Shown: positions 1-64,000 of the stretch, piece by piece
Numbering within the stretch: the stretch's first letter is position 1
Layout of the letters: each line of letters opens with the position of its first letter
Source of the DNA: Robiginitomaculum sp.
Lineage (GTDB): Bacteria; Pseudomonadota; Alphaproteobacteria; Caulobacterales; Maricaulaceae
NCBI GenBank assembly: GCA_021776515.1
Contig: JAJFFS010000006.1
Coordinates: 39,084-103,083, forward strand
Length of the DNA stretch: 64,000 nucleotides
Reading direction: 5' to 3'
Program-made: the position numbers and the translations under genes
Notes under the pieces: model-generated
Told to the model about the DNA's origin: nothing
Seen by the model: only the letters and a program-made list of their open reading frames with translations
Databases searched by the model: none

Positions 1-1341
1 GCTTATTCCATCGGTATCACCAGAGCCTTTCCAGTTAGCCCGCCCGCCGGCCTTTTGTGCCGCCATTGCCGTATCAAAACCGGCCTTGTCTACCTCTATG
101 CCTTTGTCGCGCAGGGCATCTTCGGTAAGATCAAGCGGAAATCCGTAAGTATCGTACAGCTTGAAGGCCACTTCACCTTTTAGTTTATCGCCCTTTTTAA
201 GGTTCGCACTTGCCTCGTTGAGCAGGCCCATGCCTCGCCCCAAGGTACGCAAAAAGCGATCTTCTTCTTGTAAAACATTGGCTTCTATCATCGCCTTGGC
301 ACGTACCAGTTCCGGGTAGGCATCGCCCATCTGCTCTACAAGTGATAAAACCAGCGTATGCACAATGGGTTCCTTTGCGCCTAACAAGTGGGCATGGCGC
401 ATAGCCCGGCGCATAATCCGGCGCAAAACATAACCACGCCCCTCATTGGAAGGGGTCACACCATCAGCCAATAAAAATGAAATGGAGCGCAAATGGTCTG
501 TGATAACCCGGTGGCTAGCTCGCGCCGCCCCCTTGGCTGGGGCGCGCAACGCGTCTTCACTATTGGCAATTAGTGCCTTGAACAGGTCAATATCATAATT
601 GTCATGCACCCCTTGCATAACAGCCGCAATCCGCTCCAGTCCCATGCCTGTATCTATGGAGGGTTTTGGTAATGCCCGGCGAGCACCGCCCTTCTGTTGA
701 TCAAACTGCATAAATACCAGGTTCCAGATCTCTACAAACCTGTCTCCATCTTCGTCTGGTGAACCCGGTGGTCCACCCTGAATTTGCTCACCATGGTCAT
801 AGAAAATTTCAGAGCACGGCCCGCAAGGCCCGGTTTCACCCATAGACCAAAAATTATCTGACGTGCCTATTTTGATAATTTTGTTTTGATCTAGGCCAGT
901 AATTTTGTGCCATAGTGTGGCCGCTTCTTCATCTTCAGCATAAACAGTGACCAGAAGCTTATCTTTGGGAAGCGCAAACTCACGGGTTAGTAAATCCCAG
1001 GCAAAAAATATTGCGTCTTCCTTGAAATAATCTCCAAAGGAAAAATTGCCGAGCATTTCAAAAAACGTATGGTGTCGCGCCGTATATCCAACATTATCCA
1101 GGTCATTGTGCTTGCCACCAGCACGTATACATTTTTGCGAACTGACAGCACGATTATAGGAACGTTTTTCCTGACCAACAAAAACATTTTTGAACTGGAC
1201 CATGCCTGCATTCGTAAAAAGCAAACTAGGATCATTTTGAGGAACCACGGGGCTGGAAGAAACGACCTCATGGCTAAGCCTTCCATTACCGCTTTCAAAA
1301 TAGCCTAGAAAAGCCCTGCGGATGTCATTTAGCGATTCCAT
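1..1341 (-). CDS. alaS: alanine--tRNA ligase, N-terminal part (gene continues past the left edge)
   Basis: Absent from the ORF track because it is open at the window edge. My minus-strand translation from the ATG at 1341 reads [17 protein letters not shown]...[27 protein letters not shown]...[37 protein letters not shown], which is the class II AlaRS catalytic core. recA-alaS adjacency is common. Confidence 0.9.
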
Positions 1342-1394
1342 AATAAAACGTCCAAACTGATAAATTCATTACCTTGAGGACAATGATATAGAAA

Positions 1395-1419
1395 GGGCGC
1401 CCGGCCAAGCCAAGCGCCC
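1395..1419 (-). terminator. GC-rich hairpin downstream of recA (candidate intrinsic terminator)
   Basis: gggcgc(1395-1400) pairs with gcgccc(1414-1419), 28 nt after the recA stop. A short T-rich stretch (tttct) follows on the minus strand. Confidence 0.4.
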
Positions 1420-1446
1420 ATCGTGTTTGAACTGTTATAATCCTGA

Positions 1447-2526
1447 TTACCCGTTTGCCACATCGTCTGTACCCGTTGATAGATTACCCTTGAGCATATC
1501 ATCAACAATCAAGCCAGAATTAGAACGAATTTGAGTTTCAATGTCTGCAGAAATTTCAGGGTTGTCAGCCAAAAACTTCCGAACATTCTCTCTACCTTGG
1601 CCAATCCGCTCAGAATTATATGAATACCATGAGCCTGATTTTTCAATAATATCAGCTTTGACGCCCAAATCGATAATTTCGCCAATTTTTGAAATACCCT
1701 CGCCGTAAAGAATATCAAACTCAACATTACGAAATGGCGGAGCGACTTTGTTCTTCACCACTTTTACGCGGGTATGATTACCGATCACTTCATCGCGGTG
1801 TTTGAGGGCACCAATCCGGCGAATATCCAGTCGGACTGTGGAATAAAATTTAAGAGCATTTCCACCTGTTGTAGTTTCCGGACTGCCGTACATAACGCCG
1901 ATTTTCATCCGTATCTGATTAGTGAAAACCACCAACGTACCCGCCTTGGCTATGGAGCCGGTAAGCTTGCGCATAGCCTGGCTCATCAGGCGGGCTTGCA
2001 AACCGGGCAAGCTATCGCCCATATCACCTTCCAGTTCTGCACGAGGGGTAAGCGCAGCAACAGAATCAATCACCACAATGTCTACCGCACCAGACCGGAT
2101 CAGCGTATCTGCGATCTCTAATGCCTCTTCACCAGTGCTAGGTTGAGAAATCAGCAGTTCATTCACATCAACGCCAAGTTTGGCAGCATAGGCTGGGTCA
2201 AGCGCATGCTCTGTATCTATGAAGGCAGCCACACCGCCATTACGCTGGCATTCCGCCACCGTGTGCAATGTCAATGTAGTTTTCCCCGATGCTTCGGGGC
2301 CATAAATTTCGACAACCCGGCCTTTTGGCAATCCACCAACGCCAAGCGCAATATCAAGACCAAGAGAACCTGTTGAAATTGATTTGATGTCAAGGCTGTG
2401 TTTTTGCCCCAACTTCATCACCGCGCCTTTACCAAAGGCACGATCTATCTGACCCAGTGCTGCTTCTAGTGCTTTTTGTTTGTCCACGTTTTCTTTTTCC
2501 ACAAGTTTAAGTTTTGCCTTGGCCAT
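1447..2526 (-). CDS. recA: recombinase RecA
   Basis: 359 aa with Walker [11 protein letters not shown], then [31 protein letters not shown] and the rest of the canonical RecA core. Confidence 0.98.
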
Positions 2527-2601
2527 TTTATTCGTGTTCCTTCATCATGCACCCCTGATGGGTCTCATTTGCTGAAGGTATTTGTACCTTATTTGTTCTC
2601 A

Positions 2602-2616
2602 GAACACAATGGGAAC
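2602..2616 (-). promoter_or_regulatory. alphaproteobacterial-type SOS (LexA) box, GAAC-N7-GAAC
   Basis: Plus strand gaacacaatgggaac, which reads GTTC-N7-GTTC in the recA sense, about 76-90 nt upstream of the recA ATG. An extra overlapping GTTC-N3-GAAC lies at 2595-2605. It matches the direct-repeat LexA operator described for Rhodobacter and rhizobia. Confidence 0.6.
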
Positions 2617-2640
2617 ATTTATTTTTCTTTTCGTTTGATT

Positions 2641-5205
2641 TCAAGAACTAAGCTCTTCTTTTACTTTTTCTGCCAATTGCTTGAGAGAAAATGGTTTAGG
2701 TAGAAAACTAATTTCGGCCCCCTTACTTAACGTATCTGAGAACTCTTCCTGCGCGAAGCCGGATATAAACACGATTCGCGCATCCTTCAGATAGGGACGT
2801 GCCTCTTCGAGTAACTTTGGTCCATCCATTCCCGGCATAACCACGTCAGAAATCATCAGATCTATCTTGCCCGCATTCTCCTTGGCAATTTCCAGCGCTT
2901 CTTCACCATCTGCCGCCTCCAGAACTTCATAGCCACGATTAATAAGGATTTTTACAGCGATGGTTCGTACAGAATCTTCGTCTTCAACAAATAATATACG
3001 GCCACGACCGGCAAGGTCCTTCGGTTTTCTTTCCTTGGGTGCACTTGCTCCTGGCCCAGAGGTCTCTGTTTCAACCGGATCAAGGCACTCCGGTAGCCAT
3101 ATTTGAAATGTTGTCCCCTCACCCAAAACACTAATCGGGTGCAAGAACCCTCCTGATTGCTTGATAATGCCATGAACCGTAGCCAGCCCCAGCCCCGTTC
3201 CCTTACCTACATCCTTGGTGGTGAAAAATGGCTCAAACACTTTTTTTATTGTCTTTTCATCCATACCTGTGCCGCTATCGACAATCTCGATCAGTGCCCA
3301 GGCACCATCAGGTGCAGGTGCATCACCAAGCGCTTCAGGCGTGATATTGTTCTGGCGCGACGTACGTATAGTCAAGGTGCCACCACCCTTTTCCAACATG
3401 GCATCACGAGCATTGGTGACCAAATTCATCACCGCCATTTCTATCTGCCCCTTATCGGCACGCACAATAGGAAGGTCTCGCCCATGCACCACTTCCAAAG
3501 GAACGCTTTCATGCAGAATGCGCCTCAACATATAGGAAAAGTCCGTCAGCATTGTAGACAGGTTCAGCGGTACAAGCCGCACCGTTTTCTTGCGCGAGAA
3601 GGTCAGTAAATTATCTACCAGAGCAGCGGCGCGCAAACCATCTTCGTTAATTTTCTGCAATCCCGGGTAAGAGGGGTCGCCAACCATATGATGAGACAGC
3701 AAGTTGTCACAATTCATACGAATGGCAGTTAGAACATTGTTCAAATCATGAGCTACGCCGCCGGCCAACTGACCAATTGCCTGCATTTTCTGGGCCTGAA
3801 ACAAGTCCGTTTCCATTTCTTTCCACGATGACATATCAATGACATAGGCGATGGAGCGCCCGGCACGGTCTGGCGCAATATAGATATGTACTGCTTTTCC
3901 ATCTTTGCTGGCGAGAGATAGGTCCAGCGGCCCGCCCCCCTTGTCATCAAGACCAAGTAACTTGTCGCGCCCGACACTGTCATCAGAAAAAAGGGCAAGA
4001 AATGAAGAGCCTGGTGTTGCCACGCCCCCGGTCATTTCCAAAAGTGCAGGATTGGCATCTTCTATAATGGCAAGACCCGTATCTGCCACATCCAGCCGTG
4101 CCACACCAAATGGTGCTGCAATAAACATCTCGTCCAGCGTATGGCCAACATTATGGGTTACGGATGGCGTAACCCGGGCAATGCCAATAGGGGCCTGACC
4201 CTGCGCACTACCAAAAACAACCGAACATGAATGTGCACCTTTGGGTTCCTCGGGCCAGCTTGTCACTATCACAGCCGGAGTTTTAATCCCATCGCGCGTT
4301 TTCAATTGAACTTCTAATCGCGTTATTCCATTGCTCTTGCGGTTCAGCAGGCGCTTCACACCTTCGGGTGCAAAACTTTGCACCGAAGGCGGGGCCACAT
4401 CACCACCACCAACACCCAGCCAAACTCTTAGGGTTTCATTCATGTAACTGACATGCCCCTTTCTATCCGCCGAGAAAAACCCAACCGGGGCCTCATCCAA
4501 TAACGTCAACCCGCTTTGCAGGGGCGGTGACGTTTTATCTTTCTCATGATTAGCCCGGTTTACAATTCTCCACAGGGCACCGCCTGCTGGTAATGGGTGA
4601 ACATGCACGTCCAGCTCGCACATCCCCTCTTCGCCCTCAAATACTGGCAGATGCTCGATGATAGATTGCCCGGATCGGGCGGCCCTTGCCAAACGGTATG
4701 TAATTGCAGATAGGCCAGGATGCGCACACACCAGCCGTTCAAACGGTGCCGGACGCGTACTTTGGCCCATACGCCCTACGGTTTGCGTTAATTTTTGATA
4801 CGCGGCATTGGCAAAAACCGGTTCGCCCCGTCTACCCGTAACAAGCACAGGTTCTGGCACCACCTCCAGTGCACCACGTGCAAAATTTGTGTCCCCGCCC
4901 GATAGTCCCACATGGCCCGGACCGAACTGCTGCGAAGCCAGATGACCTGCCGCCATGGCATAAAGCACAATGAATAGGACTGCTGCTATGCCGAACGTTA
5001 GCACCAAAGCTGCCGGGCCTGTTTGTTCGGGCAGTGCCAATGCTATGAGAACAGCAAAAATGGCCAGTATCGCGGCTCCCCACAAAATAATTTGCGATAA
5101 TGACATGCCAGATAACACGCCCCCCAGAGTACGAAGCGCCCCTGTCCCGAATATTCTGGCCAATGCGTTGGTTTTCACGTCACCTGACATGTCCTGCTCC
5201 TTCAC
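2641..5205 (-). CDS. hybrid sensor histidine kinase/response regulator, CckA-like
   Basis: 854 aa. Two N-terminal TM helices, a long PAS-like sensory region, an H-box QAIGQLAGGVAHDLNNVLTAI, HATPase G-boxes (DSGTGMD, GKGTGLGL) and a C-terminal receiver (ILFVEDEDSVR...DLMISDVVMPGMDG). The H-box and the flhB/fliR/fliQ neighbourhood resemble CckA, but orthology is not proven. Confidence 0.85.
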   Translation of the reverse strand: MKEQDMSGDVKTNALARIFGTGALRTLGGVLSGMSLSQIILWGAAILAIFAVLIALALPEQTGPAALVLTFGIAAVLFIVLYAMAAGHLASQQFGPGHVGLSGGDTNFARGALEVVPEPVLVTGRRGEPVFANAAYQKLTQTVGRMGQSTRPAPFERLVCAHPGLSAITYRLARAARSGQSIIEHLPVFEGEEGMCELDVHVHPLPAGGALWRIVNRANHEKDKTSPPLQSGLTLLDEAPVGFFSADRKGHVSYMNETLRVWLGVGGGDVAPPSVQSFAPEGVKRLLNRKSNGITRLEVQLKTRDGIKTPAVIVTSWPEEPKGAHSCSVVFGSAQGQAPIGIARVTPSVTHNVGHTLDEMFIAAPFGVARLDVADTGLAIIEDANPALLEMTGGVATPGSSFLALFSDDSVGRDKLLGLDDKGGGPLDLSLASKDGKAVHIYIAPDRAGRSIAYVIDMSSWKEMETDLFQAQKMQAIGQLAGGVAHDLNNVLTAIRMNCDNLLSHHMVGDPSYPGLQKINEDGLRAAALVDNLLTFSRKKTVRLVPLNLSTMLTDFSYMLRRILHESVPLEVVHGRDLPIVRADKGQIEMAVMNLVTNARDAMLEKGGGTLTIRTSRQNNITPEALGDAPAPDGAWALIEIVDSGTGMDEKTIKKVFEPFFTTKDVGKGTGLGLATVHGIIKQSGGFLHPISVLGEGTTFQIWLPECLDPVETETSGPGASAPKERKPKDLAGRGRILFVEDEDSVRTIAVKILINRGYEVLEAADGEEALEIAKENAGKIDLMISDVVMPGMDGPKLLEEARPYLKDARIVFISGFAQEEFSDTLSKGAEISFLPKPFSLKQLAEKVKEELSS

Positions 5206-5273
5206 TGGGGCTAAACCCCGGGGCTATTTTCTTGCGCCAGCGAATCACAGGATTCCCTGATCTACAAGGGTTA

Positions 5274-6347
5274 TTATCGTCGGCGTTCAGCCAGACTCAT
5301 AACGTAACCAATGATTTTGGCTACGGCTTTGAAATGTTCAGTCTTGATCTCATGATCTATTTCCGTTGTGGCATAAAGCGCACGAGCCAGTGGCGGATCA
5401 ACAACCACAGGAACATCTGCACCCTCTGCTACATCCCTGATCCGCAAGGCCAGATCATCAACCCCCTTGGCCACACAAACCGGCGCAGCGCTCTCACCTT
5501 GTTCATAATGCAAAGCCACAGCAAAGTGGGTCGGGTTCATAATTACGACACTAGCTTCTGGCACAGCTTGCATCATACGTTGTCGAGAGCGATCAGCGCG
5601 TATCTGCCTTAATCGCGCCCTGACATGTGGGTCCCCTTCAGAGTTTTTCAGCTCATCCTTCACATCCTTATGCGACATCTTCATACGTTTTAAAAAGCTG
5701 TGACGCTGAAACGCATAGTCTGCCATCGCAACAAGAGCAAAAACAGAAAGTGCTGCCATTAACAGTACAATCGATGCTTCGCGCACCACCGGCAACAATG
5801 CCTCCAGGTCCAGATACGGAAGACTGACCAGCATATCCCTTCTCGGCCAAACCACCGCAAATGCCGCTACACCCACCAGCCCCATTTTCGCCAGCCCCTT
5901 GAAAAAATTGGCCAGCGCCTGCATGCCAAATATTCTTTTAGCCCCCTCAATTGGCGAAAGCTTGGAGAGCTTCGGCGTTATTTTTTCAGGTGCCCAAAGA
6001 AACCCGACCTGCATCACGTGGCCGAAAAAACCCGCCACCATTAACGTCGACAAAATCATACCAAGACCCAACAAAGTATGGATGGCTGCATCGTTCGCAA
6101 GTGCCTGTACACCAGCAGCATCCACAGTGATTTGTGCCGACATTTCAAAATAACCGCGTAACCAATTGCCAAAATAACGAGTGGCCGGGCCAGCAAATAC
6201 GGCAATAATCAGGGTTGTAGCTGCCAGCAATAGCCAGGATGGAATTTCCTGAGATTTGGCAACATCACCTTTTTTGCGCGCATCAAGTAATTTTTGCGGG
6301 GTGGCATCTTCGGTTTTCTGGCTCTGGTCCTGATCGTCTGCCATCAA
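5274..6347 (-). CDS. flhB: flagellar type III export protein FlhB
   Basis: 357 aa. N-terminus QSQKTEDATPQKLLDARKKGDVAKSQE, four TM helices and the NPTH autocleavage motif (VVIMNPTHFAVAL). Confidence 0.95.
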   Translation of the reverse strand: MMADDQDQSQKTEDATPQKLLDARKKGDVAKSQEIPSWLLLAATTLIIAVFAGPATRYFGNWLRGYFEMSAQITVDAAGVQALANDAAIHTLLGLGMILSTLMVAGFFGHVMQVGFLWAPEKITPKLSKLSPIEGAKRIFGMQALANFFKGLAKMGLVGVAAFAVVWPRRDMLVSLPYLDLEALLPVVREASIVLLMAALSVFALVAMADYAFQRHSFLKRMKMSHKDVKDELKNSEGDPHVRARLRQIRADRSRQRMMQAVPEASVVIMNPTHFAVALHYEQGESAAPVCVAKGVDDLALRIRDVAEGADVPVVVDPPLARALYATTEIDHEIKTEHFKAVAKIIGYVMSLAERRR

Positions 6348-7099
6348 TTAACACCCTGCACATACGTTTCAATGTGTCTGAACCACACATTCAGAATAGA
6401 CCCCATAGCTATGGCAAAAATAGCCAGGCCGGCAAAAACATTAAGGGGCATAGCAACAAAGAATATTTGCACCTGCGGCATAAGCCGCGAAAGCACACCA
6501 AGTGCCAAATAAAATACAAGCCCAAAAGCAATTAATGGCGCCGCCATTTGTAACCCGACCCGAAATGATTGTGTCACCACCTGCGTCCCCATCTGTGCCA
6601 CATCACCAATAACCGGAATACTGCCTGCGGGAATGATGGAGTAGGTGCCCACTATGCCCGTCAGAAACAAATGGTGTAGCCCAGTGGCGAAGATCAAGGT
6701 CACCGCCGTCAAGTTCAAAAATGAAGCCAGAATGGCCCCTTGCTGACCTTGTGTGGGATCAAATGTTTGAGCAAAAGCCAGACCCGTTTGCATGCCAGCC
6801 ACCTGACCGGCAACGACCAGTGCACTCATCATCAACCGTGCCAATGCCCCAAAAAACAGGCCAATCAATACCTCCTGTATTATCAGCCCGGCAAACAAAT
6901 AAGGTTGCGCCGGCATGGACGGCATTTGATTACCAACGATACCGCCAATAATCAGCGCAACAGTTAGCGCTAGCCCCAACCGTATCCGTGTCGGCACACC
7001 GACCTCACCAATACCCGGCATCAACATCATAATCGCCCCGGTTCGGGCGAACACCAGCGCAATGGCAAAAATGGAGGATGGCAGGCTTAAATCTGGCAC
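6344..7099 (-). CDS. fliR: flagellar export apparatus protein FliR
   Basis: 251-aa polytopic membrane protein in the fliQ-fliR-flhB order. Overlaps the flhB start by 4 nt. Confidence 0.9.
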   Translation of the reverse strand: MPDLSLPSSIFAIALVFARTGAIMMLMPGIGEVGVPTRIRLGLALTVALIIGGIVGNQMPSMPAQPYLFAGLIIQEVLIGLFFGALARLMMSALVVAGQVAGMQTGLAFAQTFDPTQGQQGAILASFLNLTAVTLIFATGLHHLFLTGIVGTYSIIPAGSIPVIGDVAQMGTQVVTQSFRVGLQMAAPLIAFGLVFYLALGVLSRLMPQVQIFFVAMPLNVFAGLAIFAIAMGSILNVWFRHIETYVQGVN

Positions 7100-7101
7100 G
7101 G

Positions 7102-7365
7102 CTACATAGCCGAAACACGATCGGCCACATGCGTCATAAAGCCCCCGAGTAGCGCGCCCATGAGCGGCATAAACACCAGTATGGCAATAAAAATAGCGAC
7201 GATTTTAGGAACAAACACCAGAGTCATTTCCTGCACCTGGGTGAGCGCCTGTAATAAGGCAATTCCCAGACCCACAGCCAGACCTACCAGCATGATCGGA
7301 CCCGACATTTGCAACACCAGCCAGATGGCTTCACGGGCAATATCCAGCACTTCTGCGCTGTTCAT
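7102..7365 (-). CDS. fliQ: flagellar export apparatus protein FliQ
   Basis: 87 aa with two TM helices and the typical FliQ sequence (LLQALTQVQEMTLVFVPK). Confidence 0.93.
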   Translation of the reverse strand: MNSAEVLDIAREAIWLVLQMSGPIMLVGLAVGLGIALLQALTQVQEMTLVFVPKIVAIFIAILVFMPLMGALLGGFMTHVADRVSAM

Positions 7366-7415
7366 GGGCTACTCCCTGACAAGACGGTAACTCGACACAC
7401 AAGAGTGCGCCGGTT

Positions 7416-7423
7416 ATGGTTAA
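7416..7423 (-). promoter_or_regulatory. candidate CtrA half-site TTAACCAT upstream of fliQ
   Basis: Plus strand atggttaa equals TTAACCAT in the fliQ sense, 51-58 nt upstream of the fliQ ATG. This is only an 8-mer and no full TTAA-N7-TTAAC is present. Confidence 0.3.
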
Positions 7424-7493
7424 CAAAACCTCACTGGGAACAGATCCTGGCAAGAGAAATAACGCTATCAACACATTGAGAGAGAACCACCCT

Positions 7494-9365
7494 ATGAACC
7501 TTCAAGCTTTAGCTGCCAGCGCCGCGCTTTGCGCCCTTCTAACGGCCTGCAACGCCCCCTCTGAGCCGAATAAAAACCAGAATGAAGCAACCTCAAACAA
7601 TACGCAACATACTGAAAATATAGCCAATTCAGATCAGACCGAGTCTGAAAAACTGAACGATTGGTTTCAACTAAAATTTGAAGAAAACCTTGCCCGCTCA
7701 CCCATGTTCAAGACGTATATTGGCGTTAAGGATGGTGATTATGGCAAGTGGGATGACCCTTCGCCCGAACACGCGCTGGAAGAACACGAAATTGAACTTG
7801 CCAACCTTGATGAAATGCGCACCAGTTTTGATTATGACAAACTGGATAACAATACCAGACTATCCTGGCGCCTGGCTGAATATAACGGCAAGCGTGAAAT
7901 TGCATCATGGCGGTTTCACGATTATGGCTATATTTTCAACCAGATGTTTGGCACACATTCCTCAATTCCAGCCTTCCTTATCAACCAGCATCAAATCAAG
8001 TCTCAGGACCATGCGGAAGCCTATATCAGTCGCCTGAGCGGTGTGCAGGGTTACCTGGGTGGCCAGGTGAAAAATGCCACCGACCGATTTGAAAAAGGCA
8101 TTAATCCGCCAAAATTTGTTTATACTCGCGTTCTTGATGCCTCCCGCAATATCCTTAAAGGCGCACCTTTTGATGACGGTCCCGACAGCGCCATATTAGC
8201 TGACTTCAGAGGCAAGGTGGATAAGTTGGGTATTACTCCTGAGGCCAAGGTCGACCTTATCGCCCAGGCCGAAGCTGCTATGCTTGCTTTTGTAGCACCG
8301 GCTTATGAAAGCCTGATTACCGAAATGAAACGCCAGCGCGACCTGGCCAGTGACGATGATGGTGCCTGGAAATTGCCCGATGGTGGTGCCTATTATTCTG
8401 ATCGTCTGGCCGCGATGACCACCACAGATATGAGTGCTGGGGAAATTCATAACCTGGGCCTTTCCGAGGTCGACCGCATCCATAACGAGATGCGCGAGAT
8501 CATGAAAAATGTTGGCTTTGATGATGATTTACAAAGCTTTTTCAACTTCATGCGCGACGATCCTCAGTTCTATTACCCTGATGATGATGAGGGTCGTTCA
8601 GCCTATTTGAAAGAGGCGGTTAACATCATTGATACCATGCGCACCCGCCTTGATGACATCTTCATTACCAAGCCCGGGGCCGAAATTATTGTCAAGGCAG
8701 TGGAGCCTTTCCGCGAGGCCACTGCCGGCAAGGCATTTTACCAACGCCCGGCGCTGGATGGCTCACGTCCCGGCACCTATTACGCCAACCTTTATCGTAT
8801 GGAGAGTATGCCAACCTATCAGATGGAAGCTTTAGCCTATCATGAGGGTATTCCCGGCCACCACATGCAAGGTTCTATCGCGCAAGAGCTTGAAAACATT
8901 CCCATGTTTCGCAAACTGGGTGGTTATACTGCCTATAGCGAAGGCTGGGGGCTATATTCAGAATTCGTCCCCAAGGAAATGGGCTTTTATGCAGACCCCT
9001 ATTCTGATTTTGGCAGACTTTCCATGGAGTTATGGCGTGCCGGTCGGCTGGTGGTTGATACCGGCCTGCATGACAAGCATTGGACCCGCCAGCACGCTAT
9101 AGACTATCTCTCTGAAAACACACCTAATTCTCTGAGTGATTGTACCAATGCTATCGAGCGTTATATCGTCATGCCGGGTCAGGCCACGGCCTATAAAATC
9201 GGTATGCTGGAAATCCAGCGTCTGCGCGCCCACGCCAAAACTGAACTGGGCGATAAATTTGATCTGCGCGAATATCATGATGTGGTGTTGGCCAACGGCG
9301 CCGTTCCGCTGTCAATTCTGGGTGATCTGGTCGAAGAATGGATTGCCCGTAAGTCCGAGGGATAA
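7494..9365 (+). CDS. DUF885-family lipoprotein (putative metallopeptidase-like)
   Basis: The track ORF starts at 7416. I prefer the ATG at 7494 (MNLQALAASAALCALLTAC), which gives a signal peptide with lipobox LTAC. HEGIPGHH and the overall layout are typical of DUF885. Confidence 0.75.
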   Translation: MNLQALAASAALCALLTACNAPSEPNKNQNEATSNNTQHTENIANSDQTESEKLNDWFQLKFEENLARSPMFKTYIGVKDGDYGKWDDPSPEHALEEHEIELANLDEMRTSFDYDKLDNNTRLSWRLAEYNGKREIASWRFHDYGYIFNQMFGTHSSIPAFLINQHQIKSQDHAEAYISRLSGVQGYLGGQVKNATDRFEKGINPPKFVYTRVLDASRNILKGAPFDDGPDSAILADFRGKVDKLGITPEAKVDLIAQAEAAMLAFVAPAYESLITEMKRQRDLASDDDGAWKLPDGGAYYSDRLAAMTTTDMSAGEIHNLGLSEVDRIHNEMREIMKNVGFDDDLQSFFNFMRDDPQFYYPDDDEGRSAYLKEAVNIIDTMRTRLDDIFITKPGAEIIVKAVEPFREATAGKAFYQRPALDGSRPGTYYANLYRMESMPTYQMEALAYHEGIPGHHMQGSIAQELENIPMFRKLGGYTAYSEGWGLYSEFVPKEMGFYADPYSDFGRLSMELWRAGRLVVDTGLHDKHWTRQHAIDYLSENTPNSLSDCTNAIERYIVMPGQATAYKIGMLEIQRLRAHAKTELGDKFDLREYHDVVLANGAVPLSILGDLVEEWIARKSEG

Positions 9366-9673
9366 TAAGGGACGAAAAGGCCCATTTGAGGGGTGTTTAC
9401 GGATATTTTTGCACCATAAACCCAAATTTTGGGGCGGTGTAAGGGCAATAAGGAGCACAGACCTGCCCCTCGGATGCGCAATCGGGGATAAATATTGATT
9501 TATCCAACAGGAACACTGGTAAGCTATAATTCCGGCTGGTTGCCCTATCTCGTCTTTTGATAGTTTGGCCGAAAAATGGAAGCCCTTGCCTCGGGGTAAC
9601 CTTTTGGTTTTAGTGTGAAGCTGTCCAGTGCAATGCCTTATCAGCGTGAGCTGGACAGCCCCAAACTTTATAC

Positions 9674-10066
9674 CTACCCGGTCATGCCCGGCATGAAAAA
9701 CGCATTCAGCTTGTTGCCATCAAGATCACGAAAATACCCGGCATAAAATCCGCCTTCCCCGCGTGGGCCGGGCGCGCCTTCGCAGGTGCCGCCCAGCTCG
9801 ATGGCTTTCGCATAAACCTTGTCCACTAAATCGGTCGAACTGGCGGCCAGTGCCAGCATGGTACCATTACCGGCTGTGGCTGTTTTTTCATCATTTGGCT
9901 TGATGATGGAAACGGCAGCACCGACGGCTCCCCCGGCACTCCAGGCGATAAAAGCGTCTTCGTCCATCATGCGTTTACCGCCAAGCTCGGCCAGAACCCC
10001 GTCGTAAAACGTGGCAGCTTTGCCAAAATCATTTGTGCCTACGGTAACATATCCAAGCATTCTCAT
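9674..10066 (-). CDS. VOC/glyoxalase-family protein
   Basis: 130 aa. MLGYVTVGTNDF...FYDGVL...GYFRDLDGNKL is the glyoxalase/bleomycin-resistance fold pattern. Confidence 0.7.
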   Translation of the reverse strand: MRMLGYVTVGTNDFGKAATFYDGVLAELGGKRMMDEDAFIAWSAGGAVGAAVSIIKPNDEKTATAGNGTMLALAASSTDLVDKVYAKAIELGGTCEGAPGPRGEGGFYAGYFRDLDGNKLNAFFMPGMTG

Positions 10067-10163
10067 TCTCCGTGTATAAATGCAATCTACGTTTTGCTTA
10101 TGTTCTCTTTTGCAACATAACTCAATTGCCTAAAACTGCATGGCCGCCCAACAGGAAAATACG

Positions 10164-11525
10164 TCAATAAGCACCGGCCTTGAAAATCATATCCAGATCG
10201 CTTTTCCATTCACCATGATAACAGGCGAGCAGCTCTTCGGCGGGTGTTATCCCGGAATAGGCAATGTCCTCCATACCGGCCAGAAACAGGCTCTCATTTT
10301 CGCCGTAAGCATTGCACCGGGCGCGACGTTTCAGGCCATTATGGGATATTGCCAGTACTTTTTGCGCAATCTTTTGCATGCTGGTATCGCGCAAGGGTGC
10401 GTTCAGGCCCAGTGTTGGCGCAGTGCGGCGAAGGGCTTCGCGCTCATATTCATTCCAGTCCTTAACCAGCATCCAGGCTTCATCAAGTGCATCATTGTCA
10501 TAAAAAATGCCAGTCCAGAATGCCGACAAGGCACACAGCCGCGACCATGGCCCCCCATCGGCACCACGCATTTCAAGAAAGGTTTTCAGGCGCACTTCGG
10601 GGAACAATGTGGAAAGATGATCTTCCCAGTCTTTTAGTGACGGTTTTTCGCCGGGCACCACATCCAGCTTGCCGTCCATAAAGTCACGAAAGCTTTTGCC
10701 CGAAGCATCCAGATACACCCCGTCCCGTTTGACAAAATACATCGGCACATCCAGGGCGTGATCTACGTATTGCTCAAAGCCGAAACCATCTTCAAACACA
10801 AACGGCAACATGCCGGTTCGGTCCGGGTCGGTATCGCCCCAGACATAACCGCGATAGGACAAAAATCCGTTCGGGCGTCCATCAGCAAAAGGCGAATTGG
10901 CAAAGAGGGCCGTTGCCACCGGCTGCAAGGCCAAAGACGTGCGAAACTTTTTCACCATGTCGGCCTCAGAGGAATAATCGAGATTAACCTGCACGGTGCA
11001 GGAGCGGAACATCATCTGCCGCCCCAAACGCCCCACTTTGGGCATATAATCACGCATGATTTTATAGCGTGGCTTGGGCATAATGGGCGTATCTTCAAGG
11101 CTGCATACTGGCGAGAAGCCAAGCCCCAGAAATCCAGCCCCCATCTCATCGGCGACCGCTTTAACCTCTTTAAGATGATTATTTACCTCGGCACAGGTTT
11201 GGTGAATATCGCTCAGGGGCGCACCGGATAATTCAAACTGGCCACCCGGTTCCAGCGTTACCGTTGCCCCTTCACGCGACAGGCCAATCAGATAACCTTC
11301 CTCAACCATTGGTGCCCAGCCAAAGCGTTGCAGCCCTTCGAGCATTTTAAAAATGCTTGGACCATCACCATCATAAGGAAGCGGCCCGTGATCGCTTAGC
11401 GCAAAGCCAAACTTCTCATGCTCGGTGCCAATGCGCCATTCTTCCGCAGGTTTACACCCCGAGGCGAGGTATTCCACCAGCGCCGTTTTATTCTCAACCG
11501 GCGCATTTTTATCTATGGCAGACAT
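10164..11525 (-). CDS. gshA: glutamate--cysteine ligase (plant/alphaproteobacterial GCS2 type)
   Basis: 453 aa. RIGTEHEKFGF...VTLEPGGQFELSGAP...TCTVQVNLD are typical of the GshA type found in plants and alphaproteobacteria. Confidence 0.85.
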   Translation of the reverse strand: MSAIDKNAPVENKTALVEYLASGCKPAEEWRIGTEHEKFGFALSDHGPLPYDGDGPSIFKMLEGLQRFGWAPMVEEGYLIGLSREGATVTLEPGGQFELSGAPLSDIHQTCAEVNNHLKEVKAVADEMGAGFLGLGFSPVCSLEDTPIMPKPRYKIMRDYMPKVGRLGRQMMFRSCTVQVNLDYSSEADMVKKFRTSLALQPVATALFANSPFADGRPNGFLSYRGYVWGDTDPDRTGMLPFVFEDGFGFEQYVDHALDVPMYFVKRDGVYLDASGKSFRDFMDGKLDVVPGEKPSLKDWEDHLSTLFPEVRLKTFLEMRGADGGPWSRLCALSAFWTGIFYDNDALDEAWMLVKDWNEYEREALRRTAPTLGLNAPLRDTSMQKIAQKVLAISHNGLKRRARCNAYGENESLFLAGMEDIAYSGITPAEELLACYHGEWKSDLDMIFKAGAY

Positions 11526-11613
11526 TCAGCCTCTCCTTCAACCCAGACTTATTGATTTAGGAAACCCTAATCCTTACGGCAAGTCACAAATCTGAGATGA
11601 ATTAAAAATAAGC

Positions 11614-12387
11614 CTATTTTACCCAATCCCCGCAAACTGATTGCCACAAGGTTATGGCCGCCAGCGCAGCGGTATCGGCACGCAATATCCGTGGCCCCAA
11701 TGTTACCGGGCAGACAAACGGCAAGGCCCGCAACATCACGCGCTCCTCAGGGGTAAACCCGCCTTCGGGGCCAATGAGAATGGCTGCCTTTTGTGCATCC
11801 TTTTCCCTGTCTTGCAAACTTTGCAGCATCGGGTGCGCCCGGCCATTCTCACCGCCCCAGGGTTTTTCCAGATTTTCACCGGCTTCATCGCAAAAAATAA
11901 GAAGGCGCTCCGCGTCCCAGCCCTGCAATGCCTCCTCAAAGGTTGCAGACGGCAAAATTTGCGGATGGTCCAGTCGTTCGGTCTGCTCGGCAGCCTCACG
12001 GCAAATCAGGACCATACGCTCATTGCGTATGGGGCGCGCCGTCGTGCGGGCGGTGATAACCGGGCGTAGAACCCGCACCCCAAGCTCGGTGGCTTTTTCA
12101 ACAATAAATTCGCTGCGCGATTTTTTCACCGGCGCAAATAACAAATGCAAATCCGGTACTTGGGCAAAGGCGCGCGTTTGCGTGTCCACCCGAAGAACCG
12201 CAACCTTCTTGCCTGCCTCAGTAATATGCGCCAGCCATTCTCCATCACCGCCATTAAACAGGCGCAATTCATCTCCCACACGGCGGCGCATCACATTCAT
12301 TACATAATGTGACACCTCTTTGGACAAGGTGATTTGCTGATCGTGGCGAAGAGGCTCATCAACATAAAGGCGTGGGCTGGCTTTCAT
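11614..12387 (-). CDS. rsmE: 16S rRNA (uracil1498-N3)-methyltransferase RsmE
   Basis: The track ORF is extended to 12447. The likely start is MKASPRLYVDEPL at 12387. The C-terminal ILIGPEGGFTPEE...LGPRILRADTA matches the RsmE SPOUT signature. Confidence 0.8.
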   Translation of the reverse strand: MKASPRLYVDEPLRHDQQITLSKEVSHYVMNVMRRRVGDELRLFNGGDGEWLAHITEAGKKVAVLRVDTQTRAFAQVPDLHLLFAPVKKSRSEFIVEKATELGVRVLRPVITARTTARPIRNERMVLICREAAEQTERLDHPQILPSATFEEALQGWDAERLLIFCDEAGENLEKPWGGENGRAHPMLQSLQDREKDAQKAAILIGPEGGFTPEERVMLRALPFVCPVTLGPRILRADTAALAAITLWQSVCGDWVK

Positions 12388-12451
12388 GCACGAAAAGCAC
12401 CTCAATCGAACGCAAACGTCAAGACCGGCTTGACACAGCACGCACAACTGG

Positions 12452-13441
12452 GTGCAACAGGGTATGGCAAATGATCAACAAGCAATCGCCGACGCGCAAC
12501 CACAAGGTTGGGTTGATACCCGTGCGCCGCTTGGCTGGCGGCCATACTTGCGCCTGGCCCGCTATGACCGGCCTATCGGCTTCTGGCTATTAGCCATTCC
12601 GTGCTGGGTTGGCATGGCATTGGCACACCTCACCCGGCCATGGGAGGGTAGCGATCTGGTACTGGCGATCGCCTTCTGGGTTGGGGCGCTGGCCATGCGC
12701 GGGGCGGGCTGCACCTATAATGATATTGTCGACCGCGACCTTGATGCCAAAGTGGAACGCACCGCCAAGCGCCCGGTCGCGGCAGGCATTGTCAGCCTTA
12801 AAAGCGCCTGGGGGTTTTTGCTCGTCCAATGCCTTGTAGGTCTTGGCGTGCTTTTCCTTTTGCCGCCTATGGCGCGCTGGGTGGCGCTTGGCTCTCTGCC
12901 GTTAATACTGGCCTACCCCTTTATGAAGCGCATTACGTTTTGGCCGCAAGCCTGGCTGGGCCTGACCTTTAACTGGGGTGTACTGGTGGGGTATGTGGCC
13001 ATAGCAGGAACCATCACCACACCGCTATTACTGGCCTATGCGGGGCTATTTTTCTGGACACTGGGCTATGACACTATCTATGCCCACCAGGATAAGGAGG
13101 ATGATGCCCTGATCGGCATTAAATCCACTGCGCGGCTATTTGGGCAGCACACCAAAATGGCGCTCACAATTATTTATGCCGCCGCTCTTATATTGCTGAC
13201 CTTCGCTGGCATCATCGAAGCAGACACAAGCATCAATGACAGTCGCGCCGCTATGGTGGGTGGTTGGGCACCCGCCCTCATCCTTGCTTTTTTCCTGTCG
13301 GAACAAGTGAAGAACACAGATTTCAATGATGCGGACGCCTGCCTTAAGGCCTTCAAGCAAAATAAAATTGCCGGGATTAGTTATGTTACCGCATCGGCAC
13401 TGGCCCCTTTCATCCTTGGCTGGATAGAGGGCATGAAATAA
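12452..13441 (+). CDS. ubiA: 4-hydroxybenzoate polyprenyltransferase
   Basis: 329 aa, polytopic. Aspartate-rich motif NDIVDRDLDAKVERTAKRPVAAG and a second motif YAHQDKEDD. Confidence 0.9.
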   Translation: MQQGMANDQQAIADAQPQGWVDTRAPLGWRPYLRLARYDRPIGFWLLAIPCWVGMALAHLTRPWEGSDLVLAIAFWVGALAMRGAGCTYNDIVDRDLDAKVERTAKRPVAAGIVSLKSAWGFLLVQCLVGLGVLFLLPPMARWVALGSLPLILAYPFMKRITFWPQAWLGLTFNWGVLVGYVAIAGTITTPLLLAYAGLFFWTLGYDTIYAHQDKEDDALIGIKSTARLFGQHTKMALTIIYAAALILLTFAGIIEADTSINDSRAAMVGGWAPALILAFFLSEQVKNTDFNDADACLKAFKQNKIAGISYVTASALAPFILGWIEGMK

Positions 13442-13445
13442 CGTT

Positions 13446-14054
13446 TTGAGCAAAGCACACAAACATCTCACATCCGACCCGATTATGGCAGCACTGATGG
13501 CGCAGCACGGCCCCTGCCCGCTTAAACATAACCCGGATGTCAGCCCTTATCATGCCCTGGTGCGTACCATCATATTCCAGCAAATTTCCGGCGCAGCGGC
13601 ATCAGCGATTATGGCACGTTTTTTGGCCGTGTTCGAGACGGACTTTCCAACGCCAGAAGCACTGGCCGCAAAAGACTGGGAAGAGCTGCGCGCTGTTGGC
13701 CTGTCGCGCAATAAGGCGCTGGCGGTTATTGATGTCGCCGCCAAAACCCTGGACGGCACCGTACCGGCGCAAGACGCACTGAGTACACTGGAAGATGAGG
13801 CGGTGATAGAGCGCCTGATACAGGTGCGCGGCGTCGGGCGCTGGACCGCCGAAATGTTCCTGATGTCCACTTTGGGGCGGCCCGACATATTGCCACTAAA
13901 TGACATTGGACTACTGAACGGGGCACAGATTGCCTATGGCCTTGAGGCCCGCCCCGATGCCGATGCCTTCACCATGCTGGGCGAACAATGGCGCCCCTGG
14001 CGCTCGATCGCGTGCTGGTATTTATGGCAAGCGGCAGATACCAAACTGGCCTAA
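13446..14054 (+). CDS. DNA-3-methyladenine glycosylase II family (HhH-GPD) protein
   Basis: 202 aa. LIQVRGVGRWTAEMFLM is the helix-hairpin-helix element. LPLNDIGL supplies the catalytic Asp context. Confidence 0.8.
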   Translation: MSKAHKHLTSDPIMAALMAQHGPCPLKHNPDVSPYHALVRTIIFQQISGAAASAIMARFLAVFETDFPTPEALAAKDWEELRAVGLSRNKALAVIDVAAKTLDGTVPAQDALSTLEDEAVIERLIQVRGVGRWTAEMFLMSTLGRPDILPLNDIGLLNGAQIAYGLEARPDADAFTMLGEQWRPWRSIACWYLWQAADTKLA

Positions 14055-15748
14055 CCCGCGTTCAGGAGCGTTTTGGCCGCAGCACGAGCTTCATCAGAAA
14101 CATCGGCACCGGCCAGCATACGAGCGATTTCCTCGCATCGTTCATCATTGTCTAATTTGTGCAAACCGGTAAACGTGGCTTTGTCTTTTTCAATTTTTTC
14201 AATACGAAACTGGCTGTCGGCACGGGCCGCCACTTGCGGGCTGTGGGTGACCATCAGCACCTGCGCACCGTGTGAAAGATCCGCAAGACGCCGCCCCACC
14301 GCATCGGCAACGGCACCGCCAACGCCTTGGTCAATTTCATCAAAAACCATGGTTACCGGACCACCCTTGGCTGCCAACCCCGCCTTTAGTGCCAGTGAAA
14401 ACCGGGATAGCTCGCCGCCCGATGCAATAGCCCCCAATGGCCCGAAAGGCATGCCAGGGTTTGTAGAAACTTCAAAATGGATCTGGTCACACCCGCCGGG
14501 GCCGCATTTTTCTGCCGATAACAGGGTCTGGCGTACTGCAAAGCGGGCCTTTTCCATTTTCAACGGGGCCAGTTCTTTTGTCAGAGCCAGTTCCAGTCGT
14601 TTACCGGCTTTGGCACGTTTGCCCGCCAGCGTTTTTGCCGCCCGGTCATAGCCCCCTTGTGCCGCGTCAAGGGTGGTACGCGCGGTTATTTCCTCTGCTT
14701 CAAGGTTTTGCACGCTTTCCAGTCGCGATGTCAGATCCCGGCGCAAATCAGCAAGTGCATCAACATCAACGCCATGCTTGCGGGCGGCAGCGCGCAGGGC
14801 AAACAGACGTTCTTCTGCCCTGTCCATACGATCAGGCTGAACATCAAGCGCATGGCCTGCATCATCAAGTGCTGATGTAGCTTCCCCCATCTCGATCAGG
14901 GCGCGTTCAAGAGCACCGGCCCCGCGCTCAAGCGATAACTTTGCCGTTTCTGATTGCTCATCATCCTGTAACTGGCCGAGCGCCTGTTCCAATGCCCCCA
15001 GTGCCGACGACAAGCTGGCCTCCAGCCCACGATCATCGTTCAGGACAGTCCGGGCAGCCTCTACCTTTTCTGCCAGCTTATGCGCTTGCATAAGAAAAGC
15101 CCGCTCCGCAGCCAGCGTTTCTTCTTCGCCAGATTTAGGGTCAAGGCGGTCCAGTTCCTCCAGTGATGTGCGAAGGTATTCGCTCTGCGCCTCCGCATCA
15201 GCCCGACGGGCCACCACCGCCTGCAAATGCTCGTTCGCATCCTGAAGTGTGCGCCACAACTGGCCCAGGGCGGCAACATCAGCGTGTAGGTTGGCACTGG
15301 CATCCAGCAAGGGGCGGTGTGTGGCCGCATTTAACAAGCCCTGCCCGTCATGCTGGCCATGAACCTCCAGCAACAAGGTGCCGATGGTATTCAAAAGACG
15401 CGCCGACACCGGCTGATCATTGACAAAAGCACGACTGCGCCCATCGGCACCAAGACTGCGTCTCAATACCAAATCCTCGTCCATATTCCATTCAACACCG
15501 GCATCCTCAAGAACACCCTGCGCAGAGTGTCCAACAGGCAAGGTAAAAACCGCACTGACATTAGCCTTGTCCGTGCCCGTACGCACCAACCCCTTGGCGC
15601 TACGCATTCCCAGCGCCAATCCCAGTGCATCCAGGATGATGGATTTTCCGGCACCCGTTTCCCCGGTCAGGGCCGTCAGCCCCGGCCCGAAACGAACATC
15701 CAGCCTGTCAATCAGAACAACATTACGAATTGAAAGCGCATTCAGCAT
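14051..15748 (-). CDS. recN: DNA repair protein RecN
   Basis: 565 aa. N-terminal Walker A LTGETGAGKSIILDAL, a long coiled coil, a C-terminal SGGELSRFSLAL signature and Walker B VFDEIDQG. Confidence 0.95.
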   Translation of the reverse strand: MLNALSIRNVVLIDRLDVRFGPGLTALTGETGAGKSIILDALGLALGMRSAKGLVRTGTDKANVSAVFTLPVGHSAQGVLEDAGVEWNMDEDLVLRRSLGADGRSRAFVNDQPVSARLLNTIGTLLLEVHGQHDGQGLLNAATHRPLLDASANLHADVAALGQLWRTLQDANEHLQAVVARRADAEAQSEYLRTSLEELDRLDPKSGEEETLAAERAFLMQAHKLAEKVEAARTVLNDDRGLEASLSSALGALEQALGQLQDDEQSETAKLSLERGAGALERALIEMGEATSALDDAGHALDVQPDRMDRAEERLFALRAAARKHGVDVDALADLRRDLTSRLESVQNLEAEEITARTTLDAAQGGYDRAAKTLAGKRAKAGKRLELALTKELAPLKMEKARFAVRQTLLSAEKCGPGGCDQIHFEVSTNPGMPFGPLGAIASGGELSRFSLALKAGLAAKGGPVTMVFDEIDQGVGGAVADAVGRRLADLSHGAQVLMVTHSPQVAARADSQFRIEKIEKDKATFTGLHKLDNDERCEEIARMLAGADVSDEARAAAKTLLNAG

Positions 15749-15760
15749 ACTATGAATGCG

Positions 15761-16600
15761 TCAGAACAGACGCCTCCAGGTGCGGCTGATAAAGGAGCCC
15801 TTCTTTTTCGGCTCCACCTCTTCATTCGCTTCATCAATATTGGTCACACCATTTTTGGAAAGCAGTTTATAGCTGTCCTCATACCAGTTTGTGCCCGAAT
15901 AATTGTGCCCCAGAACCGCCGCCACCTGCACGGCTTCAGCCATCACACCAAGGCGCACATAAGCCTCAACCAGACGATGCAGGGCCTCGGGAGTGTGGCT
16001 GGTCGTATCATAAACTTCAACCACATGCTGGAAACGGGCAATGGCTGCTAAATGATAACCACGTTGCAAATACCAGCGGCCAACAGCCATGTCCTTGCCC
16101 GCAAGCTGATCATTCGTCAGATCCATTTTAAGGCGTGCATCTCGCGCGTATTCACTATTGGGAAAACGTCGCAAAACCTGGCGAAATCCATTAAGGGCTG
16201 CCTGGGTTTCAGACTGGTCACGACCAACATCTGATATCTGCTCAAAATGGCAAATCGCTATCAGATAGTAGGCATAAGGAGCGCTTCGCGAGCCAGGGTG
16301 CAAGGCAACAAAACGCTGGGCAGCATTGATGGCATCAGAATATTTATTGGACTGATAATTGGCATAAGCCGCCATCAGCATTGAACGGCGGGCCCATTCT
16401 GAATACGGGTGCTGGCGCTCAACCTCATCAAACAGAAGAACAGCACGGGGCCAGTCCCGACGCCCCATCCGGTCGTAGCCCTCAAGATAAATGTTCTCGG
16501 CGGGGCGCTCGACATACGCCAGTTTTTTCTTGCTTTTACTGCCACAACCAACCGTGAGCACCAAAGAAGCAAGAAGCAGGGATGTCAGTAATTTTGGCAT
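15761..16600 (-). CDS. bamD: outer membrane protein assembly factor BamD
   Basis: 279 aa. Lipoprotein signal with lipobox LTVGC, then TPR-like repeats typical of BamD/YfiO. Confidence 0.85.
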   Translation of the reverse strand: MPKLLTSLLLASLVLTVGCGSKSKKKLAYVERPAENIYLEGYDRMGRRDWPRAVLLFDEVERQHPYSEWARRSMLMAAYANYQSNKYSDAINAAQRFVALHPGSRSAPYAYYLIAICHFEQISDVGRDQSETQAALNGFRQVLRRFPNSEYARDARLKMDLTNDQLAGKDMAVGRWYLQRGYHLAAIARFQHVVEVYDTTSHTPEALHRLVEAYVRLGVMAEAVQVAAVLGHNYSGTNWYEDSYKLLSKNGVTNIDEANEEVEPKKKGSFISRTWRRLF

Positions 16601-16827
16601 GATAAGTCATATCTCTGTAGGTATGAAAAAACCTGTTTACCCCGAAGCGCTGCCCGGGTGAAGCACCTGAGCAGAACAATTGCACTTAACAATTATTCAG
16701 GTCAAGTTCAGGCTAGGGAGATTAGTATCCTGACAAGAAATTACCGCCCTATGGAAAATAGATACCATAGCGAACCTGGATAGCTGTATTCAAGATTGTT
16801 ATTCGCGGACTTGGAAGGATACACGTG

Positions 16828-17976
16828 ATGAGTTTGCGCCCTTTTTTTTACAGCATTATCCTGGCCCTGTTTTTCTTGTTTCCGCCTGATGCAGGAGCTA
16901 AAAATACCAACCCGAAGCATGTGAAGGCAAAGGCCGACAGGGCGGTTGCTGTTTACAAGGAAGGGGTGATTGAAGGCCGCGATGTATCCGGGATGCTCCC
17001 CAAGCTGCAGCGGGTTAAAGAGCTGGGTGATGCGGGAAAAATGGGCCAGGCTGATGCCCTGCTGGATGAAATTTTGGCTGATTTTGCAGCCCTGGAAAAG
17101 CCGACATCAGGACATTCGAGACAAACAGTTTTCACAAAAAACAAACTGGTGCAAATTATTGGCTATGACAGTGATGTCATGGAGGCTTTTCTTTCACGTG
17201 ATGGCAAGTATTTGTTTTTTAACAGCGAAAGCCATGATGTCGGCGATAAAAATATTTATTACGCGACAAAAATTGATGCCTATACATTTCAGTTCTTGGG
17301 GCAGGTTGGCAATGTAAATACCAGCGCCGTAGATGGGGTGCCGACCATGGATGAGGGTGGTAATTTTTACTACCTCTCAACCCATGCCTACGGACCTGGC
17401 AATTTGGTATCAATTTTTTCGGGAAAATTTGAAGATGGCGTGGTTAAAAACGTCCGTCCTGTTTCAGGTATATCCCTTAACCAGCCCGGCTGGCTGAACA
17501 TGGATACAGAAATTAGCGCCGACGGCCATACCCTCTATGCAACGCAAACCTGGTTTGGTGATGGCAGTCCACCCACAAAATCGCATTTCTTTTATGCAAG
17601 AAAAATCGATGACAGGTTTATCCCGCAAGATGATTCGCCCAAGATATTCAAACACATCAATAAGGATAAGGTGGTCTATGGAGCCACAATTTCCAAAGAC
17701 GAGCTGGAAATTCTTTATACTCGTATGGTCAGGAAAAATAAGGCCATAAAAGTGGAAAGCCTGCGCGCCGCAAGGAAGGACAGGAACAGCCCGTTTGGTC
17801 GACCCAAAATCATCAAAAGCATCACCGGTTTCGCCGAAGCACCCGCTTTTAGCCATGATGGGCAGCTAATCTATTATCACAAAAAAACATCCGATGGCGT
17901 GTTCAGACTCTACGCCCTTCACAGAAATGAACTTACCCGGCTTAATCTGCCAATTTCACCCGGCCTGGTACAATAA
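16828..17976 (+). CDS. secreted PD40/TolB-like beta-propeller repeat protein
   Basis: Signal peptide (ILALFFLFPPDAGA). Recurrent S-x-DG-x-x-(L/I)-(Y/F) motifs (LSRDGKYLFF, ISADGHTLYA, FSHDGQLIYY). ATG at 16828 follows RBS ggaagga. The gene is visibly more AT-rich than its neighbours. Confidence 0.55.
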   Translation: MSLRPFFYSIILALFFLFPPDAGAKNTNPKHVKAKADRAVAVYKEGVIEGRDVSGMLPKLQRVKELGDAGKMGQADALLDEILADFAALEKPTSGHSRQTVFTKNKLVQIIGYDSDVMEAFLSRDGKYLFFNSESHDVGDKNIYYATKIDAYTFQFLGQVGNVNTSAVDGVPTMDEGGNFYYLSTHAYGPGNLVSIFSGKFEDGVVKNVRPVSGISLNQPGWLNMDTEISADGHTLYATQTWFGDGSPPTKSHFFYARKIDDRFIPQDDSPKIFKHINKDKVVYGATISKDELEILYTRMVRKNKAIKVESLRAARKDRNSPFGRPKIIKSITGFAEAPAFSHDGQLIYYHKKTSDGVFRLYALHRNELTRLNLPISPGLVQ

Positions 17977-17993
17977 CCTAGATTGCCTCGCGG

Positions 17994-18025
17994 GCAGGTG
18001 ACGCGTTTTACAAACCGTCACCTGC
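17994..18025. terminator. 10-bp-stem hairpin between convergent genes
   Basis: gcaggtgacg(17994-18003) pairs with cgtcacctgc(18016-18025) around a 12-nt loop, between the PD40 gene stop (17976) and the porin stop (18036). Confidence 0.5.
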
Positions 18026-18035
18026 ACCGGAGCTA

Positions 18036-19286
18036 TCAGAAATGCGCACCCACAGTGAACCATATTTTCTGTGTATCGGTTGCAAAGCCTTTGGCATTAT
18101 AATCGGCAAATTTCAGAGCAACTGAGTAATGCTTGTTGATTTTCTTGGCGACGAGAAGGTCAATTTCCGTGCCATAATTGCCGCCGGTTGCCGCCGAGAA
18201 GTCATGATAGATGGCTGCAAATTTCAGGCCTTTCAGGGGACCGTCCGCCTGTACCTTATAAGCAAGGCTGCCGTAGAAATCTTCCAGTCCACCACCCGGG
18301 GTACCCAGAAATTTATCAGCCCAGCCATTAAACTTGTGCGAGGTGGCCAATGGGGTTTGAAACGCCGCAGTGCCGCCATTATCCGAGCCAAGTTTCTCAA
18401 AGCCGACTTTACCGGTCAGGCCATTGGCGCTGAGGCCAGCGGACAGGTGGACATAGTCCGCGCTATAATCGGTTGCATTGCTGGCGTGGTCAGTCTGGTT
18501 TGCGTATTCGGCCTCATAGAGGAACGTCATATTGCCATCAGCTACTTTATGCTTGCCATCAAAGCGCACACCAAAGGTTTTGCTGGACAAGCCAAACACG
18601 GGGGCATCATTCAGATCAATGATCAGGCCATAGGCGGTGATATTGCCAATGGGCAAGCCAGTATATTTGGCATCCACAACAAAGGTATTCGTGTCCAGAT
18701 CACCAAACGGGTGATCTGAGCCAAAAACCCGGTTCACGTTCCATATATAGGCAGTCGTAATCGTCATGTCCGGAATGGATGAATTGATCATCCCTACCAT
18801 GTCCCAGGTCTGATCATTCTGGCGCCAGCCAACCGTGCCGACAAAGCGTTGATTGCCGATATTAACCGCCGTACGACCTGCCAGCAAAGTGGTTTTCTCA
18901 AATCCGGTATAGGCGATATAAGCTTGATTAACCTCGGTAATTTCCGGGTCGGCAATCACCGGAAAGCGGGTTTTGCCATTGCCTGAATCGTTAAAGGCTG
19001 TCGCACCAATGTTGGAGACGTTATCAAACTCAAGAACGCCAGAGAAGCCTTTGAACACGCCGGTTTCATACTTCAGTTTAGTGCGTAAAGTGGAGGCAAA
19101 AGCATCCTTGGCAAAGCCGTCCTGATCGACGTTTTCCGCGCGATAACGAAAATCCACCGTGACCTTGCCGCCGGTGATGGCATCAGCCAGAGTTTCAGCC
19201 TCTTCGGCAAGTGTGGGAGTGGCGGCCGCAATCAGTGCGAACGACGCAATGCTGGCTAAAAGGCCAGACTTCGTAGGGGTGCGCAT
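18036..19286 (-). CDS. outer-membrane beta-barrel porin, uncharacterised family
   Basis: 416 aa. Signal peptide ending TLAEEA, alternating amphipathic strands rich in Y/G/D/N, and a C-terminal aromatic residue (TVGAHF). It lies directly downstream of narI. Confidence 0.7.
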   Translation of the reverse strand: MRTPTKSGLLASIASFALIAAATPTLAEEAETLADAITGGKVTVDFRYRAENVDQDGFAKDAFASTLRTKLKYETGVFKGFSGVLEFDNVSNIGATAFNDSGNGKTRFPVIADPEITEVNQAYIAYTGFEKTTLLAGRTAVNIGNQRFVGTVGWRQNDQTWDMVGMINSSIPDMTITTAYIWNVNRVFGSDHPFGDLDTNTFVVDAKYTGLPIGNITAYGLIIDLNDAPVFGLSSKTFGVRFDGKHKVADGNMTFLYEAEYANQTDHASNATDYSADYVHLSAGLSANGLTGKVGFEKLGSDNGGTAAFQTPLATSHKFNGWADKFLGTPGGGLEDFYGSLAYKVQADGPLKGLKFAAIYHDFSAATGGNYGTEIDLLVAKKINKHYSVALKFADYNAKGFATDTQKIWFTVGAHF

Positions 19287-19350
19287 AACTAAAGTTCCTG
19301 TGCTAGAATGGATACTGACACCATAATACCCACAAAGACCTTTTGGTTAT

Positions 19351-19364
19351 TTGACCTGGGTCAA
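19351..19364. promoter_or_regulatory. FNR/Crp-type box TTGACCTGGGTCAA upstream of the porin
   Basis: Perfect TTGAC-N4-GTCAA palindrome 65-78 nt upstream of the porin ATG. It shares the left half-site TTGACCT with two of the nar-locus boxes (27942 and 29602); the 29777 box reads TTGAACC. Confidence 0.6.
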
Positions 19365-19427
19365 ACCGGAATGGACAAAACGTCGCAGGTGGCGTTGTTC
19401 TATTGGGCCAAGGTCAGCTTATTTCCC

Positions 19428-19468
19428 CCTTCGACAAGCTCAGGGTGAGGTCGGACGACAAGCTCAGG
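19428..19468 (+). repeat. short interspersed repeat (two direct copies of cgacaagctcagg)
   Basis: cgacaagctcagg occurs at 19432-19444 and 19456-19468. The 22-mer ccttcgacaagctcagggtgag (19428-19449) recurs inverted at 33139-33160 with 21/22 identity. Confidence 0.6.
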
Positions 19469-19486
19469 AGAGAGAAGTATTCCCCC

Positions 19487-20170
19487 TCACCCCCGTTTGC
19501 GCACAATTTGATAACCGGAACGCATGAGGTATTTAAACGGTGCGCTGACGATATGAACAAGACGGGTGAACGGAAACAGCAGGAATATGGTCAAGCCCAG
19601 CACGATATGCGCCTTAAAGACCAGCGCTTCTTCGGCCATAAATTCGGCGGCGCCGCCCCTGAAGGTCACAATGTGCTGCGCCCATTCGGCCAGTTTAATC
19701 ATGGAGGAACCATCCAGATGCTTGGCGCTTTGCGGTATGGTCATGAGCCCTAATACAAGCTGTGCAAAGAGGATCAGCAATATCGCCATATCCATAAATT
19801 TGGTGGTGGCCCGCACCCGGTCCTGCGTTGTCCGTCGCCAGATAAGGATCAGCATACCAACCAGACAAATGGTACCAAAAATACCGCCCGCTGCCATCGC
19901 CAAAATTTGTTTTTGCCCGGCTGTGACAAATGGCTCATAAACCCAATGCGGGGTCAAAAGACCAACCAGATGCCCCATAAACAAAAGCAAGATACCCACG
20001 TGAAACAAATTGCTGCCCAGCCGTAAACCTTTGGAATGTAACAACTGACTGCTGTCAGCCTTCCATGAATAGGGGTTTTGATCATAGCGCAAAACAGAGC
20101 CGACAACCATCGTCATAATGGCAATATAGGGGTAAATGCCAAACAGGAATGTGTTCATATATTCGGCCAT
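19487..20170 (-). CDS. narI: respiratory nitrate reductase gamma subunit
   Basis: 227 aa with five TM helices and conserved haem-ligand His context. Last gene of the narGHJI order. Its start overlaps the narJ stop (TAATG). Confidence 0.93.
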   Translation of the reverse strand: MAEYMNTFLFGIYPYIAIMTMVVGSVLRYDQNPYSWKADSSQLLHSKGLRLGSNLFHVGILLLFMGHLVGLLTPHWVYEPFVTAGQKQILAMAAGGIFGTICLVGMLILIWRRTTQDRVRATTKFMDMAILLILFAQLVLGLMTIPQSAKHLDGSSMIKLAEWAQHIVTFRGGAAEFMAEEALVFKAHIVLGLTIFLLFPFTRLVHIVSAPFKYLMRSGYQIVRKRG

Positions 20171-20835
20171 TACAAGCCTCCTGCAATTGGGGTTTCATCT
20201 GGCGCGCAAGTGCCGCAATCCGGTGCGCCGGTAAAGGCTTCGGGCTCTTTCCATTGCTCATCCAGCTCGTCCAAAGTTTTGATGTCTGGCAGAGCGGCAT
20301 CGGCGGCTTTGGCAATCTCGGCCTTGCTTAGCTTGGCACCTGAAAGCGCAACGATAGCCGCCATCACCGAAGCATAACCGGATTTGCCGCGTTTCAGTTT
20401 TTCACCAATGGTGGCGATAACCGGCGCGGCCTGGGCCAACGTCTCCAAACCTTCCTCTGGTTCGCAAATGGAAACAAATTCCAGAAACAGCGGCAGATAA
20501 TCGGGCAGCTCGCCCGTACCAATTTTCAAGCCTTTTTCCTGATACTTGTCGGCCAGCTCGATCATAGCCTGCCCGCGAAAGCGTGATTCTCCATGCACAT
20601 GTTCAAACAGGTGCAGACAATGCGCACGCCCCCGGTCAAACAGTTCCACATAGGTTTCCTGCGCCTCCATCAGGTCCACATCGGCCAACTCGTCCATAAA
20701 CCCGGTCAGGTTTTTGAACACCTTGCCTTTAACAAGACCTTCTTCGATTAGCGCCTCTTTTAGCTCATCCATATGACTTAGCCATTCGGCTTGCGGATAG
20801 GCCAGTAGGTGCGACAGCACACGTAAACTTCTCAT
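20170..20835 (-). CDS. narJ: nitrate reductase molybdenum cofactor assembly chaperone
   Basis: 221 aa, located between narH and narI. LLAYPQAEW...ETYVELFDRGRAHCLHLFEHVHGESRFRGQAM is typical NarJ. Confidence 0.9.
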   Translation of the reverse strand: MRSLRVLSHLLAYPQAEWLSHMDELKEALIEEGLVKGKVFKNLTGFMDELADVDLMEAQETYVELFDRGRAHCLHLFEHVHGESRFRGQAMIELADKYQEKGLKIGTGELPDYLPLFLEFVSICEPEEGLETLAQAAPVIATIGEKLKRGKSGYASVMAAIVALSGAKLSKAEIAKAADAALPDIKTLDELDEQWKEPEAFTGAPDCGTCAPDETPIAGGL

Positions 20836-22400
20836 GACGATCCCCCTACAGGTTTGCGGGGCGTGCCGCTAAGGGTATTGTTATGGGTCTGACCACCAAA
20901 CAAATTGGTGCTTTGTTTGGCGCCGGTATTGCAGCCGTTGTCAAAGGAAAATCCGCACTCGGAACGTGTCGAAAACGCAATTTCCTGATCGAACGGCCCG
21001 TCGCCAGCGTATTCACGATGGTTGGTCGGGATAACATAACGATCCTCATAATTGGCAATCGCCATGAGCTGGTACATGTCGTTCATGTCATCCTCGGACA
21101 TGCCAACCTGTTCCAGCACTGCCGGATCTTCGACGCCATCAACGGTTTTGCCACGCATATAAAGACGCATCGCCATCATCCGCTCCAGGGCATTGATCAC
21201 CGGCTCTTCGTCTCCGGCGGTGAGCAAATTGGCCAGGTATTTCGTTGGTATGCGTAAACTACGCACATCAGGCAACATGCCATTTTGTTCCAGCAAGCCC
21301 GATTCCGCAGCCGATTGAACCGGCGAGAGGGGCGGCACATACCAGACCATAGGCAAAGTGCGGTATTCCGGGTGCAGGGGAAAGGCAATCTGCCAGTCCA
21401 TTGCCATTTTATAGACAGGCGAGTTTTGCGCACCATCTATCCAGCTTTGCGGCACCCCGTCGGCCAGCGCACGTTTGATGACCTCCGGATCGTGTGGATC
21501 AAGGAACAGATCGCACTGGCTTTGATAGAGGTCTTTCTCATCAGGTGCCGAAGCGGCTTCCTCGATCTTGTCTGAATCGTATAAAAGCACGCCCAGATAG
21601 CGAATACGCCCAACGCAGGTTTCCGAACAAACGGTTGGCTCGCCCGCCTCGATCCGGGGATAACAGAACGTACATTTTTCTGATTTTCCAGACTGCCAGT
21701 TGAAATAAATTTTCTTGTACGGGCAACCGGAAACACACATGCGCCAGCCCCGGCACTTGTCCTGATCAATCAGAACTATGCCATCTTCCTCGCGCTTGTA
21801 GATCGCACCGGAGGGGCAGGACGCAACGCAGGACGGGTTCAGGCAATGCTCACAAAGACGCGGCAAATACATCATAAAGGTGTTTTCAAATTCACCGTAA
21901 ATTTCTTTTTCCATCTGTTTGAAATTGTAATCTTTTGAGCGTTTTTCAAACTCACCGCCCAGGATTTCTTCCCAGTTCACACCCCAATCGGGTTTTTCCT
22001 TGAACTTGCCGGTAATCGCCGATTTCATCCGCGCCGTTGGTACGGTTTGGCTCTCTTTAGCGGTTTTCAGATGATCGTACTCATAGGTAAACGGCTCGTA
22101 ATAATCGTCAATCAACGGCAGATCAGGGTTGGCAAACAGGTTTGACAACACGCCAATTTTACCACCAATTTTGGGCTTTAGCTTGCCAGCTTTGGTCAGC
22201 TCCCAGCCACCTTTCCACTCTGACTGGTCTTCCCAGTTTCTAGGATAGCCAACGCCGGGTTTGGTTTCCACATTGTTGAACCAGGCATATTCAACGCCGC
22301 CTCTGCTGGTCCAGACGTTTTTGCAGGTCATGGAACAGGTGTGACAGCCAATACATTTATCCAGATTGAGGACCATGCCGATTTGCGCACGAATAGTCAT
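20832..22400 (-). CDS. narH: respiratory nitrate reductase beta subunit
   Basis: 522 aa. Ferredoxin-type cysteine groups CIGCHTCSMTCK, CEHCLNPSCVASCPSGA and CRGWRMCVSGCPYKK. Confidence 0.97.
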   Translation of the reverse strand: MTIRAQIGMVLNLDKCIGCHTCSMTCKNVWTSRGGVEYAWFNNVETKPGVGYPRNWEDQSEWKGGWELTKAGKLKPKIGGKIGVLSNLFANPDLPLIDDYYEPFTYEYDHLKTAKESQTVPTARMKSAITGKFKEKPDWGVNWEEILGGEFEKRSKDYNFKQMEKEIYGEFENTFMMYLPRLCEHCLNPSCVASCPSGAIYKREEDGIVLIDQDKCRGWRMCVSGCPYKKIYFNWQSGKSEKCTFCYPRIEAGEPTVCSETCVGRIRYLGVLLYDSDKIEEAASAPDEKDLYQSQCDLFLDPHDPEVIKRALADGVPQSWIDGAQNSPVYKMAMDWQIAFPLHPEYRTLPMVWYVPPLSPVQSAAESGLLEQNGMLPDVRSLRIPTKYLANLLTAGDEEPVINALERMMAMRLYMRGKTVDGVEDPAVLEQVGMSEDDMNDMYQLMAIANYEDRYVIPTNHREYAGDGPFDQEIAFSTRSECGFSFDNGCNTGAKQSTNLFGGQTHNNTLSGTPRKPVGGSS

Positions 22401-25400
22401 TGGGCTGCCTCCATGTTGTTCGATTGGCCTTCAACATAGGGCTCTTCCATCCAGTCCACCGTGTTGGTTTTACGCAAAATGACAAACTCATCACGGTTGG
22501 ACCCAACGGTGCCATAATAATTAAAGCCCCATGATAATTGCGCGTAACCGCCAATCATGTGTGTGGGTTTCACCACCGCTTTGGTGACCGAGTTGTGAAT
22601 ACCGCCGCGCTTGCCTGTAATGCGGCTGCCGGGGGTATTCATAGTTTTTTCCTGCGCGTGATACATCATGCACATGCCTTCTGGCACTCGCTGACTAACC
22701 ACGGCGCGGGCGGTAATGGCCCCGTTGACGTTGTAAAGCTCAATCCAGTCATTATCAGCCACATCAACCTTGCGCGCGTCAGTTTCCGAAAGCCAGACAA
22801 CCGGCCCACCACGGTTCATGGTCAGCAGTAAAAGATTGTCTGAATAGGTCGAATGAATGCCCCATTTCTGGTGCGGAGTTATCCAGTTCAGTGTAATCTG
22901 CTTCACATCTCCGCCGCGTTCCTTCACCGAATTGGTGATGGTTTTGGTGGAAATTGGTGGCTTGTAAACACACAGACTCTCGCCAAAATCGCGCATCCAT
23001 TCATGATCCTGATAGAACTGCTGGCGTCCGGTTAGCGTGCGCCACGGGATCAGCTCATGCACATTGGTATAACAGGCGTTATAGCTGACATGTTCGTCCT
23101 CAAGGCCAGACCAGGTGGGCGAAGAAATGATCTTGCGCGGTTGCGACTGAACATCCCGAAAGCGGATTTTTTCGTCCTCTTTGGGGCGTGCCAGATGGGT
23201 ATGATCCCGCCCGGTGGTTTTGGACAGATCCGCCCACGCCTTGACCGCAACTTGCCCATTGGTTTCAGGGGCCAGCGACAAGATAACTTCTGTGGCATCA
23301 ATGTCGGTTTCAATACGCGGTTGGCCTTTGCTGACCCCCTCTTCGCGCACCACTTTGTTCAATTTACCCAGCAACTCCACTTCGGCCTCGGTATTCCAGG
23401 AGACACCTTTGCCACCATTGCCAAGCTTGGCCAGAAGCGGCCCAACAGAGGTAAACTTCTTGTAAAGGTTAGGGTAATCCCGTTCTACCTCGACAAGATT
23501 AGGCATGGATTTACCCGGAACCGGATCGCAATCACCATTTTTCCAGTCCTTGACGCCCAGCGCCTGACCCAGCTCGCCGGGGGTGTCGTGCAGGATAGGC
23601 ACCGTAACCAAATCCTTCTCCACGCCCAAATGCCCCTTACAAACTTCTGAGAATTTTTTGGCCAGGCCTTTGAAAATATCCCAATCCGAGCGGCTTTCCC
23701 ATGCGGGATCAACGGCCCGGCTAAGCGGGTGAATGAACGGGTGCATATCCGAGGTGTTCAGATCGTTTTTCTCGTACCAGGTGGCAGTTGGCAGGACGAT
23801 GTCTGAATAAACTGCCGTGGTGGACATACGAAAATCAAGCGTCACCACCAGGTCCAGTTTACCCTCGGGAGCGTCGGCATGCCATTTCACTTCGGATGGC
23901 TTTGCTGAACCCGTTTCGCCCAGATCCTCATTCATCATGCCGTTTTGTGCACCCAGCATATGGCGCAGAATATATTCATGCCCCTTGCCGGACGAACCCA
24001 GAATGTTAGAGCGCCAGACAAACAGATTACGCGGAAAATTATCTGCGCGGTCAGGGTCCTCGGCTGCAAATTGCAGATCGCCGGATTTAAGACTGTCCAC
24101 CACATAATCCTTGGTAGATTTGCCGCTCTTTTCAGCTTTGGCAGATAGCCTCAGCGGGTTTTCATCCAGTTGCGGTGCAGAAGGCAGCCAGCCCATGCGT
24201 TCGGAACGCACATTGCAGTCGATCAACGAATGGTCTTTCCATTTATCCGCTGAGGCCAGAGGCGAGAGAATTTCATCCACGCCCAGTTTCTCATAACGCC
24301 ATTGATTGGAGTGGTTATAGAAAAACGAGGTGGAATTCATTTGCCGTGGCGGGCGGCTCCAGTCCAGCCCAAAGGCCAAAGGCAACCAGCCGGTTTGCGG
24401 ACGCAGTTTTTCCTGACCCACATAGTGGGCCCAGCCACCGCCTGATTTACCAATACAGCCACACATCATCAGAAGATTCATAATCCCCCGATAGGTCATG
24501 TCCATATGATACCAATGGTTGATGGCCGCGCCCAATATCACCATGGAACGCCCACGGGTTTTGTCGGCATTTTCGGCAAATTCACGGGCGACCTGAATGA
24601 TCTTGTCAGCGGAAACACCAGTGATTTTTTCGGCCCATGCTGGCGTATAAGGGACGTTGTCATCAAAGCCCTTGGCCACATTTTCGCCGCCCAGACCACG
24701 GTCTATGGCATAGTTCGCCGCCATCAGGTCATAAACGGTTGCAACATAAGCAGTTTTTTTGCCTTTAAGGGTGACCTTGCGCACGGGAAGTTTGCGCACC
24801 TGTATACTGTCATGGTCGGTGTGGGCAAAAATTTTGCTCTCGTGTTCCTGATTGCCAAAGTAAGGGAACGCCACGTCCAGCACATCATCGGGTTTATCTA
24901 TATTACTCAAAGACGGCCATATATCCTCGCCCGAGACATTATCCTTGGCCTCCAGATTCCATTTGCCCTTCTCGCCCCAACGCGAACCAATAGTACCGTT
25001 AGGAACGCGGTGACTTTGCGAGCCTTCATCAAAAACAACAGATTTCCATTCAGAATTATTTTTAACCTTCAGTCCGCCGGTAAAATCAGAAGCACGCAAG
25101 TTACGGGTGGGAACATAATGGTCGCCCTGTTTTTCCAGCAAAACCTGCATCGGCATATCAGAATAATTGCGTACATAGTCGGTGAAGTATTCCGACTTGC
25201 CGCCAAGGTGATATTCCTTGAACACCACATGCCCCATGGCCATGGCCATAGCCGCATCGGTACCCTGACGCGGGTTTAGCCAAATGTCGGTCAGTTTGGC
25301 AACTTCGGAATAATCCGGCGTTACCGAAACCGTCTTGGCACCCTTATAGCGCACCTCGGTAAAGAAGTGTGCGTCCGGTGTGCGCGTTTGCGGCACGTTG

Positions 25401-26164
25401 GAGCCCCAGGCGATGATATAGGATGAATTGTACCAATCGGCACTTTCAGGCACATCAGTTTGTTCGCCCCAGGTTTGCGGGCTTGATGGTGGCAGATCGC
25501 AATACCAGTCATAAAAGCTAAGGCATACGCCGCCCATGAGCGACAAATAACGCGAGCCAGCCGCATACGAGACCATCGACATGGCCGGGATGGGCGAGAA
25601 ACCAAACACCCGGTCCGGGCCAAATGTTTTGGTGGTGTAGACATTGGCGGCGGCGGTGATCTCGTTCACTTCGTCCCAATCGGCACGAACAAAGCCGCCA
25701 AGGCCGCGCATTTTTTTGTAATCCCTGGATTTTTCAGGATCAGAGACAATGCTGCCCCAGGCCAGAACCGGATCACCGTGTTCCATCTTGGCAGCACGAA
25801 AGGCGTTTAACAGCCGCGAACGAATAAGCGGATATTTCAGCCGGGCCGCAGAATACAGATACCAGGAATAGCTGGCCCCGCGTGAGCAACCGCGTGGCTC
25901 GTGATTGGGCATATCGGGCCGCGTGCGCGGATAATCCGTTTGCTGTGTCTCCCAGGTGACCAGGCCGTTTTTGACGTAGATTTTCCAGCTGCACGAGCCC
26001 GTGCAATTCACCCCGTGAGTGGAGCGCACAATTTTGTCGTGCGCCCAGCGCCCGCGATAGGCTTTTTCCCAGTCTCTGGCCTCGCTTGTGGTAATGCCGT
26101 GGCCGTTTGAAAACTTGCCTTCAACCTTGGAAAAATAAGTTAGTCTGTCGATGAAATTGCTCAT
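22397..26164 (-). CDS. narG: respiratory nitrate reductase alpha subunit
   Basis: 1255 aa. The N-terminus is nearly colinear with E. coli NarG (DKIVRSTHGVNCTGSCSWKIYVKNGLVTWETQQTDYPRTRPDMPNHEPRGC). Confidence 0.98.
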   Translation of the reverse strand: MSNFIDRLTYFSKVEGKFSNGHGITTSEARDWEKAYRGRWAHDKIVRSTHGVNCTGSCSWKIYVKNGLVTWETQQTDYPRTRPDMPNHEPRGCSRGASYSWYLYSAARLKYPLIRSRLLNAFRAAKMEHGDPVLAWGSIVSDPEKSRDYKKMRGLGGFVRADWDEVNEITAAANVYTTKTFGPDRVFGFSPIPAMSMVSYAAGSRYLSLMGGVCLSFYDWYCDLPPSSPQTWGEQTDVPESADWYNSSYIIAWGSNVPQTRTPDAHFFTEVRYKGAKTVSVTPDYSEVAKLTDIWLNPRQGTDAAMAMAMGHVVFKEYHLGGKSEYFTDYVRNYSDMPMQVLLEKQGDHYVPTRNLRASDFTGGLKVKNNSEWKSVVFDEGSQSHRVPNGTIGSRWGEKGKWNLEAKDNVSGEDIWPSLSNIDKPDDVLDVAFPYFGNQEHESKIFAHTDHDSIQVRKLPVRKVTLKGKKTAYVATVYDLMAANYAIDRGLGGENVAKGFDDNVPYTPAWAEKITGVSADKIIQVAREFAENADKTRGRSMVILGAAINHWYHMDMTYRGIMNLLMMCGCIGKSGGGWAHYVGQEKLRPQTGWLPLAFGLDWSRPPRQMNSTSFFYNHSNQWRYEKLGVDEILSPLASADKWKDHSLIDCNVRSERMGWLPSAPQLDENPLRLSAKAEKSGKSTKDYVVDSLKSGDLQFAAEDPDRADNFPRNLFVWRSNILGSSGKGHEYILRHMLGAQNGMMNEDLGETGSAKPSEVKWHADAPEGKLDLVVTLDFRMSTTAVYSDIVLPTATWYEKNDLNTSDMHPFIHPLSRAVDPAWESRSDWDIFKGLAKKFSEVCKGHLGVEKDLVTVPILHDTPGELGQALGVKDWKNGDCDPVPGKSMPNLVEVERDYPNLYKKFTSVGPLLAKLGNGGKGVSWNTEAEVELLGKLNKVVREEGVSKGQPRIETDIDATEVILSLAPETNGQVAVKAWADLSKTTGRDHTHLARPKEDEKIRFRDVQSQPRKIISSPTWSGLEDEHVSYNACYTNVHELIPWRTLTGRQQFYQDHEWMRDFGESLCVYKPPISTKTITNSVKERGGDVKQITLNWITPHQKWGIHSTYSDNLLLLTMNRGGPVVWLSETDARKVDVADNDWIELYNVNGAITARAVVSQRVPEGMCMMYHAQEKTMNTPGSRITGKRGGIHNSVTKAVVKPTHMIGGYAQLSWGFNYYGTVGSNRDEFVILRKTNTVDWMEEPYVEGQSNNMEAAQ

Positions 26165-26242
26165 GGAATTTGGTCCTAAAAGAATCGTATAGCCTGTATA
26201 AAGGAAAGTTCCGCGGACAGAAGCCCGCGGAACCTGATGCGC

Positions 26243-27850
26243 TTATGGGTTTTTCACATAAGCGTCTTTGCGCAAGTAAAACCACCAATTGATCAATATG
26301 CAAAGCGCATAAAAGGCAGCAAAGCCATAAAGTGCATATTCCGGGGTGGTTAGCTTGATCTGCTCGCCAAACACTTTGGGAATGATGAAGGCACCATAAG
26401 CGGCCACTGCAGAGGTCCAACCCAGAACCGGCCCAGCCTGTTCTTTGTCAAATACCATGGCAATGGTACGAAAGGTCGAGCCATTGCCAATGCCGGTTGC
26501 GGCAAACAGGATCAGGAACAATACCAGGAAGGGCATGAAGTATTCCTGCGGCGTGGCCGAAGCATAGGCCGCTTTCATATAATAGGCGACGCCCAGCGCC
26601 GCAGCGACCATAACAACAGAAATGATTTGGGTGACTTTGGCACCGCCCATCTTGTCGGCAATTATGCCGCCAACAGGACGAATCAACGCACCGATAAAAG
26701 GCCCGGTCCAGGCAAACATCAGGGCACTGGGACCATCAGGGTTTGCCAGATTGTGGGTCATCACCCCGTCAACCATCACATGTTGAAAGCCAAAGATAAC
26801 CTTGATTGCCAGGCCAAATGCGGCGGCATAACCAATGAAGGAACCAAAGGTCATGGTGTAGATAACCGTCATCGCCCAGGTGTGTTTGTTGTTGAAAATT
26901 TTGTACTGGTGATCCAGACTTTTCTTGATGGGTCCGGGGATCAGTTTTAGCGCAAAAACCGTGGCTGCAATAACAAGCGGCAACACAATCCATTTGCTGA
27001 TCATCAAGCCCGAGCCACCCACATCAGCAGGCAACATCAACCATAGGCCAGCCGTTGCCGTAGCAAAGCCGATCAGCAACATGCCGGAAATTTTGGCAAA
27101 GGACCCAAGGGGTGAACCAATATTAGGCGACACATGGTCTGCGGTAATATTGTTCATGCCAAACCAGGCGGCAATGACGATAGGCACCAAAATCACAACC
27201 CAGATGAAACCGGCATTATGAAGGTAGGTATCAGTCCCCGCCGGGATTTTGCCGATCAGCGTGCCAGACGTGGCTTCCAGAACCATGGGTGCGCCGCCGA
27301 ACATGGCAGCGGTCATCACCAATGGCACCAGAATTTGCATGGTGGTCACACCAAAATTACCCAGCCCGGCATTCATGCCCAGAGAGTAACCAGCCATTTT
27401 TTTGGGGAAGAAAAAGCTGATATTGGACATGGAGGAAGCAAAGTTGCCACCGCCAAAACCGGACAGAAGCGCCATGAGCTGGAACTGCCATAGCGGCGTG
27501 TCAGGGTTTTGCAACAGCATCCCCGTTCCCGCAGCAGGTACGATCAGAAGGGCCGTCGTGAAAAAGATGGTGTTGCGCCCACCGGCCAGCCGGATGAAGA
27601 ACGTTGAGGGTATCCGCAATGTCGCCCCGGTCAGACCAGCAATGGCCGCCAGCGTGAACAATTCGGACTGCGCAAACGGAAATCCCAGATTGATCATTTG
27701 CACCGTGATGATGCCCCAATAGAGCCACACCGCAAACCCGCATAAAAGCGCCGGAATGGAAATCCACAAGTTTCGATTGGCAATAGCCTTGCCGGTTGAC
27801 GCCCATTCGGTTTCGTCTTCCGGGTTCCATTGTTGAAGATCTTTTGCCAT
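26243..27850 (-). CDS. narK: MFS nitrate/nitrite transporter, NarK2-like
   Basis: The track ORF starts at 27916. I prefer MAKDLQQWNPEDE at 27850. It has 12 or more TM helices and lies immediately upstream of narG, the NarK2 position in narK1K2GHJI loci. Confidence 0.88.
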   Translation of the reverse strand: MAKDLQQWNPEDETEWASTGKAIANRNLWISIPALLCGFAVWLYWGIITVQMINLGFPFAQSELFTLAAIAGLTGATLRIPSTFFIRLAGGRNTIFFTTALLIVPAAGTGMLLQNPDTPLWQFQLMALLSGFGGGNFASSMSNISFFFPKKMAGYSLGMNAGLGNFGVTTMQILVPLVMTAAMFGGAPMVLEATSGTLIGKIPAGTDTYLHNAGFIWVVILVPIVIAAWFGMNNITADHVSPNIGSPLGSFAKISGMLLIGFATATAGLWLMLPADVGGSGLMISKWIVLPLVIAATVFALKLIPGPIKKSLDHQYKIFNNKHTWAMTVIYTMTFGSFIGYAAAFGLAIKVIFGFQHVMVDGVMTHNLANPDGPSALMFAWTGPFIGALIRPVGGIIADKMGGAKVTQIISVVMVAAALGVAYYMKAAYASATPQEYFMPFLVLFLILFAATGIGNGSTFRTIAMVFDKEQAGPVLGWTSAVAAYGAFIIPKVFGEQIKLTTPEYALYGFAAFYALCILINWWFYLRKDAYVKNP

Positions 27851-27941
27851 GTTCTGGCTCCTTCTGTTGAAAACAATCAGACGCTTTTCCCAAGTGTCCA
27901 AACCATCAGGCACCACGTGCCAAAATTTACCATCCCTGTGA

Positions 27942-27955
27942 TTGACCTAGATCAA
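27942..27955. promoter_or_regulatory. FNR/Crp-type box TTGACCTAGATCAA upstream of narK2-narGHJI
   Basis: One mismatch to TTGAT-N4-ATCAA. It lies 92-105 nt upstream of the narK2 ATG, just after the narK1 terminator. Confidence 0.65.
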
Positions 27956-28003
27956 AAAAATATTTTTTTATGAGTAGGCTGTCTCAATAACGCTTTTGAA
28001 AAC

Positions 28004-28033
28004 AAAAAAACGGGGGCTTGCCCCCCCGTTTTT
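28004..28033. terminator. strong bidirectional intrinsic terminator between narK1 and narK2
   Basis: aaaaaaa-cggggg-cttg-ccccccg-ttttt. A GC stem is flanked by an A-run and a T-run, starting 21 nt after the narK1 stop. Confidence 0.8.
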
Positions 28034-28053
28034 CCGTTTTGTGTGTAGCCACT

Positions 28054-29529
28054 TTAACTGTGTTTGAACTTCACATCAGTCAAATCCACCCCAAGAGCTT
28101 CCAGACGCTTGAGCGCATGGGCTTCTCGACTGCCAAAGACCTTGACCTTGTCAATCTCGTCACTAGCCACCCCTAATACTTCAAGGTGTTTACGAGCCGC
28201 TTCTTTTCTGTGGCGGGTAAAGCCACTGTCAAAGCGCTCTTCAGCTTCGATTTCATCGGCCTTGCTAAAGCGGACAAACAGCGCCAGGAAGGATGCGCAG
28301 GTCACCAAAGCGCCGAGAATGAGGTAGGATGTATGCCAATCCATCTCGCCCTTGAACAAGAAACCCGCCGCAACTGCGCCAACATTACCGCCCGCGCCAA
28401 CGACACCGGCAACAGCACCCAGGGATTTTTTGGAAATAAACGGAACGACCGAAAATGTTGCCCCTTCAGACATCTGGGTAAACAGCGAGAAGAACAGCAA
28501 TGTTGGTATGGCCAGAAACAACACATGCATTTGCGAGAACAGCATCAAAGCCAAACCCTCAATGAACAGCACGATGAACAACCATGTTGCCCGGCCTTTC
28601 AAACCCCACAGCGACGCAAAGTTGTCACCGAATATGCCGCCCAGTGTGCGGGCAAAGATATTCATCAAACCAAAGCTTGCCGCGACCATGCCGGCAGTCA
28701 CCAGGTTGAGACCAAAATAGTCAAAGAAATATAGAGCCAGCGTACCAAAGATAATCAGTTCAATGCCAAAACAGGCGGCATAAATGAAGAATAACATCCA
28801 GACCCGGTAATCTTTTAACGCATGAAAGAAATTCCCGACTGATTTGTTTCTTTCCGGCATTTTGCCCTGGGCGCGCAATTCCTTATAGCTGCCATCGGGT
28901 GCATCCTGAGTGAATACGTAATAGACAACGCCCGTCACCAGAATCACTGCACCGGCAACAACCATTGAGGCACGCCAGCCAAAGGCTTCGTTCATGCCAA
29001 ACCCGACCACAAAGATGGAAAAGATCATCGGCATGGCAAACTGGGTGACACCGCCGCCCAGATTACCCCAACCGGCACTGGTCGCATTAGCCTGACCAAC
29101 AACATTCGGCGCGAACATATTGGTTGTATGGTATTGGGTAATGACAAAGCTCGCGCCGATCACACCAATCAAAATTCTGAAAATCAGAAAGCTTGTATAA
29201 TCCTGAGCAAGCCCAATACCCATAACCGGCAAAGAGGCCAGGACCAACAACCAGGTATAGGTCAGCCTTGGCCCATAATGGTCACAGAGCCAGCCGATCA
29301 GTATTCGGGCAAACACCGTAGCCGAGACGGCCCCGATAATGGTCCAACCGATTTGTTCTTTGGACAGCCCCAATTCCTCTCGGACAACCGCCATTAGCGG
29401 CGCAATACCAAACCAGGCAAAGAAACACAGGAAAAACGCAAACCACGTTACGTGGAACGTTCTGATTTGTATTTTATCGACGCGTAAAAAATCGCCCCAA
29501 AGACTGGTGGCTTTATTTTGTAATTCCAT
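28054..29529 (-). CDS. narK: MFS nitrate/nitrite transporter, NarK1/NNP-like, with C-terminal extension
   Basis: The track start is 29544. The ATG at 29529 sits behind GGAGGAC, which is itself the sequence read as MED in the longer ORF. The MFS core has 12 TM helices, followed by a roughly 75-aa hydrophilic tail. Confidence 0.88.
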   Translation of the reverse strand: MELQNKATSLWGDFLRVDKIQIRTFHVTWFAFFLCFFAWFGIAPLMAVVREELGLSKEQIGWTIIGAVSATVFARILIGWLCDHYGPRLTYTWLLVLASLPVMGIGLAQDYTSFLIFRILIGVIGASFVITQYHTTNMFAPNVVGQANATSAGWGNLGGGVTQFAMPMIFSIFVVGFGMNEAFGWRASMVVAGAVILVTGVVYYVFTQDAPDGSYKELRAQGKMPERNKSVGNFFHALKDYRVWMLFFIYAACFGIELIIFGTLALYFFDYFGLNLVTAGMVAASFGLMNIFARTLGGIFGDNFASLWGLKGRATWLFIVLFIEGLALMLFSQMHVLFLAIPTLLFFSLFTQMSEGATFSVVPFISKKSLGAVAGVVGAGGNVGAVAAGFLFKGEMDWHTSYLILGALVTCASFLALFVRFSKADEIEAEERFDSGFTRHRKEAARKHLEVLGVASDEIDKVKVFGSREAHALKRLEALGVDLTDVKFKHS

Positions 29530-29601
29530 TGTTACGTCCTCCAAAAACCAACTCGACTCCTCGAATTATCGGCCTTGTACTCATTATTGGGTAACAGTGG
29601 T

Positions 29602-29615
29602 TTGACCTACATCAA
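29602..29615. promoter_or_regulatory. FNR/Crp-type box TTGACCTACATCAA upstream of narK1
   Basis: 73-86 nt upstream of the narK1 ATG, in the divergent narK1/regulator intergenic region. Confidence 0.65.
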
Positions 29616-29776
29616 GTATTTTGAACGGCTAGAAAAAGAATGGAAAAATGCGCGCTACGACTTGAAAATTACATGACCAGCATACAGAAAAACTTGCTAT
29701 CAAACCCCTTACCCTTTACTTTTGTGGGCGCGTTCGCCCCTTATGGCAAGGGGCAGTAACAACCTGAACCAGCACC

Positions 29777-29790
29777 TTGAACCTAATCAA
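29777..29790. promoter_or_regulatory. FNR/Crp-type box TTGAACCTAATCAA upstream of the NIT-Crp/Fnr regulator
   Basis: 46-59 nt upstream of the regulator ATG at 29836. Suggests autoregulation. Confidence 0.5.
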
Positions 29791-29835
29791 GAAGTCAAAT
29801 AAATATAGGCTGCACAATGGGAGCAACGGGGCGGC

Positions 29836-31416
29836 ATGGACAGCAAGGTCACACTTGGATCAGTCACCACACCTGCCCTGTTGAAACTGGGTGAACTGGC
29901 CCATCAGTTACAGTCGGAGCGCGGTTGCACGGCGCTTTATGTAGATAGTGAAGGCGAGCTGTTTTCAGACGAATTACGCGATCAAAGAAAAAAAACAGCC
30001 ATAGCCACCAATGTACTGGCTAGCGCCTGTAATGACCCTGAACTTAAAAACAGTATCGACAATTCGACCTTTCAAAAAGTACTTGAAATTTTGGACGCTG
30101 TCCAAAACCTGGAACCCCATCGCAAACAGGTCGATAAATTTGAGCTCTCTTTTTCCAAAGCCGTCAACTATTACACCTATAAGGCCTTAAGCCCGCTTCT
30201 GGATGTGCAGATTGAAATCGCCTTGCAGGTTGAAGGCATGGTTCCGGCAACGGCAACGGCCTACGCCAATCTGTTGCAATGGAAAGAGCGGGTTGGCCGG
30301 GAGCGCGCCTGGGGTACTCATGGATTTTTTAAAGAAGCATTCAAGAACCGTGAGTTTTCAGAACGCATCCTGACATTGCTGGACGAACAAAGTTCATACA
30401 AGCGCGCATTTTTATCACTGGCAGCGGAGCCCTATCAAAATCTGGTTGAAAAACTTTTCACCGGCTATGTGATGCAGTTTGTCGAAGACCTGCACGCCAT
30501 GCTTGAAAATGAGACTGAAACCGAAGAGCTGGAGGCAATTTCACCGGTGACCTGGTTCCAGTTGCTGACTGGAAAAATGGAACGCCTGAAACTTGTTGAG
30601 ACAGAACTTGTCAATGATTTGACGGGTTTTTCCAAATCTCAAACACGCCCGGAAGCCATAACGAAGCCCGTTGCCGGAAATATAGAGCGGCACATGCCGC
30701 TGATACGCACTCTGCCTATATTTTCAAAACTGGAAGAAGCCGAAGTGTTGGCCTTGTTGTCACATGCCAATGTACAGGAATACGAAAAGGGAAAATTGCT
30801 ATTCCTGCAATCAGAGCCGCTTTCACGTTTCTATTTGCTGCTTTCCGGCTGGGTAAAATTGTTCAAAGGCTCGGACGCGGGCGATGAGGCCGTCCTGCAA
30901 ATGCTCTCGGCTGGTGACAGCGTTATGGAAGCAGCCATATTGTTGAATATTCCCTCTGCTGCCAGCGCACAAGTGGTCGAGAAAGCTACCCTGCTTTCCA
31001 TTCCGGCCCCGGTGGTGCGGCAGGTCTTGCAGGATAACAACGCCTTTGCCCTGAATATGCTGGGTAATCTTTCCATGCGCTCGCAACACCTTATTCAGCA
31101 AATTGAGCATTCCCGCCTTAGAAATGCCAGTGAGCGCGTCGGCTGGTATCTACTAAAACTGGGCATGAAAGAAGCCGACGGCAAACCAAACGCCATCCGT
31201 CTGCCCTATGATAAATCGCTGATTGCTTCCTATCTGGATATGACGCCGGAAACTTTTTCACGAACGTTGAAAAAATTCCGCACCCAGGGGTTTCGTATTG
31301 AAAACAACACCATCACCCAACCGCACCCCAAAGCCCTGTGCCAATATTGCGATGAAACCCTGGCCAGTGCCTGCAAACATAAAGATGAGCCTGACTGCCC
31401 GGGCACGTACTTGTAG
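29836..31416 (+). CDS. one-component regulator: NIT (nitrate/nitrite-sensing) domain fused to a Crp/Fnr cNMP-like domain, HTH and C-terminal Cys cluster
   Basis: 526 aa. NIT hallmarks are LAHQLQSERGCTALYV and LLQWKERVGRERAWG. The Crp effector fold is LPIFSKLEEAEVLALLSH...FYLLLSGWVKLF. The HTH has an FNR-like recognition helix MTPETFSRTLKKF. The tail is C502-x2-C505-x7-C513-x7-C521. Confidence 0.8.
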   Translation: MDSKVTLGSVTTPALLKLGELAHQLQSERGCTALYVDSEGELFSDELRDQRKKTAIATNVLASACNDPELKNSIDNSTFQKVLEILDAVQNLEPHRKQVDKFELSFSKAVNYYTYKALSPLLDVQIEIALQVEGMVPATATAYANLLQWKERVGRERAWGTHGFFKEAFKNREFSERILTLLDEQSSYKRAFLSLAAEPYQNLVEKLFTGYVMQFVEDLHAMLENETETEELEAISPVTWFQLLTGKMERLKLVETELVNDLTGFSKSQTRPEAITKPVAGNIERHMPLIRTLPIFSKLEEAEVLALLSHANVQEYEKGKLLFLQSEPLSRFYLLLSGWVKLFKGSDAGDEAVLQMLSAGDSVMEAAILLNIPSAASAQVVEKATLLSIPAPVVRQVLQDNNAFALNMLGNLSMRSQHLIQQIEHSRLRNASERVGWYLLKLGMKEADGKPNAIRLPYDKSLIASYLDMTPETFSRTLKKFRTQGFRIENNTITQPHPKALCQYCDETLASACKHKDEPDCPGTYL

Positions 31417-31580
31417 GAAGTGAATGCACTGTTAGTGGCAGTCAAATTTCATTTATGGATAATTTTAAGTAATACAATGTTACTTTCTTCCGGCTCTTTG
31501 TGATGAACTGGATGCGTCAACATCCGTTTTGAAGAACCCAAATAGCAAATACACCGGCCAAGTCTAAGTATTGAAGACCT

Positions 31581-32348
31581 TTAATGCTTCCCCTTGACCC
31601 AATTGCTGTCCCGCCCAAAAGCGCTATTCAATTCAACTACTTCCTTATCTTTTGCCCACTTATATGCTAATTTTTCACAAAGCACATATAGACTTGCGTT
31701 GTTGTTGCCTGTTGTTGGCCTCACCCCCCTGATGTAATCAGCGGCATATATAAGTTGTCGAACAAATGTTGTTCGCCAATAATCTTTATATATTTTTTCA
31801 TGGTACGCACCTTTTGCGATACCTAAGGCTATCAACTCATTCCAATTTAGCATTCGCATAATTATGGTGCGTACTTCTTGGTACTCTTTTAAAGATAGAA
31901 CCCTATTTGGCTTTTTATCACATTGGCATTCACACTTTTGATTACTCTGACATAACTCTTCACATTGGCATGAGCATTTGCATGGCCGAGTATCTAAGGC
32001 AGATTTTTGAACACCTGTTCTATCAAGGTTGTACATGCTTGGTTTTGTTGAAAACTCACCTAATCTTCCTTCATAACAAACCTGATAACGATTGAATAAA
32101 GTTAATGTTTTCAGCAAGTCAGAATCCGTTTCCATTTTAACCAAAATATCCATGGTTTCACGATTGATCGCGACATGTCGCGTTCGCATCCACAAGCCCA
32201 AAGCGGCAAACATTGTTACAAATAAAATAATATTTTGGGTGCCAAGTCCTGCCAAATTTGACCACTCGATTGGTGTTATCGCTACCAATCCACCGATAAC
32301 AGCTCCAATAAGTACACAAGCTACGGCGCTTATACTTTTATCTACCAT
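31581..32348 (-). CDS. membrane-anchored hypothetical protein (DUF4760-like C-terminal region) with a CxC-rich insert
   Basis: Two N-terminal TM helices. Insert PCKCSCQCEELCQSNQKCECQCDKK has 9 Cys in 24 aa. The C-terminal MLNWNELIALGIAKGAYHEKIYKDYWRTTFVRQ resembles my recollection of DUF4760. The start is either 32366 (MWGIFF) or 32348 (MVDK). The gene is about 33% G+C in sampled 60-nt lines. Confidence 0.55.
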   Translation of the reverse strand: MVDKSISAVACVLIGAVIGGLVAITPIEWSNLAGLGTQNIILFVTMFAALGLWMRTRHVAINRETMDILVKMETDSDLLKTLTLFNRYQVCYEGRLGEFSTKPSMYNLDRTGVQKSALDTRPCKCSCQCEELCQSNQKCECQCDKKPNRVLSLKEYQEVRTIIMRMLNWNELIALGIAKGAYHEKIYKDYWRTTFVRQLIYAADYIRGVRPTTGNNNASLYVLCEKLAYKWAKDKEVVELNSAFGRDSNWVKGKH

Positions 32349-32731
32349 AAAAAAAATGCCCCACAAGAAACATGGGGCAATAATATCATATATAAACCAT
32401 GAGGTGAAGTAAAATTCTAAGGCAACCCATAACCTTCATGTCTAATCGGTAATCCATAACCCTCACGCATATCTTACTCCTAAAGCTGTTTTTCTCTCAC
32501 TATTAGATAAGCACAATCTCATTAACAGCGTTCTAACAAGGTGCTCACAATTCATTCACGTGCGTATAAGTCCAGTTAACTCATCTTGCAACAGCATAAT
32601 CCAAAAAGTTGTATTATTTCACACCACCTTTAAACTTGCTAATATGAGGTATGTAACGATTCCCGACGCCTTAAACATAGGCACGAATTGAGGAAAAATC
32701 AAGCATTATAAGTATCCATTGTAGACTATAA

Positions 32732-33130
32732 CTACCCCCCGACCCGGAACCGGCTGCCGGTTTTCTCTAACGTTCTGCCAATCACATAGCCACCAAGGCC
32801 CATAGTCAGTAAATTCCACATACCATCAGGTATTTCCAGCACCACGGCAACGCCGCCAAAGGCCTGTACGTAAGGGGCGATGAGGTAATTATTGGCGATG
32901 ATGGCGGTGAAGGTCAGCATGGTCAGCGGTCGCCAGTTGCGTTGCATCCAGCTTGTCCCCTGCGCCTCGGCAACCAGCACATCGCGCGCCGCCTGGGTCA
33001 ACACGGTTTCCTGATCGATCAGCTTGGCCTTTATTTCCTGTTTTAGCTGGCGGCGCAGGTCTGCATCCGGCACGGCTTTATCGATGATGCCCGCAACCGG
33101 GCCGATAATGGCGCTAAGAAGTCCCATCAT
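32732..33130 (-). CDS. 3-TM holin of the gene-transfer-agent release type
   Basis: 132 aa. The N-terminal amphipathic segment GIIDKAVPDADLRRQLKQEI is followed by WMQRNWRPL and TM helices, matching the family named holin of 3TMs for gene-transfer release. It overlaps the upstream peptidase gene by 4 nt. Confidence 0.7.
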   Translation of the reverse strand: MMGLLSAIIGPVAGIIDKAVPDADLRRQLKQEIKAKLIDQETVLTQAARDVLVAEAQGTSWMQRNWRPLTMLTFTAIIANNYLIAPYVQAFGGVAVVLEIPDGMWNLLTMGLGGYVIGRTLEKTGSRFRVGG

Positions 33131-33573
33131 ATATTCTCCTCATCCTGAGCTTGTCGAAGGATTGGATAACTCTTCCAAGGCAGTTGAAAGTGTGGGCCAT
33201 CCTTGAAACTTTGCCAGTCCCCGCCCCATTCCAGCGGCACGCCCTGTTCCGCCGCAGCCATCTGCATGGCGTGGGCGATTTTCTCATACAAAGACCAGTC
33301 CCAGCGCACACCATTGCCAACCCAGGCACCCAAATCCACCGCATGGCCCGTGAGATGGCGAGAATTTAACGTGCGCGTGGCACCGGCCTGATAAAGCAGG
33401 TTTTGACGCTCTGCCGTGCGCCGCCCCTCCAGCACAGTGAAATCCACCGGGCTAAGCTGCAAGGCACGACGAACCACACAGGCCAGTTCCACATGCACTC
33501 CGGCCAGACGCTCGTTCGAGCGCGCCGAAAGCCTGAATACGTCAACGGCAACTGATTTTGATGGCTCGTCCAT
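33127..33573 (-). CDS. M15-family peptidoglycan peptidase (endolysin-like)
   Basis: 148 aa. Zn-ligand pattern RTAERQ...SRHLTGHAVDL...DGPHFQL is typical of the M15 (VanY / L-alanyl-D-glutamate peptidase) phage endolysins. Confidence 0.75.
   Translation of the reverse strand: MDEPSKSVAVDVFRLSARSNERLAGVHVELACVVRRALQLSPVDFTVLEGRRTAERQNLLYQAGATRTLNSRHLTGHAVDLGAWVGNGVRWDWSLYEKIAHAMQMAAAEQGVPLEWGGDWQSFKDGPHFQLPWKSYPILRQAQDEENI
33139..33160 (-). repeat. inverted copy of the ccttcgacaagctcagg(a/g)tgag repeat
   Basis: ctcatcctgagcttgtcgaagg is the reverse complement of the 19428-19449 motif, with 21/22 identity. It encodes the last residues (LRQAQDE) of the peptidase. Confidence 0.6.
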
Positions 33574-33683
33574 AGCTTACACCCTTTGCAAAAGTTCATG
33601 TTAGATCGTGGGCAAAGGCGTCGGATAAGTTCGCTATGTCCTTACGACTTGACGGCGGGGCGGGGCTGGTTTCCTTTGCACCC

Positions 33684-35251
33684 ATGAGCGATGAAACACC
33701 GAATCTAGCGACAGGTTTTGCCATTCCGGAACTTGCTGACTGGCGCGCTTTGGCAGATACGGCGCTAAGGGGCGCCAGCTTTGAAGACACGCTGGTGCGC
33801 CGCACAGCGAGCGGCATCGCCCGTGGCCCTTTGCGCACCAAAGTGGATGATCCAAATAGTGCGGGCAACCCCGGTGAGTTCCCGTTTGTGCGGGGTATAA
33901 ATGCGCAGTTGGACACAGCGCGACCCTGGCATATCACTCAAAGCTACAGGATGGCTGACCCGGCAGAGGCTAACATTGCCATACTGGACGATCTGGCCGG
34001 AGGCACCAGTGCGCTGCTGCTCTATCTTGACCCTGCCGGGCAAAAGGGCATTGCGGTACGCACACTGGATGACCTGCGGCGTGTGCTTCGCGGCGTTGAT
34101 CTCTCCATTGTGCCGGTGCTGTTGCAGGCAAGGCCACTAAATGCCGCCTATGCCGCCATGCTGGTTTCCTGTTTTCAATATTTTGACATGCGAACAGTAG
34201 AGGGCGGGTTGGGTTTTTCGCCGGTGGGGCAAACCATCAAACACGGCATGGATATGGCGTTGTTACCGGAAAAATTACACCGCACCGCCAGCTTTGCCCG
34301 TTGGGCCGCCGATAACGCCCCCGGTGTTGAAACGGCGATAATTACCTCCTCGCTTATCCATGAAGCCGGTGGTTCAGAAGCGCTGGAGCTGGCTTTCGCC
34401 GCTGCTGGTGGATTTGCCTATTTCAAGGTTTTTGTCGAGGCGGGCCTCAGCCCCAATGAAGCCGCAAACGCCATTATGTTCTCGCTATCGCTGGACGCCG
34501 ATGTGCCGCTGGGCATTGCCAAGCTGCGGGCGGGGCGGCGTATATGGGCACGCATCACCAGCGCTTGCGGCGCAGATGGTGCGGCCTGCGCCATGCGTAT
34601 TCATGTGGGTACATCCAAGCGAATGATGAGCCGACTTGCCCCCTACACCAACATTTTGCGCACCAGCACGGCCGCCTTTGCTGCCATGGCGGGCGGGGCG
34701 CAATATATCACTGTTGAGCCCTATGACATGGCTCTTGGTACCGATCAGCCAAAGGCCCGGCGCCTTGCCCGCAATGTGCAAATTATCCTGCAAGAGGAAG
34801 TCCGCGGCCGGGCCGTGATGGACCCTGCCGGGGGGGCTTATGCCATTGAGAAACTGACCGATGATCTGGCCCAGGCCGCCTGGGCTATGTTCCAGCAAAT
34901 TGAGCGGCGCGGCGGCCTCATCAAGGCGGCTTCATCCGGCTGGCTGGGAGAGACAGTAACGGCGCAGCGCAATGCCCGGCTGGATGCTATCAAAACTGGC
35001 AAGCATAATCTGGTTGGCGTGACAAAATATGTGCAAGAAGGGGAGCGCCTGCCCCTTTCTGTCGATCCATCACCCCCCACACCGATGCCAAAGCCAACGC
35101 CTTTTGCGACATCGTTTTCAGTAGAGAACTTTCTGGCCGCCGCCAAAGCCGGAGCACGACTGGTGCCGCCTGTGCAAGGCAATCCGCGACCTGATTTTGC
35201 CCCGACCAATTTTTGCACGCCTTTTGAAAACGTGGCCAAGGGAGAAACCCC

Positions 35252-35255
<4 letters not shown>
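33684..35255 (+). CDS. mutA: methylmalonyl-CoA mutase small (beta) subunit
   Basis: The track ORF starts at 33636; [12 protein letters not shown] at 33684 is the more likely start. It has the mutase TIM-barrel-like region without a DxHxxG B12 motif. It overlaps the large subunit gene by 4 nt. Confidence 0.8.
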
Positions 35256-37407
<2,152 letters not shown>

Positions 37408-37411
<4 letters not shown>

Positions 37412-38301
37412 TTTCCGGCGGTCAAGACGTCTTCCTTGTAAACACTAAAGTCGATGTCTTCTATTTTCATGTTGCGCAGCATGGTCCCCAGGCCAAACAC
37501 CGCCATGAGTTGTTGAAATGCGCTCATAAAAACAGGCTCGAACATATCCAGCTGGTATGTATTGACCAATTCCATGGCGATCAGAAAAAGGCTCATGCCT
37601 ATGCTGCCATAAACATGAACTTTTGCCACAGCCCCAATGTGTTTCAAACGATCCTGTGATGCCTGATAGGGGTCCATTTTTTGACCGCGAAGAAATCTGA
37701 AAATAGTGAATGCAAACAGCAGGTTGATTGCGGTGATACCAATAATCGAGACATACTGGTTCCAGACCCAGGGCACGACAAACCTGTGCGCATAGATATA
37801 AAACACCAGCCAGGCCACATAAAGAAACACAGCCAATGCAACATAAAATGGAGAAATATAATCAAACAAAACGCGGGGTTTGAGGTCGGCGCTTCGGGTA
37901 GCGTTTTGACGCGCTTCACGCATGAGTTTGTACCAGCGCCATGACGAAAATTCCAACACAATGTGCGGGACCATTTGCATCATAAAGAAAAACAATATGA
38001 AGATCATGTTTTCGGATTGCTTGATGCTGCTTGGCAAAAACCCAGACAGGGCCATGACTGCTAATAGTGTCAAACCAAAAAGGCTGATGATGCCGTTCAT
38101 CCCTGCGTACAGGCTCATCGTTTTTTTGATAGCCTTTACCGGGTCAGCATAATAGGAATTATTGTATAGCTTGGGGTATTCTGATGCAGGGTATTTCTGC
38201 AGAACATAGCGATTGCGGGCGATGGTTTTTTTTGGATAGTAAACCGAAATCAGAAAAATCTGACTCACAAACACCGCGTAAAATAAAAACTCGATCATCA
38301 T
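37408..38301 (-). CDS. polytopic membrane protein, unknown function
   Basis: The track ORF (to 38394) overlaps the GntR gene. The start [11 protein letters not shown] at 38301 lies 1 nt after the GntR stop. It has about 7-8 predicted TM helices and I recognise no motif. Confidence 0.6.
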
Positions 38302-38302
38302 C

Positions 38303-38692
38303 TTAATTTCCCTTATTTGTGTTGTTTTGCATGACATTGCCAAAGGCAATTCTGATCTCTGAATCAGTGACGCCTGCGTCTCTAACGGCCTCAACTGTTT
38401 CGCTAAGTTTGGCCAAAGCCCATTCGTTCAGATCAACGGCGCTGTTAAGCTTGGCTTCAGGGTGAATAAATGTACCGCGATAACCTTTGGTTTGAACCAC
38501 CTCATCGCGTTCCAGTAAACGGTACGCTTTGGCTACTGTTTTATTGTTCAGGTCCAGATCATTTGCTAATTGCCGGATCGAAGGCAAGGCATCTCCTGGA
38601 GACAATTTGTCTTCCAATACGGCCTTTTTGATTTGAGCAACCAATTGAGCAAATAACGGGATCTGCCCCTCAATATCGACAATAATTTCCAT
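38303..38692 (-). CDS. GntR-family transcriptional regulator, short YtrA/YhcF-like subtype
   Basis: 129 aa. The winged HTH is LSPGDALPSIRQLANDLDLNNKTVAKAYRLLERDEVVQTKGYRGTFI, followed only by a short C-terminal tail. Confidence 0.85.
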   Translation of the reverse strand: MEIIVDIEGQIPLFAQLVAQIKKAVLEDKLSPGDALPSIRQLANDLDLNNKTVAKAYRLLERDEVVQTKGYRGTFIHPEAKLNSAVDLNEWALAKLSETVEAVRDAGVTDSEIRIAFGNVMQNNTNKGN

Positions 38693-38710
38693 AAATTTAG
38701 TGACCTCAAT

Positions 38711-38734
38711 TGTACCATGTGTAGTGTGGGTACA
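38711..38734. promoter_or_regulatory. inverted repeat TGTACC-N12-GGTACA, candidate GntR operator
   Basis: 19-42 nt upstream of the GntR ATG. GT...AC-centred palindromes are the usual GntR-family operators. Confidence 0.35.
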
Positions 38735-38837
38735 ACTGGGTTATAAATTATGCAAGCAAAAATAGCAGAATTACGTGAAATCAATTCAGCACTTTTTTCA
38801 TCCGCAAGGGCGCGCCGTTTATGTAATGCACCCCAGA

Positions 38838-39098
38838 GGCAGGGCCTATTCATTACATTCAGGTTTGTTTGAAAAGAAAGATAAGATGCCCGTAAAGTCA
38901 CCCAAAGAGAGGTTACCCTCATTCGAGAAGGCTTTGCGATTCAGATTGTATTTTACTTTCAACACCGTATTCACATAACCTGTTTACAGGTTGAAAGCGC
39001 CAAAGGGTCTTGAAAATACACCATACTTCCTGCATCCCTTCTTCTGTTCAAGCAAGAAACATGCGCACGCACAATGGATGGAATGAATAGGCCCTGCC
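38838..39098. repeat. 17-bp perfect terminal inverted repeats flanking 227 bp (MITE-like element or long stem structure)
   Basis: ggcagggcctattcatt at 38838-38854 and its exact reverse complement aatgaataggccctgcc at 39082-39098. The right arm ends 4 nt before the ATG at 39103. Confidence 0.45.
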
Positions 39099-39102
39099 CC
39101 TA

Positions 39103-40062
39103 ATGTCTGAGTATTTCAAAAGCCCTTTGGGGCGTTTCTCCATACTGACCTTCAAACTTTTGGTCAGTGCTGCATTATTATATTTTATATTTACTCTGGT
39201 GGACCTGCGCGAAGCGTTGCAAGCGGCCATAGGGGCAAACCTGATCCTGTTGCTATTGGCAACATTGATACGCGGCGGTGTGTTTTGCCTGGATGCGCTA
39301 AGGCTGCACTGGATGGCTCCGGTCAGCGGGTTACCCTACCACCAGCATTTGCGCCTTGCGTTACGCGGTGCATTTTTTTCGCAAATGGGCTTCGGCTTCT
39401 TAACAGGTGATGCCTATCGAGCCGTTGGTTATGCCAAAGGTACGGGCAGTTTATCCGCACCTGCCGCGCACCTTCTTGCAGCGCGCCTTGCCGGAATTGC
39501 CATGACGGCACTCATTGCCTTAACCGCCGCTTTATTCCTCATCATCACAAAAAGTGAGGCCTTGCACGGGTTTGCCCTGCAAGTCGGGTATGGGGTGGCA
39601 ATCGTTGGCATGGTCAGTCTTGGTCTTTTGTGGGTTATGTTCAAAATTTTACCGCGCCATGTCCCTGCTTCGGTACAGGACGGCCTGGCCCACGGTGCTG
39701 AGGCACTAAAAAGCCTAAGCCCGCGAATATGGCTACTTAGCTTGCTGGTTATCCTCTTGCGTGGAATTTCCCTGTGGTTGATTTTTGTCGCCCTGCACCA
39801 GACGGTATCTTATTTTATACCTCTACTGGCCAGCGTAACAGGAACACTGGTGACTTTATTACCATTGGCCTTTGGTGGACTTGGGCTGCGCGAAGGGGCC
39901 ATCGCCGGTGTTGCCTCACTGTTTGGTATGCCAGCAGCACTGAGTGTCAGTGCGGCAATTTTGCTGCGCATGGCCGTCGTTAGCGCCGCCTCAGCGGGTC
40001 TTGTGGTCAGTCTTTTTCTACCAGAAATTCCACACAAGAAGCCGGAAAAAGTAATAAAATAA
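39103..40062 (+). CDS. UPF0104 / lysylphosphatidylglycerol-synthase-TM-like (flippase-like) membrane protein
   Basis: 319 aa with about 8 TM helices. The N-terminal KLLVSAALLYFIF and C-terminal PLAFGGLGLREGA pattern is typical of this family. Confidence 0.55.
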   Translation: MSEYFKSPLGRFSILTFKLLVSAALLYFIFTLVDLREALQAAIGANLILLLLATLIRGGVFCLDALRLHWMAPVSGLPYHQHLRLALRGAFFSQMGFGFLTGDAYRAVGYAKGTGSLSAPAAHLLAARLAGIAMTALIALTAALFLIITKSEALHGFALQVGYGVAIVGMVSLGLLWVMFKILPRHVPASVQDGLAHGAEALKSLSPRIWLLSLLVILLRGISLWLIFVALHQTVSYFIPLLASVTGTLVTLLPLAFGGLGLREGAIAGVASLFGMPAALSVSAAILLRMAVVSAASAGLVVSLFLPEIPHKKPEKVIK

Positions 40063-40078
40063 CCTAAGGCCAAAAACG

Positions 40079-42244
40079 CTAAAACGTACCGCGCAATTGC
40101 AGACGATACCGCAAACCAGACTTGCGCTGCTGCATCTCAATGGCTTCGATCACCCCCAATGACCGCGGGCCGGCAAACAAAAAGCGTGTGCGCTCTTCCG
40201 GGCGATTAAGTACGCTGCGTACATCAAAAATGGCCGTCATGCCGCGAATGCGGGTTGTCTCGATAAAAGCGCTAAAAGCGCGTGGCGTCGTTGGTCCACC
40301 GCCCGGCACGCCGCCCGTGTGATTAAACTGCTCCTCGAACAGACGAAACAGCCTGCTTTTGACGCCATTATTATAAGCCCAGCCCCAGGCAACTTTTTTG
40401 GTACTTAAATCCTGACGAAACTCAAACGAAAAGTTGTTTTTTGTCTCGCCGCCAAGCGCCCGGCGTTCGCCAGTGACCGGGTCGGTTACTGCTGATGTAC
40501 GCATGAAGCCATTGGCATCCAGTGTGGCATTCGTCAGCCCTAATACATCCAGCGGCAACCGCGTATCCACCTCAAAGAACCAGCGCGTTGCGCCCCCCAG
40601 ATTGCCAGGGGCATCAAAAACCCCCGCAAACGGCACCCGGCCCTGTACTTGCGTAATCCAGTCACGACGCACACTAAATGTAACCGAACCTTTTTGGGCA
40701 AAACGACGCTCCCACTCGCCTTTCAGCACCCAGGCCCTATCCGGCTCCAGCTCTGGGTTGCCAACATCGGTCAGATCATCGATCAGGTTTACCGAGGTGA
40801 CAAAGTCATTGAAATTCAGTTGCGCTACCGTGCGTTCAGCCGAAAAGCGAAGCTGGTTTTTCTCGCTTATATTATGGCTCAAGGTAAAGGACGGTTTGGG
40901 AAAGGAAAAATGGCGGGTACGGCTGGCATCCCCACTTTGACTTAACCTTGACGTTTCAAATTTCAGACCTGTTTCCAGCGTCCAATGCTTATTGGGTATA
41001 TATACCCATGCCGTTGAGACCTCGGCCCGGCGCTCTTTAACCCTGGTATTGCTGATGGGGATGTCAATTTTTTCAAACCCGGCACCGGCATCTGCCTCTA
41101 AAAGCAAATTGGCATCCAGATCATTCAAAGCCCCCTCGGCGGCGAATTGCAGGCTATGCTTCTTGCCCGGCACCCAATCAACAACAATGCGTGATATAGT
41201 TTCAGACGTCACATCGCGCGTACTCACCCGTGAGGCATTAAATACGCCTGAGACATTTTGACTGGTCGAGGTAAAACGCCCCTTGCCCGTATTATCATTG
41301 CGCAAGCCGATTAGTTTGACATCCAGCCCTTTAGCCAGCGCAAAGCTGTAATCCCCGCCAAATTCCGTACTTTCATCATGGATGATTACCTGATTGGCAT
41401 CAAAGCGCAAAAACGACAAACCAGCACCCGTTGGCGCTTCAACCAACGAGCTTTCATCATTTTTGGTACGTGTGTCCACAGCTTTGGCACTCAGACGTAA
41501 AATGTGGCCATTGGCAAATTTCTTTTCCAGATTAAAGGTCGGCGTCCAAAGAGCAAAATCAAATTGCGAAGCTTCATCACGATGTTCGACCAGCGTACCA
41601 ATTGGCGCAAAGCGTTGTTCAACGCCGGTGGAGCGAAACGGGCCGCCCTGCCGCGCCAGCCCCACTGTAACATCGGCGCCGCCAATATTCAGGTTATGAA
41701 ACAACTCGGCATTAATCACCACACGGTCGCGCGACAACGTACTTTCAAATGACCAGTTATTGCGCTCTACATCCTGTGCATCTGTTTTCAGGGTAACATT
41801 GACCACCCGGCTGAGCCCGCGCATATCAATGCCGGGCGCAGAACCACGAATAAGTTCAACATAGGCCACCCGCTCGGCTGATATGCGTAACAGGATATTA
41901 TCCAGGCTGTCAGATTTTGTGCTGGGTCGCTCGCCATCAATCAGCACATTACCTGCCGCGCCGCCAAAACCCCGAACATCATCGCCATTATCAATGGAAA
42001 ACCCCGGAACCTGACGCACCATGTCCAAAGCGGTGACCGGATAATAACTGGCAAAAAAATCCGGCTTATAGGTTGAAATACCCTCGCCCTGATCTTCAGA
42101 AACAGACGTTATTGCATCAGCTACCTGGACAACAGATGCAACAGTTTCCCCTGTTGAGGAAACAAAAATACCAAATAAACATACGCACAACAGCCGAGAG
42201 ATCATCAACGCCGCCTTATCAGACTGATGCCCTGTTATGGACAT
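40079..42244 (-). CDS. TonB-dependent receptor
   Basis: 721 aa. Plug region DMVRQVPGFSI...RGFGGAAGNVLIDGERP, then a long beta-barrel ending in the terminal motif LQLRGTF. An alternative start is MISRLL at 42205. Confidence 0.88.
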   Translation of the reverse strand: MSITGHQSDKAALMISRLLCVCLFGIFVSSTGETVASVVQVADAITSVSEDQGEGISTYKPDFFASYYPVTALDMVRQVPGFSIDNGDDVRGFGGAAGNVLIDGERPSTKSDSLDNILLRISAERVAYVELIRGSAPGIDMRGLSRVVNVTLKTDAQDVERNNWSFESTLSRDRVVINAELFHNLNIGGADVTVGLARQGGPFRSTGVEQRFAPIGTLVEHRDEASQFDFALWTPTFNLEKKFANGHILRLSAKAVDTRTKNDESSLVEAPTGAGLSFLRFDANQVIIHDESTEFGGDYSFALAKGLDVKLIGLRNDNTGKGRFTSTSQNVSGVFNASRVSTRDVTSETISRIVVDWVPGKKHSLQFAAEGALNDLDANLLLEADAGAGFEKIDIPISNTRVKERRAEVSTAWVYIPNKHWTLETGLKFETSRLSQSGDASRTRHFSFPKPSFTLSHNISEKNQLRFSAERTVAQLNFNDFVTSVNLIDDLTDVGNPELEPDRAWVLKGEWERRFAQKGSVTFSVRRDWITQVQGRVPFAGVFDAPGNLGGATRWFFEVDTRLPLDVLGLTNATLDANGFMRTSAVTDPVTGERRALGGETKNNFSFEFRQDLSTKKVAWGWAYNNGVKSRLFRLFEEQFNHTGGVPGGGPTTPRAFSAFIETTRIRGMTAIFDVRSVLNRPEERTRFLFAGPRSLGVIEAIEMQQRKSGLRYRLQLRGTF

Positions 42245-42384
42245 TCAAAACTATTTGCGAAGCCAAAGTAATGAAATACAGCCAAAGCACAAGCGCAAGA
42301 CCAAGACGCGTTGGCATACCTTCATAAACAGGGGCAATGGCGGGACAATTTTGCGGTGAAAGCGCACCAGTGGAAAACACGCAC

Positions 42385-43332
42385 TCAGTTGGTTTTTGGT
42401 GGCTCAGATGGTTCCGGGAAAGTCTCTGCAAACAATCTTGCCGAAGCAAAATCCCCAACCTCGGCATAAACACGCTCACGCCTGAGTTTTGCCCCTGCAT
42501 GTGGCGGATAAACCAGTTCCAACGCGACAACATCACGAGGGTCAAGATGGCTAAAGGCATGAAGCGCCTTGTCTGCAAATCTGAACAAAATTGCCGTGGA
42601 TGACTTTCCAGTCTCGCCGGTCAAAGATGGCGGTGCCAGCATTTTATCAATAGCAAAAAAGCTCTGCGTAACACTTTGTGGTGGCATCAGGTTTTTTGGA
42701 CTGTCTCCCGTGCGTCCCATAAGCCGCAACAGGTCATTATCCATTGGTTCTTTTAACTTGTTGGAATCACGTATATGCAAAACAACACTTGTCGGGGTGC
42801 GCCCCCCCAGCACAACAAGATCGAGAAAAGCTTTCTCCCCCTGGGCAACCAGACCAAAATCCATAGCCGTATCAGAAGCATTGCTTAAAGGTGCCCGCAC
42901 CCGCCACCGCGCTTTATTACGTGCATCATCCCGCCGCGCTTCCCAGTTTTGCCACCGGGATGGAAAACGCATGGTGTAAAGTCGAGACCAGATCTGCGCC
43001 GCCTCACGCATTCTGGTTATTTCCGTCTGAACATCCTCTCGGTCACACGCGATAAGCGCCGCCCGACGTGCCAGATCAGCTTCCAGTTCGTCCAGTTCTT
43101 GCACTGTTTTTCCTGCGCGCAATAACGCGCCCCGCGCTTGTGCCCGCCCTGAAACAAGCGCTGTTTTTTCCAGTTTACCAAGCGCATCACAATGCATGGC
43201 GATCAATAATATAGATGTACGTTCCCGATAGGCCGTAAACGCATCTGCACCGAATACAGGTTTGCCGCTACCCAGTATGGCAAGCAAAAAAAATGCAAAT
43301 ATACGCGTACGCAAGGCCATCCCCTGTTTCAA
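42385..43332 (-). CDS. secreted hypothetical protein
   Basis: 315 aa. Signal peptide (IFAFFLLAILGSGKPVFGADA). I recognise no motif. Located between the BcsB-like gene and the TonB-dependent receptor. Confidence 0.55.
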   Translation of the reverse strand: MKQGMALRTRIFAFFLLAILGSGKPVFGADAFTAYRERTSILLIAMHCDALGKLEKTALVSGRAQARGALLRAGKTVQELDELEADLARRAALIACDREDVQTEITRMREAAQIWSRLYTMRFPSRWQNWEARRDDARNKARWRVRAPLSNASDTAMDFGLVAQGEKAFLDLVVLGGRTPTSVVLHIRDSNKLKEPMDNDLLRLMGRTGDSPKNLMPPQSVTQSFFAIDKMLAPPSLTGETGKSSTAILFRFADKALHAFSHLDPRDVVALELVYPPHAGAKLRRERVYAEVGDFASARLFAETFPEPSEPPKTN

Positions 43333-43373
43333 TTGAACAGCGTAAGCTTACCTATTGTTTATTGCCATCTGGT

Positions 43374-45290
43374 TTATACGGGCTCCCAATTTGCATAAAC
43401 CCGACGCCATAGACTAATCCAAAGCCCGATCAGGCAAATACCGGCGATAAGGAACAGAATGGCAGGAATGGAATGCCGGGATGATGGAACAGCACCTTTA
43501 TTACCAACTTCATTGATCTCAACCAGCCCGGCGCGCCAACGCACCACCTCACCAGCAAACTGGTTGACTGCCTGACCATCGGCAAAGGTTTGCATGGCTG
43601 GCACAAAATCTGCCCCCTGCTCTCCTGTCAGTATCAACGTCGGTTTCTGGTTTATCTCGGTCCAACCGGCCACCCCGAGGCCAGGCGGACGGGAAGCCTC
43701 GTCAGCAAAAGCAATACGTGATACTTTAATAAAGGGCTTTTTGCGCCGGGACGCATCCGTTTTAGGCCCAACCGCAGCACCGGCGGCAAAAACCTGCGGC
43801 AGACTTGCAACCAGTTGCGGCGCAAGCTGGCTACGGGGACCAAGTACAATGAGCGCTGTTTTGTGTGGGGCAGAGTCAAATTCTGTTCCATACCAGGCCG
43901 TTGTCAAAGGCATACCGGCAATCAGGGCAATGCGTGCCATAGCCTGCCAGGACGCGTATAATTGGTCATCCGAACTGGTAGCGAAAACAATACCGGTTCC
44001 CTTTCCCTTTTCGTTTGTGAACGGCGCACCATCGACCGCAAACCGGGCTAGGCCATGTGCGAAATCCAAACCGCTGCTTTCTATGCGCGCAGACAAAAGC
44101 TTTAGCGGAGATTGAACACTTTTCCTTGTGCAAGGTACATTTTCAGCCGATGGATGTGCCTCGCGGGAAATGCTGAACGAACGAACGACTGTATCTGTTT
44201 TGCTGGCTAAGGGGACAACAAACTGATTGTGGGAACGCTTGAGGCGTTTTGTTACAGACTTGTTGCCATCAATAGAGATAGACACAGCAGAATCTGAACT
44301 GACCCAATCGGGGCGTTCAATATCAACAACCAGACGTGTTACCCCGTCATAAGGTGTTCGCACCGTATTTTCAAAAGGGCGGGCATCCCAGGCGCGCTCC
44401 CCCAAAGCATTTTTAATGCCATCCAGTGCCCGTGCCCCCCGCACAGAAGGCGCATTTGCCAGCAAAGCGGGTGCCGCACGGGTACTTTTCAAGCGGATAA
44501 GGCGCCCGGCAAAGAGGCGCGCCATAGCAAGTACATCTTCCTGGCTGCGCCCCTGAAACTCCACCATGGGGCGGGCACCAGGCCGCAAGGCAATACCAGA
44601 CCTGGCAAAACCCGAATTAATGCGCGCACTAAAATCAAGCCCGGCAATGCGACTGGCAGGTACAATCTGTGGTACACGGCCCGCACGAACGGCCAGACCC
44701 TGTGTAACCAATGCCCCTAAGGCTGCATACGTCTCATGATCAAGAGAACCTCTGGCTATGCTGACCCTGGACAGTGCCCACGGCCCAACCGCCAACCAAT
44801 CTTCCAGTTCAGCAAAAGAGGAAATATCGGGGGATAGTGATAAATCAAACCGGCTGCGGGCAAGATCCAGATGCCACCCGCCATCAGCTTCTATCGGGCA
44901 TAAACCCGGATTAACGCCCTCAAAGGAGATCCGGATGCGGTTAATCCCGGCTTTCAAGTGCGCCGAAGGCACATCAATGCGCGCGCTAAATGCTTCTGGC
45001 TTGGGGTTGACAACAACACCCGCAGCTTCATTAACTCGTACCACCATCATCGTTCCGGGTGCTGGCAAAACTTCACCTGGTTCAGCAAACAGCGTCAGTG
45101 TGGCGGCACTGGCCCCCGGGGGAATATTCAGATCAAAATTAAACTCTGAATTTCGCCAATCCAGTGCCTGATCCCTCTCCATTTTGGTTAAATTTCGCAA
45201 GCTTTCCTGTGCCGCAACTTGCGATACCCCCTGCACCATAATGAATAGAATTGTCAGTACCAGTATGCAAAACCGGAAAATTCGTGCCAT
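43374..45290 (-). CDS. periplasmic protein with C-terminal membrane anchor, weakly BcsB-like
   Basis: 638 aa. N-terminal signal peptide and a single C-terminal TM helix (IPAILFLIAGICLIGLWISLW). The topology and some segments (LARFAVDGAPF, GIVFATSSDDQLYASWQAMARIAL) recall the cellulose synthase BcsB subunit, but this assignment is tentative. Confidence 0.4.
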   Translation of the reverse strand: MARIFRFCILVLTILFIMVQGVSQVAAQESLRNLTKMERDQALDWRNSEFNFDLNIPPGASAATLTLFAEPGEVLPAPGTMMVVRVNEAAGVVVNPKPEAFSARIDVPSAHLKAGINRIRISFEGVNPGLCPIEADGGWHLDLARSRFDLSLSPDISSFAELEDWLAVGPWALSRVSIARGSLDHETYAALGALVTQGLAVRAGRVPQIVPASRIAGLDFSARINSGFARSGIALRPGARPMVEFQGRSQEDVLAMARLFAGRLIRLKSTRAAPALLANAPSVRGARALDGIKNALGERAWDARPFENTVRTPYDGVTRLVVDIERPDWVSSDSAVSISIDGNKSVTKRLKRSHNQFVVPLASKTDTVVRSFSISREAHPSAENVPCTRKSVQSPLKLLSARIESSGLDFAHGLARFAVDGAPFTNEKGKGTGIVFATSSDDQLYASWQAMARIALIAGMPLTTAWYGTEFDSAPHKTALIVLGPRSQLAPQLVASLPQVFAAGAAVGPKTDASRRKKPFIKVSRIAFADEASRPPGLGVAGWTEINQKPTLILTGEQGADFVPAMQTFADGQAVNQFAGEVVRWRAGLVEINEVGNKGAVPSSRHSIPAILFLIAGICLIGLWISLWRRVYANWEPV

Positions 45291-45350
45291 GTTGAACCAC
45301 CTTGCCCCTGTAAATCAACGCCAGGGGGGTAGAGGAGCAAGAATGTCGCC

Positions 45351-45689
45351 ATGTCAGAGATAAAATCCAGTATTTGGGCAGAAGCCCTGATCCGCCGCGC
45401 CCGCATCGGCGGTGCCTTTGCCTACTTACGCCATCATGGTGATGATGATGCTGGCATTGTGGTCATCAAAGTCTCCATGATGGATGGGCGCGCCATCGTA
45501 TTGATGCCGGAACGAGACGAAAATTTTTCCCGGATATGGGTACAGCAAAGTGTTGAGCCACAAGACGAAGCGGATGCAGAGGACTTGATTAAAAAGGCAC
45601 AGCACCGTGATCCTGATCTGTGGGTGATCGAAATAGAAGACCCACAAGCACGCGATTTTTTATTACCGGAGGAACGCCCCACCTCTTGA
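45351..45689 (+). CDS. DUF1491-like small protein
   Basis: 112 aa. The N-terminal KSSIWAEALIRRARIGGAFAYLRHHGDDDAGIVVIKV resembles the alphaproteobacterial DUF1491 family as I remember it. Confidence 0.5.
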   Translation: MSEIKSSIWAEALIRRARIGGAFAYLRHHGDDDAGIVVIKVSMMDGRAIVLMPERDENFSRIWVQQSVEPQDEADAEDLIKKAQHRDPDLWVIEIEDPQARDFLLPEERPTS

Positions 45690-45720
45690 CGAACCTCAAG
45701 CTTCGTGGCGAAATACACCC

Positions 45721-46113
45721 ATGCTATTTTTGTTTAATGACAGAGTCTTTGAAATTGGGCAGCCGAATGAAACCATCAATTCTGATGGTTTTCCGCTTTC
45801 GCCTTCTGCATTCGCTAGCCTGACGCAGCAGGATATACTCTTGCTTGTCCGTGGAGAGATGTTTGCAGACCCGCTCCTGGTGCATGATGCACCTGAACGG
45901 GCGATACAAATCGCTACCATTATTGCTACAAAAACAAATGCCAACGCAATACTGGCTGGCCCGCCAATTGGCGGTGCAAAAGCTGCGGCGCAAATTGCGG
46001 TTATGCTGGCCGAGGTTTCACTGATCACTCTTTCCAATCTGAATATCCGCCAGACCGGGGGAACGCTGACCACAGCTGGTGTTGAAGAGGCGGTATGGGC
46101 CGCACTACGCTGA
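45721..46113 (+). CDS. hypothetical protein
   Basis: 130 aa. Its composition looks coding, unlike the overlapping minus-strand ORF. No family recognised. Confidence 0.45.
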   Translation: MLFLFNDRVFEIGQPNETINSDGFPLSPSAFASLTQQDILLLVRGEMFADPLLVHDAPERAIQIATIIATKTNANAILAGPPIGGAKAAAQIAVMLAEVSLITLSNLNIRQTGGTLTTAGVEEAVWAALR

Positions 46114-46175
46114 TAGCACCACTTGCTGTTTGCTATGCGCCGGGGTAATCCGACGCTAGAAACAGAGCCAACATC

Positions 46176-47765
46176 ATGACCGACCTTCCCTATGCCAGCG
46201 AAGCCGCACAGCGGCGCACCTTTGCCATCATCTCTCACCCGGATGCGGGTAAGACCACGTTGACGGAAAACCTGCTTCAGGCTGCCGGTGCGATCCACCT
46301 TGCCGGGCAAGTACGCGCACGGGGTGAAAACCGGCGCACCTCATCGGACTGGATGCGTATTGAGCGCGAGCGGGGCATCTCGGTTTCTTCCTCGGTGATG
46401 ACTTTTGATTATCAGCAACTCATCTTCAACCTGCTGGATACGCCCGGTCACGAAGATTTTTCAGAGGACACCTATCGCACCCTTACCGCCGCTGATAGCG
46501 CCATTATGGTGCTGGATGCGGCCAAGGGGATTGAGCCACAAACCCTGAAACTTTTTGAGGTTTGCCGCCTGCGTGACATCCCCATCCTGACCTTCATCAA
46601 CAAGATGGACCGTGAGGCGCTGGACCCGCTGGAACTAATGGACGAAATCAGCGACAAACTAGCGCTGGATGTTACCCCCATGCAATGGCCCGCTGGCTCA
46701 GGCAAACGCTTTCGCGGCGTTCAGGATTTGCGCGATAATACTTTCCTGCCGTTCGAGGCACAGTCCAAACCAGGACAAACGCGCCGGTTAAACCTGGATG
46801 ACCCGCAAATGGACGGATTTTTACCTGATGATCAGCGCGAAGAGCTGAGCGAGGCCGCAGAACTGGCCAGCGAGGCCTGCCCGTCGTTTAATATCCAGTC
46901 CTATCTGGAGGGACATTTAACCCCGGTGTATTTTGGCTCTGCCTTGCGCCATTTTGGTATTACAGAACTTTTGAACGCCCTTGCTACTCATGCCCCAAGC
47001 CCCAAGGGCACCAAAGCTCAAACTAACGGACAAGAAACAATAATTGAGCCGGGCAGCGCGCAAACCAGCGGGTTTGTTTTTAAGGTACAGGCCAATATGG
47101 ACCCTAACCATCGTGACCGCGTTGCCTTTACACGTCTGGCATCAGGAAAATTTAAACGCGGCATGAAGCTGAAAACCACTGCGGGCAAAGTCATGAGCAT
47201 CAACGCCCCCATTATGTTTTTTGCGCAAGATCGCGGCATTGCTGAAGAAGCCTATGCTGGCGACGTCATTGGCATACCTAATCACGGTGCTTTGCGCGTT
47301 GGTGATAGTTTAAGCGAAAGCGGCAAGGTGCAATTTGCCGGCATTCCCAATTTTGCGCCCGAACTGCTGCGTCGTGCCCGCCCGCGCGACCCCATGAAAG
47401 CCAAACATTTGCGCAAAGCTCTGGAAAGCCTTGCAGAAGAAGGCGTAACCCAGCTTTTCAAGCCGGTTATCGGTGCCGATATGATTTTGGGTGCCGTAGG
47501 TCAGCTACAAATTGAAGTCACCGCAGAACGCATTGCTGAAGAATACAAACTGGATGTTATCTTTGAGGTCTCCCCCTATACGGTCGCCCGATGGGTGAAG
47601 GCGCAAGACAGAAAAGAGCTGGAAAATTTTGTCGACAAGCACAAAATGCAAATGGCCGAAGATGTTGATGGCGATCCAGTGTTTTTAGGAAAAACCCCGT
47701 GGGAAATTGGCTATGCCCAGGAAAAATTTCCCAAGATCGACTTTCTGACGACAAAAGAGCGTTAA
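46176..47765 (+). CDS. prfC: peptide chain release factor 3
   Basis: 529 aa. GTPase motifs AIISHPDAGKTTLTE, DTPGHEDF and NKMD are present, and the whole length is RF3-like. Confidence 0.96.
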   Translation: MTDLPYASEAAQRRTFAIISHPDAGKTTLTENLLQAAGAIHLAGQVRARGENRRTSSDWMRIERERGISVSSSVMTFDYQQLIFNLLDTPGHEDFSEDTYRTLTAADSAIMVLDAAKGIEPQTLKLFEVCRLRDIPILTFINKMDREALDPLELMDEISDKLALDVTPMQWPAGSGKRFRGVQDLRDNTFLPFEAQSKPGQTRRLNLDDPQMDGFLPDDQREELSEAAELASEACPSFNIQSYLEGHLTPVYFGSALRHFGITELLNALATHAPSPKGTKAQTNGQETIIEPGSAQTSGFVFKVQANMDPNHRDRVAFTRLASGKFKRGMKLKTTAGKVMSINAPIMFFAQDRGIAEEAYAGDVIGIPNHGALRVGDSLSESGKVQFAGIPNFAPELLRRARPRDPMKAKHLRKALESLAEEGVTQLFKPVIGADMILGAVGQLQIEVTAERIAEEYKLDVIFEVSPYTVARWVKAQDRKELENFVDKHKMQMAEDVDGDPVFLGKTPWEIGYAQEKFPKIDFLTTKER

Positions 47766-47768
47766 ATC

Positions 47769-48914
47769 ATGACTTTACTACAGAGCAATAAAACACTGCC
47801 CGAACAGCTTGGCGAATTAGGCGCGTTGGTCACCGAAGTGTGGAACACGTCCTTTTTTGACATCAATACCGGAAAAATTATTGTCGCATTGGCTATTGTC
47901 ATTCTGGCATTATTAGTGCGCGGGCTTGTCAGTCACCATGTGCTCCGCCTGTTGGCCCGTCTGGCAAAGAAAACCAAAACTGAATTTGACGATCATTTGT
48001 TTGCCGCCATCGCGCCGCCGTTCAAAATGATACCCATCATTGTAGGCTTGTTTTTCGCGGTACAAGTTCTGGGACTTAGCGGCAACGCGCTCACCTTTGG
48101 TGCCAACTTCATGCGCTCACTGATTGCCTATGCGATATTCTGGGCATTAGTGCGCAGCGTCGAGCCGGTCTTTCATCTGATGACGCCCCTGGGCAAAGCC
48201 CTTAGCCCGGCGATCATGGACTGGACCAAGAAAACCGCCAAGGCATTGCTTGCCTTTATTGGTGGTGCCGCCATTCTTGAAATATGGGGCATACAGGTTG
48301 GCCCCATGCTGGCGGGCCTGGGCATATTTGGCGTTGCCGTGGCGCTGGGTGCGCAGGATTTGTTCAAAAACCTCATTGCCGGGCTTCTTATTTTGGCCGA
48401 GCGCCGCTTTAATCCCGGCGAGTGGATCAAGGTTGACGGCGTGGTTGAGGGCACCGCAGAAAAAATCAACTTTCGCTCAACCCAAATACGCCGCTTTGAC
48501 AAAAGCATTGTTCATGTCCCCAATGCCAAGCTTTCGGATAATGCACTGATCAATTATTCACGCATGACCCATCGGCGCATCTACTGGAAAGTCGGGCTGC
48601 TTTATAGTGCCAGTGTCGATCAACTTCGCGCCGTGCAACAGGGCGTATTGCGTTATATCGAGGATAACCCGGACTTTGCCAACCCCCCAGAAGTTAGCAC
48701 TTTTATCCACATTGACAGCTTTAATGATAGCTCCATCGATCTGATGATCTATTGTTTCACCAAGACCACCAATTGGGGGGAATGGCTGAAGATCAAGGAA
48801 GATTTCGTCTGCGCTGTCAAAGACATCGTCGCCGAGGCCGGTACCGATTTTGCCTTTCCATCGCGCACCATTTATGTGGAACAGAGCGGCGAGCCGGGCG
48901 GAATTACGGTTTAG
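47769..48914 (+). CDS. MscS-family mechanosensitive channel
   Basis: 381 aa. TM helices are followed by the MscS beta-domain motif (FNPGEWIKVDGVVEGTAEKINFRSTQIRRFDKSIVHVPNAKL). Confidence 0.85.
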   Translation: MTLLQSNKTLPEQLGELGALVTEVWNTSFFDINTGKIIVALAIVILALLVRGLVSHHVLRLLARLAKKTKTEFDDHLFAAIAPPFKMIPIIVGLFFAVQVLGLSGNALTFGANFMRSLIAYAIFWALVRSVEPVFHLMTPLGKALSPAIMDWTKKTAKALLAFIGGAAILEIWGIQVGPMLAGLGIFGVAVALGAQDLFKNLIAGLLILAERRFNPGEWIKVDGVVEGTAEKINFRSTQIRRFDKSIVHVPNAKLSDNALINYSRMTHRRIYWKVGLLYSASVDQLRAVQQGVLRYIEDNPDFANPPEVSTFIHIDSFNDSSIDLMIYCFTKTTNWGEWLKIKEDFVCAVKDIVAEAGTDFAFPSRTIYVEQSGEPGGITV

Positions 48915-49037
48915 GTCCCGGACGATTTAGAAACTGTCTGGAAGGTTATGAATATGGGCCGTATGGCTCATGGAGTTTCAAGTTTGTACGCCCGGGGTGT
49001 TCAAAAATATGGGTGCCACGCAAAGTGTGTTCCCCCC

Positions 49038-50219
49038 CTAGCGCGCCAGTTCTTTCATGGCGTTTTCAATGCCTTCCAGCGTGAGCGCGAACATACGCTG
49101 GCGGCCTATGATGTCACCAATCATGGAAATGCTGGCGGTATAGTCCCAGTATTTTTCAGGCGTCGGGTTAAGCCAGATCACGTCTGTGTAGGTATCCACC
49201 ACCCGCTGCAGCCACAAGGCACCGGCTTCCTCGTTCCAATGCTCGACAGAGCCACCGGGCACGGACACCTCATAGGGGCTCATGCTCGCATCGCCAACAA
49301 AGACAATTTTGGTGTCGGATGGCAAGGTGTGCAGTATATCCCATGTGGGGATGACCTCGGAGCGGCGGCGGCGGTTCTCTTTCCACACCGCCTCATAAAG
49401 GCAGTTATGGAAGTAATAATGGTCGAGACGCTTGAACTCGGTGCGCGCAGCAGAGAAAAGTTCCTCGCATTTATCAATGAACGGATCCATCGAGCCACCA
49501 ACATCCAGAAATAACGCCACCTTGACCGTATTGCGCCGTTCTGGCCGCATCAGAATATCCAGCCAGCCCTGCTTGGCGGTGGCATCAATAGTGCCGCTCA
49601 GGTCCAGTTCTTCTGCGGCGCCATCGCGGGCAAACTTACGCAAGCGGCGCAGTGCCATTTTGATATTGCGCGTGCCCAGCTCACGATCACCGTCAAGGTT
49701 TTTGAACTCGCGCTTGTCCCAGACCTTGACCGCACGGCCATGGCGGCCTTCCTTTTGGCCTATGCGCACCCCTTCGGGGTTATAGCCATGAGCACCAAAG
49801 GGCGAAGTACCCGCCGTGCCAATCCATTTATTACCACCCTGATGGCGTTTTTCCTGCTCTTTTAGCCGTTCCGCCAATGTTTCCATCAGCTTGTCCCAAC
49901 CGCCCAGCGCTTCAATTTCGCGTTTTTCTTCTTCGGTGAGGTATTTTTCAGTTAGTTTGCGCAACCATTCCTCGGGAATATCCGCTTCGCCGATGAGGTC
50001 TGCTGTGCTTTCCAGCCCCTTAAAGACGGTGCCAAACACCCGGTCAAACTTGTCCAGATCACGCTCGTCCTTAATCAGGGCCGCACGAGAAAGATAATAA
50101 AAATCTTCAACTTTGCGATCAACAACGCCTTTATCCAGCGCCTCAATCAGCGTCAGGTATTCGCGTAAACTGACCGGCACTTTGGCGGCACGTAGCTCTG
50201 AGAAAAAATGCGTAAACAT
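49038..50219 (-). CDS. VWA domain protein, CoxE-like
   Basis: 393 aa. The N-terminal FFSELRAAKVPVSLREYLTLIEAL and C-terminal VWA fold (VALFLDVGGSM) are typical of the CoxE-like VWA family. No partner MoxR/CoxD ATPase is present in the window. Confidence 0.7.
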   Translation of the reverse strand: MFTHFFSELRAAKVPVSLREYLTLIEALDKGVVDRKVEDFYYLSRAALIKDERDLDKFDRVFGTVFKGLESTADLIGEADIPEEWLRKLTEKYLTEEEKREIEALGGWDKLMETLAERLKEQEKRHQGGNKWIGTAGTSPFGAHGYNPEGVRIGQKEGRHGRAVKVWDKREFKNLDGDRELGTRNIKMALRRLRKFARDGAAEELDLSGTIDATAKQGWLDILMRPERRNTVKVALFLDVGGSMDPFIDKCEELFSAARTEFKRLDHYYFHNCLYEAVWKENRRRRSEVIPTWDILHTLPSDTKIVFVGDASMSPYEVSVPGGSVEHWNEEAGALWLQRVVDTYTDVIWLNPTPEKYWDYTASISMIGDIIGRQRMFALTLEGIENAMKELAR

Positions 50220-50371
50220 GGAGATATGCTAACGGCAAACCATGATGGATTCAAAGCATTTTGCACACAGCCAACACGTAAATAATGACACTTACTGTCA
50301 TTATCGGACTTGTTCCGGTAATCCAGAAAGCACTGTATCACCCGGATAAACCGGGTGATGACAGAAAAATG

Positions 50372-51871
50372 TTACTTCTTCGCGGCGGGTTTTTTAGCAG
50401 CAGCCTTTTTCGCTGGAGCTTTTTTCGCAGCAGGTTTCTTCGCCGGTGCCTTTTTGGCTGCGGGTTTTTTAGCAGCCGCTTTTTTTGCAGGGGCCTTTTT
50501 CTTGGCGGCTGGCTTTTTCTTAGGTGCCGCGCCCGGTGCATCATCGTCGGCGTAAAGCTCGTCACGGCTCACTTCGACATCGGTGACCTTGGCAAGTTCC
50601 AGGATGTAATCAACAACTTTTTCTTCAAAGATAGGCGCACGCAGGCGGGCCTGAGCTTCCTGATTTTTCTGGAAATACTCGGCAATCTCTTTTTCCTGAC
50701 CGGGATAGCGCATGGCTTCGGCATTGACGGCGCGGGCCAGTTCCTCAGCAGCAACATTGATATTGGCACCCTGACCAATTTCCGCCAGAACCAGACCAAG
50801 GCGTACACGGCGCATGGCAATTTCGCGGTATTCGCCTTTCAGATCGTCTTCGGACTTGCCCTTGTCTTCTTCATCAACATTGCCAGCCTTTACGTCGGCT
50901 TCAACCTGTTGCCAGATTACGGAAAATTCGGCTTCGACCATATTGCCTGGCAGGTCAAAATCATGCTCGGCATCCAGCGCATCCAGTAGGCGGCGTTTGG
51001 CGCGGTTGCGTGACTGGGCCTTGTGTTCAGACTCAAGGCTTTTGACGATGGCATCGCGCAAGGCGTCGAGATTTTCCATGCCCAGCTTTTTGGCAAATTC
51101 ATCATCGATAACAGTATCAACCGGCTTTTTGACGGTTTTGACCGTTGTTTCAAATTCGGCGTCCTTGCCGGCCAATGCTTCGGCCTGATAATCTGCCGGG
51201 AAGGTGACTTTCAGTACTTTTTCATCACCAGCCTTAACGCCGGTTAGCTGTTCCTCAAAGCCCGGGATAAATTGCCCCGCACCAATAACAACTTGCGCAT
51301 CTTCGGCGGCGCCGCCTTCAAAGGCTTCACCATCGATGCGGCCAACAAAGTCTATGATTACCGCATCGCCTTCAACGGCCTTGGATTTAGCGCTTTTGTC
51401 TTCATAGGACTTTTGGCTATCTGCCAAATTACTTAGCGACTTTTCAATTTCCTCATCAGAGACCTTTGCCGTTGGGCGCTCTATGCTCAACTTGGCCGGA
51501 TCTGCCGGGGTAAAGGTTGGCATGATGTCCACGTGCATGTGAAACGCCAGATCAGCTTTACCGGCAATCACGTCTTCTGCCTCGTTCTCCATGTGAAAAT
51601 GCGGCTGACCAGCTGGCTTGATGTTATTATCGTTCAGCGCTTTTTCACTGGCTTCATTCATGGTGCCTTCGACAATTTCACCCATCATGGACTTGCCAAA
51701 CATACGCTTGATATGCGCTGCCGGCACCTTGCCCGGGCGGAACCCTTTAAGGGTTACTTGTGGCTGCACTTCGGCAATCTTGGCATCTAGCCGCTCGCTC
51801 AATTCCGATATCGGAACAATAATATCATAAGAATGGCTGAGGCCCTCGGCCTTGGTCTGGGTAACTTGCAT
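50372..51871 (-). CDS. tig: trigger factor with C-terminal Lys/Ala/Pro-rich tail
   Basis: The track ORF starts at 51913. MQVTQTKAEGLSHSY at 51871 is the canonical Tig N-terminus, and the GFRPGKVP signature is present. The last roughly 55 aa are (A/P)AKK repeats. Confidence 0.93.
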   Translation of the reverse strand: MQVTQTKAEGLSHSYDIIVPISELSERLDAKIAEVQPQVTLKGFRPGKVPAAHIKRMFGKSMMGEIVEGTMNEASEKALNDNNIKPAGQPHFHMENEAEDVIAGKADLAFHMHVDIMPTFTPADPAKLSIERPTAKVSDEEIEKSLSNLADSQKSYEDKSAKSKAVEGDAVIIDFVGRIDGEAFEGGAAEDAQVVIGAGQFIPGFEEQLTGVKAGDEKVLKVTFPADYQAEALAGKDAEFETTVKTVKKPVDTVIDDEFAKKLGMENLDALRDAIVKSLESEHKAQSRNRAKRRLLDALDAEHDFDLPGNMVEAEFSVIWQQVEADVKAGNVDEEDKGKSEDDLKGEYREIAMRRVRLGLVLAEIGQGANINVAAEELARAVNAEAMRYPGQEKEIAEYFQKNQEAQARLRAPIFEEKVVDYILELAKVTDVEVSRDELYADDDAPGAAPKKKPAAKKKAPAKKAAAKKPAAKKAPAKKPAAKKAPAKKAAAKKPAAKK

Positions 51872-52007
51872 GGTTTTATCCGGTCTCTTGTACACCCTAT
51901 CAGGCGTCTTCATTATATCTGGCCTTGTGCGGCGCAGCGCGCCTTATGTCATGAGTGCCGCCCGCACGCAACGCCCCCAAGACATTATATTGCAACACAA
52001 AAGCGCC

Positions 52008-52092
<85 letters not shown>

Positions 52093-52167
52093 ATTTCCAG
52101 GTGCATTTGTCTGCGGCGCCGGTCTTACTGCCTTGACGGATGAGAAGCAACGGACCATCTGATAAAG

Positions 52168-52782
52168 ATGAGTGAAAATACTGACCAAAAAGCACCTTTA
52201 GAGCACGCCCCGGACTGGCAGCTCCGTTATGATGAATGCTCCACCCGCTGGGAGCGCGAAGGAATAAACCCTGCGTTCTTGCACTGGCAGGGTGCGGGAT
52301 GCTTTGCAGGGCTTGAAAGCGTGATAGTACCCGGCTGTGGCCGTTCACCCGAACCTCTGGCTTTTGCCCGCCTTGGCGCACATGTCTCTGCGCTGGATTT
52401 TGCGGCCAGCGCCGTCGTGTTTCAAAAACAGGCCTTTGAAACTGCAGGACTTGGCGCACAGATTGATGAGGTTGATGTATTGAACTGGCAACCCAACACA
52501 CCTGTGGATGCCCTCTATGACCAGACATGCCTGTGCGCATTGACCCCGGAGGTATGGCCAGACTACGTCCGGAAAATCCATAGTTGGCTAAAGCCCGGTG
52601 GGCGCGCCTTTATGCTATTTATGCAAACCGGCAAGGAAGGCGGGCCACCGTTTCACAGCCCGCTGGAAACCATGCATGAACTTTTTGATGATTCGCTATG
52701 GGTATGGCCAGATGAGCCATATTTTCGCGCTGATCATAGCAATGAGAAGTTTGAACTGGGTGTTATGCTAACGCGACGCTAA
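52168..52782 (+). CDS. SAM-dependent methyltransferase, TPMT-like (thiopurine/thiol/halide methyltransferase family)
   Basis: 204 aa. W-x-x-R-Y...RWERE, the VPGCGRS SAM-binding loop, YDQTCLCALTPEVW and GGPPFHSP all fit the TPMT family pattern. Confidence 0.6.
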   Translation: MSENTDQKAPLEHAPDWQLRYDECSTRWEREGINPAFLHWQGAGCFAGLESVIVPGCGRSPEPLAFARLGAHVSALDFAASAVVFQKQAFETAGLGAQIDEVDVLNWQPNTPVDALYDQTCLCALTPEVWPDYVRKIHSWLKPGGRAFMLFMQTGKEGGPPFHSPLETMHELFDDSLWVWPDEPYFRADHSNEKFELGVMLTRR

Positions 52783-54173
52783 GTCTTTTTCTTCGGTCGT
52801 GCCAGCATGGGTGCGCGGCGCACCCAGAACCAGACAACAATCCCGGATATGACGTTAGCAAAAGCCATAGCCGCCACCGCACCGACAACACCAAAATAAT
52901 GCCCGCCTACCCATGCACCAAAGGACGAGAGAATGATTGAACGTCCAAATGACATGATCAGGCCCGGAAAAGGCCGACCCAACGCATTAAACCCGGCAGC
53001 ACTGACGATAACAATGCCATAGCCAGCCGCTGTCAGCGGCACAACCATCAGAAAAAGACGGCTGACAGCCACCACGTCCGGGTCGCTTGAGAACACCCTC
53101 GCAATAATTCCTGCCATGATAAAAAGTGTTATGCCGGTAAAAGCTGTCCACATAAACACAATGCGATAAGATACGTTAAAAGCTTCGCGCACACGCGCTG
53201 TGTTTCCCGCACCACCATTTTGCCCGGTTATCGGGCCAATGGACGCCGACAACGCCAATAGCGGTATGGCAAACAGAAATTCGATGCGACCCGCCACGCC
53301 AAGTCCGGCCACTGCCGCCGTGCCAAAACTGGCAAATACGGCGGTGATAATAGCCATGGATATGGGGTTAATCATATTGGTGCCAACCGCCGGCAAGCCA
53401 ATGCGCAAAACCTCGCCCCAGGATTCGCGTAATTCGGCCCAGGGGGGAATGTGCAACAAGATCAGTTTTTCCCGGTGCACCATAATCCAGCCCATAACCA
53501 CAACTGCCGTTACATTGGAAAGCACCGTGGCCAGCGCCGCGCCCGCCAGTTCCATGCGCGGGAATGGCCCAATGCCAAAGATCAAAAACGGGTCCAGAAT
53601 AAGATTGATTACTGCACCGGCAACCATGGTTATGCCCGGTAAACGCGCATCCCCAAGCGCCCGCAAAAGATTACCCGCCACCATAGGGCCAACTATAAAA
53701 GCCGAGCCAATGAAGGAGATATGCATATAAGCGCGAATGCCCGGCATCAGTTCTGGTGGGGCCCTTAACAGAGTAAAGAGCGGATCAACGCTAAGCCAGC
53801 CAACCACGGATACTACCGCTACGATCAGTACCGCCAGAAGAAGTGCATCGGTGACCAGCCGCGCCATGTGATCACGATTACCCTCGCCAGCGGCGCGAGA
53901 CACCACCGAACTGGCCCCGATCCCGAGCCCTATGGAGAGACTTTGCAAGGCAAATACCACAGGTACACAAAAACTGATCGCTGCCAATGCCACCGTACCC
54001 AGGCGACTAATATACCAGGTATCTACAACCGCCGCCGACATCACAGCGACAATCCCAATGGTCATGGGAATGCCCAGGCGCAGCAAATGATCCATGATCG
54101 GCCCTTGGGTCAGATCGCGCTTTTTGCGGGCATGAGCTTGTTTATCTTCACTATTCATAGGGGGCGGGGCCAA
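52779..54173 (-). CDS. MATE-family efflux transporter
   Basis: 464 aa with 12 TM helices. The N-terminal DLTQGPIMDHLLRLGIPMTIG is typical of MATE/NorM proteins. Confidence 0.85.
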   Translation of the reverse strand: MAPPPMNSEDKQAHARKKRDLTQGPIMDHLLRLGIPMTIGIVAVMSAAVVDTWYISRLGTVALAAISFCVPVVFALQSLSIGLGIGASSVVSRAAGEGNRDHMARLVTDALLLAVLIVAVVSVVGWLSVDPLFTLLRAPPELMPGIRAYMHISFIGSAFIVGPMVAGNLLRALGDARLPGITMVAGAVINLILDPFLIFGIGPFPRMELAGAALATVLSNVTAVVVMGWIMVHREKLILLHIPPWAELRESWGEVLRIGLPAVGTNMINPISMAIITAVFASFGTAAVAGLGVAGRIEFLFAIPLLALSASIGPITGQNGGAGNTARVREAFNVSYRIVFMWTAFTGITLFIMAGIIARVFSSDPDVVAVSRLFLMVVPLTAAGYGIVIVSAAGFNALGRPFPGLIMSFGRSIILSSFGAWVGGHYFGVVGAVAAMAFANVISGIVVWFWVRRAPMLARPKKKT

Positions 54174-54254
54174 AATTCATCACAATTACAAATCGAGCAC
54201 CGCGTTTAGGCCGCGCGGGGCGTTAACGCCAGCCCCAAATCTGCATGACAGACC

Positions 54255-55718
54255 TCACAATTGCGTTTGCAAAACTTCTGGCAGTGCCCGCGTGAGATCA
54301 CCGGCAATGAGGCCGCGTCCACACAATGCACCAGCCGCGCCGTGCAGCCAAACACCGCAAACTGCCGCCTCAAACCCGGTTACACCCTGCGCCAGCAAGG
54401 CACCGATAATTCCCGCCAGCACATCGCCAGAGCCCGCAGTTGCCAGATAGGCACAAGCATTGGTGTTCACGTAAACGCACCCGTCCGGCGCAGCAATAAC
54501 GCTGTCCGGGCCTTTTAAAACAACTACACAATTTGCACGCTCTGCCGCTGCACGTACACGCTCTACCTTGCTAGCCGCGCGATCCGCCAGATCGGGGAAC
54601 AGCCGCGCAAATTCTCCCTCATGCGGGGTCAACACGCAGGTTTCATTCAGCTGTGCAAATAACAGATCCGGCGCATCGGCAAACGCACTGAGGCCGTCTG
54701 CGTCCAGGGCCAGGGCAATATTTGCACTGCGCAACGCCCCCACATCTTCGCGCATGGCCTTGTCCACCCCACCAGCCGGGCCAATCACTGCCGCCCCCAC
54801 ACGCATTTTGCGTAAGTGAGGACCAAGCGCACGGCCCTTTATGCGACGGGCAACCATCACCTCGGTCTCATGGGTGGCACAAACCTGGGCGGCATCATCA
54901 TCAGCCAGCAACGTCACCAGACCGGCACCGGCACGTAACCCTGCCCGCGCCGCCAGCCGCGCCGCGCCGGTACTAAGAGCATCACCGCACCGCACCAGCA
55001 AATGCCCGCGTGTGTGCTTGTGCGCTATAATCGAAGGTGTAGGCGGCAGATCTGGCCATAAAGTGGGATTGTTTTCAAATACAGTCGGCCTGATAGTGTC
55101 CAGCACATCAACCGGAATACCTATATCTGCCACAGTAATTACGCCGCAAGCCGCACAGGCCGGTTGCAAGACATGGGCTGTTTTTTTGCGAAAAAATGTC
55201 ACCGTTTCATCGGCACGAACGTGCGGCCCGGACATCGCCCCGTTATCCCCAAAAACACCCGAGGGCAGGTCGGCGCTAACGACATACGAATCAGATTCAT
55301 TAATCGCCGTAACCAGTGTTGCGGCATCCCCCTCCAGCACCCGGCTTAACCCCGCCCCAAAAAGCGCATCAATGATCATGCCATTTTTCTCGATTGCCGC
55401 CGCTGTTGCGGGGGTAGTGGAGCCATTCCAGTCCTTATAGGCACGTTGGGCATCGCCGGTCAGTTTGTCAGGATCACCAAGACAAAACACTGCCACATCC
55501 CGGCCCGCCTCTCGTAACACCTTTGCCGCCACATATCCGTCACCACCATTGGCACCGGGCCCGCATAAAACTTGCACTTGCACGCACGTTTTTGCTGCCA
55601 TTACCGCCTGCGCCAGTGCTGCCCCCGCGCGCAGCATCAAATCATAGCTCTCTATGCCAGCTTTGGCGGCCAGTTGGTCGGCCTCATAGGCTTGCGCAAT
55701 GGTAAGAATATCATTCAT
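54255..55718 (-). CDS. nnr: bifunctional NAD(P)H-hydrate epimerase / ADP-dependent dehydratase
   Basis: 487 aa. The N-terminal YjeF_N region (VLCGPGANGGDGYVAA) and the C-terminal carbohydrate-kinase-like region (GSGDVLAGIIGALLAQG) are both present. Confidence 0.85.
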   Translation of the reverse strand: MNDILTIAQAYEADQLAAKAGIESYDLMLRAGAALAQAVMAAKTCVQVQVLCGPGANGGDGYVAAKVLREAGRDVAVFCLGDPDKLTGDAQRAYKDWNGSTTPATAAAIEKNGMIIDALFGAGLSRVLEGDAATLVTAINESDSYVVSADLPSGVFGDNGAMSGPHVRADETVTFFRKKTAHVLQPACAACGVITVADIGIPVDVLDTIRPTVFENNPTLWPDLPPTPSIIAHKHTRGHLLVRCGDALSTGAARLAARAGLRAGAGLVTLLADDDAAQVCATHETEVMVARRIKGRALGPHLRKMRVGAAVIGPAGGVDKAMREDVGALRSANIALALDADGLSAFADAPDLLFAQLNETCVLTPHEGEFARLFPDLADRAASKVERVRAAAERANCVVVLKGPDSVIAAPDGCVYVNTNACAYLATAGSGDVLAGIIGALLAQGVTGFEAAVCGVWLHGAAGALCGRGLIAGDLTRALPEVLQTQL

Positions 55719-55749
55719 ACAATTTTCCTTGCCTTGTTATTAAGCATTG

Positions 55750-55770
55750 TCTGCCTAATAATTAGGCAGA
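55750..55770. promoter_or_regulatory. 21-bp perfect palindrome in the nnr/glnB divergent region
   Basis: tctgcctaat-a-attaggcaga. It lies 32 nt upstream of the nnr ATG and 118 nt upstream of the glnB ATG. Confidence 0.3.
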
Positions 55771-55878
55771 TAATGCAAATTCTGTCCATATATCATGTCG
55801 GACTTGCCAAGACACGTCGCAAGACAAAGAAAGACGCAACATTCCATGGACCAGACTCAATGTAGGCTCCCGGCATAG

Positions 55879-56226
<348 letters not shown>

Positions 56227-56278
56227 AAACCCCTTACCTCCAATAACTCCCCACAGAATACATAACAGGAACAATAAA

Positions 56279-57682
56279 ATGGCCGATAAACTTCTTAAAA
56301 AAATCAAGGATGAGAACATTCGCTATGTGGACCTGCGGTTTTCCGATCCTTGCGGTAAACTGCACCATGTCACATTTGACAGCTCCATGGTTGATGAAGA
56401 TTTCTTTGAAGATGGCACCATGTTTGACGGCTCCTCCATCGGCGGCTGGAAGGCCATTAATGATTCTGACATGGTGCTGATGCCCGACGTCAGCACAGCC
56501 CGTATTGACCCGTTCTATCAGGACGAAACCCTGACCATTATGTGCGACATACTGGAGCCGGGCACCATGACGCCTTATGGGCGCGACCCACGCTCATCGG
56601 CCAAAAAGGCAGAGAATTATTTACAGGCCTCCGGTGCCGGCGACACTGCCTTTTTTGGCCCCGAAGCCGAGTTTTTCATCTTTGATGACGTGCGCTGGAA
56701 CACGCAGGCGCACAATACCGGCTATTCATTTGATTCGAGCGAACTGCCGGCCAATTCCGGCAAGGGTTATGAGTACGGCAATCTGGGCCACCGCCCGGGG
56801 CCAGGCGGCGGATACTTCCCCGTTCCGCCCGTCGATTCAGAGCAAAACATGCGCACAGAAATGCTCTCCGTGATGACCAAACTGGGCCTGGAGCCGGAAA
56901 AACACCACCACGAAGTGGCCCCGGCGCAGCACGAACTGGGCATGAAATTTTCCACCCTTGTGGAGATGGCCGACCGCCTGCAGCTCTACAAATACGTTGT
57001 CCATAATGTTGCCGCCGCCTATGGCAAAACCGCGACCTTCATGCCTAAACCTTATGTTGGTGATAACGGTTCAGGCATGCACGTGCACCAATCGCTCTGG
57101 CGCGATGGCAAGCCGCTTTTTGCTGGTGATCGCTATGCGGACTTATCGCAAACCTGCCTCTATTACATTGGCGGCATTATCAAGCACGCCCGTGCCATCA
57201 ATGCCTTTGCCAATGCCTCGACCAATTCATACAAGCGCCTGGTGCCGGGCTTTGAGGCACCGGTATTGCTGGCCTATTCGGCGCGCAATCGCTCGGCCTC
57301 CATCCGCATCCCCTACTCTACTTCGCCCAAGGCAAAACGGCTGGAAACCCGCTTTCCTGATGCCGTTGGCAATCCGTACCTGACCTTTACGGCGCTGCTG
57401 ATGGCCGGCCTTGACGGGATTGAGAACAAAATCGACCCCGGCGATGCCATGGACAAGGACTTGTACGATCTGCCCCCGGCCGAGTTGCAAAACGTGCCGC
57501 ATGTTTGCGCCAATTTACGCGAAGCCCTGGATGCGCTTAGAGACAATCATGACTTCCTGCTGAAAGGCGATGTGATGAGCAAGGATCAGATCGAGGCCTA
57601 TATTGATCTGAAAATGGGCGAGGTCACCCGGCTGGAAATGCACCCTCACCCGGTCGAGTTTGATATGTATTATTCCAGCTAG
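56279..57682 (+). CDS. glnA: type I glutamine synthetase
   Basis: The track ORF (56069) overlaps glnB in another frame. The true start is [21 protein letters not shown] at 56279. Motifs [20 protein letters not shown] and [14 protein letters not shown] are present, together with the adenylylation-site context DKDLYDLPP. Confidence 0.96.
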
Positions 57683-57962
57683 GCCGCGATTATTTGAACG
57701 CAACACGTCGTCGCCATTTGGCCCCTTTACCTTGTCATTGCCGGGCTTGCCGCGGCAATCAAATGATGCGTTCACCTCCTCTGTTAAACATGTTTAGGTA
57801 AATAAAATGTAGTTATAAATATAATTAGCATCAGCATCACGAATAGTAAAAAAAATTTACCATAATGTTTACATCTCTAACTAACATTGTTAAGTGCACT
57901 TTATAGCGCATCGGGGATTCTTCCCTTTAGGTAATTTTTTAGTATTTTCGGGGGAATGTGAC

Positions 57963-60900
57963 ATGCCTTGTCTGATGAAGTTCTGTAAGCAAAACGCACC
58001 ATACTTTAGGGTTTTTTGCCAATACACCAACATTTCGGCAGCTAACATTCACAGATTACGCCTGTTAATCGCAACTATTGGCTTCAGTTTACTGACCATG
58101 TTGCTCATCGTTCCGAGCACTGCCTCGGCGCAAATTACATTGATCAATGTGGATAGTGTTACTGACGACGCCGCACTGCAACTTAATGGCGCGAAGTCCG
58201 TCACCACAGCCGTTGTTGGCGGCGCGACCTTTCTGTTTGCTGCTGGTCGACTTGATGATGGTGTCAGCGTATTTATGGTGGATGCTGGTGGTCAGTTAGC
58301 CAATGTGGTTAATGTCACTGACGACGCCACGCTGCAACTTAGAGACGCTGCCTCTGTCACCACAGCCGTTATTGACAGCACAACCTATCTGTTTGTTGCT
58401 GGTGAACTTGATGATGGCGTCAGCGTATTTAAGGTGGGTGCTGGCGCTCAGTTAACTAATGTGGATAATGTCACTGACGATGCCACGCTGGAACTTAATG
58501 GCGCCAGCTCCGTCACCACAGCCGTTGTTAGCGGCGCGACCTATCTGTTTGTTGCTGGTAGATTTGATAATGGTGTCAGCGTATTTAAGGTGGATGCTAG
58601 TGGTCAGTTAAGCAATGTGGATAATGTCACTGACGCAGGTGCGCTGGAACTTAATGGCGCTGCCTCTGTCACCACAGCCGTTATTGGCGGCGCGACCTAT
58701 CTATTTGTTGCTAGTGAATCTGATCTTGGTGTCAGCGTATTTAAGGTGGCTGATGGCGGTCTGTTAACCAATGTGGATAATGTCACTGACGATGCCACGC
58801 TGCAACTTGATGGCGCACGGTCCGTCACCACAGCCGTTATTGGCGGCACGGCTTATCTGTTTGTTGCTAGTGAACTTGATGATGGTGTCAGCGTATTTAA
58901 GGTGGATGCTAGTGGCCAGTTAAGCAATGTGGATAATGTCACTGACGCAGGTGCGCTGGAACTTAATGGCGCTGCCTCTGTCACCACAGCCGTTATTGGC
59001 GGCGCGACCTATCTGTTTGTTGCTAGTGATCTTGATCATGGTGTCAGCGTATTTGAGGTGGATGATGGTGGTCTGTTAACCAATGTGGATAATGTCTCTA
59101 ACGGCGGAACACTGGATCTTCTTGGCGCGGCCTCTGTCACCACAGCCGTTATTGGCGGGACCACCTATTTATTTGTTGCTAGTCGCTTTGATGATAATAT
59201 CAACGTGTTTTCTGCTGCTCCTGCCCCGGAGATGGATGTATCGGGCATGGAAGTTTCCATTACTGATGGGGACGCAAGCCCCAGTGCGGCGGATGATACC
59301 GATTTTGGCGCTGTGGCGCTCACCGGGGGCAGCAATGCCAATACCTTCGCCATCACTAATTCCGGCGATGCGGTGCTAAACCTCACCGGCACACCCCGTG
59401 TGGTTATTGGCGGCACCAATGCGGGCGACTTCACCCTGACCACGGATGCGGCCGCCAGTGTTGCGGCGGCGGGTGGTAAAACAACCTTTACCATCACTTT
59501 TGACCCCGGTGCCAATGGTCTGCGTACCGCAACGGTCAGCATTGCCAATGATGATGCGGATGAAAACCCCTATAACTTTAATATTGCCGGTACCGGCATA
59601 AATACGTCCCCCACCGGCGCGGTGCTGATCACCGGCACGGCAACACAAGGCCAGACGCTCACCGCCGATGCCTCTGGCGTGGCCGATGCAGACGGGCTGG
59701 GCGCGTTCAGCTTTCAATGGCGTGCCAATGGCACCAACATTGCCGGGGCGACAGCCTCAACCTACCCTCTGACCCAAGCCGAAGTCGGCAAGACCATTGA
59801 TGTGGTTGTTTCCTACACCGATGGCGGCAGCACGGCGGAGTCTGTTACCTCCGCAGCCACAGGGGCCGTCATTGGTACCTTCACCCTGACGGCAGGCAAG
59901 ACCGGCCTTGGTACAGGTACTCTGAGTAGTGCACCGGCGGGTATTAATTGCGGTGTGGATTGTACAGAAATCTTTAATGACGGCACGAGTGTTACCCTAA
60001 ACCATGCTGCTGATGCCGGTGCGGTGTTTACATCGTGGAGTGGTGACTGCACCGGTTCCGGAGCCTGTGTTGTTACCATGGATCAGGCCCGTAATGTCAG
60101 CGCCCGTTTCGAGCTGAGCGCTCCTGGGGCCACAACACTATTTTCCGCGGTGTTGCCTTCGGCACGGTCCGGGTTTTTCCCCGGAGGTTCACCCATCACC
60201 GTGTTTGCTTCGGTCATCAATGCCGGGGGTAATCCGGCACAAAGCTGTGTGGTCAGCATTCCGGCAGGTTCACCGGTGACGTTAAGTTATCAGGAAACCG
60301 ATGCCACCAATGCCCCCACAGGTCCGGCTGATATACCCTTTGACATTGCCTCCGGGCAGGCGAGATCGTTTGTTCTGGCGTTTACCCCTGTCGCCACCAG
60401 TGCCGGCGAAGATGTGTTCCCCGACTTTGTTTGCGATAATGCCAATGTCGATGCCATACCCGGGGTGAATACGGTGTTCCTGACCATTGAGAGCGCTGAA
60501 GGTCCGGACATTTTGTCCATCGGGGCTACCCCGTCTGCTGACGGGATTATCAATGTGCCCTCAGGCAGTATCGGCTTTATGACCGCTTCGGCGATTAATA
60601 TCGGTATTGGTGATGCCCCTGGTTCGGCTGATACAGCCGTTACCGTATCGGCAGATACCGGCGCGGCAGCACTGCCTCTGTTATTGCAGCTTTGTGAAAC
60701 CGATGCGGCCTCGACCTGCATCACCCCGCTGGGTACCGATCCGATCAATACGGTGATCGGTGACACGCCCAGCTTCTTTGCCCTGTTTGTAACCGATCAG
60801 TCGGACGGTGCCGGTGTGGCGCTGGATCCGGCCAATGCGCGCAGCTTTTTACGCTTTGCCAGCCCCGGTGGCACGGCACGCTCTGTCACCTCTGCGGCGG

Positions 60901-61244
60901 TAACGGCACCGGCTGCGGCTGGTGATGCACCGATCATGGCCAGGGTTCTACCAACCGGCCGCTGGGCAGTAATGGTCCGCACCACCAAGGGGCTTCTCCA
61001 TGCTCAGGAACCGGGTACGCTTTCTGTCTGGCCTGATGGTTATGCAAAGCTGGAGACCGGCAAGACAAGCATGGCGCTTGATTTGTTTGTAGCCCCGGAT
61101 GGTACCTTTACTGGCCGTGAAGCCAATGGTGTCCTTGCCGGGCAGTTCACCCCGAACCATTCCCTGTTCATGGTCGACGCAAAGAACGACAATACCCGCA
61201 TCGATATATGGGGCGTACACGATACAAGAGGACTGCCAGAGTAA
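57963..61244 (+). CDS. large secreted multi-domain repeat protein (beta-propeller-like repeats, choice-of-anchor-D-like, Ig-like and InlB-B-repeat-like modules)
   Basis: The ATG at 57963 follows RBS ggggga; the track uses GTG at 57894. The signal peptide ends TASAQ. There are seven 52-aa repeats, then [15 protein letters not shown]...ATVSIANDD, then [28 protein letters not shown]...VSYTDGG, then CGVDCTEIF...[16 protein letters not shown]. Confidence 0.8.
   Translation: [1093 protein letters not shown]
58140..59215 (+). repeat. seven in-frame 156-bp tandem repeats (coding)
   Basis: The motif gt(c/t)actgacg recurs at 58158, 58314, 58470, 58626, 58782 and 58938 (exact 156-nt period), with a divergent seventh copy gtctctaacg at 59094. 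Segments 58572-58717 and 58884-59029 differ at only 2 of 146 nt. Confidence 0.9.
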
Positions 61245-61416
61245 ACGCCGCAAATATGAAAAAAGATGATTTTGGTATCCTGACAGGACCAAATGTGGCG
61301 AAATTACGCCTGAAAATAACAACCTGGACCCGATAGACGGCGCCCTTTGTATAGGCTAATACATGTTCGGTACGTAGCCTGTGTTGGCTGCGCCCTTGTT
61401 TGTGGATATGGTACTT

Positions 61417-64000
61417 ATGTTGCGTAAAACCCTTCTGGCCACGGCTGCCTTGCCACTTCTTGGATTTGCCGTTGCTGCCAATGCTCAGGTCGAAATCACC
61501 GATGAGCGTACAGAGCCGATCACTACCGGTACCATTAGTGACGGCGACCCTGGAGACATCATTATCCGGACGGGCGGCTCGGTACTGGTTGGTACTGGCG
61601 TTGCGGTTACTATTGATACAGACAATACCGTAACCAATGAGGGCACAATTGGTTCTCAAGATGCTGATAACACAACAGGTATACTGATCACGGGGGGCAC
61701 CACGGGCGGGTTTACCAATTCAGGCACTATTGACCTCACAGAAGACCACAGCCTCACAGATGATGATGATGACGGGGATCTGGACGGTCCGGCTGCCATT
61801 GGTGCAGGGCGCACAGGCATTCTTATCGAAGGTTCATCGGCCTTTACAGGCGATATAAATAATGAATTGGGCGGACGCATCACTGTTGAAGGTAACTCAT
61901 CAGCTGGTGTGCGCATTATGGCCGGCCTTGACGGTGATTTGAATAACGCCGGCAATATATCTTTGACCGGCGCCAATGGTTATGGCGTACAAATAGCCGG
62001 GATCGTCAATGGCGATATAACCAATACCGGCTCTATTATCGTTAACGGTGAAAACAGTGTCGGCCTGGGTATTGAAGCCCAGGTCAATGGTACCGTAACC
62101 AACACTGGACAAATTGCGTCATCCGGGTTTCGGGAAAACCTGAGGAGAAACTCACTGGAGCAACGTGACCTGCTGGACGATGATGACCTAACCCAGAGTG
62201 GCTCTGCTGTCTCCATAGCGGCCAGCGTTACCGGAGGCTTTCTAAACGGCGCGCAATTGGATGATGCAGGCAACACCTTGCGCACTGGCGAGATATTCGG
62301 ACAAGGCGCGGCACCGGCCGTGCTGATAGCGGCTGGGCTGAACGGCCAGCCAGGCGGCGATGTTGTACTGGGGATGATCGGCACCACCGAAGAAGGTACT
62401 GATTATGGCTTTATCAACAACGGTGCCATATCTTCTTCTGGCATTAATGACGGATTTGCCGCTACAGCCATTCAGGTAAGGGGTGCCGAGGTTGGTGGCA
62501 TCATGCGCCGGGCCATTATCGAAAATGGCATTCTGAATACTGGTGCCATTCGATCAAGCTCATTTGATGCCAGTGCACGTACCGTGTGGATTGGTGAAGG
62601 TGGGTTTGTTAATACCCTGAATAATGCTGGATTTATAGGTAGCACAGTTGTGTCGCAAATTGGCCAGCAAGCCATTTCCATTGCTGTAGATCCGGACGGT
62701 GAAATGAACACTGTTGTCAACACCGGAATCGTTGAATCAGTGTTCACAGGAAGTGGAACCGGTGCCCAGGCAATAGCTATTTATGATGCCTCCGGCACAG
62801 TTGACCTGGTTGAAAACCAGGGGCGAATATCGGCTGTTTTCAATGAGATTTTAACCGAGGGTGAAGTAACTGATCCCAATGACACAACCCGGCATACCGT
62901 GGCGATAGATTTATCAGCTAACACCAATGGGGCAACAGTACGGCAGCTAGGCAATGTCGATTCTGATATTGCCCCGGAGATCACAGGCGATATTCTTCTT
63001 GGCAGTGGTAACGACGTGATTGAACTGACCGCCGGTACAGTTGAAGGCGATATTGTTTTTGGTGATGGCGCTGACCTTCTGACTATTGATGGCGGGGCAG
63101 AGCTTACCGGTGCGCTTTATGACTCAGATGGGCTGTTAACGCTGGATATTCGTGATGGGTTACTGGCTTTGGGCTCTGGTACAAATCTTTCTCTGACAGA
63201 CGCAACATTTGGCGCGAATAGTCGCCTTCAGATGACGTTGGCCGATTCGGCCAACGGTATTATTGGGGCTACTTTCAACGCCTCTGGCAATGTCACTTTT
63301 CTTGAAGGTGCTGCTATTGCCCCCATTTTGAATACCCTGATCGGTGATGGGGGAAGTTTTAATTTTATGCAGGCCAATACCCTGAGTATTGCTGGCACAC
63401 TGGACACACTTCTTGACCCCAACCAGCTCCCCTTCCTCTATAATGTGAGCTTACGGCAAGGTGTTGGTTCCGATAACCTTATCCTTGACCTACAAAGACG
63501 CACAGCAAATGAGCTGGGCTTTGATGTCAATCAGACCGCAGCCTATGATGCCTGGTTCACCGCATTATCCACCAGTACAGATACAGCCCTGGAAACCGCA
63601 TTTGTGAGGCTGACAGCCGCAGATGAGTTCCACGCTGCATACAATCAACTTTTACCGGAGTTTGGTGCTGCCGCTTTACAATTCACCCTGGCCAATACAG
63701 ATGGAACCACCGGTGCAGTCTCCACGCGACTTGATAATGTACGGCGCGGTTATGGCCCGCAGGGTGGTATTTGGGTGCAAGAAATCGGTTATTATATGAG
63801 CCGGAATCTAAGCTCCATTTCCCAGCCTTATAAAGGTTTTGGACTTGGGCTTGCTATCGGTATGGACCGCCCTTTCGGTCCATTTGATGCTGTTGGTATA
63901 GCGGTAAGCGGATTTTCCAACGAGATCAAACAACCAAACAGTTTTGATAAACCGCTGACCTCGCGGTCTGCCCAAATAGGTATGTATAGTGGTGGCAAGT
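61417..64000 (+). CDS. autotransporter (type Va) adhesin-like protein; gene continues past the right edge
   Basis: Absent from the track because it is open-ended. The frame-1 ORF starts at ATG 61417 (or 61408) and reads MLRKTLLATAALPLLGFAVAANAQ. Repetitive G-x-I/V-x-N-x-G beta-helix-type passenger motifs follow. After about 63.5 kb come typical beta-domain junction sequences (RLDNVRRGYGPQGGIWVQEIGYY...GFGLGLAIGMD). Confidence 0.75.
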   Translation, partial: MLRKTLLATAALPLLGFAVAANAQVEITDERTEPITTGTISDGDPGDIIIRTGGSVLVGTGVAVTIDTDNTVTNEGTIGSQDADNTTGILITGGTTGGFTNSGTIDLTEDHSLTDDDDDGDLDGPAAIGAGRTGILIEGSSAFTGDINNELGGRITVEGNSSAGVRIMAGLDGDLNNAGNISLTGANGYGVQIAGIVNGDITNTGSIIVNGENSVGLGIEAQVNGTVTNTGQIASSGFRENLRRNSLEQRDLLDDDDLTQSGSAVSIAASVTGGFLNGAQLDDAGNTLRTGEIFGQGAAPAVLIAAGLNGQPGGDVVLGMIGTTEEGTDYGFINNGAISSSGINDGFAATAIQVRGAEVGGIMRRAIIENGILNTGAIRSSSFDASARTVWIGEGGFVNTLNNAGFIGSTVVSQIGQQAISIAVDPDGEMNTVVNTGIVESVFTGSGTGAQAIAIYDASGTVDLVENQGRISAVFNEILTEGEVTDPNDTTRHTVAIDLSANTNGATVRQLGNVDSDIAPEITGDILLGSGNDVIELTAGTVEGDIVFGDGADLLTIDGGAELTGALYDSDGLLTLDIRDGLLALGSGTNLSLTDATFGANSRLQMTLADSANGIIGATFNASGNVTFLEGAAIAPILNTLIGDGGSFNFMQANTLSIAGTLDTLLDPNQLPFLYNVSLRQGVGSDNLILDLQRRTANELGFDVNQTAAYDAWFTALSTSTDTALETAFVRLTAADEFHAAYNQLLPEFGAAALQFTLANTDGTTGAVSTRLDNVRRGYGPQGGIWVQEIGYYMSRNLSSISQPYKGFGLGLAIGMDRPFGPFDAVGIAVSGFSNEIKQPNSFDKPLTSRSAQIGMYSGGK

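Follow-up and report, generated by a model that had tools for sequence, protein, structure and literature searches.

A fused NIT-Crp/Fnr protein with a C-terminal four-cysteine tail is a candidate nitrate-responsive regulator of the nar locus in Robiginitomaculum

Background

Alphaproteobacteria are without NarXL and have NarR instead, which raises the question of how nitrate is sensed at their respiratory nitrate reductase genes. The window analyzed here, the whole 64-kb stretch of Robiginitomaculum sp. DNA, has a gene beside narK1-narK2-narGHJI that encodes a NIT domain fused to a NarR-like Crp/Fnr module, and such a fusion is a readable answer to this question. The initial annotation went further and proposed that one protein may integrate the nitrate/nitrite (NIT) and O2 (Fe-S) signals that normally need NarXL plus FNR.

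Results

The regulator and the genes around it are located as follows.

29836 to 31416, + strand: NIT-Crp/Fnr regulator gene, 526 aa (ORF and translation, three Pfam matches, homologue architecture)
28054 to 29544, - strand: narK1, MFS nitrate/nitrite transporter, divergent from the regulator (Pfam MFS_1, conserved synteny)
28006 to 28033, no strand assigned: GC-rich hairpin with T-runs on both strands, terminator-like, between narK1 and narK2
26243 to 27916, - strand: narK2, MFS transporter (Pfam MFS_1, synteny)
19487 to 26164, - strand: narGHJI respiratory nitrate reductase operon (Pfam Nitr_red_alph_N/Molybdopterin, Nitrate_red_del, Nitrate_red_gam)
22397 to 26164, - strand: narG
20832 to 22400, - strand: narH (position and 73-94% tblastn conservation)
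20170 to 20835, - strand: narJ
19487 to 20170, - strand: narI
18036 to 19286, - strand: Alginate_exp-like outer-membrane beta-barrel (porin-like) gene (weak Pfam PF13372 match)

The regulator ORF begins at the first in-frame ATG, and homologue alignments reach residue 1. The true starts of narK1 and narK2 are probably the ATG codons at 29529 and 27850, respectively. The divergent orientation described in the initial annotation is seen in the window and is kept in all loci with sufficient upstream DNA but one. At the species level narK lies upstream of NIT-crp in 71 of 80 loci, the exceptions being contig ends and a single locus. In the examined loci the fused genes have no nir or nor neighbors. 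Homologues of the porin-like gene adjoin NIT-crp or stand-alone regulators with the same cysteine tail (C4 regulators) in eight other loci. From this position next to narK-narGHJI, the regulator is probably an activator of the nitrate reductase genes, and a single protein may read both nitrate and oxygen.

The same annotation listed no narX/narL and no fnr in the window, and Pfam scans of the window ORFs also found neither; the scope of this absence is the 64-kb window. A NarX/NarL-type pair is absent from the Pfam results for the listed window ORFs of at least 150 aa that are not inside a longer ORF, and the sole two-component gene in the window encodes a distant hybrid kinase (2641-5205). 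The 64-kb window has no other Crp/Fnr or NIT ORF.

The same architecture is found in at least 285 proteins and in 151 species genomes. The carriers are mostly marine Alphaproteobacteria, some of which are cultured, such as Kordiimonas lacus (WP_068303888.1) and Paremcibacter congregatus (WP_099473566.1), and the family members all have generic names only. A literature search found no characterized NIT-Crp/Fnr fusion, and the first reading of the locus knew of none. The fusion is an uncharacterized yet widespread regulator built from component kinds that are already known.

A Pfam scan of the 526-aa protein gives three matches, each over its gathering cut-off. The parts of the protein are placed as follows.

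29893 to 30621, + strand: NIT domain, residues 20-262, predicted nitrate/nitrite-binding module (Pfam PF08376, E 3.6e-36)
30628 to 30669, + strand: flexible linker between NIT and Crp, residues 265-278 (pLDDT <50 in the AF2 model)
30775 to 31038, + strand: Crp/Fnr beta-roll, residues 314-401 (Pfam PF00027 cNMP_binding, E 5e-17)
31132 to 31347, + strand: HTH_Crp_2 domain, residues 433-504 (Pfam PF13545, E 2e-11)
31249 to 31263, + strand: recognition helix ETFSR, residues 472-476, aligned with FNR ETISR and NarR ESLSR

These matches bear out the domains that had been read from the sequence by eye, namely a NIT domain in the N-terminal ~260 aa, a Crp/Fnr effector beta-roll and an HTH with an FNR-like ETFSR recognition helix. 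The NIT match scores 126.2 bits (cut-off 24.9) and covers positions 1-238 of the 239 in the model. Both of the quoted motifs are present in the NIT region, LAHQLQSERGCTALYV at residues 21-36 and LLQWKERVGRERAWG at residues 146-160. Residues 8-260 are entirely helical in the AF2 model, with a pLDDT of mostly 85-98, in keeping with the all-alpha fold of NIT domains, which consists of two helical bundles in NasR. The domain aligns with NasR (4akk) at an E value of 3.5e-8, a low sequence similarity. In this alignment R29 falls on NasR R50 and E156/R157 fall on NasR E175/R176, and R29, E156 and R157 are invariant among 35 diverse homologues. We take NasR R50 to be a pocket residue, in agreement with the offset of 27 in the 4akk chain numbering that is derived from E175/R176. 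NasR E175 and R176 have been named as predicted pocket residues (PMC7496416).

The dimerization helix of the Crp half is formed by residues 402-428 in the AF2 model. Foldseek matches the Crp half to CRP, GlxR, FNR and DNR structures, with target-normalized TM scores of 0.7-0.86 for the CRP, GlxR and FNR matches. The 35-sequence alignment shows no variation at E472, T473, S475 and R476 of the recognition helix. The whole-protein AF2 model has a mean pLDDT of 82 and shows an all-helical NIT region joined to a Crp fold by a disordered linker; the pTM of 0.59 makes the arrangement of the domains uncertain, so the coupling of NIT to Crp is a guess. From its sequence the regulator is classed as a one-component transcription factor of the Crp/Fnr superfamily, with a winged HTH as the predicted DNA-binding part.

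Membership in the FtrB, FNR, NtcA, FixK and CRP groups was rejected, with all their models far under the cut-offs. The NCBIfam equivalog models for FtrB score 134.4 and 109.6 against cut-offs of 211 and 300 (NF006901 and NF050815), and the NCBIfam Fnr model scores 39.3 bits against 228. Cyclic-nucleotide sensing was also rejected, as the Arg/Ser pair that binds cAMP in CRP (R82/S83) is not conserved in an alignment with CRP, FNR and NarR.

The 64 kb contain five perfect TTGA-N6-TCAA sites against 1.17 expected, and four of the five sit in the nar locus. The four boxes of the initial annotation are real and lie at the following positions, none with a strand.

29602 to 29615: TTGACCTACATCAA, upstream of narK1, predicted main operator
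27942 to 27955: TTGACCTAGATCAA, between narK1 and narK2, upstream of narK2-narGHJI
29777 to 29790: TTGAACCTAATCAA, in front of the regulator gene, 46 bp before its ATG
19351 to 19364: TTGACCTGGGTCAA, ~72 bp upstream of the porin-like gene

An orthologous perfect box is present in 60 of the 67 narK/NIT-crp intergenic regions, against 0.55 expected, and the box consensus between the regulator and narK across loci is TTGAY-N4-RTCAA. The center of the narK1 box is ~65 bp from the narK1 alignment start in close relatives. The box between narK1 and narK2 is kept in place in 13 box-bearing loci, all of which have a narK1 of the type in the window. The box in front of the regulator is not generally conserved among other loci; autoregulation through it is possible. 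A box also lies upstream of the porin homologue in seven of the eight other loci, and the porin-like gene is probably in the same regulon. A sigma-70 scan of the intergenic region gave nothing convincing, which is expected for activator-dependent promoters.

The protein ends in a 25-residue tail whose cysteines begin near the end of the HTH (~residue 504).

31339 to 31398, + strand: four-Cys tail C502-x2-C505(D506)-x7-C513-x7-C521, candidate metal or Fe-S site

The pattern C502/C505/C513/C521 is thus present as first described. Aligning orthologues, as had been suggested, shows the four cysteines to be invariant in 113-114 of 114 full-length homologues, and D506 is invariant in the 35-sequence alignment. 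Just these four cysteines are invariant in the fused family and a second CxxC knuckle is absent. The tail has a pLDDT of ~61-74 in the AF2 model, which is a moderate confidence. Pfam has no separate domain for it, though the HTH_Crp_2 match extends to residue 504. Its sole resemblances in the PDB are non-significant matches to zinc fingers, namely the B-box of Midline-1 (E 0.63) and the zinc-binding domain of RBBP6 (E 9.1).

The initial annotation had treated the tail as part of the NIT fusion. The tail is present and conserved there, but it is not specific to the fusion, since it also marks a large stand-alone Crp/Fnr subfamily without NIT. These stand-alone C4 regulators are without the N-terminal cysteines of FNR. 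Their gene neighbors are of three types: ccoNOQP-GHIS (cbb3 oxidase); a hemN-like gene with nrdDG; and narK-narG with moeA, ubiTUV-like genes and nrdD. These neighborhoods are classic low-oxygen regulon contexts. Many of the stand-alone relatives have a fifth cysteine, which results in a zinc-like CxxC...CxxC arrangement. Fused and stand-alone C4 proteins interleave in a neighbor-joining tree of the Crp modules (tail excluded, no support values). The fusion therefore appears to be nested within the C4 subfamily, in a tree that gives no count of fusion events. Because the tail is common to NIT-less members beside nar, cco and hemN/nrdDG, the NIT domain seems to be an add-on to an older regulator associated with anaerobic respiration.

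Discussion

It is very likely that the protein regulates nar by acting through the boxes. A nitrate/nitrite response mediated by NIT is likely as well, and nitrate-responsive control of nar is, as a prediction from sequence, well supported. The whole explanation, in which a one-component regulator of nar takes nitrate through NIT and a second input through the Cys4 tail, is on balance probable.

We infer the ligand binding, metal content, DNA binding and sign of regulation in the following mechanism. A dimer of the regulator would bind the TTGA-N6-TCAA boxes, and a narK1 box ~65-80 bp from the start codon would suit an activator of the class-II type. Nitrate or nitrite would enter the NIT pocket, in which the equivalents of NasR R50 and E175/R176 are invariant. 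By analogy with the autoinhibition of NasR, binding of the ligand may relieve an inhibitory contact between NIT and Crp. The Cys4 tail would be the second input, most probably as an Fe-S cluster that is labile to O2 and/or NO, as in Bacillus Fnr. With an Fe-S tail, DNA binding would require both low oxygen and nitrate, and one protein could combine the jobs of NarR and FnrP in Paracoccus or of NarXL and FNR in E. coli. As precedents in the superfamily, Bacillus Fnr has a C-terminal [4Fe-4S] cluster (PMC3520743) and HcpR2 also contains an Fe-S cluster (PMC5701242).

The nature of the tail is where the explanations part. Sequence alone is incapable of telling Fe-S from zinc in a Cys4 tail. A redox or O2-sensing metal centre is slightly favored, and the gene contexts make it plausible that an Fe-S cluster would sense O2. 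The full AND gate is more tentative and falls a little short of an even chance; here NIT reads nitrate/nitrite, the Cys4 Fe-S cluster reads oxygen, the pair replaces NarR or NarXL plus FNR, and the tail defines a new and widespread class of FNR-like oxygen sensor in Proteobacteria, the stand-alone proteins beside cbb3 oxidase, hemN/nrdDG, ubiTUV-like and nar genes, with an origin independent of the E. coli and Bacillus clusters. Structural zinc is a real rival. The protein would then be a nitrate-only equivalent of NarR, with zinc stabilizing the C-terminus or the dimer, and a separate FNR, FnrL or FixK-type protein would give O2 control through the same boxes. The only PDB resemblances of the tail, non-significant as they are, are to zinc-binding domains; and the stand-alone relatives often have CxxC...CxxC plus His. 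A point against the preferred reading is that the C-x2-C-x7-C-x7-C spacing is unlike that of E. coli FNR and Bacillus Fnr. In Paracoccus both FnrP and NarR are required at nar (PMC8139620), and fnr was inspected within 64 kb of the genome only, so that an FNR or FixK from another region could use the boxes. However, the NIT-less tail proteins have no other obvious sensor and yet are found beside cco, hemN/nrdDG and nar, the contexts of oxygen regulators, and the fused family keeps four invariant cysteines only, with no second knuckle. The nitrate-only protein with structural zinc is considered unlikely, though it is the strongest of the rivals.

An Fe-S tail could also have NO, or NO derived from nitrite, as its ligand, following the logic of HcpR2, NsrR or DNR/NnrR. 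The protein would sense nitrate together with NO or nitrosative stress, and nar expression would be tuned to nitrate supply and NO build-up. The Crp half is nearest to a DNR/NnrR-like group (PDB 3fx3/3h3z, DNR 3dkw), a Ruegeria homologue adjoins nor genes, several stand-alone relatives are linked to nar, and NO has been proposed to damage the Fe-S cluster of HcpR2 (PMC5701242). Other stand-alone members occur beside cbb3 oxidase or hemN/nrdDG genes, contexts that indicate oxygen over NO, and NIT-crp has no nir or nor neighbors in the examined loci. This reading is improbable. It is more doubtful still that the regulator represses nar or itself without signal, or that the NIT ligand is something other than nitrate/nitrite. 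The box 46 bp before the regulator's own ATG could be in a repressing position, but the box-to-narK spacing is kept at ~65-80 bp, like that of promoters activated by FNR or NarR. To our knowledge very few NIT domains have had their ligand specificity directly tested, which leaves some room for another ligand; against this, the nitrate-pocket residues are invariant and the gene is associated exclusively with nitrate transport and reduction genes.

The preferred reading remains a nitrate-responsive regulator of nar with a second input at its tail. Such a protein offers a tractable system in which to study how nitrate controls respiratory nar genes in abundant marine lineages (Robiginitomaculum, Kordiimonas, Emcibacter). 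With narK1, narK2-narGHJI and the porin-like gene as its members, the predicted regulon is small and clearly delimited, and cultured carriers are available for testing. Should the Cys4 tail prove to hold an Fe-S cluster that senses oxygen, the Crp/Fnr superfamily would have a third independent oxygen-sensing design, and the fused protein would be a natural single-protein AND gate for nitrate and anoxia. Possible uses include a compact biosensor part and the prediction of nar expression in metagenomes from oxygen-minimum zones or the subseafloor.

Comparison with known systems

The closest functional analogue, which the initial annotation does not mention, is NarR of Paracoccus (P. denitrificans and P. 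pantotrophus), a Crp/Fnr activator of narKGHJI that responds to nitrate/nitrite. In P. denitrificans NarR is encoded divergently from narK-narGHJI, the same genomic position as that of the NIT-Crp/Fnr gene. NarR is 31% identical to residues 290-502 of the regulator and also has an E--SR recognition helix. NarR has ~230 aa with neither NIT nor C-terminal cysteines, whereas the regulator adds a 280-aa NIT module and the Cys4 tail. NarR works at an FNR-type box, stands in for NarXL in Alphaproteobacteria and is reported to be without an Fe-S cluster (PMC8139620). It depends on FnrP for the oxygen signal, while in the fused protein an explicit nitrate-sensor domain is joined by a candidate metal site.

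In NasR of Klebsiella oxytoca (PDB 4akk) the NIT domain is likewise N-terminal, and it shares both conserved motifs and the pocket residues with the regulator. Both proteins are one-component, with the sensor fused straight to a nucleic-acid-binding output. The output of NasR is an ANTAR RNA-binding antiterminator of assimilatory nas genes; that of the NIT-Crp/Fnr protein is DNA-binding and encoded beside respiratory nar, and Pfam gives no ANTAR match in the regulator.

The Crp half finds its best matches in sequence and structure among the DNR/NnrR-like regulators (PDB 3dkw; Ruegeria pomeroyi 3fx3/3h3z) and FtrB. These regulators are single-module proteins of ~230 aa that have neither NIT nor the Cys tail. 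DNR reads NO through haem.

The Fnr proteins of Bacillus subtilis and B. cereus have a Cys-rich extension past the HTH, as the NIT-Crp/Fnr protein does. Bacillus Fnr controls nar genes in response to oxygen, and its ligands are three cysteines (C-x2-C-x4-C) and Asp141; the B. cereus motif is printed as C-x4-C-x2-C-x3-C and the B. subtilis cysteines are C227, C230 and C235 (PMC3520743). The four invariant cysteines of the fused family, C-x2-C-x7-C-x7-C, do not match this motif, and Bacillus Fnr, which is without NIT, comes from another clade.

E. coli FNR has the helix ETISR in place of ETFSR and the same type of box, TTGAT-N4-ATCAA, to which binding by the regulator is predicted. The cluster of E. 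coli FNR is N-terminal (C20, C23, C29, C122) and the regulator has no cysteine at those positions. In E. coli, narK and narG receive the oxygen and the nitrate signal from FNR and NarX-NarL together. The nitrate signal comes there from a separate membrane kinase, whereas the NIT-Crp/Fnr protein uses a fused cytoplasmic domain.

Domain architecture of the regulator

The regulator combines a NIT sensor and a Crp/Fnr output in a one-component protein and belongs to a Crp/Fnr subfamily bearing a distinctive C-terminal Cys4 motif. Its gene is as follows.

29836..31416, plus strand: NIT-Crp/Fnr regulator ORF, 526 aa

The ORF starts at the first in-frame ATG, and homologues can be aligned from residue 1 onward. 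The initial annotation had proposed an N-terminal NIT domain, a Crp/Fnr beta-roll and a helix-turn-helix, and Pfam confirms all three. The NIT match spans residues 20-262 with E 3.6e-36 and 126 bits, where the cut-off is 24.9; cNMP_binding covers residues 314-401 (E 5e-17) and HTH_Crp_2 residues 433-504 (E 2e-11), both also above their curated cut-offs. The motifs quoted for these domains are all present, with LAHQLQSERGCTALYV at residues 21-36, LLQWKERVGRERAWG at residues 146-160, the helix string ETFSR at residues 472-476 and C502-x2-C505-x7-C513-x7-C521 at nt 31339-31398. Similarity to FtrB, Fnr, CRP, NtcA and FixK in an NCBIfam scan is sub-threshold throughout; therefore, the regulator lies outside every named equivalog family.

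An AlphaFold2 model built from 35 diverse homologues has a mean pLDDT of 82. It contains an all-helical NIT module (residues 8-260, pLDDT mostly 85-98), a disordered linker (residues 265-278) and then a canonical Crp/Fnr fold with a long dimerisation helix (402-428). The C4 tail, which is the C-terminal four-Cys stretch, contains one short helix and has moderate confidence (pLDDT 61-74). A Foldseek search against the PDB returned the Crp/Fnr proteins Ruegeria 3h3z/3fx3, GlxR, M. tuberculosis CRP, A. fischeri FNR and DNR. By sequence, the closest PDB entries to the Crp half are 3fx3/3h3z and DNR, and NasR (4akk) is the sole match to the NIT half.

Conserved residues

In the alignment with NasR 4akk, R29 of the regulator corresponds to NasR R50, and E156/R157 correspond to E175/R176. 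R50, a further NasR pocket residue, agrees with the chain-numbering offset of 27 computed from E175/R176. NasR E175 and R176 are predicted nitrate-pocket residues (PMC7496416). R29, E156 and R157 are invariant in the NIT-Crp/Fnr family. In an alignment with NarR and with FNR and CRP of E. coli, the recognition helix ETFSR resembles ETISR of FNR and ESLSR of NarR, the cAMP-contacting R82/S83 of CRP are unconserved in the regulator, and none of the FNR cluster cysteines is found in it.

The four tail cysteines are conserved in 114 full-length homologues (C502 in 113, C505 in 114, C513 in 114 and C521 in 113). L501 and D506 are invariant as well in a 35-sequence alignment, which gives the family tail motif L-C-x-[FY]-C-D-x6-C-x7-C. 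The two remaining cysteines of the regulator, C31 and C65, are unconserved.

Distribution of the fusion

At least 285 clusters (90% identity) contain NIT and both Crp/Fnr domains, at 40-75% identity to the regulator, and 151 species-representative genomes encode a relative. The carriers are mostly marine Alphaproteobacteria (Robiginitomaculum, Henriciella, Kordiimonas, Emcibacter/Paremcibacter, Methyloligella and further Hyphomicrobiales), with one gammaproteobacterial carrier, Exilibacterium. Cultured carriers include Kordiimonas lacus, K. marina, K. lipolytica, Pseudokordiimonas caeni and Paremcibacter congregatus. The metagenome-assembled genome NORP30 has two copies (L012 and L027). The fusion is already in the databases under generic names such as 'nitrate- and nitrite sensing domain-containing protein'. 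The initial annotation knew of no characterised example; full-text literature searches found no description or characterisation, and two surveys of the superfamily make no mention of it.

The nar locus and its conservation

The regulator gene is divergent from narK1, narK2 and then narG, narH, narJ and narI, as had been read from the sequence. An outer-membrane gene, here called porin-like, completes the locus.

18036-19286, minus strand: Alginate_exp-like outer-membrane beta-barrel gene, just downstream of narI

Among 80 species-level loci, a divergent narK(-narK)-narGHJI arrangement occurs wherever the upstream DNA is long enough, L014 being the sole exception, and narK lies upstream of the regulator in 71. 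In L014, a complete Robiginitomaculum chromosome, the fusion gene (10001-11572) is away from nar and diverges instead from the gene for a MobA-like NTP transferase, which resembles molybdenum cofactor guanylyltransferase. The first transporter next to the regulator is of two types, with 65-95% vs 24-31% identity to the window narK1 (28054-29544), as compared across L001-L004, L007, L016-L022 and other loci. In L091 (2929-5850) both NarK modules are fused in a single 973-aa protein.

The absence of narX/narL and of a classical fnr from the window was also upheld. A Pfam scan of the non-nested listed ORFs of at least 150 aa in the 64-kb window found no NarX/NarL-type pair, and the window has no further Crp/Fnr or NIT ORF. 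Its only two-component gene is a hybrid histidine kinase (PAS, HisKA, HATPase_c, receiver; 2641-5205, minus strand), which adjoins flhB/fliR and recA and is distant from nar.

The regulator gene is followed directly by a convergent gene for a DUF4760 protein (31581-32366, minus strand), which has a striking Cys-rich insert, CKCSCQCEELCQSNQKCECQCDKK, inside the domain. A GTA-type three-TM holin gene (PF11351) overlaps a Peptidase_M15_4 gene (32732-33573, minus strand); the two stand alone, flanked by the nar locus and by methylmalonyl-CoA mutase genes (33636-37411), and look like a holin/endolysin pair of gene-transfer-agent type.

Candidate operators

A perfect TTGA-N6-TCAA box, the FNR-type candidate operator, is present in 60 of 67 narK/regulator intergenic regions, where shuffles gave an expectation of 0.55. 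The consensus is TTGA[C/T]-N4-[A/G]TCAA. In close relatives the box centre is about 65 bp from the narK1 alignment start, and its distance to the regulator gene is variable. The window contains five perfect boxes (1.17 expected), and the four noted initially are those within the nar locus.

Candidate operators and terminator of the nar locus
29602: box upstream of narK1, conserved
27942-27955: box in the narK1-narK2 gap, directly after the hairpin, kept in 13 related loci
19351-19364: box ~72 bp 5' of the porin-like gene
29777: box 46 bp 5' of the regulator's own ATG, unconserved
28006-28033: GC-rich bidirectional terminator-like hairpin 3' of narK1

A second box right behind the hairpin points to separate transcription of narK1 and of narK2-narGHJI, with independent activation of each. 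Homologues of the porin-like gene recur in loci L039, L044, L064, L070, L072, L077, L091 and L093 next to NIT-crp or stand-alone C4 regulators, the latter being NIT-less proteins with the same tail, and a box lies upstream in seven of these eight. The product may be a nitrate/nitrite-specific porin of the same regulon. The four boxes therefore predict a regulon of narK1, narK2-narGHJI and the porin-like gene, possibly with the regulator's own gene.

Stand-alone relatives with the C4 tail

When 1.84 billion cluster representatives were searched exhaustively with the Crp half, 161 clusters matched at E below 1e-30; tails were classified in the best 150 of these.

Tail classes among the best 150 of 161 clusters
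NIT-fused: 45, with the C4 tail in 42
Stand-alone (~240-270 aa), L-C-x-[FY]-C-D...C...C tail: 62
Stand-alone, three-Cys C-x2-C-x(3-10)-C tail: 14
Without a Cys tail: 29

In a neighbour-joining tree, which is too weak for counting events, the fusions nest inside the C4 subfamily, and P. denitrificans NarR, added separately as an outgroup, falls among the tail-less proteins. Searching with a profile of the stand-alone proteins brought 470 further proteins at E below 1e-15. The C4 tail is present in each of the 111 stand-alone proteins newly listed, frequently accompanied by a fifth Cys and a His (C-x2-C-P-x-H after the tail). None of the stand-alone C4 proteins has an FNR-type N-terminal Cys cluster, their first 40-45 residues holding at most one or two Cys. 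One related protein from the Crp-half search, P0160 (486 aa), has two complete tandem Crp/Fnr modules (beta-roll and HTH) and Cys-rich N-terminal residues, which as read from its sequence is an unusual covalent 'dimer' architecture. P0195, P0202 and P0235 (487-526 aa) each have two matched stretches and may resemble it.

Contexts of nine independent stand-alone C4 proteins
Two: divergent from ccoNOQP-ccoGHIS
One: immediately 3' of a HemN-like radical-SAM gene, adjoining nrdD-nrdG
Four (Alcanivorax, Micavibrio, Emcibacteraceae and one other): divergent from narK-narG, with moeA near three, ubiTUV-like genes near two and nrdD also near one
One: a narK-like MFS gene as divergent neighbour, with moeA and the porin also present
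One: uninformative

The cco, hemN/nrdDG and nar neighbourhoods are classic for oxygen-responsive FNR-type regulators and their targets. Since the stand-alone C4 proteins have no other candidate sensor, this contextual evidence points to the tail as a low-oxygen sensor, and the subfamily (~245-270 aa; loci L083-L094, proteins P0201, P0269, P0273, P0316, P0329, P0356, P0361 and P0387) may represent an undescribed class of FNR-like oxygen sensor. The same contexts show that the NIT domain was added onto an existing anaerobic-respiration regulator module.

Proposed mechanism and alternatives

It is very likely that the regulator controls nar through the boxes, and NIT probably senses nitrate or nitrite. 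A regulator dimer would bind the boxes and activate narK1, narK2-narGHJI and the porin gene. Binding of nitrate or nitrite to NIT would release an inhibitory NIT-Crp contact, by analogy with the autoinhibition in NasR (PMC7496416). The AlphaFold2 model does not define the NIT-Crp interface because of its low pTM (0.59). It is highly improbable that the regulator is a repressor or that NIT has a different ligand.

The tail could instead be a structural zinc site, with the oxygen signal coming from a separate FNR on the same boxes. CxxC...CxxC in many stand-alone C4 members is in keeping with zinc, as are zinc-finger resemblances of the tail, which are non-significant; however, tail-bearing proteins occur in oxygen-regulon contexts without another sensor. 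This explanation is the less likely one. A tail Fe-S cluster sensing NO rather than O2 is less probable still: the Crp half has DNR/NnrR affinity, but the stand-alone C4 proteins occur in cco and hemN contexts. On balance, the tail is somewhat more likely than not to be a redox or oxygen-sensing metal centre. It would carry an Fe-S cluster labile to O2 and/or NO and required for the active conformation, with precedents in the C-terminal cluster of Bacillus Fnr (PMC3520743) and the Fe-S cluster of HcpR2 (PMC5701242).

Comparison with known systems

The assignment of the regulator to FNR was rejected on the defining N-terminal Cys test. In Bacillus Fnr the cluster is at the C-terminus (PMC3520743), the same position as the regulator tail, although the motifs differ. 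NasR has the sensor in common with the regulator, but its output is RNA-binding and that of the regulator is DNA-binding. NarR replaces NarXL in Alphaproteobacteria, is nitrate/nitrite-responsive without an Fe-S cluster, and acts at nar together with the oxygen sensor FnrP (PMC8139620). P. denitrificans NarR has a genomic position identical to that of the regulator, divergent from nar, and 31% identity to residues 290-502; unlike the regulator, it lacks both NIT and the Cys tail. The regulator is likened to NarR in its working (locus and box type), yet it is not a NarR-type protein.
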